DNA of 63,604 nucleotides, the filler included, from Sluysia triapertura (lineage: Eukaryota): assembly GCA_046118255.1 (NCBI GenBank). It is 5 parts of 5 records of this genome, joined end to end, with 100 filler letters (N's around TTAATTAATTAA, not from the genome) between each part and the next. Parts side by side here need not be neighbours in the genome. Positions count along the whole stretch, not along the records: positions 36,930 to 50,067 come from JBJNIA010057324.1; 4 more parts are not named here. The stretch is one strand, 5' to 3'. The position numbers and the translations under genes are program-made. The notes beneath the pieces were generated by a model that made no database searches, was not told the DNA's origin, and was given only the letters and a program-made list of their open reading frames with translations. Numbering within the stretch: position 1 is the stretch's first letter; the number at the start of each line of letters is the position of its first letter. Shown one piece after another: positions 1 through 63,604 of the stretch.

Positions 1-1237
1 GTATCTATTGTAAAAGTAATGATAAAAACCTATTATTATCATCATTATAGCAAATAGTTAATAAAAGTATCTATTGTGGTGGTAAAAAGTAATGCCAAAA
101 GCCTATTGTCATTATCGTCATTATTAATATTACTAAAGCTTATTATTTTATGAGAGAAATAATAATCAATGTATATTATAGAGAATAATAATAAACATAT
201 AACAAATAAATTAGAAAAAGGAATAAATAATATAAAGATAATTATTGTTACGAAAGACAATAACTATTACTTTAAAAAGCGTATATAAAGAAACAACCAA
301 AAAGTATTTGGTTCCATTTGCAATTATTATTCGAAGAATATTTGTTGAAGAAGAAACTATTCATGGAAGATATCCAGCTGCTGTTCGAGTTAAAGGTATT
401 TGTTATATCCAAGTCAAGATATTTGAATAATTGACATTTTACAATTTAAAAAACAATTTATAATTTTACTATTTAACTGAAAATTTCAACAGAATAACAT
501 TTAAAAGTAAAGTGTTAAATTTAAATTTAATTTTATAATTTACATATATAATTTACATATTTTGATTATCGTAAACGAAATTTTTAAATATTAATTTAAA
601 CGTAATATTAATTCAACATAATAATAAAATTTGCTAACTTAGTGGTTTTTAGTTGTTAAAAGAAGTAGATTTTAAAGTTACCCTCATTCAAACTAATTTA
701 AAAAAATTTTGGTCTGTCTATACATACGTCTTCTATTAGATAAAAAGCCTTTAGTATAGACGAACCATTTATAATGTTTTGCTTACCAAATTAAATTAAG
801 AAGAAACATAGCATAAGGAAATATTATTGAAAGTTTTATAGATAAATTTCGATAATAATTGCTTATGCTAAACAATTCATCACAATTTTAGCACTAAGAA
901 GTCGAATCAACACGAGAACTTATTCTTATCTATTATTTTAAAGAGATAAATGCTTCTAGATTAGAGAATAATTAATTAAAATATTTATGCTTTTAATTTT
1001 TATTGCAAATTTATGATAGGAATTAGATGAATCAATTTTAATTTCTATTACAATTTATGAATCAATATGAAATAATATTTACGTTTATTATGGGTTTTTT
1101 TGTTGTTTTTGTTTGGTATCAGTATGATTATAGTTCTCTTTTTGTAAAACTTGATTAGATTATTAATAATAATAATGATTATAATTATAATTATTATCAA
1201 TTTTTCTTTATTTTTATTTTGTTTATTTGTTATTAAG

Positions 1238-4200
1238 CAAGGAAATACTGCTCTTCATTTAGTGACCTTGGCTAATTCTGCTGAAATGGTGAAATTTCTA
1301 TTGAAACATAATGCGTGTTGCAATATTAAAAATAATGTTCGTTAATTTTGATGTTAATTTAAACAAACTAAATTTTTATATAATAATTTGAAACATTTGT
1401 ATTGTTAGAAAGAATGTTCTCTTGGAAGAATAAATAATATTCATTGATCAAATTTATTCGAATTGAAAATTTGTAATTCATAAATCAAAGGAATATGTTA
1501 AAAAGTGAATATAAAGAAGTAATGTAAATGATTTATTTATTCTTAACTGTGAGTTCCCTACAATCTTAGACTTAAGGGCTAAGTTGCGGACAGTATCTTA
1601 GAAGAAATTATGGAGGTACTCAATTAGATTTTTCTCAGTGATATTTTAAATGACGTTGCTTATACTTAATTTATTAGGTGCAGAAATTATTTATATTTTT
1701 GTCAGTTCATTAAAAAATTTAACAGATCTTTATTGTCTGTTATTTAGGTAAATGTTAGTCAAAAAATATCTAAAACTTCAAAAATATTTTGCCTGGATTT
1801 TACAACCGTGTAAAAACGGCGTACCTTAGTTTCTTTTATCAAACTGTTTTGAGATTTTATCGTGAAAATTACTACCGATTAAAATCAGGGACCTTAGGAT
1901 TATTTAATGAAATTTGAATTAAGATAAAAAATGTTTTTTAAATAAAACGTATGGGAATTAGTATACAAAATATGAACAAATATATATGTATATAATTTAG
2001 CTATTATCACCTTCTTAAAAAAGGGGTTTTAAAGAAAATGATTAAGTAACTGATTTTGCAATCAATTAAAATAGAACAAACTTACAAAAATAACTAACAG
2101 ATTAATATATAACAAATTCACAGATAGATCCTTGCAGTAAAAATCTCCTTGTAGAAGAATTATTTTGAATTACTCAAAGGTAGTTATTCCAAAAAAATTT
2201 TTGTTCCAGAAACCTCACGTAAAAGAACTCCAATGGAAAGCAGACTTTGTAAAAAAATTGTGAGACTTTTAAAATTATTTTATACTGAACTTTTTGTGTG
2301 ACTTGTAAAATTTTTATACATAAAGAATGGTCACATTGACCTAGATAATATTTTATTTAATTTAAAGAAATATAATAACGATTTTAAATAATAAATAACA
2401 ATAATAATAATACCAAATTAAAATTCTAATTTTATAATTATTTTTTTACAATTATTATCTAATTTATTTTTAGAATTAATATATTTATTTTTAGTATACA
2501 ACATAATTATTTTCAACCTTAAAATCAATAATTGAATATTAGAATTTAAATTACAATTACTTTTAGAATACAACGAAGATTATTGATTATTTATTTTTAG
2601 AGCACACACAGTTAACAATTAGATTTTTATAAATAAACTTATTGATTGACATAACAAGTAAAGCAATTATTTATTTTTGTAAGTAGCAACTAGATCACAA
2701 CTAGGATTTTCTTTGACAATTATCTTGGATGAAAAATCAATTTTTTGTGTGTACTTCACATGAACGTAAAATAATATATTTTAATTAAAATTTTATTAAA
2801 CTTGATATTTTCCCGAGTTTTGTTTATTATTGTTATTATTATTATTATTGTAATTTTTGATTGAGGCTCACGTTGTATTTAGTGAAATATTATTGACATG
2901 GTAATGACATTCTGTTGGACATAGCTGAACTAAATGAATATTAAGCTTTTACTAACAAAATTTATCAATTTACGAAAAGTCTATATTTAAAATGTTTAAA
3001 TAAAATATAATTTGTTTGTTTAGCACATCAATAAACATATAAACATTTAGAGTTATTATAATTGTTTATTTATTAAAATATATAAGATTTTCATTATCAG
3101 AGTCACTACATTATACAATAAAAAAATGACAAATAATTTCGAACAATATTTTTTTAATAAAAATAAATAATAAATAATATATTATTTTAATTTACATTTT
3201 GAATTACATAATTATTTAAAATTTAAGAATATATTTTTCGAAATTATAATTATTTTAATATATTTATTTATTATTGTATTCAAAATTCATTATTTATTTC
3301 TTTAAAACAGTTCGAACTTTATGTGAAAATTATTAATAATTAAGTAAAATGTTAAGTTTATTAGAATATCTAATTTTTTAAATTATTTATTAGTTTTAAG
3401 GTTTTTATGTATAAAATTTTAATGTTTCTTACCTAGAAGAATTATCCAAAACTGAATTTTAAAGAATTATAGAATTTCTTTTTTGAGAGATGGTTAGGGA
3501 CCGTATAACAGAAAAAGCGCACAAAAAAAAACAAATTTGTCGTAACATCATAGTGCCTTTTTCTATGTCAAACTCGCATTAAACGAATTTAAACTTACAA
3601 CGTATATTACTATGCAACAACGTTATGGTAGATTTTACCCTCCTAGATCTTCTTTTGCAAGTTCCATCTAATAGTACATTATCGACAGCTCGAATATTAT
3701 AAATTATTTTCTTACTATTTCCTATGCTTAAATTATCACCCTTATTTAAACTTATATTTTGGTTGGTTTGGATTATGTTTATATTATGTTTAATAGTATT
3801 AAATTTGTTTTCGTTTACTCAAGTAGATTTCAATTGTCTTTCATTATCAATTTTAAATTTATTGTTGTGGCATTTCAGGTAGCACGAACGAACGTTAATA
3901 TATTTAAGCACACATAATAGTACATGTCCTAAAGTCACATTTATAACGCACAAAATTAGCAATTGTAGAAGTCTTATTATATGTTTAATAACACTCAGTG
4001 TTTTAAAACTTTCAAAACGTATTGGCGAGCATAATTTTATCAGTGTGGCAGATTTAACAATCCTACCAGTGGATCAGATGTTATAGATCCACTCTTCTCC
4101 ACTTAGATTCAACTATTTTTTGAAATTTTTCACTATCCTTTTAAGGTGTAATTGATTATGCTTTTTATGATTCATAAAAATAAAATCGTTAGTTTCTTCA

Positions 4201-7200
4201 CCACAATTTCCACATTTCAATTTCAGATACCACCATAAATCATCTAATTCTACTTCTAATGATCCGACAATCTTCACTTCAACAAAAACATTTTAATTAA
4301 TCGATAACTTGTGGAAATCCATTTAGAAATTGAAACTTTGTTTAAGATTCTTTATTTTCTTAAGAAAAAACAACTATTGCACATAATTTTGCAAGGTTGT
4401 TCAATAATAAAGATATCTTAATTTGATATTTCAATATTGTTCATTTTAAAATGACCTTACATATTTCAAAACATTCTTAATATTCAAACAAAAATCATTT
4501 CTTTGGCATTTTATTAATATATATATCTCAATAAATTAGAACCAGAAATGAAACGTCAAAAATAATGTGTTCTTTGATTAAACCCTATTTCTTCATTTTT
4601 TCTTCTTATTTTTGAGTTTCTTGTAAATCTTTAACTGTTTCTACTTCTTTTATTTTTCATGTTCTTTAAAAACTTTAAAATATATTCATACAAGTTATTA
4701 ATAAAAGTTTCATCCTCATCTTCTTTTTTCCTTCGTCGAAATCATTGTTGTCCAAACTTGTTATATGAAATTCTTGCAGTATTCTTCCTCTGTTAGTTTC
4801 ATTGGTTTCTCTTATACTTATCTAACATTGGTTGACTATTTGTTTTTATTGCAGTTGTAACTTATTTTCCCTTATTATTTTTATTACTATTTTTGTAACA
4901 TCTAGTAATAGCGGTAACTATCTTTGCATCTTAGTAAATTCTTGACTAAATCAATCAGATTTTACAATTTGTCATATGACTTTTACATCAGTGTTTGTTT
5001 GTGTCTTAAAATTTTTCTTATAATTATAATTATAATTCCGGTAGCTTTTGTCAAAACTGAAATAACTTGACGATCTCATAAAAGCATGCCGTTTCATGTA
5101 GAGATCGGTCCTACTATTTTCAAAATAGCAATACTTTTACGTGATTTCAATTTTTGAAGATTTACTATAAAAGAAACCTACATTAGTTGTTTTTCAATAA
5201 TTTTTCATCGACTACTTCCTTTTAAAGAAATATTTTATCCGTCTAGCATCTTTCATCTTACTAAGTACATTTTACTTAATATGTACATTTAATTAAAGCA
5301 CAGTTCATAATTAATGTATATTTTTACACATGTCTTACTAATTAAAGTTCATTTTACTTAATTAATTAAAAGTACATTTAATTAAAAGTACATTTGAGAA
5401 TTAACACATGTTTTTGTCTTAGTAATTAAACATTTATATCTTGGAATATCTATCTAATACAGGTAAATATGTATCATTATTTAGCGAGATCAAACTCCTT
5501 TGCATACTGGAGTAGAACAAAATAAATGCGATTCAGTTGAAGTTCTATTGTTAAATATTGAAAATATATCGGAATTCTATGAAACTGATAAAGTAAGAAT
5601 TAAATTTAATTTATTTACTGATAAATATCAATAGATAATTGTTATTTAAAAATGTTTATTCAGACTGGTAAAACTCCTTTATTAATGGCTGCTCGAAGTA
5701 GTTATATTGCAATGGTAGATATGATTATCAAGGCGGATCGATTTATTAGAAAAAAAGTTTGTTAAATTAATAATATAATTTTAAAATTAACTATTTGTAC
5801 TCATTTTCGTTTTATCTCCACTTCAGTTATTAATATTGTGAAAAGAAAGCTTGTAAGTTCACAAATATGGCTAGCCGTTGGATTTTAAAAGAAATTATTG
5901 GAGGTTTTTATCAAATGCCTTATTAATAACTTATAGTAGTACTTCTTGTGTAAGCAATTATTTAAGCTAAGAATATCACGAATTTTTAAATTTAATTGTT
6001 CAATTTATTATCAGATCCTTTCTTAAATAGGACCTTTAGAAATTAATACTTTACGATATCCGGTTAAATTTCGGATTTTAAAAGAGAAAACTTAGTCAGG
6101 TAGTGTAATTTATAAAATTTAAATGATGATTCTTAAATAGGATCGTTAAATTTATGTGTTAGAGAATCGTACAAAATCGGTTTCTTGTAACATATTTTAG
6201 ATTTAAATTAATAATTCTAAGGAATAGATAATGTTTATTACAAAAATATATAATCAAGGTTAAACTCTTTTCTTTTGTAATTTACTTAGGTTAACTTTAA
6301 TAACGTTAAACCGAAAAATAAAATTTTTATTTAATAATTTTACAAAGATCTTTTTAAATGCTTCTGAATTTGGAGTAATGGTATGCAAATTAAGATTATT
6401 ATATTTAGTAGACAATTAAAAAGATAAAAATTTTTTAAATGCGCTGATAATTTGTAATTTACATATCTACTTAAATTATAATTATAAATATATGAATTAT
6501 GACTATAAATTATTAAATTGTCTTTGAAGAAATTTCTATGAATTTCTAAATTTGTATTTACTTTATTAGAAATTAGATAGCTAAAATAATATGAAGAGCA
6601 TTTATTAAAATAATATTTCAAATGTATTATAATAAAACATTTAAATGTTATAAGTCCATTACACACCAAATATTTGAACTTTAAAAAAGGCAATATAAAA
6701 ATATATATAGACTAACTAGAAATAAAAAAAACATTAAGATATCGTACTTTAAATAATACACTAAATGGAACTTCACCTTTGACGTCGGAAATCAATTTTC
6801 GAAACGTTGCTGTGAATAATGTAACATCCTGTGCTCACAGAATCTTTAGATGACCACTGACATCGTTTATATGATCTTGATCTTTATAGGTGACTTTTGC
6901 AATTGTAGTCGAGACACATTGGACGACATTGATAAATTTTGTTAATGAGTTTTTTTTGGTATCTTAACGCCATGATTTAAAGATTTTTGAGAAAATGGTG
7001 ATAACATTGTATTATCGATTGCAACAATAAAATTCTTAATATACTTCTAGTTAGATTTAGTAATTGTTTCAATATCAACAATTTTTGTCATTGGATTAAA
7101 TGTAGTTTTAGTAAATGAGGTTAAACATTTCTTTAATAATCTCAACTCATGCACTTCAATAGTTTCGAATTTATTTCTAATTTTCATAGTTAATTTTATA

Positions 7201-10018
7201 AAATAAAATCTAAATACTCCGTAAACATTAGTTTTATGACTAAAATAAAAATAATTAATTATAGAAATTAATGTAGTTAATCTTGAAATAGGAGTAGTAC
7301 CAAATTGAACATTTTTGTTGCTAAATGGTGATATTCCATAAGTTCGATTGCTGATTCTTGTTTGAAAGTAAAAGACGATGAAGTAGAAGGCATTATTGGT
7401 CGTGCTATAATGTCGTAGTGGTCAAAATGATGGTTAGTACGTAAAAGATGTGACAAAAACTTTGAATTTATTTCAATCCATTTAAATATTCGGAATTGAT
7501 TTAATTAGTAAAATACTGCGTAGTAAAACTGTGCTTGAATCATCGATTTCAATATGGATCCACTGACATAGAATTGGTAGTATATTAAATATATATAAAT
7601 ATTGACAATTATTAGCAACATTACAAGTAATAACGAAATGGTTGATCATAACTTTCATCTTTGAATTTTCAAACATATGATGAATTTTATTTTTCTAAAG
7701 AACATGATTTTTATATTTATGCTGACAATACAATGAAAAATTGTTTTGTGAAAATATTTGCCCAATTGCGTTGTTGCTACCTATTTTTTAAACAATTTTT
7801 AATAGTTAAAAAGCTGTCAATTAATGACAAAATAAACGGCCAGGTAACTATTTTTATGTCAGTTTTATGTCACAATTGACATAAAATATTAAAAATGTTA
7901 AAATAATAATAATGATAATACTAATTAGTAATAATAATATTAATAAAAATAATATAAAATAAAATAAATTAAAAATAAATATAAAAAACACGAATAATTT
8001 CTTCTTTCTCTTTTATTTTCAGCTTCCATTATGTTAGTTCTTCTTCAATATCATGAATAATATCATTCCTCAAATTGAATTGATTGTTTTAATTATTGCT
8101 TATTACTTATTACTTATATATATTTATTTATTACCTATATGATAAGCTTCTAATTCTTTTTCAATGCTTACTAAATTTTTCATATATTCTTCATGTGTCA
8201 AATCATTATACTTCAAAGATTTTTTCAACAGTTTTTTGATTATCAATTTCAATTTTGTTTATAATATTATGATTATTTTCACCATAAAACGTGATATTCT
8301 GGTAACATTTTATTTTTAAAAAATCATCAGTATAATGCGAAGTGGATCATTTTAATGATTCTATTACAATGCATTGATCAGATTTACTATTAGATAAATC
8401 GATATTTTGTATTTTTGAATCAATGAATAACTTGTCTTTATTGTTTATAGGATTCGTGTTTAAAATCTAAAAATATTTTTAATGGAAACTAATTGTGTAG
8501 CATCTATTAAATCTTGTACTGTATAGGAAAAAATTTTATTGAACAACGTTAAAATGGCGATCTGATACTTTAATATATGAGCTTATTTGGCAGTCGCCAA
8601 TATTTGAATAGTAGACACGTGGCTAGTAAATGAATTAGATATGGGAGACCATCTTCTCATTCGTTGTTAGGGAAAGAAGAGGAGGAAGGGTATATATAAA
8701 AATGACAAGTTATGAAACAATGTCGTAAGAGAGTATTAGCAAAGTTAAATGTGTTAACAGAAATTCCATTTAGTTTATTGTTACTTTTAAATTTAAAATA
8801 CAAATTTAATGATTTTTTATGTAATGAATGCTTTGATTGTTGTAAAAATATGATTTTTTGCGTTGCGTGAAGATATTGGCCTCCACACTGAAATTGTTTA
8901 GGAATAGGTTAAGTATGATTTTATTATGTACTTAAAGCGTACGTAAACTTAAATAAAATAGATTAACGATAATTACAATAAAAGATATGATACAAATCTT
9001 CTGTCCAGGGACGGAGTTTTCTGGCCAAGAAATTTGTTTTATTAAGACTTAAAGAATTATAGTGTAATTTTAGAATTTTAGATAGTGTATTTATATTAAT
9101 TTTAGTTTAACCTTGATGAATTCATTAAAACAAATAATTTAACTTAATAAATTCAAATAATTCAACAAATAATGAAATAAAATTAACAAATAATTAAGTA
9201 TTACTTACGTAAACTTATTATAAAATTATTACAAATAGTTTAATCTGTTTTTTAAAAATCAAAAGTAAAAATTGTTAGAATTAAAATTGTTAATGCACAA
9301 TACAAATTAGTAAATTACAATTCTAATCAATACATATTATATAATCAGAGTTTATACACAATATTTTCAAGTATTATATATGGATAAATTAGTTTAACTT
9401 TTATTGTATATATGTTGTTATTTTTTAAGATGTATAATTATTTTCTAGTACTTTCTTGATTTCGAATTACTGAAAAACACAGCTCAAATACGGGTAATAA
9501 TATTCAACGTAGGTTGACTCAATACCGAAATTTGTCTACAATATCTATATTTGTCTATATAATGCTGAAAATATGTTACGCCAGCATGTGTGTGACTCAT
9601 ATACAAACGTAAGAGAGAATTTATGTGTGTAGTTAAAATGTGACTTCTATGTAGATCTAATACATACTAGATCTAATACATAATACATAAAATATGTTAG
9701 AAAGAAAACTAACAATTTTTCGAAAAAAGTCATAGTTTATCAAATAAATTTACAAATTAAAAACTGCATTTTATTTGATTTGTGGTGATTCAGAATGGTT
9801 CATATTTTTGCTTACGTTTTCAAAACAAATTAATATTTCTTAATTTTTTACATTTATTTTAGAATATCATTTGTTATGGTGAAGCTGAAGAAGACAGACA
9901 TCGATCTAATCGCGAAACATTTCGACCGTTAGATTATCGAAATGCATATAATATTCATAAAGAAGAATCCAAAATGTTTTTACAGAATGAAAATTACACT
10001 TTAAAGGAATTTAATCAG
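1238..10018 (+). CDS. ANKDD1: Ankyrin repeat and death domain-containing protein 1 (ANKDD1-like), internal exons 1238-1336, 5485-5592, 5664-5756, 9863-10018; 5' part lies upstream of the window
   Basis: All four exons have AG/GT borders and phase 0. They encode QGNTALHLVTLANSAEMVKFLLKHNACCNIKNN, RDQTPLHTGVEQNKCDSVEVLLLNIENISEFYETDK and TGKTPLLMAARSSYIAMVDMIIKADRFIRKK. The VDMIIKADRF motif after the last ankyrin repeat is what I recognise from ANKDD1A/B. The fourth exon (NIICYGEAEEDRHR...KEFNQ) rests only on splice sites and an open frame. Confidence 0.8.
4050..4322 (-). pseudogene. CZIB: Degraded CZIB/C1orf123 (UPF0587) copy, antisense within an ANKDD1 intron
   Basis: The minus strand gives DDLWWYLKLKCGNCGEETNDF (family motif WYLKxKCGNCGE). 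After an apparent deletion and frameshift it gives SITP*KDSEKFQKIVESKWRRVDL* and ITSDPLVG, matching the family segment STIKPY..EDNENFKTIVEFECRGLEPVDFQPQAG. Stops and frameshifts are present. Confidence 0.7.
5263..5435. repeat. Degenerate minisatellite with AAGTACATTT(TACTT/AATTA) units
   Basis: Repeated aagtacattt / atgtacattt / aagttcattt motifs interspersed with taattaa and acacatgt. Confidence 0.55.
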
Positions 10019-10669
10019 GTAGTTATACTGAATTTACAAATAAAATACCGAATTTTTCTGAAAAAACTTAGCGGACAACGTATTTTCATATTTTTCGCAC
10101 TCTGTCACTGAAGTGGGTCATGTAAAACTACATATTTAGCATATTTATTCTAGAGAGTGGGTATTTATGGTGTTAGTGCTACTAGAAACGCTTTCCATTG
10201 TTTCTTCACAGAGGTTATGCATATCGAGTTTGCTTATTTTACTTATTGATCAAACTCTTGCGATATTCACCAAAAAAACGCCCGCTGCATCCGTAAATTT
10301 CGAAACCAAGATAAAATGTAATATTAAATAGAATCAAATTGTTTATTTGTTTTTTTAATTATTTTATGTATTATTTTGACGTACATTAATCTGATTCTTA
10401 AGTGTTTGCATTTCCTGAATACAAAAATCAAAACAAATTCATGTGCATGTAAAATTCGAATATGTCTATCTATTTAAAAGTCAAATCTAAAATTTCCTTT
10501 ATATCTATTTTTTTCTTCGGACAAAACTTTTTTGATGTGAAAGTGTTTTATTTAAAGAACTACTTACAAAATAAATACTAATTTAGGGTTTGTTTATAAT
10601 GCACGATTTATACCCTTATGAGAGACGTACCTCTAGGATTACGTCTGTTATCTTACATTGTACTAGCAA

Positions 10670-10745
10670 ATATTCTTATATTAAATTTCGACACAAAACT
10701 AGTTATTCGATTGTGGAAAAACAATCTATAACTCTCTTCAGATGA
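10670..10745 (+). mobile_element. Possible LTR-retrotransposon RNase H relic
   Basis: SYIKFRHKTSYSIVEKQSITL resembles the Gypsy RNase H motif NYSxxEKExLA. The match is short and degraded. Confidence 0.3.
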
Positions 10746-11086
10746 ACTTTACACGTTAATTCTTTAGATTTTGATAGATTATACGATAAATTACATAAAC
10801 TTTTATTATAGAAATGTACGATTCTCACGATTGATTTTAATGATACTATTAAATTCTCTTCTTTCTGTAAATATCGTTATAAGTACAACACTTTTCTTTA
10901 ACCCTTTTTCAATATCAAAATATATAATTGATGCGTTTTTAATCTGTCTCAGTATAAAATATGTGTACAAAACTAAAAGAAAAGAAAGCTTCGTAATATT
11001 ATACAATAAAATTCAAACTTTAATACTGAAGGTGTTTATGAAAAATTAACGATTCTTCCACCAAAAAAATAATTTAGTATTATGTT

Positions 11087-11138
11087 GAGTCCACCTGCGA
11101 TCCTAGTCTTACATAGTTAAGGGCTAGTCCGTAGGATT
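11087..11138 (+). repeat. Dispersed repeat core, copy 1 (possibly a solo-LTR family)
   Basis: GAGTCCACCTGCGATCCTAGTCTTACATAGTTAAGGGCTAGTCCGTAGGATT aligns with GAGTTCACTTGCGATAATAGTCTTACGTATTTCGGCTAGTCCGTAGGATT at 17430-17479. Weaker relatives lie near 1550, 14890 and 22990. Confidence 0.6.
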
Positions 11139-11363
11139 ATAGAGGTCGATATTAATTGTTTGGATTTGTTCTTATAAAACGTATTTATATCTTATTCTAA
11201 ATGAAAAATGTATCGCTAGGGGCTTAACTATCTCACTTTAATGTAATATGGGTTTACGTTTAATCCTAATTAGCATAGGTTATATTAATCAATTAATAGA
11301 TTTGTTGAGGTAAAAGGCCTAAAAAGTGCCAAGTAGTATAATTGAATATATTGAAAATGAAAT

Positions 11364-11385
11364 TGTTAGACGGGGTTGATAGCTC
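11364..11385 (+). mobile_element. 5' end of the tRNA-bearing TG...CA mini-element (runs into an assembly gap)
   Basis: TGTTAGAC-G-GGGTTGA-TA-GCTC matches 38839-38860 at 20 of 22 positions and abuts the N gap. Confidence 0.7.
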
Positions 11386-11485
11386 NNNNNNNNNNNNNNN
11401 NNNNNNNNNNNNNNNNNNNNNNNNNNNNNTTAATTAATTAANNNNNNNNNNNNNNNNNNNNNNNNNNNNNNNNNNNNNNNNNNNN
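11386..11485. other. Assembly gap with TTAATTAATTAA linker
   Basis: N run with a central 12-nt all-frame-stop linker. Confidence 0.97.
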
Positions 11486-11820
11486 AATAATTTCTAGCGA
11501 ATCCTCTTGTAGGTCTTCTTATATTTTGATAATCTTGGTCTGAATTTTGGTAATCTCTTCTTGCGTTTTGATAGTCCGAAAATAGACTCAAAACTCTTTC
11601 CTAAATGATCAACACATTTCTTACGGTTTTCCTAATCCGTTACGTTTTCTAATATAGTTAAGTAATTTCGTAGAATGCAAATCTCTTCTGCTACATCTTC
11701 AGAATTAATAACGGCACCTATACTATTACAACTATTAGATTCACGTAAATATTTCTCAACTTGATTTCATTTGTCTTTTTGCAGTTGATGTGTAATTAAG
11801 TTACTCTTATTATCTTGTGT
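11486..11820 (-). pseudogene. Decayed ORF of unknown identity, probably TE-derived (gag-like?)
   Basis: About 110 codons in one frame with two stops (QDNKSNLITHQLQKDK*NQVEKYLRES...ENVTD*ENRKKCVDHLGKSLSLFSDYQNARRDYQNSDQDYQNIRR). No diagnostic motif. Confidence 0.3.
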
Positions 11821-13339
11821 TGAAAGTTCGATTTTTAACACTTTAACAAAATACATCCTACTTGGCACTTTCCATTTCTCTTAAGAAACGTGGTAAAACA
11901 GCAGTAAAAAGGATTAAGTCCATTCATTCTAAACTCTTTTGCAACTTATTTCTCCAACTCAAAACCAAATTTAATAAATGAAGTTTGGTGGTATATGATT
12001 ATTTGGTGAACCAGCAATCACAAAAATTAGTTTCTTTAGAACAGGTAACAACGTTTGATTGAGTATTAGTTTCAGTTAAATTATTTTCAATAATTTTTTC
12101 AATTTTACGAAACCAAGTAAACATTGATTTTTTAATTTTTATTTAAATTAATTTTTATTTATATTTTGCCTAGAAATGTAATAATCTACGTTCCAATTTT
12201 AAATAGAAATTGGATTAAAATATAATACATCTTTTTAAGAAATATATGATAAAAGAAGTATTTACAAAAATTACCCAAATATATAAGTTTATTAATCAAT
12301 TTATTGACTGATTGAAACATTTTCAAAGTCGATCTTATTCTGAATAAATTAAATATATGTACAAATAAAAATACAAAAATAATAATTTAATCTATAAATA
12401 ATAAAATCTATAATCTATAAATAAATCACTCATATACCAAGAAAAAATGTTATCTTCAAGGTCAATTAGCATGTTACATAGAAAGTTACATGGATCAGTC
12501 TCAATTCAACAAAAAACCATTTCTGTAATTGATATAACATAAACTACATTTATAATAAGTGTAAAGTAAATTTTTACAGAAACTTTATAATCTTAAAGAT
12601 ACGCTATTGTGATGACTTAGAACAAGTATGCTCTTCATAGATGAATCTAATCTTCTTGCTTCTGATATTGAAGATAAAGGCAGCAGGAGCATAAAGACTT
12701 AGTGTTAGTGTTTCACATCGATGTTGTAGTAAATATTCACATAACAAAGAGACGCTTATAAATAATTATTTTTGTATTATGAATTATTGATAAGAGTTTC
12801 TTGGAGTTGATGATGTGATAGCACAATAATTTCAGATTTTCTCATATTGCATAGTGCTTCCCGTGTGATTCATTACTGTCGTATTTTCCAGGTCCCATAG
12901 ATCGTTCCTGAATTTCTTTTTCCACATATAAATATTTACTGAGGAAATGATAAATAATTATATGGACTTATCTCTACATACTTACAAGAGTTAACTAAAA
13001 AATAGAGAAATCAGCAAGTGGAGCAGTAACAAACATAGAGGATGATGAAAAAAAGAGTAATAAAGACAATAACAGAAAATAGTACGGTAACAATAATTTT
13101 AATAAAACATTAAATGAGTGCAACAAATTTTGACTATAAACTGTACAATTTTACAGTCTTATAATATTATATAAAAATTGCGTTTGTGTTTTATGTATGT
13201 TGTTTGATGATTTGATATTTGCGTTGAAGTTTGTTTAAGATTTTATTTATAATAAATGTATTATATTGTGTTGACATTTGGCTATGATAGTGAGACTGAT
13301 TTTGGGTTCACCACAACAAGTAACGTTAACAAATAGAAT

Positions 13340-13522
13340 TCAACAACAAACTACTATAACAAAGTAGATTCGATTATTAATTAGGAAATAAGTTAAATCA
13401 TTAGTAACGTAGAGACTCAAAACCAAACCTACCTTTTGATTACATAGTTCCACACACCCACTATAGTTGGGATGCATTTCAAACGTAAGCATATACTGAT
13501 TCCACTTCATCCCATAAATCAT
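13340..13522 (-). mobile_element. Retroviral-type (Gypsy/Ginger) integrase core relic
   Basis: YGMKW...HPNYSGCVELCNQKVGLVLSLY resembles the rve motif HPQSNGxVERxNxxIxxxLxxY. Confidence 0.5.
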
Positions 13523-16500
13523 ATAATACTTTTACATTAAAAAGAATTTTTACCTACGGTCATGATAATTTGCTATGTTATAATGTTGTCTCACATTATA
13601 ATTAGAAACACATTTATTCATGCATTTAATCATTAATGTATTCCTAATAATTTAAATCTCCCAATTCATTATCAAGACGAAACTTGTAAGTTATATCTCG
13701 TTAAATATTATTCACGAACGTTTAATTTTAATTTCATGAAAACTACATATTTTTCTAATTATAACTAAGATAGTAAAATTATAAAGTATTTCTCGTTTAC
13801 ATAAGATAAAGGTCATATTGAAAATATGTTATTAGTAATTTTTATTCATTACATTAAATGTCAGTTATTTAATGTCAAATAATAAAATAATCGTTAATCT
13901 AAATAATGAAATTAATATGAATGTTTTTGTAAAAAAATGAATTTAATCTTTAAAATATGCAATATAATTTTGAATATTTTAACGTGTCACATACGTATTT
14001 AAAACGTACACAAAATTTTCAAATTTATTATTATCATTATTATTTTTTTTTATTTATCCTGAACTTTGTTATAACCTTAATTATCACTGTAGTTATCATC
14101 ATCGCTATTTGTGGTGACTCAACTTAAACATAAGATTATTGTATAAAAATTGCACAAATATCTCATAATTAACAAAATACATAGAAAATCTCTAATTTTA
14201 ACAATTATAAGTCATCATATTCACTTCGTCATCACATATTTGTAAATCTTGAAATATTTTAGTTGCATTCTTTGTTCAAAGTGTATTAAACTTTCAACAT
14301 TTAACATTATTCATCAATACATTATGTGTTTCAAATTCTGTTCAACCATTTAATTCACAACGTTATTCATTAAACTATTTAATTATAATTAATTAATTAA
14401 TTATTAAGTTTCAGAACCTTAAGTTATTATTACTCTAATTTCATTAACAACAATAATATTAATATAATAATAATTTTAATTTAATAATAATTTTAATTTA
14501 ATAATAATAATAATAAATTTTCTTATTGAAATTGGCAAAAATTCAATCTTTAAATGATTACGTAATCACTGTTGTCAATTCATAAAATAAACAGATGCAA
14601 TCTAGTGACTACATTGCCATACCAATGAAATGTGAATTAGCTGCAATAGCTGGCAATCATATTCCATTGAAGCAAATGCGCAATACTTATAAAATTCTTT
14701 TTTAGTGGAAAAAATACAGAAAGTAAAAAGATATATTTTGCTTATCTATTAGTTGGCGGAAAAATAATCTGATTACAATGTGGAAAAATATATTAATTAA
14801 AATAAAAATTAAATTTTATTCAAAATTTTATAATGTTCGGTTTTACTGCTACCTAAACAATTATGAAAAATTTTAAGTTTATATTTTGGGTTCGCCTACG
14901 TCAATCGTTTTACCTAAAATGGACGAGTGCGTAGGATTTTAAAGCTGTGAAAATACTAGCGTAAGAGTATTCTGATTTCTGCGTAGCTTTGTATCTAATT
15001 TCTTTAACTAAGATTCCTATAAATATGTCTTCAATTATATACCTCTTCTTCTTATATTTAAATCTTATCTTTAAATTAATTAATAAAATTTCTTTAAATT
15101 CTTAAACAATAATTAAAATACTAATGTAAAGGTGATACTTGGTTCAATATTATATGTAAGTTTATATTTAACAGTTTTGTTAACTTATACAGAATCTTTA
15201 CCTAAAATTCTTTTTATTAACGGTTCTCCTTTAAATTCTAAAATCAAAATTTTCCTGAAATCCTTTTCAATTCTTATAGCTTTATTTTGTGTCTATTTGT
15301 TACTTCAAAAAATAAAAGAAACGATAAATTGTGAATTTTTTATTAATAACAAGATAACTAACACAATTACAATATAATGCAAAAGGTTCAACTAAATACA
15401 AAACTTTAAATATCAAAAGAATAAAAACTTTAATAATCGAGACAGATTATAATACACTAAGAATTTGGGCTAATAAAATTATAACTTTAGACGGTATGGA
15501 TAAAATAATATAATCAACACAAGTTTTAATAACAACTGAAAACTTTGAATCGTCAATAAAATTTTATTATAATATTAATAAATAATTTAGTATGTTAAGT
15601 CGATTTTGACTCAGGATTTTTAATCGTGAGTATCTAATATTCGTAAATAAAATTTAAGTTGAATTTAAGACCGTTTTAAGTAATCGGGTCTGTGACTTAC
15701 AATAAAAAGCTTACTAAATCGAGCACGAAAATTCTGCTTGAAAGAATGGTAATTCAGCAAATTGAGCGGTTGTGGTAAATCTAAAATCGGTTCCAAATAA
15801 CTTAATTGTTTCAGTAATTGAATGCTCCAATTAACAAATTGAATTGATTTAATAACCAAATCCGATTGAAAAAACAGTAATCCAGCAAATTGAGTAATCT
15901 AATGACCAAAAGTTCTAACCAAATTGACAATGGGATATAAATAGTTGACGATTGAGTACTCCGACGACTTTCCAAATAGAATTTTTCTTTACTTTTATAC
16001 TTTTTTAAAATATCCGTAGTTTATCAAATATCCGAAAAAATATCAATAATTTCCGAAAAATAATAGTGCATAATAATTAATATTCGTAATTTATGAAATA
16101 ATTATCGTAATGATTAATTGATAAGATTCGTAATTATAAATATCCGTTTTGATTATCGTAATAAACTAAAATTAATAAAATAAACTTTTAAACGTAATTA
16201 TAAATATCCGTTTTGATTATTATAAACTAATTTCGATAACTTCCTTTTTATAATCATAATAAACTTTTTTAAACTTTAATCTTTTGATAATTTTTTAATT
16301 AAATTAAATTTAAAATTAAATTTTAAGATTTTTCTAAAATTATTATAAAAATTATTATAGATATTACTATTTACAAAAATTTTTTACAAAAGTTATTATA
16401 GATATTTTTATTTACAATAACCTTTGTGAATGTAGTGTGTTACATCTAGTGCTCCTACAAATTCTGATGTAAAAGTGATGTATTCATTATGAGATTTGAT

Positions 16501-17429
16501 GATTGCATTGATGTGGTTCATGAATGTTACCAGACAAATTTGACAATTTCGAAAAATATAAGAAAAAAAATTAAAATAATTAAACAATTATATAAATAAG
16601 TACATAAGTTAGTAATTAATAATTCCTTATTTAACATTCTAATGTGATAAGGCTAAGTTATTAACTGTAGAGAAAATAGATAAAGTAATAAGTTTTGTCG
16701 ATAAGAAACATAAGTTATGGATAAAAAACCAATGAAAACAAGATCTTAATCACACTTTTAATATGCTTAGATATATTAGTAAATAACAAGACGTTGAATA
16801 ATGCTATACTTATGCCGTGATTGCTATAAATAAGACTAATGATATTAAGGCATTCGATTATAGATAGGTTTGGCATGAGTCAAGGCTAAACAGAGTAATA
16901 ATTAAAAACAACAAAATACTAAATATTTATCAGGAAAGTAATTTAGTAAATGTATTAGTAAAAGGCCAGGTGTAATTTGATATTTGATAGTCACTTATCA
17001 ATAAGAGATATTTCAACCAGCTTAAAATCTTTTAAAATACTACCTAATAATTGTATAGATGCTTTCGAAACCGTACATATAATTTTAAATAAAAGAAATA
17101 AACTAAAAATTAAAATAAATAAAAGATAATTTACAATATAATTTAAGGACCATTAATAATGCATTATTTTACGGAACATGTGAAAGAGCCTTTATAGAAT
17201 GTGAAACCTCTCTAAATACATTATGACAAATTTAGGGTAGTTTCATATTTTTAGGACAATTTTTCTCGAGGCCGAATGACATACAAATTATTATTAAGGT
17301 AATAGCATTAATTAATTCTTCAATATTTTCTGTTGTAAGAATCTGAAAAATATAAGGATTAACTTGGAAATTAATAATATGACTGTGAAATTATGTGGTT
17401 GGGAAACAGTACAATATTAATTAACAAGG

Positions 17430-17479
17430 GAGTTCACTTGCGATAATAGTCTTACGTATTTCGGCTAGTCCGTAGGATT
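17430..17479 (+). repeat. Dispersed repeat core, copy 2
   Basis: Direct sequence similarity to 11087-11138, including the shared GGCTAGTCCGTAGGATT. Confidence 0.6.
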
Positions 17480-19943
17480 TTTAATAATTCGTAACTATTA
17501 GAAGTTTTCTAATAATTTATTTTAACTTTAAGTGTTAAAAAATTTTCTAATCTAATGTAGTTCCTTAGTTAATTGGAACTAGAATTTCAATGAGACCTTT
17601 AAAGTTTAAAAGTATTCCAATGAATTTGATTGCAATTTTATTTTTACTATTTCACTTTGCTCAAGTTCTCTACTTAAAGGGAACCAATAATATCTTATTA
17701 AAATTTTACTCAGATTCCTTATTAAATAGAATTGACAAATGAATGATTATGAAAAATTTAGTATGGTTCTTTAATTAAACAGAACCGTAAAATCTTTTTC
17801 TAATCTTTTGTTATACTGTTTAAATTCTTCTTATGTTTTCTTTAAAAAATTACAAAACACATGATTAAATAAACATTTATTATGAAAAATGTGAATATTT
17901 ATTACAAATGATAATAAAAAATTTAATTAAAAATATAGAGTATAAAATTTTATAAGAGTTTCCTTTAAATACGAAAATCTTTCGTAATTAAAATTAGAAA
18001 ATAAATTTTATCTGGCTATCAATTTAAACGATATCGAATAAATTAAAGAAAAGATTTTAAGTGGATTTTATTTTGCAAACATTTTAAGCGCTTGCTTAAA
18101 AAACTATAATATAGAAGACTTTTAATATTTGTTATAAATAGATTTTATGAAGATTTTGAAGTTATCTTTAAAAAGCTTTAAAAAAGTAAATGATTTTGAG
18201 TATGCATTTATTCCTTTCTTAAAAAGGATTGAAAAGCTTCGTTGAGGTTCTAATTAATGTTGCAATTATTCGATAATATTCCGTGTTAGGATCTGCGAAC
18301 ACCTAAATGAGTATATAAAAATTATCGCAATTAAGTTATCGTTATCGCAGTCGTTGTATTTGTTTTTCTTTTAATTGACTTTAGCAACAATTTCATTTAG
18401 CAACAATTATATTTGCAAAACAATCACTTGATGTGATTAAAACAATTAAAATATTTATTTTTCGAATAACTACTAAGGTAATTATTTTATAAACAATTAT
18501 AATTTGCGATGTTAGATAACTGTATTATTTCGATTACAATAATTATTTTTAATGATCAAATAGAGGATCACATATCATTCTCACAAAATTGACCTTAATT
18601 TATTTATAGTTTCAACGCTAAAAATAATTATTTTACATCTCATTTTCTATATTCTATCGCCTAATATAGATATCTCAACTTATTTAATTGGTTCTTGTCT
18701 ATAAATTAATTTGAACTACAAATTGATTTCCCGGTTTGCTTCTACTGACAGAACTTTCAATATTGTCCGTTTAGCTTTATGAACGGACTAATTTTATGAA
18801 CGGAATCACATAAATCTGTCAATAAACAAGCCTTAGATATCAATAATTATGCATATAAAATACTAATAGTTTTTTTCACATTTTTTATGTTTGCTTAGTT
18901 CAACCTATCTCGTTTTTGTTTTTAATTCAATTTTATTACTTCAGTTAATAATAAAACTGAATTATTTTTAATAAAAATGGAAAAATTAGTCAATTAAAGC
19001 AAAAAACTAAAACAATGCTTTTTTACAAATTTTCAGTCTCTCAACTATTTAATAATTTGTATTATTTTAATTTCAAATTCTGAATACATTTTAAATCATT
19101 GTTTTTATAACAATATTTTAGACTAATTTGTTATAATTTAAAAGAAATTAAAATCTTTTTAATTATATTATTTTAATTTAATACATTTTTAAATTAGTAG
19201 CTTAATAAATTAGAGTTAAATAAATAAAAATATTACATATTTAACAAATAAGTTAAATTTTTAAATACAGTAATTTATATATTTTTTCTATATTTTAGAT
19301 ATAACTTTCGAATCTTGATTACAATTTTTCATTAATTTAACAGTAATTTAAATTTCTGTAAAAATGATATCAAAAATTTATTCAAGTACTTTGAGTGACC
19401 GATGAAATTTTGCAAAAGTGTAGTTTGCAATTAATAAAATATGAACAAGGACAACTGAAAGAATAATGCTTCTTCATATTTTGAAAACAATAGTTAGATT
19501 TTTAAAAATCTATTTAAACGAAACTAAGTATAAAATGTGAAAGTTTACAACGATGAAAATAAAAATGATTTTAAACATTTTGATATCATTTTTACATAAC
19601 AATATAAAATTAACGTTTATTGTTTATGCTTATTGTTTATTGTTTATTGTTTGTATATGATCACTATTTAATTGCATTCAATATATTCTAAACTGTCTCT
19701 AAATTTATTGTTTGATAAAATTATAGCTTTTTCCTTTTCTATCTCAAAAACCACATTTCTCTGCATTTAACTATTTAAAATGAACTATTTAAAAATACCA
19801 AATTTTTTAAAATTAAAACATTAAATTATAGAGTTAATAATTAAAATATTGATATTAAAAAATATTTATTTACTTAGCAAAATTAAATTTATTACTCTAC
19901 TTGAACAAAAAATGAAGTTATTTAATTTATACAATTATTATGA

Positions 19944-19979
<36 letters not shown>
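19944..19979. repeat. (AAT)n microsatellite
   Basis: Perfect trinucleotide run. Confidence 0.9.
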
Positions 19980-22835
19980 TAAAAAATGAATTCCAAAATA
20001 TGAGAATAATATATAGAAAATAAAATAAATAATTAATATTAATTTAATCATTTTTTAAAAATTTTATGTATAACATTGTTTAAGTAAATTATTTATTTTT
20101 ATTAATAAAACAATATTATTTTAACCTTCCATTAAAATATATTTTGAGGTTTTTTTTATATAAATCAAAGAAATTTATCAATAAAAAAATTTAAAAGCAT
20201 AAATTAAAATTGTCACATTTATTACAAATAAACTTCGTATTTTTAACATATACGTTTTGGCATTTTGAATAGCAGTAAATTATTTTAGTATTTTTTCCTC
20301 TAGAACACACGGTGATGCTCTTCTTCAATGTCACTATTGACTTTTCTATGTTGTTCATTAAAAAGTATTGATTTTTAAATAATGATTCTATTTTTTATGA
20401 GTTTTTTTTTTGAAATTCTTTATATTATCAGTGCACTGTAAGTAGTGGTATCTAAGATGTTATAAAGTATCACAAAATATATATTAAATAAAATATGTTA
20501 TAAAATAAAATATTATGACAATAATGAAATCGGTTAATGTATCAATTCCTTATAAAAGCGATTCAGAAGCACATTTTCGTGCACAGAATTAGGAAAAAAT
20601 CAAATGAAATTCTACAATCAGAAAATTTCTGTTTTTTCACTTAGTTTTAGTCAAGGCTGTCTTTTTAAGTATAAATATTTCCCAAAAATTATTTGTTGTT
20701 ACTGTTTATCCGGATAATAAATCTCGAATAATACTTCCTGGTACTGTAATATTATATGTTTTAGAAGTTATTTGTCCTCGTGTTAAATAATTTAGAAAAA
20801 AATTTAAATGTTTTAAAAAACCCTTACATCCACCTTTTTGTAGAAGAATTAAATTATAACTAAATGAAATTATATTTTATAATTTATAAAATACAATTTT
20901 AATACATAAAAAATGTAATTTTTTGAAAATATTTTCGATACATTTCAAATGATATCAAATATTGTTTGAAGCATAAAATGTCTACAAATTTAATGAAGAT
21001 TACTTAAAATAAATAAATTTAAAGACTATGTTTAATTAATACATAATAGATCAACAATATTTTTATCACTCTAAAAAATATGATATCTCTTTAATCATCG
21101 TTCAATGAAATAAAAATCAAAATATTATAAATTCTAAAAATGAATTATGCAATTTTTTAACATTAAGATGATTGTGCATAAGTTAAATGAATCTACATTT
21201 AAATGTTATACTAAAGTTTGTAATACTGTTAGATTTTCATCACAACCTTTGAAAAAAATGATAATGTATTAATAATAATAAAATAATATTGCTTAGAAAG
21301 ATACTAAGTTAATACTGGTAGTAAATAGATAATTAGAAAATAATGATTATAAAAAATAGTAATATTAATATTGCAGAGAAAAAAATACTGATTCCGTTTT
21401 ACAATAACTTCATAAATTTTGTTGAAAATTGAAAAATTTTGTCTGTAATTGTAATAAAATGGTATCCGCCATTTATTTGAAAGGTTATTTTTAATTTAGT
21501 AAGTTAATAATTATAAGGATTATTGACAAACCATAAAATCAACGTAAAATCTGTTTTTAACTGTTGACCGATTTAATGAAGTTTAGTCTTATCACTCGTC
21601 TGTATTCTATCAAATTTTGTTTTCTATATCTCTTTTGAATTAATGATTAATTAACTTTTTAAAGTTATTTGTTTTATTTTTTGAATAAATCCAAAGTGAA
21701 TTAACTTGAGAAGACATTGAAACACTCCAAAAAATTGTTGAACTAAAATAAAACTAAATTTAAATAATATTAATAGATAAAATTATACTTATTATTATTA
21801 TTATTATTGCACATCTTACATAATCGTTTCCGTAGCTACTCTGTTTTAAGTCGTTGGTTTTAGTGGAACCTATTGAGTAAACTCATTTTGCTCTCGTATA
21901 CAATTTTAAGTAAACACAAGCAATATTTTTCAACAATATAACAGTAAAAAATACTCATTTGGTGATGAATCTAAATAATTAATTTTGTTGCTTTCAAATC
22001 TGCGGTTTAAGTCTATACATTTAAGTCTATATAAACATTTCTTTGTTACCATTGAAATTCAACTCTATTTACACGACTAGGATAAGCTAGTCTTAAACTA
22101 TTTAACCTTAATCTTTTATAAACTCTAACTGTATTCATTAGCTATAATAAATCTAGCTTCAATATTATTTTATTATTTTATTTTATTGTAAATCGAATTG
22201 AGTTTTGTTAATAGTATTTATTTCAATTTTTTAATAATAAAAATTGCAATTGTTTAAAGTTTTAATTTATTGAATTAAATAAGATGTTTAAGTCGTCCAA
22301 TAAGATCCATTACAATTGTTAAATCCTGTAAAATTTAATAACATTTTGCGTTAAGGTTAAGTTAAAATAAAAACCTAGCAAATTAAATTACATAAATAAA
22401 ATTGTTAAAAAATTAAATTCGAAAATTAAAATATTTTTCAAATAAGAAAATGTAGAGAAACTATTCATAGTGTATAAATAAAATTTTTATTAGTTAAAAA
22501 TTAATGCATTTTTATTTTTCAGATTTTTATAACGTTCAAAAAATACTTTAAATTATGAAAGTATTATTCGAATTTCTATAACAATTAATTTATAACAAAT
22601 TCTCTAAATGTCGACAACAGAGGAATTGTAAAGATAGATGTGAATGTTTAAGTAGAAGTCAAAAATTAACCAGTAAAATATTGTATAATTGACTATAATT
22701 AAAATAGCCATTATCGGAAGATATCAAAAAATCTTTTGTCAGAATGAACCGTTTCATTATCATTTATAGCTTAATATTGTATCATAAAACCACTACATGT
22801 TACTTCTCATAAATATATTTTCTATTTATATAAAT

Positions 22836-22935
22836 NNNNNNNNNNNNNNNNNNNNNNNNNNNNNNNNNNNNNNNNNNNNTTAATTAATTAANNNNNNNNN
22901 NNNNNNNNNNNNNNNNNNNNNNNNNNNNNNNNNNN
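22836..22935. other. Assembly gap with TTAATTAATTAA linker
   Basis: N run with linker. Confidence 0.97.
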
Positions 22936-23220
22936 TATATATGCAATGGTTTATGATAAAAGCTACACTTGCAAAATAAGTCTGAAGGTGAATTCGCCTA
23001 ACAGATACGACATAAATCTAATTCAAGTCGGTCTATTAAGATTTATCAAAAAGAGTAAGTTATTGAATCTTACAAACATCTTTTATGCGATACTCTTAGA
23101 TCAATAGAAGCTACATAATCTTCCTTACAAAGATAACATACTAATGTTTTTAGATTAATATCTCAATAAATTATATTAAACTAGGCAATTATGGTCTAGT
23201 CGTGTGTTTTATATTTATGA

Positions 23221-23559
23221 TTTATATTTTATTTTATTAATTATATTTAAAAATTTTCAAGATCGTAAATTATTATAAAAATTATTTCGTCGACGATTCG
23301 GATACCACAGAATCGAGTGATGTCGGAGCTGCAGTCGATCTGGACGATTGATCTACTAACTACGTGACTGATTATTTAAACACTAACAATGTTTTATCTT
23401 ACTCTACGTTTTATGATTATTTTTTTATGATTAGAGGACAAATCTCTCTGTGATGGTATGTGTTGGTAAGGGTATAAAGTTTTATTTTTATGTTTTATAT
23501 TTTATTTTATTAATTATATTTAAAAATTTTCAAGACTGTAAATTATTATAAAAATTATT
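23221..23559. repeat. 66-bp direct repeats (23221-23286, 23494-23559) flanking a 207-bp insert
   Basis: The two copies differ at only two adjacent positions (GATCGT vs GACTGT). Confidence 0.85.
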
Positions 23560-24020
23560 AAAAAATTACAAAAACTTATTCTTCTTATTATTCTTTAAAA
23601 AATTATAAATATTATAATTAAAATTAAATTATGAAAATTTAATCACTAAAAAAGAATGCTCTAGATCAAAATGTTTTACTAAATCAAAATTATAAATACG
23701 TATTTTTATGCTCTCGAGACTATATAAACAAAGAGCATCAGATCCACCATTTTGCAACTTCTATTTACTAGTGTTGTGGCCATCTTAATTTTAGCGACCA
23801 TATTAATTCAATTACATTTTGACGGTTTCTGTTTTGGTTTCCAACAGCTCCATCAATTCAAATATTTATCTTGATCTCGCGTCTACGATTAGAGAAATCA
23901 CAAATTCCAGTTACCTTCGATCTATCTAAATATTCGCCAAAAACACATTGTGACTTCCAGCATTCGATCACAATTATTAATTCTTTTATACATTAAGTAG
24001 TAAGTTTATTTTAAATAATT

Positions 24021-24194
24021 TGTAGACTCGCAAGAGTTAAAATATTGACGTAAATTACTTAATTTTCAGTTAGCATTAAGGCCAATTATAAAATAACACT
24101 AAAATATAAAATCACTATCTTTTAGTTGGCCCTTAAGGTCAATTATAAAATAGCTATAGATAGATCGAGTCTTCGGGCTGGGTCTCTTGTTACA
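24021..24194. mobile_element. 174-bp TG...CA element (solo-LTR or MITE-like)
   Basis: It begins TGTAGACTCGCAAGAG and ends CTCTTGTTACA, is flanked on both sides by AATAATT, and contains an internal direct repeat TAAGG(C/T)CAATTATAAAATA. Confidence 0.4.
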
Positions 24195-24439
24195 AATAAT
24201 TTAGTATCGATATTATATTATTATTATTGTTTTTTTGATATTAATCATAGTATAGAATTAACAATTTTGTTTTGGTTTTGTATAATATATTTTTGTAATA
24301 TTTGTTAATTTTAATATAAGGATTGAATATTCCATGATAATTAAGATTACGAGAAAAATTTAGTTGAAATGATATTCTACTGAAATATATTGATAATCTT
24401 TAGGAGAATTAATCACTTTCTTTGACATAATATTCAGAT

Positions 24440-25320
24440 AAAGTTATATTTAAACTTAGATGCAAACGCACGCGTTGGTCACTTTTATCATTGCATTTTA
24501 TGAGTTATTTACGATACTTATCTGACAACATTACCGACAATTTTGTTCTCTATTGTTTATGTTGAAGTAAGAAGTATTTTTGTATTCTTGACCTTTAGGT
24601 TTACCTTATTTACATGTACGCCAGTAGTAAGTCGTATGCTGTAAACGGACTCTGAATAATAATTTATTCTGCTGTTAGGTAAGTCTTTTAAAAGAAAAAA
24701 CCCGTTTGGTAATGTTGATATTGATTGAAGGTTTATTTTTATGTTTAGATCTTGTTTTAAGAAATTTTCTAAGTTTAGAAAGGGATTATTCTTTAATTTA
24801 TTTAATATGTAGTTTAAATTATCTTTGGCAATTAATTCACAATTTGAAATGACTTTATGAAATACGTTAAACAAGATACAAAATAACTTAACTATAAAAT
24901 GTTTATTATAAAATTGGCGATTTATATTTATAATATATATACGTTCTGATATCTGAAAAAATTTAGAAAAATGATCAATGTTGTTTAAAATTACATTGGA
25001 TTTTACATTAAGATCATTGATTGAGACTTGTCGAGCCACGGAGTTTAGACTTTCATATAGTTCAATGATTTGGCTATCACTCATAGTATGTACATATTTA
25101 CATCTATGGCCATACTTTAAGAAAACTCCTGATTCGTTTGAAGAAAAAGGACATAAGGCGATGTCACTGTATTGATGAGAAAAGATATCAATTTTGTAAT
25201 TTTTTTGTGCACAATTAATTTAAGTTTATTGTCAGTGACATCGAATGGTTGGATCACTTTAAAATCTTTATTCTGTCTATTTATGAAAACTTGATCAGGG
25301 TGCTGTCTTTGTTATGATCT
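24440..25320 (-). pseudogene. Intronless decayed ORF with a degenerate CCCH-like zinc finger
   Basis: The 175-aa ORF 24557-25084 extends upstream in frame through CPFSSNESGVFLKYGHRCKYVH, and further upstream across a frameshift in an A run. Several in-frame TAA codons follow downstream. Confidence 0.4.
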
Positions 25321-25529
25321 AGGATCGAACTATTAAACACAGTATTATGTTTAAATAAATTATCAAAATAAATATTTTTATAAAACTTTAAATAATAATT
25401 AATTGGTAGTCTAACTAAAGTTTTATCATGATCTTGTTTATGTGTTTACGTCTTCATGATCAGATTGATAGTGTATGTAGCAGCTCGTAGGTAGTTGGAC
25501 CAAACCTTTATCATCATCTCGTTCCTATG

Positions 25530-25780
25530 TTAAGTAATATATCGATAGTTGAATTCATTTTTATGATCGGTTTGATAATTCGCATAACGACTCGTACATT
25601 GTTCGATGGACTCATTATTATCGTCTTGGTTATGCACTAAATAACTCAAAAATAGTTTAATTACATCTTTACAATTGTGATGATCAAATACTAAATGGCT
25701 CAACAATAGTTTAATTATATCTTTATGATTAACTTGATCAAGTACTAAGTAATTCAGAGACAATTTATTTACATCATCAT
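25530..25780 (-). repeat. Degenerate ~57-bp tandem repeat with coding periodicity
   Basis: The translation shows ~19-aa units: NYLVLDQVNHKDIIKLLL / SHLVFDHHNCKDVIKLFL / SYLVHNQDDNNESIEQCT. Confidence 0.55.
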
Positions 25781-26289
25781 ATTGTCTTTAACATCATTGT
25801 TATTGTTATAGCATTCAATATCAAAGTGATTGACTTTAAATTCATCTTCACGAGTATAATAGTTAGAGTCATACAGCATTTTAAAATAGACATAATTTTT
25901 TTGAAATTGTTTTTAAAAATTAATTTTCGAAACAATCACCAAATTTTTTGTGCCAAAAAATTATTTTTTGTGTTATTTGTTTTTATTGGTTGTCCGACCG
26001 GAGATGTATGAAAATAATGATGAAACTTGCTCTGGTTGGACAGCCACTGATAATCATTATTGCTTAATTTATTGATAGATGTAATTAACTATCACTATCT
26101 ATCAATAGTGACATTAAACCAACATGTGACAGATACCAAATAATAATAATTTTAATGTTATTATTATTATTTTAATATAATCTACATAAATCTTTTAACT
26201 TAAAGAACATGAACTTTCTTTCCTTAATGTTGTAGTATTTCTCAACATATTTAAAATTCGATTTCTTAGTTTACAGAAGTTAATTGTCT

Positions 26290-26901
26290 TAGGTTGAATG
26301 TTAAGATTTTATGAACGTATGGTGTTACAAACTATTGTTACGTGTTTACAATGAGATTTTATAGTGTAGTGTGATTCTAATGTTATAAGACCATGAGTAG
26401 AACGTTTTAATATAATTTTAAATGTTGTTTAATGTTTCTTACTGAAGATGTATTTGGATGTAAAAGGTTATAACTTAAGTATTTTGAAATAATTTAAATG
26501 TTAAAATATAATTTATTTTCTTGATATATTTGAGTAATATTGTCTTCTATGCTGTTTGGGATTAAATGACCACAGATCATGAATTTAGCATGTTTGGATT
26601 GCTTTGAAGTAATGAATGAAATATTTTGATGAATTTTTTAATATAAACTGATGGTTTTGAATGTCATTGTGATTTGTGTGTTATGAGACTGTGGATGTGA
26701 ATTAATTTTAACGGGTGAAAATGTTTTAGTGGATATAAAGGAAATAAATATGGGAATGTTAATATGTTAGAGAATGTGGTTTTATATACAATGTGTTGAT
26801 TTAATTTGATATTGTTTTATGTTGGTTATTTGACGTAAATTGTAGCTTTTGAGAGTGTACGTGATTTTGATAAAACTTATTAATAGTTAAAGGTTGCCCA
26901 C
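26290..26901 (-). mobile_element. A/C-rich LINE-like relic (candidate APE endonuclease region), left member of an inverted pair
   Basis: Strong strand skew. The minus strand gives KFMICGH(fs)N, resembling the APE motif IIxGDFN. Boundary motif AAGGTTGCCCAC is shared with 50530 and 62854. Confidence 0.4.
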
Positions 26902-27019
26902 CAAATAGATGATTATATTTGGTGATCTAAAAACATGTGGATGAAGAATGAATTTAATGAAATAGGATACGATATAGCGATTACGTCGTTGTGGTGACGA
27001 ATAATTTGAAATTTCATAT

Positions 27020-27500
27020 CAACAATATATAACAAATCACTTTTCAGAATATTTCATAATTCTTAATACCTCCAAACATTCTAGACATAAAATTTCATAA
27101 TATCAAAATCATATTCAAATATATACTTAAAAATTAATTCAAAACATTGTAACATTTCGCAGATAAAAACCACATTTCATAACATTTTACCATTTTTTTC
27201 ATATTTTATTTTTTTCACATCCACTAAAACTATTTTTATACATCAAAACATTTCAAAGTTATAATATGTCAACATCCAAACCATAATTTCATTCAAAACC
27301 ATCAATGTACATTTTAAAACACTTTTAAACATTTATTCATTATCCTGTAACATTAGAACCACAATTATATCTTAAGTCATTAAATATCTATTTCAATATT
27401 AATCCAAAACTCTTCAATTTCGCAACCTTTTAACACTCAATCATTAACTTCAATGAAAAACGTCAAATTAAACCAATTTAACATTCCTAGCAAAACGGAA
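27020..27500 (+). mobile_element. A/C-rich LINE-like relic, right member of the inverted pair
   Basis: The reverse complement of 27165-27390 aligns to 26560-26790 (shared GTTTTAGTGGAT, AATGTGGTTTT and TGATGGTTTTGAATG). Confidence 0.5.
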
Positions 27501-28148
27501 CTTCTTTTTACATCTTTAAGAAGACTTTTACTTATATTTGAAAGAAGAATTTATTTAAGAAATTTTTATTCAAAATAAATTTAAGAAAATTTTATTAAGA
27601 AAGCAAAGATTTGTGTTTATTTTGTTTTATTTATTATTATTATTACTAGTATTATTATTATTATTTTTATTATTATCATCATTAACAAAATCTATATTTT
27701 ATTATTTAATCGAATGTAGTAATACCATAAGTCATGGTAACTGCCTATACAGTCAAAATACATTTGCCTGTCACCATTTTTAATTATTACTTAATCAGTT
27801 TTGCAAAGATAATGTGACAGGTATTCATTATAACCACATACATGTACTATACTTCTACTTTTTGTGTTGCCTCACTTGATTGGACGCCTAATAATGGCTA
27901 GTTTTCTCTTCAATATTTATTTTTGTAATTGGTGTCCTGTATTTCACTTTAAATACTTTAATCCAATTATCTTCAAGTACAAAAGAAATGCATGTTTTGT
28001 ATAAAGTAGAGTACAAATAATTTTAAAGCATCAATAAAGAAAAACAATTAAAAATTTTAGTTATCAAGTTTTTGATATACAATAATCGTATTTTTTTTAA
28101 AAAGACAATTATTATTTCCGTGTTTAAAAAAGACAAATATTATTTCAG

Positions 28149-31100
28149 CGTACAAAAAGACAATTCGCTTTTATCAAGCTTGGCAATCACACCTGACATA
28201 CAGAACTTATTCATTAGTGCTGCTGATATTAACAATCATAGTTATATTAATATATCATTTGATCCAGTGCTTAAAAAAACTCAAAAGTAACTTTACAATT
28301 TGTTTTAATTTATTTTGATATAAATCAATTTTTACGTGTGTTTTTTTAGAACTGCAACTGAAAGCATGTCCAGGCATATTCGAAAAGTATTTAAACAATA
28401 TAGAAAGAAATTTAAATTTTATCTAACTGTAGTAAAAATAGATATTTCTAGTAGTTATTTTTATTTGTTCTTATGTTTAAAGAAATTCGAATTAAGTTTT
28501 GTAATAAAATTTTTGATAAAACATAATTTTAATGGTAATTATTACCTTTTAATAACATTTCTTTATGTAAGTAAATCAATTTCATTAATAAAAACCACTA
28601 ATATACTATTTATCATAATTAATAACATTTTAAACAATAAAACATTTTAAATATAAAATGTTTGAATATATAAATGCTCTATAGAATGAAATTGTTTGAT
28701 ACAAGGAAGTTATTGAATAGTTTAAAATTGAAATGTTTTAATAAATAATACTGGGATTAAATCATTGTAAAATTTGTAAGATTCTGAATGTATAAAGACT
28801 ATTAAATGATTTAAGAATGTGATTTGGATTGGAGATTTTGTTATAAGTTTTTTAAGGTGATATATCTGTAGTAAAATTAGTCGTTATGAATTTTTCTATA
28901 GATACATTCTATTTCTTATAATAAGTTGTTGCGTAAGAGTTATTTAGAAAAGTTCTGTCAAAAATTGCAGTTTTTATTGTTTTCCAGTTTGATTACATCA
29001 TACTAAATTTTGACATATGTATGTATTATCAGTATTCTACTTTTTACAATTTTATTCTCCATAAGTGTGAAATTATTAATTTTGTTAAATAAACATTACA
29101 GTAATCATTATAAAAGTACATTTACATAAATTACTTAATTGGTTTAATCGTTAATTTCAGTATTAAAAACGTGTGATTCAAAAATATCGTTTATAAAGAT
29201 GTAAAAAGGCTTAAACAAGTCAAATGTTCACTGCAAACATGTTAGATAAACATAATTTATTTTGATATAAGAATAAAAATGATTAATAAAAAATATTATT
29301 ACTTACGAATATTATTTGTAATTATCAAATAAAGTATAATAATTATAATAATCAAAAAAAAACAATATAAAAAGTAATAATACAATGAATATAAAATAAA
29401 TAATGTGTTTACAATATTTTTGTGTATTATTAAGAAAATATTTTCATATAATTTAAAAAGATTGATTTCTAACTAAAAAATAAAATGATTTTGTGATATT
29501 TAGATGTAAGTTATACATTAAGAATGTATTAAAACTATCAAATACACATTTTTCTGTAACCTAAGTTTTTAGTATCAAACGATATTAAATTTTAGTGCTT
29601 AAATGAGCAGATAGATATAATAGATACGTTTCCAGAACCATTTTAAAGTATTATTGCATTTCTGGAAGTTGATAACGTATTAATGCACTAACATATTAAT
29701 TAAATATATTTAGAATATTCAATATAAAAGCTTAAATGGATAAAATATCGGAAAATTCTCAAACTATTCTGACTGTGAATATACAATAATCAAAGCTCAG
29801 CTAATAATACCAATTTAATTGCAAAGCAAAACTTAATAACATTTTTTACAATCACTTTCACATTATATACACTTGCAATTATTAACAAATTATCTCACTT
29901 GAATATGAACAAACTAGCCCCGATCAGTTTGTAAACAAATTAAATGATCAAATTATTATTATTACTGTCAAATCATCATCGTTTGTTATTATTGTCCTAA
30001 TTATTATTATCTTAATTATTTTCTTTTCTTATTTTTTATTGTTATCATTCTTTTATGGTCAATGATATTGTTATGTCAATTAGAATGACTCATTCACTTT
30101 GACTAATTGTAAATAACTAATTCATTTAATATTGATTTTATTTAATAATGATTATATTTTGACTGTTGAAATGAAGTAACTAATTGTATATGTAAATGAT
30201 TAATTGTACATTTATTATTATTTCTGGAATTGATCACATTTTTAATTATCTTATTGGAATATTAAGTATGTTATTAAATTTTTAACTCTTAATATTAATT
30301 ACTTTTAATTATTTTAATAACTTTTAATATTAATTATTATTTTAATCAAACGTGATTATTTTCGAAATATTTTGTTTTAATCTGATCTTTCAAGGTCAGA
30401 TTAAAACTACTATAAAACAAGCTTAATTTTCATAACTTTCACAAAATTTTTAAAGAAAAATTAGCTCAGGGATTTATATCTACACAATAACTGCTGAAAT
30501 GGGTTTATGGGAAAAATATTGGATTAGATTTCTAGAAACAACTAGTTAAATTTATCAAGCAATTTTTAGTACTTTAAAGTAATATTTTAATGTCGTTTTA
30601 AATGACGTGCAAAACTAATTAAACAACGTATTTTGATTATTTATAATTATGTTAATACGATTACAAAGAGCAAGCAATTTTAAACGGTTGGGGTGGTTTG
30701 TTTGTAAATAATCACACTATTATTGAATAGAAAATTTCATTTAACGGATGTGTGCCACAAAACATATTAAGAGTGTTACTATTTTATATATACGATGATG
30801 AAATATATAAGCTGAAATTATTAATTTATAAATTTTAAATATTCTAATACATTTTGGATATAAGTTTTAGTGACTTTTAAGTAAAATTATCAAATGATTT
30901 TAAATAAGATTTTAAAACTACAGTAAATACGGTGAACTTATAGAAATAATACTAACTTTAATTTGTGCAAGAAATCTTTTGTAGAATCTGCATAGCTGCT
31001 TGAAAAATAATACCAAATTACTTCAATAATCAATGAATTTATATACCTCATAATACAATTATCTGAACTTCTATTTCAACTTTAAAGCTAAATGTTGTAA

Positions 31101-32727
31101 TTATTCAAATAACATTGAAACAGATTTCAAATTTTTTCTTTTTAATACAAACTTTCTTAAAACTAATTTTTTAATTCTGTTACTAATTTATGCTCTCATT
31201 TTATTTGTGTTCGTCTTTTAATACTAATTTTTGTAATACACTCGAACGCTTTTAACTGTTAAGAACAAAACTACAATTCTCAATATTGAAATTATTAATG
31301 CGTGCCAGCGTTTTTATATATCTTAAAACTATTATTATTATTATTGTATATTAATAATATTATTGTAGAAGAATTAAATCTTTTTTATTTAATACTACTA
31401 TTATTTGTTTAATATTATTATTTTCCGCTTTACCATCAACGTTAGTATTATATGTCCTGACATATATTTCTGTTATTTTCATTCTAATTATTATTTTTTC
31501 CACTATTATTGACATTGTCACTATTGAAATTAAGATTAATTCTATCTGTATAAAACAAAGTAGTCACGTGCAGTTACTTTATCATGCTTATTAATTGGAT
31601 CAAAGTACGATTTAATAGTACCATATTCATTATATATAATTTTGCACAACTTTTACATTTTTATTTTACATTTTTTATACGTATCAATTGCTGTTTTATT
31701 AATATATTATGGTATTATTCATTCATTTAAATTATTTTTTGTCTTTATAGAAATAATTTTATAAATTTGTTCTATTACAATCATTTTCTTTCCCGTCTAA
31801 ACGTATGTCCTTATATATTCATTGAATTTTATTTTTTCTTTTCCATTTACTCAATAGACTTATTTAATCTCATTATAATTGGTTATTGTATTCGCTACTT
31901 CGCATGTGGGAAAATTAATAATTGATTAATAATAATTATTAATAAATAATCATTAATATTGATTTTTTTATATATCATACAAACACTTGAAGATTGTGAT
32001 TAACATATTCCAAATCTGACATGAAATTAATTTCTTTTTTTACAAAATTTTGATAAATCTGTTGATGAATAAAAGAATATTAAATCTAAAACTCTTGCAA
32101 TGGAAAAATTTATTCCAAGATCTATTTTAATTTCTAATACTAGTCTAGTTCAAACAATACTACAATTTGTCTATGTATCTGTTATTAAAACATTAGTGAA
32201 TTTGTTGCAATATTTTTTATTGTTGGTATGGCACAATGAACCATGGATTCATCTAAATTATTATTTACTTATTTTATTGAGTAATTTATTTTTATTATAT
32301 TTATAAAATTATAATAACTCAATTCCAGTAACACACTTTTTGGATACGGTAACATTCTTAAATAAAGTTTATACAATGTTTACAACGTTTATTGATTTAA
32401 TCCAAGAAATATATCAAGCAAATTTAATTTATTGAATAACGATTTCAACTTGTCACAGAATGATTAAAATTGACATTAATTTTCATTTTAATAACTTTTG
32501 CTTTAATCTTAACTTTCTGAATAATTATTCTGTTTATAATTTAGAAAGCCAGCCCGTTTGTTTTCATACTAACAGAGCTGTCAAACAAATTCAAGTAAAC
32601 TAACGTTTATGACAGATCAAATGATTATATAAAGGCTTTGATATTATAATTGAAAACCAATTATACAAAACTTTATGTAGACATTTATGACAATGTAGAG
32701 TTGTGATGATTGTTATATTATGATGCA

Positions 32728-32791
<64 letters not shown>

Positions 32792-33066
32792 TCATTTTGT
32801 ATAATTTCTACATATAATTCAAACATTTTGATATTTTTACGAATCAAATAAAATTTCACTAACAATACCTAATTAATTTTATTAACAATATATAATTATT
32901 AAGGGTCTACGACCTAAAAAAAGGAACACAAGCATATCATTCTTAGTCAGACAAGTATGTTATTTTCTTTTTGAATATAACTCTAATTTTCATGCACTGT
33001 TTCTAATGTTATTTTCCTATTCAGAACTTAAACATCAGACTTTTACAACTTCATAAAGCAGAATAA
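28149..33066 (+). CDS. Putative 3' exons of the ANKDD1-like gene (28149-28286, 28350-28386, 32904-32954, 33025-33066)
   Basis: The exons have AG/GT borders and mutually compatible phases, giving VQKDNSLLSS...INISFDPVLKKTQK-TATESMSRHIRK-GLRPKKRNTSISFLVRQ-NLNIRLLQLHKAE*. Similarity to the ANKDD1 pre-death-domain linker (LSFKQDH...TQQLR) is weak. A phase 0-to-2 bridging exon between 10018 and 28149 was not found; two gaps intervene. Confidence 0.35.
32731..32790. repeat. (ATT)n microsatellite
   Basis: Perfect trinucleotide run. Confidence 0.95.
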
Positions 33067-36000
33067 ATCTTTAGGTAACACATTCTCTTTTTAACTTTTT
33101 ATTGAACAAAAAGTTGATTCAACGAAATAATAGCTTTGTTATTTTTCGTATACATTATTTTTCACAAAAAAAACGAAGTTTAATAGGTAGCAAAGAACTT
33201 TTTTGACAAAGTTAATTTTAAGGATTTTTGTTCAATATAAATTTACTTATATAAGGTACAATATTCGTATTCTTATTTTATATTTAAATTTTTGAAGAAA
33301 TTTTGTTCAAAAACTGTAAAAATGTTAAAAAGAAGCTGTCATTGTTTTTGTTATTTCAAAAGAATAATTAAAACAAAATTAAATTAAAAAAAGTTAACAA
33401 ATTATTGGTTTGAAAAATTAATTGCTTTTTAATAATGCTAATAAAAATTGTGACTCACTTTTCATAATTAATTTAAGTGACTTTGCAAAACTTTCAACAA
33501 TAGAACTTTTATGAAACATATATAAAATGAGGTTTCATTTTGAAACTATTACATAAATGTTTTATTTAAATTTCAAAATAGAGACAATATTAAAATTTGC
33601 AATATTAAAATTTTTATTATTATTATTATTATTAATATTATTGCTTGCCCATTGAATAGACAGAAGCATTTGTGTAGATGTTACAAAATTGATTCTCACA
33701 TGTTCGATTTCTTAAGTTTAACAATATTACTAATAATGTATTATCATACTATTTATAATAATTATATTATTTTATTTTATTTTATTTATAATAAATAAAA
33801 GAAATTTAATATTCCGATATTAAAAAGTAAAATAAATTAAATTAATTTTTCCATTATTTTAATTAAATAATAATAGTAGAATAATTAATTACTTATATAA
33901 AATATTATTTTCGATTAAATTTTGTAGAAAAAATATCTCTAAGCAAACATTGTTAATGTAATTTTTGATTAGAAAGGCTTAGATTATTTTATTTAATTTT
34001 AATAAATAGATAATAGTAGAAAGAAATATAACAATAAAGTTTACTTTTAAATGATTGGATAAGTAATTTTTATTAAGTAAAAATGTATCTGGAAAGAAAA
34101 GTAATGTTTTCGATTATAATGTAAATATTTGTGAGAATGTAAAGTGCAGAGATGTTGTGATTATGAAGGTATCCTTTTCAGACATCATCTGATAAGTTAT
34201 TTTGGATTCAAATGAAGAAATGTTTTAGTTTCTATCGACCTAAATACGCATTGCTTATGTAATTAATATAATTATTATAATTATAAATAATTATAAACAT
34301 TTGTAGCAGTCTAAGCAAATTTTTAAAATTTATAATATTTGTACATTGTAATTTGTTATTGTTAATCCTAAATTCCTAATTATATATATTAAAAATAGCT
34401 ATTAAGATTCAATAACATAAAAATATAATTTCAAATAAATGTAATTATTGTAATAACAAAGTTTTGTGGATGTTCTTCGTACCATACGTTTCTTTTTTTG
34501 ACATTAATATCTTATAAAATTATTTATTTTTCTTTATTGTTAACGCCTATTATAAAATTATTTTTATTGCTATTTTTATTATTAAAATCATTATTATTAC
34601 TTATTGATACACCTACTGGGATAAACTTAACAATAGTAAATAAGTTAGATTTACTCTTAGAAACGTCTACAATGATGCCAAATTATGTTAATTTTTTGTA
34701 AAATAATCTATTTTATTCAATGTTTACTTTGAGAGTCACAATGTTTCTTTTAAAATTTATATATTTTTGAAATTTTATTGAAACCTTCAATGGCTTGGGG
34801 GAGCTAGGATTTAACATGAAATATATATATAATGTCTAATACGGATATTAACACGTAAATACCTAAAAATAAATATTCGATATAAGAAAATAAATTTACA
34901 TTTGAAATTTAAATATAAAAGTGTATGTTTTTATTAATTATGAAGAACATTTAAACAGTATTTTATTAAATTTCAACGATTCACATTTTAAATATGTATA
35001 GAATTTTAATAATAGGACTACAATAATTTTATAATAACGTAAAATTCTTAAAATTATATAAGTTTGGTAATAATTCTTTAGAGTCCTTTCTGGTATCAAT
35101 AAATTTACATATACTTGTAATCAATGTAAGTTTCTTCATGAACTCTTGTTAATACTATACTAAACCTTTGTCATTATGTTCGCTTTAATCTACTTTATCT
35201 ATGTCAAATTCAAAATTATTTAATGTAAAAATCACAAATTGTTATTACTCTTTTAATATTTAAGAATGGCTTCTTAAATTTTTTGCTGGTACAAACTTTT
35301 GGTTTACAATGGTAATTCAACTGTCTTTACTTATATTATTACTCTGATTCAATAACAACTTAAATTTTTCTAATAAATATAACATCATATGTCATAAGAC
35401 TTTACTAATAAAATCCTTTACAGTTTTACTTTATAGACTATATTTATGCCTTAGATTTATTTTATCTAAAAGTGTGAAATCTGATACTCGTTTAGATGAG
35501 CTGAAATGGAAACTCGAAATATAAGTCTTTATTATATTTCAAAAGTGAACTTTCTTTTACTTAATAAAATATGTGAATTTAACTGTATTCATCATCAATG
35601 AAATGTTATCTTCAAAGTAATTTATTTTTCCCTTGGTGGCTATTTTTTTCAAAAATCAACTATGGGTTAGGAAAACACAAATCGAATTTACAAATCGAAA
35701 TTTTATACACTCTTCCACAGATAATAAATTTATAAATTAATTCAAATGTCTGTATTAAGTTTATTGATAAAATGCCTAGGACGAATAAAAAAATTATTAC
35801 TTTAGATACTTTTACAAAAATTTATTAATAAAATATTTATAGATTTTATAGCAAATAATAAAATTAATTCAAGTATTGATAAAATTATTAGTGTTAACTT
35901 TATATTTTTATTTTTTGGGCGAAAGAAAATTAGTAATTATTACTTACTGGTTTAACAATTAGGTGGATATTTAGATAAAGTCTAATCAATATTTTGTTTA

Positions 36001-36667
36001 TCTGTCCAGCGGAGAAAATTGAAGTAGACCAAAATCTTCAAGTAATCACACCTTAGATTCATAGAAATTTTTTAAATTTAAATCGTTCCTCGTAATAAAT
36101 AACAAAATTCTAGCAAAAGTACACTGAATCGAATGTTCCTTATATATAATTTTTAATTTCAATTTTGTTGTCTGTTGTAGAATACTTATAACTATTTATA
36201 CTGTTATTTATTATTAGTGATAATTTTTATTATTTATAGTTTTAGCAATAATCAGTATAATAATTAATAATAATAATTTCACAAAAATTCGAAACTACTA
36301 TTTCCAATAATAGTAATTAGCTAATAGTGTATATGGTAGAATAATTTTGATAATAATAATTTTTAAATGCAGCAAATTAATAGTGTAATAATAATTTTGT
36401 AATGTAGTAACAAATAATAAAATAATAATATAGATAGTAATCTCATAATAATTTTTCAACAACTAAATGTATGATAATAATAAAATTCATAATAATAATT
36501 ACATTCCAACATTACGCAATAATTACTACTTTCGTCCAAATGTGTTACTGAATTTTGATTATGTATAATTTATATTTATTCTAATTTTAAGTTGATTTTT
36601 GTCGATTATGATGCTTTTGACATAACATTATTTCTATATTCTGCCAAATATTCAATTTAAATTAATT

Positions 36668-36800
36668 TTGATCGAGAATAATGTTACTAATTTTTAATTG
36701 CATACAAGTTTTATTCAATATCAGTTTAATATGATTTTGACTTTCGTATTAATAGTTTTACTTGGATTTTATGTTCTTAAAGTTTGATTTTACATTCTAA
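36668..36800. repeat. Dispersed T-rich repeat; second copy at ~48022-48130
   Basis: Shared blocks GAGAATAATG..CTAATTTTTAATTGC, AGTTTTATTCAAT, TTTAATATGATTTT and TTCTTAAAGTTTGATTT.ACATT. Confidence 0.7.
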
Positions 36801-36829
36801 TTGTAAATATAATACATACAAATTTATAA

Positions 36830-36929
36830 NNNNNNNNNNNNNNNNNNNNNNNNNNNNNNNNNNNNNNNNNNNNTTAATTAATTAANNNNNNNNNNNNNNN
36901 NNNNNNNNNNNNNNNNNNNNNNNNNNNNN
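36830..36929. other. Assembly gap with TTAATTAATTAA linker
   Basis: N run with linker. Confidence 0.97.
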
Positions 36930-37705
36930 AATAAGTTTAGCTGTTTCTTTATTAATAAATTTTCGAATATGTGATAATATTTTATTTAATTGATATTTAC
37001 ACTTTTCAACTACACAATGGATAAACACATCGTCTTAATAATATAATTATTATTTCATTAATTTGATAGAAACTTAACAATAATTTATTATTTAAATATT
37101 CATTATAATTATCAATAATATAAAAAATACTAAGTTTATATTATTATTATTTTATATTTGACAATTACACTCTCATATTTCAAATGAATTATCGTCAACG
37201 CGATCTACTTGAATCTTCGAAACTAAAGTTTGCTCATAAATATTAAATAATGAATAATGTATCATCATTTTTCTACTTTTGTTGCATTCCGTGAATACAG
37301 CCACTAATAAGTGTAGTATTGTGAGAAACGTGGAATTCGTAATTGAAAAGAGCTCTTTGTTTAACAAATAAGAGTTTATTAAGAGTGACATTACAACATT
37401 CAAATTGTGTTTTGTTTTAATTAAGTATAATTTTTTTAAAAACGGAATATATGTATATATATAATCTTTTATTTAAAAGTTTTAGAACATTTGGAGCGAT
37501 ATTATACATATTTAAAGATTTTAAATTTAAATTTCGAAGATCTTCAAATCCGGAATAAAGTGTCCAGAATGTTTCTTTAGGGGCATTTTCAATAATAATA
37601 ATTATTATTATTATAAAAATTATTATGATAATAACATAGTAATAACAATAAATGCATCAATAATTATTTAAAATAATCTAAAAAATATTTCAAATTAAAG
37701 GTAAA

Positions 37706-37741
<36 letters not shown>

Positions 37742-37802
37742 TCGTCTTCAAGTACATATAATAATGTAATGTCAAGACTGACAACAAGAGACGTTTTGAA
37801 AC

Positions 37803-37989
37803 NNNNNNNNNNNNNNNNNNNNNNNNNNNNNNNNNNNNNNNNNNNNNNNNNNNNNNNNNNNNNNNNNNNNNNNNNNNNNNNNNNNNNNNNNNNNNNNNNN
37901 NNNNNNNNNNNNNNNNNNNNNNNNNNNNNNNNNNNNNNNNNNNNNNNNNNNNNNNNNNNNNNNNNNNNNNNNNNNNNNNNNNNNNNNNN
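37803..37989. other. Assembly gap
   Basis: N run. Confidence 0.97.
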
Positions 37990-38838
37990 TAATGATAATA
38001 ATGTTAATAATAATGATAATATTTTAAAAATTGTTTGACATAATTAATTTTTCAATTATATATGATACTCTCCTTTGAATTTTAATATTTTTAAATATTA
38101 TTTAATATATAATTATTTTTTAATTATTTTAATGCATAACAATTCGATTCGTCAAACATTGCTTCATTAGACGACAAATTAAATTAACTTATAATTAAAT
38201 AAATATTAAATTTTTTATTTTATCTGTATACATATTTTTATTTATTTTAGAAATATATGACAAAATCATATTTACTTAGCATTTTATTTACTTAGTATTT
38301 GTTACTTGTACCTAGAATATTATGAGCACAGTAGCACATTGAGGTTTTATGTAATAAGCTAAATGTTTACAGTTTTCTATAAACATAGTTGGACATAGTA
38401 GTTTGATATAAGACAGCTAAGTAAACAAAATTTTGTTTATTGAAAATTGTTTATTATTTTTAATTCGTAGTTATTTATTTTCATGATAACAAAATAAATG
38501 TATTAAAAGATAAATGTAATTATAAAAATAAGAGTTGTTTTATTTAAAATATTGTGTTATCGAACCTATTCGAGCTGCACTGTTCAACGGCATTGGTTGG
38601 TCTGGATCTGAAATTGAATTGATAATAATGGTAGATAAAGTGGTTGATGACAATAACAATAATAATACTAATAATCATAATAATGAAATATTGGCATTTA
38701 TATATTTTTAGATATTTTAGCATATTAAAAGACTATGAAAACATTGAAACATGATTTAAGATGTAAAATCAGTTGGCATACAGGTCTAAAATACCATTTA
38801 GAATAATGATAGTATAATTAACTATAATAAAAATAAAT

Positions 38839-38872
38839 TGTTAGACGGGGCTGATAACTCAGTGGATAGAGT
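38839..38872 (+). mobile_element. 5' part of the tRNA-bearing TG...CA mini-element (terminus, acceptor strand, D-arm/A-box), interrupted by a retrotransposon
   Basis: TGTTAGAC G GGGCTGA TA ACTC AGTGGATA GAGT gives a tRNA 5' acceptor strand, U8A9 and a paired D stem ACTC/GAGT. Confidence 0.75.
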
Positions 38873-40238
38873 TATGCTCTATCTTGGCTGAATGACTTCT
38901 GACATGGTGGACCAAAATTCGACAATCTATTCTCAATTTATGCCGAAAATATCGAATTTCTGCCTAATTCTTTTACTGTGAGGACCAAATAAAATTAAAT
39001 ATGAAATGCGACATCCTTGGTGAAAACGAAGTCATATTAAATCGGTTTTATAAAAAGAAAGTAGATAAATATCTTCATGAACTTATTAACATTCGGAAAT
39101 CCAAGGTCGCTTTGTCGAATTCTTCATGAGATGTCATATATCTGGTCGTCCGTTTTCTTTACAATTAAACACCAGAGTTGGATTTTTATGGTTAAGGATA
39201 GGAATAGTATACTTAAGCTTAATTTCTTTCCACAAAACGTTTGACTGCATCTTCGCTGGTGTGGCTTTGACGGAAAATAAGCCCACGTATTATGTCTTCG
39301 TCCTCGAACTATCATTGACCGTATCGTCAGACATAATAAAATTCTCGAATGGTTACATAGTAAACTTAAACAAATGGGCTTCTCAGTCAAAATGGATACG
39401 AAAATCCCCTTACTGGTGACTATTGAAGACCTGATATGTTTTCTCATTGACGTCAAGATGCCGATTGATGATTATGAGAAATTTAAGGCGGCCCGAACTT
39501 TCAATATTACGAAATATTCTGACCTGAGAGATAAGCTCCAAATACAACTTAAATTTCAGGTTTCCCTTGACACGTTTGTTGTTGGAGCACTTGGTTCTTG
39601 GGATCCTGAAAATGATATTATTCTGAAAAAACTAGGCTTCTTTAGGGCCGATATTACTAGTTTAGCACGCGAATGTATCAAACTCTCCATTGAATCCTTC
39701 TTTAATATGTAAAAGGACCATTCCCTCCAATATCGCACATAAATACTTTTGTTGTGATGTTACTTAATCTTGGTATTTTAATGCGTTTGTTTATCCTATA
39801 TCTTTGGGGCTATATCTTTAATCATTTGGTTTTTGGGAATAATCAATCTATTATACAACAACTGATATTCTCTTTCACATTTTCATTTCCTTCTTCTTTT
39901 CATTTTATATTCAATGTTTTTATTTATTTCTTATATTCTTTTATTTTTATTTTTCCTTATTTATTTCACCCACTTAATTGTGATTTATCATTAATGTGAT
40001 TGTGATTTAATATATTTTTGTTCTTTCTGATTTATCACTGGTATACTTGTGGCCCTATATTTCAACAATTATTAACATGCACGAACAACAATTTCTTAAA
40101 TGGACGATCAGTATAAGCTACATTAACTACTTTTTATATAAATATGATCCCTCTATTTATATTTATTATTTGATTATGTATTCTATTAATGAATGTACTT
40201 ATTTTTGTTATAAAATAAAAGTTTTCAATTCAATTCAT
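38873..40238 (+). mobile_element. 5'-truncated, decayed non-LTR retrotransposon with restriction-like endonuclease (NeSL/Utopia/R5 group)
   Basis: Motifs appear in order across frameshifts: TWWTKIRQS, QGRFVE, SWIFMVKDRNSILKLN (cf. DWRFIHRARLNxLPLN), LRWCGFDGK*AHVLCLRP (CCHC knuckle), RHNKI, DLICFLIDVKMP...AR...KYSDL (PD-D/ExK nuclease) and FVVGALGSWDPEND. A T-rich 3' UTR, AATAAA (40214-40219) and a (TTCAA)n tail follow. No RT core is present. Confidence 0.85.
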
Positions 40239-40262
40239 GGAACTGCGCAGCGAAATCTAACA
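40239..40262 (+). mobile_element. 3' remnant of the tRNA-bearing mini-element
   Basis: GGAACTGCGCAG-CGAAATCTAACA matches GGACTGCGCAG...CGAAGTCTAACA of the copy at 49996-50067 (minus strand), with the intervening T-arm deleted. Confidence 0.7.
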
Positions 40263-40705
40263 TAAAATCTAACAAATTAAAAACGCAATAACCAATAATA
40301 TTTAATAGAAAACTAACAAAACACATCAACTACCCAAAAATATTTTCACTTTTTTCAGACATTTTAAAAATATTTTTTGCAAGTACAAAAACTGTCTTGA
40401 AACGCGCAAAAGTAGAGTTATTTATAATCTTCAAATATTTTAAAATCACTTACTCTAATTTTTAGTTGCATTATGAGCGGTGTGCACCTTATAAAACTTA
40501 AATAGAAAAAACATCTAATAATGTCTTTTTTAAATCACTTACTTTATATAAATTCTTTGTTTAAATTAATACGAAAGTAATGCGTGTAGATAGATCATTT
40601 ATTTATTCACACAGAATTAAATATTGCATTTATTTTATTATAATAAAAGTTTTAAATTTTTTTTACATTGTTCCTATTTTTAATAATATTTAAAATTTAA
40701 AAGTT

Positions 40706-43700
40706 ATGTCTAGTTGTATTAAAATTAGTGGTAAATTTAAAGATGCTATCAAATATGGATTAGATGCATCATTTCGTTTGACAAAATTTACAAATTTGAA
40801 GGGTTGAGGTTGCAAAGTTCCGCAGGCTGCTTTAAAAGAAATGCTTGCGGAACTTGGTTGTTTTTCTTTTGGCAATGGAGGCGATGCTAAATCGAATCTT
40901 GCCAAACATTCTATAGGTATTTTATTATAATTATTTCAAATATCTTTCAGGAATAGGATTAGATTCTTGCGTTTTACCTTTAAAACAGCATCCCAATTTA
41001 AATTTAGTTCAAACTACCGATTTCTTTTATCCATTAATTGATGACCCTTATACTATGGGCCGTATTGCATGTTGCAATGTGTTGAGTGATTTGTATGCAA
41101 TAGGAGTAGATAAGTGTGACAATATGCTTATGCTATTGGGAGTTAGTTCACAAATGTCCGAGGAAGAAAAACGAGTTTCAGTGCCTCTACTTATGTCTGG
41201 ATTTCGAGTTATCTTATTTTCAAAATATTATTGATATTTAGGATTGTGCAATAGAAGCAGGAACGGAAGTACAAGGTGGACAAACTGTTGTGAATCCATG
41301 GCTAATCATTGGTGGTGTTGCGACATCAATTTGTGAATCATCAGATTTAATTATGCCTTATAATGCTCAAGACGGTGATATATTAGTATTAACAAAACCT
41401 CTTGGTACTCAGGTAGCAGTAAATGTACATCAATGGATGGAAACTTCTCATCCAAAATATGAAATTATTAAGGAAATAGTTACAGACACTGATATTGACG
41501 AACTTTTTGATAAAGCAACTTTTCAAATGGCTTCTTTAAATATGATAGGTGAGTTTATAGTATTATTAATATTTAAGAGAATGTTGTTAAATTTAATATT
41601 AATTTCAAGTTTCCCAGGTGGTTCTTTAAAGTTGGGTTCGATATCCATAAAAATTTATTATAGAAAGCAATTAAAAAATCATTGGTCTTAGTATAGTTTT
41701 TTACAGCATAAGGTTGTTTTTCCTGTGGATATTTTCATGTTTTTTAATAAAACTAATATACTTTAACAATTTTGAATATTACTTGTTTACGCGAAATATT
41801 AAATAAATCTTAACTTAAATTGCCAATATATTATTAATAGGTCCATGTTATTCAAATATACGTGAGTTATGTTTACACGTTTGAAAATATATCGAATAAC
41901 GTAACCTAAAAAATCGAATTAACATTTTTAAAAAATAAATTAAAATATAAAGTCAAAAGAAAATATAATAAGAGCGACAGAAATATATTAGTGAATTTCC
42001 ACTTAAATTTTTTAATCAGATTTTAAAGAAATTTAGGGTTTATTTAATAGGATTTAAATAGGAATTAAAAAAATTAAGCTACTCTTTATAGAATTGCCCG
42101 AATACTATTGATATTTTATATGTTTGCGATGAATAAACTAAATTTTTTTTATAAATTCATAGCCTTTTAATAATATTATAAGCTTTTCTATTAATGTTTT
42201 TTCTTTGTATTTAACTAAAGGTATAATCCTTTATGAAAATAAAATTTAAAACTTATTGTCCTACTTTAAATTCGCCTTGAATTCATCTAGGGACTTTTGT
42301 TGGGTCTCCTGAACCTTTTTCAAAATCTGTTGTATTTTTTGTTTGTCTGAGTCTATAAGAGATGTTTTTGAGTGTAGTTGTGAATGAAGTTTGTTTTGTG
42401 TAAATGTATTTGGTGATGTATGTGTCATGTGTGTGTAATTTGTGTTGTGTGTGCTTGTTATTACTGCTACTACTATCATTCTTCTAGTCATTATTATTAT
42501 TATCACTATTATTATCGTCATCATCATTATTGTTATTATTATTATCATTATTATTATTGTCATTAATATTAGTGTACTCGTTATTATTATTGTTATTACT
42601 GTCATTATTATTATCGTTATTATCACTATTGTCTTTATTATTACTATTGTCATTCCTATTGTGATGACTATCTCTGACTATCTACAACACGTTGATTATT
42701 TTATCGACATTGATATCTAAACATTGATATGAATGACTAAATAATCTAAATACATTGATAGCTTTAATCTACATTGATATAACATTATTACAAATTACAT
42801 TTGTTTAATATTTAATATTTATCGATTAATTTTATTGATTTTATGCTTACATTTGTTGATTAATTATTGAATTTTTGGAAATAATTTTGGTATTTCAAAT
42901 TATTAATTTTTGAAGCAGAGTAATATAGAAAATGCTATTAAACAAACAAGATGTAGAAGAGATGTTTAGATGCTGCGCACATTGCAAACTTGAATTGTGT
43001 AAGATTAATAACATTTATTGTCAAGAATTATCTGAAGTAGATCAAAGACCTAGACGTGTTGTGTTTGTAAACATGGATCATTCAAAGCTACAAATTAATG
43101 TTGTTGCATTTAATAAAATTGAAAGTAATTGGATCAAACTCAATTCCTGTTGGAGGTAGAGGCATTGACAATTATTTATAATTTCATGAAGGAAGTATTC
43201 AAAACAAAATATAATTTAAATGCTGATAATACGAAACCAAGTATACGGTAAGTACCGTAACTAGTATCTGACAAGATAATAAATTCGGGCTCCCTGCAGC
43301 ACCAAAAAACAATTATATGCAACGCAACAATTATATTTATAACGAACAGTATGCATGTTCAAAAAGTATATATAAAATAAAAACCAAAGAACAAATTTAT
43401 GGATTAGAAAACGATTATAAGAATATCGTCAGCATACATATATTTTGGGCAGGAACACGTATTCAGGGTCCTCAAGCCTGGGCACATGCGGGTGCACCTG
43501 CCTAGTTAGGGCTTTTATTGTGGTTATAACAATAATGTTAAAAGCTTTTACACAATTAGTTCTTAATCAACAGAAATTCCTTGGAATGATATAGATGTGA
43601 GTAGTAAAATACAGCGCTCAATTGGAATATTGTTTCAATTTTAAAATAATACGTTTTCAGATTTTTAAGGAAATATAATATTTTGTAAAAATAATTCAAG

Positions 43701-44970
43701 GTGAGTGTGCTATTTTTCGCATATTAATAGTTTACATTTAAGCTATTTTTTATTTGCACGAATAAAACTTATTTCATGTTAAAAAGCTTCTATTGATGAA
43801 AAGAAAAACCTATCTCAAATAAATTACAATTCGTGTCGCAAGATGCTAAATTATTGAATAATAAAAATATTACATCTAAATAAAAGCCATTGTGGATGTA
43901 ATAAATCAATAACAAATAAATTAATGCGGCATTAATCTGAATTAAAAAATTAAAAAAAGTTACAAAATTTTGCATAATTTATGTAGTGATTGAAATGGCT
44001 GCATGGTTTTTGCTTAGCTAGATCAAACTTAAATGGTTGTTTGATGATGTTGAAACCACTGACATAGCTGATAGCAAAGAAACGAAGGATCAGGTTTTTC
44101 GAGAATGGAACGAAATAAACAGAACAAGAGAATGTAGCCAACAGAGATTCAAAGATATTTAAGATTGTACGTTACGTAAAGATGTTGATTTAGTTATAAT
44201 GAGTAATATAATTTCACAGAATCAACCGATATGTGTTAATGTTGAAGTCAATGATGCAACTGGTACTAAAGAATTGAAAATGCAAGGCGATATCAAAGTC
44301 AAAATGACACAAACTATTTTGAACCATATGAAGGAATCGATTCAGATGAACGAAATTATCAAATAAATCAATCAAGACTTTTCATAAAATAAATTCATTT
44401 GATAATAAAGTTTTTACAAAATGAGTGCTTAATCGACAGAAATTCTTTTGCATTATATAGATGTGAGTAGTAAAATACAGTGCTCAATTGGAATCTTGTT
44501 TCAATTTTAAAATAATGCGTTTTCAGATTTTTCAGGAAATATAATATTAATCCAAAATAACTCCGAACTCGAATGTGAATCAATGATTTGTTAAAACCAA
44601 AAATTATATTATTAATCATCAAATTGAAATTCAAATTTCCAATATAGAGAAATTATAATCAAAAGTTCTTGTTATTTTGTATTATGATGAAAAAACTACT
44701 TCCTTTATAGTATTTTTTAAGGATTCCAAAATGCATTTAATTTTAAAAAATAATAATTTTCTTCATAATCAGTTTCTTCCTATAATATTAATCTCCCTAT
44801 TTAACCTATAATAAGATACGTTTCAATTTTTTTCTCTATATTACCTGATTTTTCTATATAATAGTCAATCACATTCTGTAATGTGGCGCTGGCTATTGTA
44901 TTTTCTATAGTAATTTTATATCCGTTTTAATTATATAATGAGCTATAGTAGATTATAGTTTTGGTTGCAC

Positions 44971-45014
<44 letters not shown>

Positions 45015-46031
45015 GTATTTGTACATGCATTTTGTGTCAGTTATTTTATAATAAGTACATAATTATAAATGTATAACAATTATTATAACACTTATTTATA
45101 ATAAGTGTTTTGGTTACCTATATTTTATTCTTTATTAAAGTACTTGTGGTTACGTACATTTTAATGTTTCACTAATATTATCACACTGAAGACGGTATGT
45201 GATGAAAAGCATATAATCTAAATTCCCGCACAAAATTATCACTAAAATTTTACAACGATTTAGATTAAATGCAACTCTGAATTGAATTTAACGGCTCTTT
45301 ATTATTCAGCTATATAAAGCACACACTTTCATCAGATATTTGTTTATAGCAACAATTTTTGTAATGTTGTTTTTACTCATAATTGCAGTTTTATACTATG
45401 TTGCTTGAAATTCCAAATAACGTGAATTCACGTCACCCATATTCAGTGTGTTAACAAAATATTTCTTTTACATTTCTTACTTTAACAATATTAATTTAAA
45501 ATAATTAATTATAGAATTTCTACATTGACTATGAAATTTATTTCTAATAAGTAATAGTTTCGAATTCTATATTTATGCCATGGACAAGTTACAGATTAAA
45601 ACATAATCAATTAACATAAATTGATTATTGTGTAATTTTAATATAATCGTGCTTTAGGAGCTCGGTTAATAAAGAAATATGAAGCACATGCTTGTACCGA
45701 TGTCACTGGTTTTGGTTTATTAGGACACGCTCAGAATTTAGTTGAAAATCAAATCCAATCTGTCGATTTTGTTTTCACAATTCTTCCTTGTTTGAAAAAC
45801 ACAATGAAAATAGATACATTGGTTAACGGAATGTTCAAATTAGCTCGTGGTTTGTCGGCTGAAACTAGTGGTGGTTTGTTAGTGGCATTGGCACCCGATA
45901 AAGCTACTGGATTTATACAAGAAATGGAAAAAGAAACTGGCAGTCCTGTATGGAAAGTTGGACGAGTTGTTAGTGGTACTCGCAAAGCTATATTGAATGA
46001 TATTGATGCTGCTTCAGTTGTTGAAGTGTAA
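40706..46031 (+). CDS. SEPHS2: Selenophosphate synthetase (selenide, water dikinase), Sec/UGA-containing SPS2 type; exons 40706-40916, 40951-41207, 41242-41548, 45658-46031; 382 aa
   Basis: The spliced frame is continuous (1149 nt) with GT-AG introns of 34, 34 and 4109 nt. Motifs: [18 protein letters not shown] (TGA at 40805-40807, codon 34), [89 protein letters not shown]. Confidence 0.95.
42455..42670. repeat. Degenerate trinucleotide (ATT/ATC/GTT/ACT) low-complexity tract in SPS intron 3
   Basis: Source of the spurious Ile-rich ORFs 42261-42653 and 42442-42720. Confidence 0.85.
42900..44620 (+). mobile_element. Decayed DNA-transposon (hAT-like) material in SPS intron 3, with 140-bp direct repeats at 43541-43680 and 44407-44546
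   Basis: [11 protein letters not shown] resembles the hAT CxxHxxxL motif. A GC-rich end-like sequence CAGGGTCC...GGGCACATGCGGGTGCACCTGCCTAG lies at 43464-43505. The direct repeat is directly visible. Confidence 0.4.
44971..45011. repeat. (AAT)n microsatellite
   Basis: Perfect trinucleotide run. Confidence 0.9.
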
Positions 46032-46056
46032 TATATTATGTAAGGTTTCATTAATT

Positions 46057-46123
46057 TTAGTCTTACCAAGAAATTTTATATAAACCAATGAACATAGTAT
46101 AAAATTTCAACATCTTATGCTAA
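46057..46123 (+). promoter_or_regulatory. SECIS-shaped 3' UTR hairpin with a non-canonical core
   Basis: Helix I TTAGT/GCTAA, an internal loop, a perfect 11-bp stem GAAATTTTATA (46070-46080)/TATAAAATTTC (46098-46108) and an unpaired AAA (46082-46084). The core positions read CCAA/AAC instead of ATGA/GAN. Confidence 0.45.
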
Positions 46124-46917
46124 TTGTATTTTAAATAGGATAATCAATAATTATATTAATGTAAAAATTGAAGTTTTTTATATTGCAGTATTCTTTATAT
46201 AATTTAAATATGCTGTTTATATCTTGTATGCTTTGTAACGAACTCGCAGATCCTGTCAATAAAATTTTGGTTTTTACTACTATTATTAACTAATATTATT
46301 TTACTAATATTATCGAATTTAATATAAAATTTTAGTACTACTTAGGTTATGTAATCCTTTAGGAAATCTGGATATGCTCAAATCTCTTAGCTGAATCTCT
46401 TTATAAATTAATATCTTAGATTTCTCTATTCTAGTTTTATACAATTATTTTAATGGAAGTGCGGAAGCAAGTTCTTATTTTATTTAATACTTACTCAAAT
46501 TGAAATACGTCTAATCTTTGTAAATCACTATACACGTCAGATATAAGTCTCTATCTTCCTCTTGGGTGCTCCACTTTCATTTACTAAAATGACTTAAGTT
46601 TAACAAAAACAAAAAATAAAACAGCAATGGTAATAATATTACTCCTCATTCCTTGGAGTAATATTCAATGAAATTTATTTGCGACACCAATTATTATATA
46701 ATAACGATACTAAAAATATTCTACTTTCCTTTTACAGACAGAAGAACAATAAATATTACTTACTAATTTTAAATAAGCAATTATGAGTTAAATTCCTCTT
46801 TTAGCAATGATGAGCTCATGATTAGCAATAACGTGATCCGACTCTCGAAAGAATACTATCTCGAATTTACAAATTAAGTCCTTTTGAATTAAATGGTTTG
46901 CTCCATTTCTCGTTTAC

Positions 46918-46981
<64 letters not shown>
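46918..46981. repeat. (ATT)n microsatellite
   Basis: Perfect run; source of the poly-Ile ORF 46898-47086. Confidence 0.95.
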
Positions 46982-49900
46982 GCTATAGTTCTACTTAAAA
47001 GAAAGCTAACTAACAAAATTAATAAACTATCTCTGAACGAAGACGCTTTAATTAGATTTTTACAAAGAAAAGAAGTTAGCTGTTAATTATATGCAAAACA
47101 GTTATATGTAACTTTTTGGATGCATATCCAAACGAATATCAACTCGTTAAATTTATATTTTAAATTTATTATAAATTAAGCCAGCCTTTTTACGGACTCA
47201 CGAATTTGTAATTAGATTTTAGAATTTGAACCAGCCTCGTATGGTCTGATTTACATGAAACATAGTTTAAATTATAAAGAAAAAGCAATGTTTTAAATTT
47301 CTATTATACAAAAGAAAAATGAGTTTACAACACAGTTAATAAGAATAATGTAGTAATTGTATGCAAATTGATACCTTAAACTTAGATATTAAATATATGA
47401 ATTTTAAAAAAGATTTTAACCTATCCAATTACGATATAGAATAAATTAGTTGTAGTTTACCTGGATTTTAATGATCCTATCGTTAAGATTAGGATTTTAA
47501 TACTTATTTACAAAAATTTACCTACGCATGGGAAATTATACATGAGCTGGCTGTCGAATTACAAAACATTGTGTATATATTTCAATTTCCAATATATATT
47601 GTCCAAAAGTTAGCTCCAAAACCTATTTTTCTTCAAAATGACTTTATTGATTTTCTCCTAAAATTTCATGCTTATTTCTTGCTTCCTTGTTTTCTGTTTA
47701 CAATTTAATTTTGAATAGTTAAAACAAATGTTAAATTTTTATTTTTAATTTATTGTTTTGAATAATTAGAACAATTTTTTAAAATTCTTTTTAAATACGA
47801 AATTATAATAATAATAATTATTATATTATTTACAACATTCTACAATATTTTTTAAATAATCAAAAGTCAAATAAAAATATATATAAATATATAAAATATA
47901 TTATAAATTCATAAATATAGTAAAGCAATAAATATCGCTCTGTCTGAAAAATTAAAATTTGAGCATTTTTAATTTATATTCATTATTATTCTATTTTACT
48001 TAATCTTTAATTTAAATTAATTTTAATGGAGAATAATGCTGCTAATTTTTAATTGCGTACTAGTTTTATTCAATCTTAATTTAATATGATTTTAATTGGA
48101 TTTTTATTCTTAAAGTTTGATTTCACATTATCTTTATAAAATCTCATTTTAAATGATTGTTTTTCTAATATCGATTTAAGATTAGTTATAATTTGTTACT
48201 AAATTTTAAATTTATGTTACTTCTGTTAAATCTCATTTTAAATTAATATAAAAGGATTTTAATGATAATTTTAATTTAATTTTAAGAATAATTTTATTAA
48301 ATAAATTTAAATTACATAAAAATGTGAAAGATTAAGAATTTAAAAATAAATGAATAGTATATTAGGTTAAAATTAATCATTAAATGAAAAAAATCTTTGT
48401 TAAATATATTTATTAAATTATAATAATATTTTGCAACCAATTTTCAGAGGTCACGGAGAAGAAATTTATTTTTAGTCAGTCATTCAAACTTTTACATTCC
48501 AATTTTTTACTTTTTTGAATTGAGATTTTAAAAATGACGCCACAGGCTTAAAAATATTCAATATTTGGCTTGTGGTTGATGATACAGTCTCAATTTTAAT
48601 AAATGTGTTGTATTGGTTTTAATTTTTCAGTGATTAATGTTTATAGTTTGAAACGATTTTTAAATATATATATGTGTGTGTTTTATTATTATTATAGGCA
48701 GGAAAATTATGTCTTTTGGTTTAATAAATACTTGCTCGTTATTGAATGTGTAAGATACGAAGTAATATGTGTAGTATGCAAAACGTGATATATAGTATAT
48801 CTATGTTATAAATCGCCTATATAATTTTGCTGTGGTTTTATATCTTAAACTTATCTTAATAAGCAAAATAGATTAATAGTAGAGTTCGCTTACAAAATAT
48901 GACTTACAAATGGTGTGTTTGTAAATAACGTGAGAATGCACTTATAAACTATCAAAGAAATATAAGTTAAATAACAGTGTCTCACTAAACGCGTTCGAGT
49001 TTAATTCCTTAACAAATATTATTATAAATAGGTTTATGACGAGAACTTTATGTAAACATTGTGGGCAAATATCTTTAATTGTACACGTGCTATGAATAAA
49101 TTATATGTTAATTATATATAATATCGGATATGAGAACAAATAATACTAAATGCGTATAATGAAAATATGTTAAAATAACTGTTACAAAGTTTTAATAAAT
49201 AATTAATACACACACGATGATTAAATAATAATAATATTCTTTTGAATGGACTTAGTCTGAAAGCTAAAATTAACTAGAAATTTAAAAGGATTTTATTATT
49301 GGCATTAAGGAGCAACAGAGAAGTGAATATTTTAAGTTGGATTTTTTACTTGATCTTTTTGAAAATTTAGATGATAATTGGTATTCACAATTGATATCAT
49401 ATTCGAATGCTCTGAGATGTCTCAAATTATTAGACCAACAATTATTTTCGATGAATTAAACTTGTTTTAAACAATTCTCAATATATTTATATTACTACTA
49501 CTATTCAATGTATTGTTGTGTTGTGAACATATATAAGTTACTTTCTTATATTGCTTTAGAGCCAATGGCTTTACTAATTACAAGTCCATTATTTTTTCGG
49601 ATTCTAGGTATTAACTAAAAAGTAAATTCAATTAATTGTTTTTCATCATTTACTAATACATTAGCTAAATATTTATCGAAAATAAATTTTTTATTAATTT
49701 AAAATTTATTTTAATTTAATTTATTTCTTTATTTAATGCTTTTTTTATTTTAATAAAGTTTTGTTTTCACCTACTAATTTATTAGTATATCATTTATTAT
49801 TTCAATATTTGTTGTTATACAGTCACTGTTCATTTTTATAAAATGTGAATTTGACTTTTCTAATATGTTATTGATACTATTTTTACTTTTGATAGTATAG

Positions 49901-49995
49901 AGTAATTTTATTATCTATTCCATAATAAAGTAATAAAAGTTAATAAATAAAATATATTATATACTTATTTAAATAATCGAACCTGGATGCATAAC

Positions 49996-50067
49996 TGTTA
50001 GACTTCGTAAAATGGACTGACCGGGGATCGAACCCGGGACCATCGTCTGCGCAGTCCGACTGCTCTA
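49996..50067 (-). tRNA. tRNA-like gene (3' two-thirds; apparent anticodon GCG, aberrant anticodon stem) inside the TG...CA mini-element; 5' end lost in the gap
   Basis: Minus strand: TAGAGC AG TCGGA CTGCGCA GACGA TGGTC CCGGG TTCGATC CCCGG TCAGTCC A TTTT ACGAA GTCTAACA. It has a perfect T-arm/B-box, a 3' acceptor strand complementary to GGGYTGA of the other copies, and a T4 Pol III terminator. More likely tRNA-derived than a translating tRNA. Confidence 0.65.
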
Positions 50068-50167
50068 NNNNNNNNNNNNNNNNNNNNNNNNNNNNNNNNN
50101 NNNNNNNNNNNTTAATTAATTAANNNNNNNNNNNNNNNNNNNNNNNNNNNNNNNNNNNNNNNNNNNN
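50068..50167. other. Assembly gap with TTAATTAATTAA linker
   Basis: N run with linker. Confidence 0.97.
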
Positions 50168-50541
50168 AATGTAATTGTGGTTTATGTGTTATAAGTTTGT
50201 GACTGTGATTTAGTTTAAGCAAATAAACTATTAAATAAATATTAAATATTAGGTATTCATTGTTAAAGTGTAGTGAAAATGAAGGGTTCGAAAGTACTGA
50301 GTAGATTATCACGAATGTGTTTGTTGTTGGATTATTGTGAATGTCAAGCAACATGTTCTTGGTGGATTAGTTAGTGTAATTGGTAATGTTGGGTGTAATT
50401 GTGATTCGTATGTTGTGGAATTGTGGGTATGGATTGATTTTAAAAAGTATGTAAGAGATGAATGTATGATTGTTAAAGTATGATGAAAGGAAAAAAAAAT
50501 TTATTTTTAATAAAATTTTAGTGGTTGTAAAGGTTGGCCAC
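50168..50541 (-). mobile_element. A/C-rich LINE-like relic (candidate APE region), same family as 62854-63410
   Basis: KNMLLDIHNNPTTNTFVIIYSVLSN aligns with KNMLLDIHNNQIISTFVIIYFTPSN at 62996-63070. The boundary motif is shared. Confidence 0.55.
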
Positions 50542-50972
50542 TGCACGATTCATTTTTTAGTCCGTTATCAATGTTGGTAGTTGATTCAGAAAGATCACGT
50601 ATTTTGTGTCGAGAAGACCTAAATCATAATGAAATTGAATAAAGTTTATGAGTTAGCCAAACATTCAGAGATTGTTCGAGTTTTGATGAAGATTTTGAAT
50701 AAATTATTATTTAAATTTTCTTTAAAAAAATTAAGTTTATAAGCTGCATTAAAGATTAAAAAATAACAATTTTGTCAAGGTGTTCATCACTACTTTTAAA
50801 GAATTATTTGTTTAATTTACATTTTAGTTTTGTTTCAATCGATTTTCAGTGTTACTTCTTAATCTTTAAGGAATTTTATTCATTTTGTGATGGTACTTGC
50901 GACATTCATATTGTTTTTTTTTAAATAAGTATTTTCTGGTAACCAGTTTATCATGCAATTTTTCTTTCACAG

Positions 50973-51389
50973 AACGTGTACTCAGATCAATCCGGGATTG
51001 GTAGTTGGACCTGGTATGAATGCCACCTTCTTCCTAATGGAATATCTGGTGTTCCTTGTGGTGGTTCTTCAGTGTTGGTCCAAGATCCTAGTCGACGTGT
51101 GTTTATTCCATTTTCCTGGGTTAGTGGCGAAGCCTCACCGTGTCCTTCTTTAGTGTGTCCCAAACCACGCACAATTTCTCTTGATATAGCGTCGAGTATC
51201 TCCGAAACCGATATGCGTCATCCTCCATCTGTTAAAGAAGCTCCATCAACTCCAGTCAATCGTCGAGTGTCGTGTGACGGACGGCAGAAGAAGCGATTTT
51301 TATTTGAAACTCAAACAGATACTGAATTGAAAATGTGGTGTGACGCAATCAATGAGGCTTTATCAGCATACAATTCTTTTCGGCAATAA
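50973..51389 (+). CDS. Terminal exon encoding an anillin-like C-terminal PH domain
   Basis: A strong acceptor TTTCTTTCACAG precedes a GC-richer open frame NVYSDQSGIGSWTWYECHL...LVCPKPRTISL...KRFLFETQTDTELKMWCDAINEAL. This compares with the anillin PH motifs TIFEDVSGFGAW, FCARRNTFEL and the C-terminal Trp helix. Upstream exons were not identified. Confidence 0.7.
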   Translation, partial: NVYSDQSGIGSWTWYECHLLPNGISGVPCGGSSVLVQDPSRRVFIPFSWVSGEASPCPSLVCPKPRTISLDIASSISETDMRHPPSVKEAPSTPVNRRVSCDGRQKKRFLFETQTDTELKMWCDAINEALSAYNSFRQ

Positions 51390-51802
51390 TATCGATTCTT
51401 ATTATGGAAATTGTATTTCGTTGATTTTCTAATTTAATTGTTTGAATTTTCTTCTTTTATCATCACTCTGCAATACTCAAATGTAATTTTACATTATATA
51501 ATGTAATTACACATTGACAGTTTATTGAAACATTTGCAATATTTCTCGAATATTTTCAATAATCTACTCTTAATTTAATAATCCGTATTTTATGCAAACA
51601 GAGAATTTTTATTATTTCACACACCATGCCTTCAAATTCATTATCGAATGCCTTTTGTGAAGTATCGGGATAAACAACGCAGTGACCAATTATACAATTG
51701 TAAAAGGTTTTAGATGCCATGTGTATGTACTGTCCTACTATTATGTATAAAATGTATAGAGAATATAGACGACTTATCATGTGTTTCTTATACTTATGCG
51801 AA

Positions 51803-51930
51803 GTAGTAGAAGTTTTAATAGTAAGAGTGGTAGTAGTAGTAATAAAAATAGTAAGAGTGGTAGTAGTAGTAATAGTAATAGTGGTAATAATAATGGTAAT
51901 AGTAGTAGTAATATTAGTGGTAGTAGTAGT
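51803..51930. repeat. Degenerate (AGT/AAT/GGT) low-complexity tract
   Basis: Trinucleotide periodicity with a duplicated AATAGTAAGAGTGGTAGTAGTAGT unit. Confidence 0.8.
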
Positions 51931-54599
51931 GTTTTATTTTGTTTTGTTTTCATTATTAATAATATAAATAAATAATCATTAATGGAATAAAATATTAATT
52001 CAATTCAATATAAATTTAATTTGAAATGATTTAATTTGTGGCTTGATGTTTTTATTTACATTGATCACCGGTTAAATCCGTCAGGTAGAAGCAAGTTCTA
52101 GGATCATCGAACTTTTATTCAATAAATAAAATATCAAATTATTACTAATCTCTTATTGCATGTGGAATTACTATACATATTTAAATCATTTTTCGAAGAG
52201 TGAACATTTCAGAATCAGTTAAAGCCAATAGCTTATCTTTGATTTAAACGTATACGTACAACTTTAACTAAACAGTGATAAAAGATTCTAGTTACATACA
52301 CCAGCACAAATAAATTATAATTTAATTAGTGCCACATTTTAATGTTTTGTTGTGATAATGGCTGCTATTAATATTACGTCTTATTATTATTTGTAACAAT
52401 AATTTATTAGTTAAAATTATCACAGAGTTTTCTTTAGCTATCATACAAATTATTTTAATGATTCCTTATTTCTATCAAATCTGTCTTAATTCCTTTATAA
52501 CAATTTTAAAATAAATAAAATTAAACGACCACTTTAATAATATTCAATATAATAGGGAAATAAAAACAAATAATCCTAATTATTTTTATTACTGTTGTGA
52601 AGATTATGTTAAGATGAGATTTTATTTACTTTAGTTTATCTTTTGCTCATGAATTTTCTATGATACTGGACTGTCTCACTGGATGTTAATATTAATAATG
52701 TTAAATATTCAATCAATTATATTAAAACTTGAGTATCCACAATCAAATACACGAAATTAAAAAGATTAAAAATTCAATCAAATATACAGAATTAAAAATT
52801 TAATCAATATTAATCTATAATTAATATTTAGGTAAAAAATTTTTTTTATAATAATTTATAATGTATTAAATTCTACCAAAACTTAATTAATTTTAAGTAT
52901 AGTTTATTATATAATTAAATCTTTCCTAATAAAAGAAAACTAACGATTATATGAACACAAATCAATAATCGCTTCAAATAAATTTCCAATAAAACGAAAT
53001 ATTCTTTTAAATTTAGCTATAACGAGAGAATTCTTCTTTAAAGCAAAAAATGATTGTTATAACTATTTTCTTTAAAACAAATAATTTTAAATATAAACAA
53101 CTGTGTTTTAAACTTTTAAAAACCCTGCTATTTATAGAATGGTTTAAAACTTTAAATACTCTAATGAATTTAAACAAATACGAATTTTTAATAATATTAT
53201 TATTATTTAATATAATAATTTTTTAAATAATAATAATTTTATTTTTATAAATATTTAATAGTAATTTCAATTATAAATTTTTATTTTTAATTTAATACAT
53301 GAAAATAAAAATACATTTGTTCATAAAAATATATTTTAAATACATTACAAATAATTTATGAAATACAAATACCTTTACACTATTATCTAACCAATATTCA
53401 AAAATACCGTCACCTAACAGCAGTTCAAAATAAAAATTAACAAAATAACAATTAATAAAAATAAAATGAAACCAGGGTTAACGGAACACTAAAAAATTTA
53501 GCTTATTCCTTAATAATAATCACATAAATTTCCCGCAAAGAACAAAATTTTTTTAAAATACCCCAATAAAATTTTTACAATATCCAAGAATAATATTATT
53601 TCAATTATTAAAATAATAAAATTATAAAATAAATTTAAAAAATTACTTAAAATGTGGATTTTTTCATTTAGACATCGAATTTACATTACTAATTGTTAAT
53701 TACTAATTACTAATTTTTAGGTATTCCTTTTTACACTATCGATCAATCATTTCGAATTTTTGATCAAATATTCGTACAAATGCAGCATTCTTTGAGAATT
53801 AATCAGATAGGGGTAACAGTTACATGGTACAGACTGTCAAACTTTATTAGGTACAAAACACAAAAATTTGATTTATGATTATGTTGGGATTGTCAAGTTG
53901 GTGTATAGGGAATTTTAAAAAATGAAATGAATGATATAAAATATCTGAAATATGATAATATGAACATAATTAAATATTTTTTAGAGCAAGAATAATGAAC
54001 AGTAAAATGTGTATAATTATTTCGAAATCGAAGAATATCTTGGAGTTCCTTAGACCTTTGTAGGATATTGAGACCCTTCTGAAGACTTAAGTAAGGTTTA
54101 GAAAGATTTCTTGAAGTGTAAAGATACCTTTGAACTTCGGAACCTTGGAATCATTCGAGACATTTTTGATCTGTTGGGACCTTTTAAGACTCTTGAGACC
54201 TTAACAAACGTTTGAGACATTCGAATAACCTTGTAAAAAGTTTGGAACCTTTGCAATGTTCAAAGATTAAAATTATGGTTAATAATATTAAAGACAAATT
54301 CAATGCATTAATAATTAAACTAAAAAAGTAGAAAAATGATTTAGAGTGGTGAAAGTGAAAACATCTAGAGCCTCCTGAATACCTTATCAAGTATTTAACA
54401 ACTTTATAACCATGATAAAACCTTTAAACTTAGAATAAAATAAGTTAAAATAAATAATTAATTAATTAAAATCTTAATTAGGAAAAATTACGTTTGTGTG
54501 AATAACTTTTGAATGAGGAATGGTAATTGTGTATGTATGTGTTTTAAAGAGACCTTCCGATGAAGACAAGGTATGACCGAGTGTGTGCGAGGAAACCCT

Positions 54600-55163
54600 C
54601 CATACTGAACAAAGTCGAATTTTAATTAATTTTTATATAAAAAATGATGAAATTTTCATACTTAGAAGAGATTATGAATTATGTATGGAGTGATTGCTAT
54701 GAAATAGGAGAATTCGAAAATGAGGTTGAAATGTTTCTGAAATTGTTTGTTTGGGAATGAGAATCCTTAAACATATTACATTAAAAAATTGAGTGTGAGG
54801 AATTGAAAATTAATTCAACTGTAAACACTAAAGTTAAATTCATTATTGTTAAGTATGTCAGTAATAATAATAATTGTTATTTTAATGTAAGAAGTGATTC
54901 ATGAAATGGGAGTTGATTGTTAATCGAATTGTTATGTTTTGTTTGACAGGTCGTACCATGTAAATGTCAAAGTCGTTTTAGTCAGTTTTAAAGAGGTTTT
55001 GGTGATTTATATAAGAGTAATTCCTGATTGTGAGTTTGAGAATGATTGGACAATACAGAGATATAAAAGCGAATACTTTAAAAATTAACAACGCGATCGA
55101 TCGTAATATATTGGGAAAAAATAAAATCCATGACTTTGGTAATGTTTTTATTATTTTAATCAT
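54600..55163 (-). mobile_element. A/C-rich LINE-like relic (candidate APE region)
   Basis: Strand skew. The translation FAFISLYCP...*NDFDI resembles the APE motifs ISIYxPP and GDFN. Confidence 0.35.
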
Positions 55164-56513
55164 TAATAAAATTTTATTAGGAAAATAACTTTTGGGGAAA
55201 TATTCAGTTTATTTAAGTTATCGCCAATTAAACATGAATTTTTGGGAGGCTTCCTGCCCAAATTCTTTTGTAATATTTTGAGTTATAAATTTAATTTTAA
55301 TTTCAATTTTTATTTTTATTAAGTGATTAAATAATTTTATTTTCAGGATGCTCCCTTCCGATTATTTTTATAAATCTTTTTTTGCTATTAATATATAACA
55401 AGGCTGTTCGAAATTATATAATAATTATTATCAACTTTTTAGATATTGATATTTTTTGAATAATAATAAAGTTTAATGGGTTTGCCTAGGGAGGTGTCTT
55501 ATGATCTTAATAGTGGACACCTATTAACTTTTAAAACGAAGTAATTATTATGCACGTCTGCAAATTTCACTAAATAACGATTTTCAATATAATGCAACTA
55601 CTTTATTTATCCACAAATTAATCAACCAGTAATATTATGATTAAATATATTTGTAATCAATTTCAATTAAACAATAATTGTATGACCTGAATAATAATGA
55701 TAATAAAATTCATATATTCAGAATTCTTTCTTTATTTTTCTTAATAAAATAAAATAATTTTAAATTGCTATAAAAATAATAGATTTTGCTTTCCACTTTC
55801 TGTAAACAGACTAAACTTAACAATAATAAATTAACGATTAACGGGGTTTATAAAAATGTTTGCATCAAGTTTTTCAATCTTCCAACTAAAATTTATTAAA
55901 TTGTTTGATTTTTTCTGATATTTTGACAAGTAACTTCAAACTTGTTTAAATGACGTGTTATTTATAAATGTTAACCTAATATACAAGGTAGTGAGAAAGC
56001 AAAATCTTGAACGAATATTTTAAAACCGTATTTCCGCTTCTGTGGTACAAGAGACTAGTTTTCATGAGTATTCGAATCGACTAGCATACTCTTAGGTTTC
56101 ATTTACTACAGCTGTCAAAATCGTGGTTTACAATTGGAGGACATTTAAGATTGTATTTAATGCTACTTCTTTATTTTACATTATTTAATTTATTATTCAC
56201 AGTAAAATTTGAGTTATTTATAAAATTTATCTTATTTAATTGAAAGTAATATCTCTCATTTATATATTCGAATCTTACATAAGAACAACCGCTACAAAAA
56301 CATCAATTTAATTCATCTGATTAGTCCAAATCATTATACTAAGTTTGTCTTCAAGAATGTTATTGTCTTGAGGTCATTTTAATGCTATTAATTGTCCTTG
56401 AAAAAATTTAAACTTGTTTAATTTCTTATTTAATTGAAACTATAATTTAATTTAATTCTCACATTGTTGTTGCGGCTTTTCCTAACCTTACTTGCAAAAT
56501 ATTATTCAATTAA

Positions 56514-56746
56514 CCCTTTCACTACCAAACCTTTTTTGGTCCCATTTTATAATATTAACTTAATTGGCTAATACCTTATGGCCATGGCATAATTGAAAAA
56601 ATGTAACCGACCAGCTGATTTCACGTCATTCAATAAACGCTACACAACCATTGGGACGATCTGTTAGGCTGTTTAAACCTACTTTTAACCCACTGATGTA
56701 GAACATAGTTTCTGTGGGACCCATCGTCCCATTGGTAGTCAAAGAG
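56514..56746. mobile_element. piggyBac-type MITE (233 bp)
   Basis: TTAA target duplication (56510-56513, 56747-56750). TIRs CCCTTTCACTACC / GGTAGTCAAAGAG match at 11 of 13 positions. Internal inverted repeat ACCATTGGGACGAT / ATCGTCCCATTGGT. Confidence 0.8.
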
Positions 56747-57461
56747 TTAATTACCATTTTTGTTGTTTAATTAGTATTTTCTGTTATTCAATTACTTTAG
56801 CTGTCAATTTAGACGGCATATCAACTGTTAAATTAATACTGTCATTGGCCGACATTACTGCACATAGATACCATCCCTTAACAAGACTGGTTGCAAATTT
56901 CTGCCAATTTTTAATTTAACAGCCAATAAATAAAAATAGACGGTGATAAAATTAGTTCTCAATAATAAAAGTTATAAATTTTCAGAAATTTTTTAGAGAG
57001 AAAAGATTCAACTAAAAAAATTTTAGTAGAAATTAGCGTACAAAATATAAAGATCATTCTTTTTGCTATTTTAAAAGAACTTATGATTGATTTCAATTCT
57101 AATGTTGAACGATTATTCTGATAATTTATGATTAAAAGTCATCTTTATTTTTTATCATAAAATGTGATTGTGATTCTTTTTTTATTAAGGAATCCCCAAG
57201 TGTGAAAACTTATAGTATATCGAAATACAAACGGCCCACCCAACATGATGATAAACCTAACATTTTAATAGTCTTTATTTTTAGAATATTTAGTAATAAA
57301 TCTGTGTTTCTTTACTTAATAATGTTAAAAAAGAAAATAATTACGAATTATTAAAATTAAATTCATTTAAGTCAATAAATAATTTAAAGAAAAAATTTAA
57401 ATAAATTTATGAATTTTAATGAAGCAAATGCAAAAAATTTTAATAAAAATATTTATATTTT

Positions 57462-57755
57462 ATGTACACCCAAAAGTATTATCTTCTAACTGCAAGGACG
57501 CCTTACTGGCTTCGTGTCACATTTTGGCAAAAACACAAGGCGGAAGAATGGCAACTTTTCATTGATGCCTCAAAGACAAATCTTAAAGTAGTCATATTGC
57601 ACAATGGCAACATATATTTTCACACGAAACAGATGCGTAACATAGTATTATTCCTTCAGAAACTTTGGTATTTTGAGCATCAGTGGCTTATCAGCGGTGA
57701 TCTAAGTTATTCTTATGGAGATGAAAACCGATATGCAATATTTAACATAGTTTAG
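57462..57755 (+). mobile_element. DDE transposase fragment, Chapaev(3)/CMC-like
   Basis: EEWQLFIDASKTNLKVVILHNGN...L..L.Y.EHQWLISGDL matches the motif EWRLFIDSSKxSLKAVLLHNGN...HxWxICGDLK. Internally deleted. Confidence 0.65.
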
Positions 57756-58779
57756 GGAAATTTCTGCAGTTTCCAGTTTTTTTCCAGTTGGTAATGTCCA
57801 TAAATCAATTTCTTTAAGTGTATATTTGTTTTAGGTAATAAAGTGTTAATTACCTTCCATTCTGCTTTTATGCGAGTACCATGAAAGTTTGATATTGAAA
57901 ATTTTACATGTTTTAATTTTATTGTTAAGTTTGAGGAAATGTTAATAAAAAATTTTTAATCTTTACAAATTATCTACTTACTAACGTACGTAAGTAATAA
58001 ATAAAGTGATTTTAATATTTTTTTACAAGTTTTTAAAATTTACTTATTAAAGTAATAAACAAATAATTTTATTAAATTGAAAATTGTTTGCATATGTACC
58101 CAAACCTGATTCTTTTTTAATCATCGTCACTTATAATTATTTCACAGGTTATCAACAAATTTTCAACATAGTTAATTTTTTTCAGTTTAGTGACCACCAT
58201 CTTGGAATTCAGTAACCATATTCGATTTTGAGAAGATTTATTTTGAAAACATAAATTTGGTAAATTTAGCATTTACTAAGGGTGATTTGTTTACAAATTA
58301 AAAATGTACTCTAAAATCTTATCATTAATTTAATTTAATTTTGCAGGATTTAATGAAGGCTAAAATCTAATTAAAATTTTAAATACATATTAAAAAATTG
58401 TGATAAATATAATTCAAATAGTAACCAATCCACATTTGGTTGACTAAAATTTTACAGTACGCTTTTCATAATTAAGTTTTGTTTTCCTTAACTGAAGATG
58501 TAAAATACACTCAATTTGTAAAAGTTTTCTTGCACCTAGTTTAAAACTAAGATTAAAATCATTTTACTATTAATTTGATATAATATTAAGTCATATTTCA
58601 ACTACTTTGTTGTTTGTATTTTAATCGAGAATATTAAAATAGTCGTGAATTTAAATTATATAAACATAAGTTTAGTCACAAGTATTGGAATTAAAAGCTA
58701 TTTGAAGTGACAATAAAGGAATATCCGTGGACCATATTTAAGAAACAAAATACGGAACCCGACAGTAATCACTAAATTA

Positions 58780-59300
58780 ATCATGTAAAGAAAATACATA
58801 CACAAAGCTAATTCGTCTATTTGGGTATTAATCAAGTGAAACTGACTCATAAGATCACCTATAGGAACATTTCCAATAAGGGTCTAAACCGCTTGCTATA
58901 GGGAAATCCACAGTCGACTTATGATAAATTTAAATAAAGAAAAAATCTTGCAAGTAGAGAGAAGCTGAAGAAAATTATACGTTACACACAATCGTCACGT
59001 GTACTGTAACCGAACTTAAGTTTCTTTATTTTGCTTAGAGTTAAGTGAAGGAATGTATGTTCGTTGGCCCTCAGATTAGATACATTTTGCTCACCAACAG
59101 TTCAAGGAATTTCTACTTGAAAGAGAACGATATGCTTGTTGCGAACTTTCTTAACGTTATAAAAATATTGTGAATCCCTACATTGATTCGTACAGACGAA
59201 TGGGTTGCAACATGTTATTGAAGATTCTTCTTGATATCTTTCAAGATAATCAGGGTACTTCAGCTGTGTAATCACGATATCAAGGTCGTTTTTATACAGA
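58780..59300 (+). mobile_element. Gypsy/Ginger-type integrase relic
   Basis: VKKIHTQS*FVYLGINQVK resembles the HHCC region HLGIxK, and IL*IPTLIRTDEW resembles GIPxxIxTDxG. Confidence 0.45.
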
Positions 59301-59883
59301 AATGTTTGCAGATTAATGATGCATTTTTCAGTGTGGTGTTTCTAATATCAAACATAAGACAGTGCTCGGGAAAAAATTTAAGTCATCTTAAATAATACGT
59401 GACAATTGCACTTTAAAAGTTTTTACTTCTGTCTTACATGCCTTTAGGAACAGAAGAATAAAAATTGCAGATTTCAAATCAGTATATTAGAATTGATCAG
59501 ATTATAGCGAAATAAGAAATTCATAAAATTTGTAATCCACTGTTATCAATATTAAAATGCATTTTAATTCAGTAATCAACATTGTTTATGATTTAAAAAT
59601 TTTTTGAACATGAAAAGAATTTTAGTTTAAATTATTTTTGGTGACATCAATTAGACTAGAATCGGTAAATAAAACAAATATATACATATAATATATATAT
59701 TACTTTAGCAGTGGAATTTTTTAATCTAAGAGTTCCAGAAAAGCTACCAGATAATGAAACAATTTTCAAGAATATTTTTTTGAATAATCGTCTAAATCTA
59801 AATGGCTCGTGATTAATTCGTAAAGAAAATACCCGAATTGAGAAAAATAAAATATTCGAACGAAACATAAAAACATTACTAAC

Positions 59884-61048
59884 ATAAGCAATCGTTCCAT
59901 AATCACCTATCGATTTATTTTTATTTTTTAAGTTTTGTACAGATACACCAGTAGCTCCAGACAATGCTGCTACTACACTAGTTTCGCCAACATTCAATTC
60001 TATACCTTTATAATGTGGTGCAACTTGATTCAAACACAAATAGATACAACTGGCCAAATCATTCGGTGATAATTTGATAACAGATTTTAAGAAATTAGAA
60101 TAGGTTTGAATTTTGTCTAGTCGACCTGATATATTTTCAATTTCATGGAAAGTTCTTGCAATTGCCATATAAGGAACACTAAAGTTCGTTTTATATATAA
60201 GTAAATCTTACTCATCAGATTTTTTCCAACAAGCATCAATAACAGCATTATATGACGGCTTTGACGGATTGTAATCAAATGGTTTTCTAAATTAAATAAG
60301 TCAGTTACATAATTCAACAATACATAAAATTTCAATCAAATTAATCTATGATTTTAAATAATTCAAAAAAATTTTATAGCCTTAAAATTTTTTTAACATT
60401 TAAATACGATGATCTAGAGATTTTTATTAACCCATCCGATAAGTTATGAGATAAGTTAATCATTCAAATCTTGAAGTCATAAGTCCCCACAATAAGAGTT
60501 ATTTTATTATGTGTAGCATATAAGCTCAATATAAACTAAATAATTAATATACAAGCTAAATAAAATATAAGCTAAAAGTTTAATAATTGTAACTTACACA
60601 ATACAAGCAAATTCATCAGCCTTACTTTCCTTTTCATTATTATCTATTTTTAGTTGCTTAGATTTTGTTTTATTTGATTCATTACTGTCACTGTCTGAAT
60701 CTAAAACTAATTTCCTTTTCTTGGTTTTTGATGAAGCACTGGAAAAAAAGATATAACTTAATAAGAACACATTACTTCTCAGCTTTTTCTAGTGAATGAC
60801 TTGCTTGAGATTCTGCAGTTATTTGAACTTTAGTATTATTGTCAGGTTTCTTTTCAATTAAACTAAAATTATCATTCGAAGAACCTTTCGGCTTAAAGAA
60901 CGATCTGAAAATAAATAAAATTATATGATTTTGATTTCACTTTACTTACAACACACACGATTTAAATAAAACTTTATTTAAATAGGAATATTTAAAATAA
61001 CTTAACATTAAAATCAAAGAAACTTAACAGTATTGATTTTTGGGACAT
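59884..61048 (-). CDS. LIG1: DNA ligase I, 5' exons 61029-61048, 60776-60904, 60598-60738, 60212-60286, 59884-60178; downstream exons not found
   Basis: Phase-consistent GT-AG splicing (introns 124, 37, 311 and 33 nt) gives MSQKSILSFFKPK (PIP box), KTKKRKLVLDSDSD, and DYNPSKPSYNAVIDACWKKSDDVPYMAIARTFHEIENISGRL...YLCLNQVAP.YKGIELNVGE...GDYGTIAY, the start of the LIG1 DNA-binding domain. Confidence 0.92.
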
Positions 61049-61924
61049 ACTAAAAAAATATGAATGTATAAAAAAAGTATATATTTAAAGGCATAAAGAA
61101 TACAGAACTAATGGTAAATATATTAAATAAGTATTAATAATTTGGTTTCAAATTTTATATTCGGTGAATTGATATATTTAACAGTATTTAAATAGCACTT
61201 AATAGTAATTAAATTTAATAGGATTTTAATTATTAAAACAAAGCTTTGTTTTGAACAATATTAGGATTAAAACATCTAAATAATTCACCAAAATTATGAT
61301 ATTTTTAGTGAAATTTCTAAAATAATTACAAAATTAAAAAAATTCGGGAATGATTTTTAAATTTACACAAGTTTTCTCACGTCCGCTTTTAATCTATCAT
61401 TGATCAATTTTTAATAAGCTTTTTTGATATTTCTGAGCAAACAAATTATTTTATACATAATTTTTCCAAACATATAAATTGGTGCTAATTTTATATTATT
61501 ATTTTTATTTTTATTATTGCTAAGTTCTTGCAAAATAAATTTTAATTATAATTGGGTACGTCTTATAGGAGCGTACCTGCAAAAAAAAATTATAACATTT
61601 TTTGAAGATCTATTAATCTGGTTTTCTTTTTATCACTCTACTTGTTGCGTCTTCCTATTATTCAAATTAGTTTATTTAAACAAATAATTTCTTTATTATT
61701 TCTTTAATTTATTAATTTAATTTTTTCTTTAATTTAAATTAATTTCAATTCCATTGATATTATTTTATATTTTAAACATATTTATTTTAGTTTATTTAAT
61801 ATAATAAAAATAAATATTTAATAAAAATAAAAATACATAATTAAACACAATTTGCATAAATTAAATAAATAAATACAAATTAAAATTAAAACCCGACACT
61901 AATGTTATATGATATACGATTTAA

Positions 61925-62573
61925 ACCTGAGGAAACATATTCGTAAGCAACAACACTTAAGCTCGGGAATTTTCTCCAAAAATATCCTTGTTATGCGTGT
62001 ATATATATTTACCTTCTAAAGTAATGGAAATTATCAACCAATTGTGTCGTATTCTTGTAAAACTTCTGAGGGTTTTCTATTTGTTTGTTAAAGTAATTTA
62101 TATTCTAATTCTTTTAATGATAAGCAACACCTGATAGTTTACTAAAATTCTTTATTTATTCTTTTCAAATGTTCTTTTAATATGAGTTTGAGCTTTAAAA
62201 TTCCTTATTCTTAAGTATAATTTTAAATAATTGAGTTTTTTAATTCGATTCCAACTATGTCAAAATTTATTAAGTGATAAAGATTTCAATAAGATATGTT
62301 CAATCTTATCTTTCTATTAACTAACTTATATTTAATGATAACATTATGATTCTGAACTATGTGATTCATCAAAATTAGACCATTTGAACAGGACTGTATC
62401 TGATTCCAACGTTTGATTTTAATATCTGGAATATTGAAATCTGCGCAAGATCCATTATAATCTTTATCAGATTCATTATTCACTCTCCTCAAATGTATAT
62501 TGCGTTCATAATTATCTTCCGATGTAATTTTTTGAGAACTAATGGATGTTTCTTCAAAATTAAAAATGTTCAT
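61925..62573 (-). mobile_element. Decayed LTR-retroelement pol/integrase zinc-binding region
   Basis: Minus-strand fragments EVLQEYD, IYTRI and YFWRKFPSLSVVAYEYVSSG resemble YxWPxxxxxVxxYVxSC. Many disruptions. Confidence 0.3.
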
Positions 62574-62853
62574 TACCTCAAAAATTTTATGATATAGGAT
62601 CTCACGTACAATGAATTTCTTAAACTAGTCAATTTGAATGCGTTAACTTTTGTACTATTTAACCATTTTATGAAATCTCTAATTAGCTATCACTGATTAT
62701 TTTTTTTGCCACTATCTATTTTTGTTAACTATTACTTTTTTGCTAACGATTTTTGTGTACCAATCCTTTACTCTTGATTGGGTAACCAATAATTTTTTAA
62801 AACTTGAATCTTATTAATTTGTGTGGAGTCTATTATTGGTTGGCCAGTTAGTG

Positions 62854-63410
62854 GTGGTCAACCCTTAATATGATTAAAATTTGATAAAAAATAACCCTCA
62901 ACATTCTAATATTCACACATTATATTATTCACAATCTTATAACTTATACATCACATTTATATCAAATACTGCCAATTTACACCAACAAATCTATCAAAAA
63001 CATGTTACTCGACATCCATAACAACCAAATAATATCCACATTTGTAATTATCTACTTTACACCTTCGAATCAATTATAACACCTTAAATTCAACATTTGT
63101 CTTTGCATGGTCACCAACAGCACAATATAATATCTTTCTAAAACAACAAATAAACAATTTACATAAAACATTGCTTAATAATATTTGAAATATATCGAGA
63201 GTTGCATTATAATTTACCTTTCACATTTATTAAACCACACTCTTCTCAACAGGTCTTTTATTCAAAATTTTCCAATACTCAAGTGTCGTTCTCAATCAAA
63301 AACTTAAACCACTATTCAAAAATCTATTCTAACATTCTCCGTTTCACTAAACGACATAAAACTATTAACATAACTCGAAACGTTAATTACACATATAAAT
63401 TCATGTAAAA
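62854..63410 (+). mobile_element. A/C-rich LINE-like relic (candidate APE region)
   Basis: Aligns with the reverse complement of 50280-50430, with divergence biased to synonymous sites. Confidence 0.55.
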
Positions 63411-63604
63411 TAATCTTTGTCCAAAGATTTTAGCTCCAAATATATTTAAGCTCATTACAATATGTTTTAACGATTAAAAGAAGATCGTGTACAGTTAAAG
63501 AATTCAAGTTTATGCAATGCAATAACAACTGTTGGGATTAGTGAAGGATAAGGGTTGATATAAGGGTCAAAACTTGGAATAATATGATAAGTAGAGCGTT
63601 ATTA

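What the first reader, a model, noticed from the sequence alone, without database searches (positions are those of the whole stretch)
49996..50067. ~100-bp element that is essentially a tRNA gene between TGTTAGAC...GTCTAACA termini
Seen: three partial copies (11364-11385 +; 38839-38872 plus 40239-40262 +; 49996-50067 -) assemble into TGTTAGAC G GGGYTGA TA RCTC AGTGGATA GAGY AGTCGGACTGCGCAGACGATGGTC CCGGG TTCGATC CCCGG TCAGTCC A TTTT ACGAA GTCTAACA. This is a full cloverleaf with A-box, perfect B-box and T4 terminator, closed by perfect 8-bp inverted termini. Two copies break the assembly, which suggests high copy number. The split copy has near-matching flanks TAAAT / TAAAA(T), a possible 5-bp TSD. 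Established: TG...CA ends with 4-6-bp TSDs are the signature of retroviral-type integrases (LTRs, Ginger DNA transposons). tRNA-derived SINEs lack TIRs, and Cassandra TRIMs carry 5S rather than tRNA in their LTRs. Inference: a Ginger-type MITE or TRIM solo-LTR that carries and disperses its own Pol III tRNA-like unit.
Basis: partly seen in the sequence, partly recalled or inferred. Interest (0 to 1): 0.82.

Follow-up and report, generated by a model that had tools for sequence, protein, structure and literature searches.

The report
Tiny LTR carrying a tRNA look-alike
This is most likely the very short end-repeat of a miniature, gene-less retrotransposon that carries a tRNA look-alike as its promoter, a kind of element described in 2024 (Helenus), seen here in an unusually small and very abundant form in an animal-like host.

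Summary
The three fragments are real and belong to one ~100-bp repeat. In a run of this organism, 6,149 contigs lie on the 568-bp test stretch, with summed depth over a million on the element against 0-103 on the flank. The family ends sharply at the CA terminus with unlike flanks, and contigs read from the 3' half into the 5' half. Acceptor, D and T arms pair; the anticodon arm is defective. At 99-100 bp it is shorter than any listed LTR (minimum 104). Two high-depth contigs have the size expected of an 85-92-nt TRIM interior, but their letters were not shown, so paired LTRs, PBS, PPT and TSD remain unproven. Ginger is unlikely (8-bp versus 40-297-bp TIRs). The split copy is interrupted by a truncated RLE-type non-LTR retrotransposon. 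This scan has noted Helenus-like LTRs before in other genomes. Verdict: new member of a known kind; modest interest.

The parts
49996..50067 (-). 3' 72 nt of the ~100-bp element (end of D arm, anticodon arm, T arm, acceptor 3' strand, T4, 3' terminus); runs into an assembly gap
49996..50003 (-). 3' terminal 8 bp ending in CA; inverted copy of the 5' terminal 8 bp (putative integrase attachment site)
   Evidence: perfect TIR length 8; 309 contigs diverge exactly at 49996
50009..50012 (-). T4 run directly after the discriminator A (50013); putative Pol III terminator
   Evidence: function inferred
50014..50020 (-). acceptor 3' strand; pairs 7/7 with the 5' strand, including G3.U70
50021..50037 (-). 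T arm with B box; 5/5 stem; the only listed variant at 2% or more in X1 on the element (50026) is tRNA position 60, C to T
   Evidence: position numbering by me
50050..50052 (-). GCG at the anticodon position in this subfamily, on a 3-of-5 stem with C37
50068..50167 (.). assembly gap hiding the 5' part of this copy and whatever lies upstream
11364..11385 (+). 5' 22 nt of a second copy (TG terminus, acceptor 5' strand, start of A box); runs into the gap 11386-11485
38839..38871 (+). 5' 33 nt of a third, split copy (terminus, acceptor 5' strand, D arm/A box)
38872..40235 (+). 5'-truncated, broken non-LTR retrotransposon of the RLE (R2/NeSL-like) type inserted between the D arm and the anticodon arm; open stretch 39281-39709, long AT-rich 3' part, short pentanucleotide tail
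   Evidence: motif reading (CxxC, RHN, VVGALG) from my own knowledge; Pfam and homolog search blank
40236..40262 (+). 3' remnant of the split copy, with a 39-nt internal deletion that removes the T arm/B box and T4; ends in CA
   Evidence: its first 18 nt match (17/18, by eye) the subfamily read in X1 loose ends behind 50040-50041

Best explanation
[quoted passage not shown] SHOWN: fixed 3' end, unlike flanks, very high abundance, several subfamilies, intact A/B boxes and three paired arms. INFERRED: a full element is LTR + ~85-92-nt interior (PBS, PPT) + LTR, about 290 bp. Pol III starts at the tRNA-like unit of the 5' LTR; the minority of transcripts that read through the first T4 end at the T4 of the 3' LTR, so the whole tRNA-like unit serves as the R region. 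An autonomous LTR retrotransposon (Gypsy in other animals, per Kojima 2024) supplies RT and integrase in trans. LTR-LTR recombination leaves solo LTRs such as the split copy at 38839-40262. The copies at the two gaps may be solo LTRs or ends of full elements.
For: Sharp family boundary at the CA with 309 unlike flanks (agreement 0.42) and no tail. Halves co-occur. Same layout as published Helenus LTRs: TGT start, tRNA-like unit, T run, ACA end (supplement parts 1, 6, 7, 9); the 104-bp Helenus-2_TeGr LTR shares a 23-nt identical T-arm run and bivalve families in Fig. S1B have near-identical acceptor/D segments (by eye, no computed alignment). Box A and box B motifs as defined in PMC10886601 are present. 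X2 record 9 (221 nt, depth 209, 72/72 identical) runs 123 nt past the CA and stops 1-2 nt short of the TG, the shape of a circularised LTR+interior with a 91-92-nt interior; X3 record 15 (145 nt, depth 188) starts with the last 30 nt of the element and runs 115 nt on, against core depths 555 and 382 (ratios 2.9 and 2.0), giving an interior of 85 nt or a little more. Published interiors are 43-621 nt. One X1 contig holds two same-strand pieces (joint 50041 to 49996).
Against: No PBS, PPT, paired LTR or paired TSD was read as letters. The X1 loose-end consensus past the CA shows no PBS (contig-counted, so a conserved interior would be outvoted, but it gives no support). None of the four element ends visible in the window abuts a PBS or PPT. 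The two long high-depth contigs could instead come from a host repeat that took up one copy, or from a longer element. A T4 directly behind the unit should stop most transcripts: in one human test context T4 read-through was very low (PMC3141230, passages), although most Helenus LTRs have a T run at the same place. T-arm identity with Helenus is expected of any tRNA-derived sequence and does not show common descent. No autonomous partner could be searched (no genome).
Confidence: 0.8

Rival explanations
1. The 100 bp are the whole element: a MITE-like DNA transposon (Ginger2/Tdd or another integrase-like DDE family) that has captured a tRNA-derived sequence and moves by cut-and-paste.
For: 8-bp perfect TIR, TGTNR start shared by Ginger and Gypsy; AT-rich flanks as for Ginger2; thousands of copies or more with unlike flanks and no PBS seen; the split copy is a singleton.
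Against: Ginger TIRs are about 40-297 bp; here complementarity stops after 8 bp. Short TIRs are normal in Helenus LTRs (by eye). A MITE does not need an intact Pol III promoter and terminator. High-depth extensions past the CA in X2 and X3 are not expected.
Confidence: 0.1
2. It is the LTR of a longer element (autonomous Gypsy/BEL/Copia or a LARD-like derivative) rather than of a TRIM; the window copies are solo LTRs.
For: TG...CA ends; the extensions in X2 and X3 could be the first part of a long interior cut by contig branching.
Against: The X2 record fits a closed 191-nt cycle; a Pol III promoter limits transcript length (argued in PMC10886601).
Confidence: 0.06
3. It is a tRNA-derived SINE or an amplified family of ordinary tRNA genes or pseudogenes, and the matching ends are incidental.
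For: ARAGORN accepts the joined unit; the terminal 8-mer is not rare in this composition.
Against: Homology extends 9 bp before and 17 bp after the tRNA-like unit and stops at one base in hundreds of contigs with no A-rich or repeat tail; subfamilies differ in the anticodon arm; anticodon stem 3/5 and C37.
Confidence: 0.04

Closest known systems
Helenus (TRIMp3), Kojima 2024, PMC10886601; nearest in layout: Helenus-2_TeGr (LTR 104 bp), Helenus-4_CVi/-5_SaGl, fungal Helenus-9_PSt (112 bp), Helenus-1_SMo (120 bp, interior 85 bp)
   Same: TG...CA unit holding a tRNA-like sequence with conserved boxes A and B, a T run behind it, short terminal inverted repeat, defective or mismatched anticodon arm, many solo copies.
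   Different: LTR 99-100 bp, below the shortest in Table S1 (104); inferred full length about 290 bp, below the shortest listed (311); only 9 bp precede the tRNA-like unit; G3.U70 acceptor pair; rough copy number 1,700 or more, probably above most listed families (largest listed 5,575 LTRs); host is a divergent animal-like lineage not identified here. Interior, PBS, PPT and TSD not read.
Cassandra and Ajax TRIMs (5S-derived Pol III promoter in the LTR), as described in PMC10886601
   Same: Proposed mechanism: Pol III transcript from inside the 5' LTR to inside the 3' LTR.
   Different: Promoter here is tRNA-type (boxes A and B), not 5S-type.
Ginger1 and Ginger2/Tdd DNA transposons (PMC2836005)
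   Same: TGTNR terminus; Ginger2 prefers AT-rich targets.
   Different: TIR 8 bp against about 40-297 bp; flanks are not CCGG/CCGT (Ginger1); the word tRNA does not occur in that paper's main text.
tRNA-targeting NeSL-related non-LTR retrotransposons (LIN15_SM, LIN25_SM, NeSL-1_TV; PMC4640811)
   Same: An RLE-type element sits precisely inside a tRNA-like sequence (38872-40235).
   Different: One insertion only; family and target specificity not established.

Membership tests
Helenus (TRIMp3) | tRNA-like sequence inside the terminal repeat, with box A (TRGCY...YGG) and box B (GGTTC) | tested here: met
   (definition); the 38839 copy has one change in box A
Helenus (TRIMp3) | TG...CA termini at which family homology stops | tested here: met
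   3' end: 309 contigs diverge at 49996. 5' end: two window copies with different flanks share the same start; not tested against reads
Helenus (TRIMp3) | Two direct LTRs around a short non-coding interior (element under about 1.3 kb) | tested here: inconclusive
   Contig lengths and depths in X2 and X3 fit an 85-92-nt interior and one X1 contig holds two same-strand pieces; letters not shown
Helenus (TRIMp3) | PBS after the 5' LTR | tested here: inconclusive
   A two-contig mixed consensus in X2 is compatible with a His-type PBS of Fig. S2 if ties are broken alphabetically (likelihood ratio about 600, about 8 after allowing ~80 primer/offset choices). The tie rule is my assumption; weak hint only
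Helenus (TRIMp3) | PPT before the 3' LTR | not testable with these tools
   The single read-laying run covered the 3' part of the element only; both 5' flanks in the window are plain AT-rich
Helenus (TRIMp3) | TSD of 4 bp (animals) or 5 bp (fungi, plant) | tested here: inconclusive
   One locus has both ends: 4/5 match at 5 bp (chance 7.3%), 2/4 at 4 bp
Helenus (TRIMp3) | Dispersed, with solo LTRs | tested here: met
   3 loci in 63.6 kb; hundreds of unlike 3' flanks; the split copy has both ends and no interior
Ginger1/Ginger2 non-autonomous DNA transposon | TIRs of about 40-297 bp | tested here: not met
   8 bp
Ginger1/Ginger2 non-autonomous DNA transposon | TGTNR terminus | tested here: met
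   shared with Gypsy LTRs, so not diagnostic
Ginger1/Ginger2 non-autonomous DNA transposon | 4-bp TSD, CCGG/CCGT (Ginger1) or RTATAY target (Ginger2) | tested here: inconclusive
   Ginger1 targets do not fit the AT-rich flanks; Ginger2 cannot be judged without paired flanks
Ginger1/Ginger2 non-autonomous DNA transposon | Integrase-like transposase element with the same ends in the genome | not testable with these tools
   no genome held
tRNA-derived SINE (SINE2) | tRNA head at the 5' end and a variable A-rich or simple-repeat tail | tested here: not met
   fixed CA end without tail in 309 contigs; feature recalled and as summarised in PMC10886601
Functional tRNA gene | Canonical anticodon arm (5-bp stem, 7-nt loop, purine 37) | tested here: not met
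   3 of 5 pairs, C37; other subfamilies differ there; the purine-37 rule is recalled
Functional tRNA gene | Expressed, processed, CCA-added, charged | not testable with these tools
   no RNA run available to lay

The most novel reading that the evidence does not exclude
The 100 bp are the complete mobile unit, a tRNA-like Pol III gene between two integrase attachment sites that spreads without any TRIM interior, and its thousands of copies yield a processed RNA that AlaRS charges through G3.U70 while this subfamily shows a GCG (Arg) anticodon, i.e. a transposon-borne alanine sink or Arg-to-Ala mistranslator.
Probability: 0.06. Interest if true: 0.8.

Novelty: new member of a known kind. Interest (0 to 1): 0.33.

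Why it matters
If the interior is confirmed this would be the smallest TRIMp3 on record (LTR 99-100 bp, element about 290 bp), with the LTR stripped to two attachment sites and a tRNA-like R region, a clean test case for the untested Pol III model of Helenus and for how such elements read through their own terminator. It would add a host lineage, and it warns annotators: intact copies pass ARAGORN as tRNA-Arg(GCG) and could inflate tRNA counts by thousands. The G3.U70 acceptor makes charging by AlaRS a cheap experiment, and the RLE insertion suggests the repeat may serve as a landing pad for a tRNA-targeting retrotransposon.

Tried and rejected
No whole genome is held, so copy counts, TSD pairs and partner searches could not be run. 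Exact-pattern scans found nothing: metagenome contigs, viral contigs; genome contigs was not scanned. No RNA holder listed: no evidence on expression either way. Runs X2-X6 held 0.04 of the words; X2, X3 and X5 were laid (4 of 6 runs laid, X4 and X6 not) and hold the element but not its flank; X1 and X5 share the same longest record length (43,309), so shared DNA is likely and I do not count them as further hosts. X1 may be the source sample or a near relative, so it is same-organism evidence. Summed contig depth is not a copy number (tool note); the bounds 1,700-13,000 (31-fold overlap assumed) to 54,000-400,000 (none assumed) are my arithmetic. Extra GGTTCGA words near copies (49983, 38566, 50285) score 16-18, which 6-21% of random 100-bp windows reach: rejected as decayed copies; nhmmer finds only the known pieces. 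The 3' flank at 49982-49995 resembles the fungal half-tRNA PBS by eye (11/14), but depth falls to 73 in the next bin, so it is not a shared interior. Homolog search with the RLE stretch: 0 of 349 candidates; Pfam blank. and one search used the wrong part of the ligase reading frame and are uninformative; one search used the right part. Host lineage could not be named. Literature searches for a tRNA-bearing MITE (1 paper with all five terms, listing only), later Helenus papers (3 listed), high-copy Arg-GCG repeats (none of the 15 listed holds that term) and G3.U70 in SINE-like elements (0) found no prior report of this family; the library lacks most subscription journals and Repbase.

Full report
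Setting. The window is 17-30% GC in 2-kb bins, has five N gaps and carries intron-split genes for selenophosphate synthetase, a PH-domain protein and DNA ligase I. The SPS exons score best against animal proteins among the 21 named homologues (top ten all animals, 51-57% identity; best unnamed hit 66%), with introns of roughly 35 bp and one of 4 kb. The host is therefore probably a fast-evolving animal; I could not name it. No whole genome is held.

Observation. Two end at assembly gaps. Joined through a 5-nt overlap they give 100 nt with an 8-bp perfect terminal inverted repeat; ARAGORN calls tRNA-Arg(GCG), score 103, whereas the raw window gives no tRNA. The acceptor stem pairs 7/7 with G3.U70 and discriminator A, the T stem 5/5, the D stem 3/4 in the 38839 copy; the anticodon stem pairs 3 of 5 and position 37 is C; four T's follow at once. 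The minimum-free-energy fold keeps the terminal and acceptor helices but not the cloverleaf. The suggested TSD is at chance level (7.3%).

Reads. One run, X1, holds 0.69 of the sampled words of 49300-50067; five others hold 0.04. Laying X1, X2, X3 and X5 on 49500-50067: X1 gives 6,149 contigs; summed depth is 0-103 per bin over 49500-49974, 6,239 in the boundary bin, 1.3-2.6 million over 49994-50050 and 0.4 million over 50051-50067. 309 contigs leave the reference exactly at the terminal base 49996 with unlike AT-rich letters (agreement 0.42) and 59 more at 49994. On the other side, groups of 45, 315, 81 and 32 contigs leave behind 50040, 50041, 50045 and 50056 and read into the D arm and acceptor 5' strand seen at 38839 and 11364. 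So the halves co-occur, the family has a fixed 3' end with no tail, and there are subfamilies that differ in the anticodon arm; the one with most contigs matches the remnant at 40236-40253. 92 loose-end rows and 6,212 pieces were not shown. Summed depth is not a copy number; my bounds are 1,700-13,000 if every 31-mer overlapped and up to 400,000 if none did; the window has one copy per 21 kb. The 59 contigs sharing GT beyond the terminus are 13-16% against 4.6% expected, a possible target preference, though aligner behaviour could contribute.

Is there a TRIM interior? In X2, X3 and X5 the element is present without this flank; X5 shares its longest record length with X1, so I read these as traces of shared DNA, not as new hosts. 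They are still informative because low coverage drops unique flanks. X2 record 9 (221 nt, depth 209) matches 72/72, runs 123 nt beyond the CA and stops 1-2 nt before the TG; if it is a linearised cycle, the cycle is 191 nt, i.e. LTR plus a 91-92-nt interior. X3 record 15 (145 nt, depth 188) begins with the last 30 nt of the element and runs 115 nt on, against core depths of 555 and 382; bounded by 30 LTR letters on each side the interior is 85 nt. One X1 contig holds two same-strand pieces. The letters of these extensions were not shown. A mixed two-contig consensus in X2 is compatible with a His-type PBS under an assumed tie rule (net likelihood ratio about 8); this is a weak hint. Against: no PBS or PPT at any end visible in the window, and a host repeat carrying one copy could give similar contigs.

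The split copy. 38872-40235 is a 5'-truncated non-LTR retrotransposon: a broken frame with CxxC, RHN and VVGALG motifs (motif reading from my own knowledge), nearest Atlas clusters eukaryotic 'reverse transcriptase' or hypothetical at 0.94-0.95, Pfam and homolog searches blank. It sits between the D arm and the anticodon arm with no loss of target sequence; the right part of the element has lost 39 nt including the B box. NeSL-related families that target tRNA genes are reported from planarians and Trichomonas (PMC4640811, passages only); one insertion cannot show specificity.

Mechanism. Shown: fixed end, dispersal, abundance, promoter boxes, three paired arms. Inferred: LTR = 9-bp U3, 74-nt tRNA-like R, T4 plus 13-bp U5; Pol III read-through of the first T4 gives a genome-length RNA ending at the second; a host tRNA primes at a PBS; an autonomous LTR retrotransposon supplies RT and integrase; recombination leaves solo LTRs. 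The weak point is the terminator: T4 read-through was very low in one human test, though context matters and read-through at canonical signals is reported (PMC3141230, passages). Most transcripts would be short tRNA-like RNAs; G3.U70 is the AlaRS identity pair and the anticodon plays no part in charging (PMC10543346, passages), so alanylation is possible, but the poor anticodon arm makes decoding unlikely.

Comparison. I recalled the name Helenus and confirmed it by search. Of PMC10886601 I read main-text parts 1-5 of 6 and supplement parts 1, 6, 7, 9, 10 and 11 of 11; parts 2-5 and 8, with further consensus sequences, were not read and could hold a closer relative. Helenus are TRIMs with tRNA-like LTRs from fungi, six animal phyla and Selaginella; 311-1,263 bp; 4-bp TSD in animals, 5-bp in fungi and the plant; some families are known only as solo LTRs; tRNA finders miscall them in the hundreds. 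Table S1 gives LTRs of 104 bp or more. By eye the layout here is the same, and the 104-bp Helenus-2_TeGr LTR shares a 23-nt T-arm run; no alignment was computed, and such identity is expected of tRNA-derived sequence. It works like Helenus with good probability; formal membership awaits interior, PBS, PPT and TSD, none of which failed a test. Ginger fails on TIR length (PMC2836005, passages); SINE fails on the fixed tail-less end.

Earlier notes. This genome has no earlier notes and no look-alike sequence was found; nine notes on other genomes reach a Helenus-like reading. They are unchecked and were not used as support.

Verdict. Real, abundant, mobile, and very probably a minimal Helenus-type LTR (0.8); MITE 0.1; LTR of a longer element 0.06; SINE or tRNA family 0.04. 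New member of a known kind; interest 0.33.

Noticed in passing
window 38865-38883 (+): The first letters of the RLE insert hold an inverted copy of the last 7 nt of target before the junction (fold-back), which may be a signature of 5' junction formation.
   Followed up: no
window 40253-40274 (+): A 10-nt stretch spanning the element's 3' terminus is repeated after 2 nt, probably slippage on a shared AAAT; it blurs the TSD.
   Followed up: partly
window about 40740-46031 (+): Selenophosphate synthetase gene with an in-frame TGA at 40805-40807 in the G-x-G-C-K-V-P motif, so probably a selenoprotein (SPS2 type); introns of about 35 bp plus one of 4 kb. SECIS not searched.
   Followed up: partly
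window 57447-57755 (+): Fragment with a motif I recall from an unnamed animal DNA-transposon protein family (FIDAS...VILHNGN); no Pfam hit.
   Followed up: no
window 43541-43697 and 44407-44563; 36626-36738 and 47981-48093; 23206-23286 and 23479-23559: Two-copy direct repeats of 157, 113 and 81 nt (84-95% alike), likely other repeat families.
   Followed up: no
window 59656-60207 (-), 50943-51389 (+), 24557-25219 (-): Exons of DNA ligase I, a PH-domain protein and a weak CCCH zinc-finger match.
   Followed up: partly
runs X1 and X5: Both report the same longest record length, 43,309 nt, suggesting shared DNA between runs labelled as different organisms.
   Followed up: no
window gaps 11386, 22836, 36830, 50068: Four gaps are 100-nt placeholders with a 12-nt all-frame stop linker, so their true size is unknown and could hide full ~290-bp elements.
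   Followed up: no
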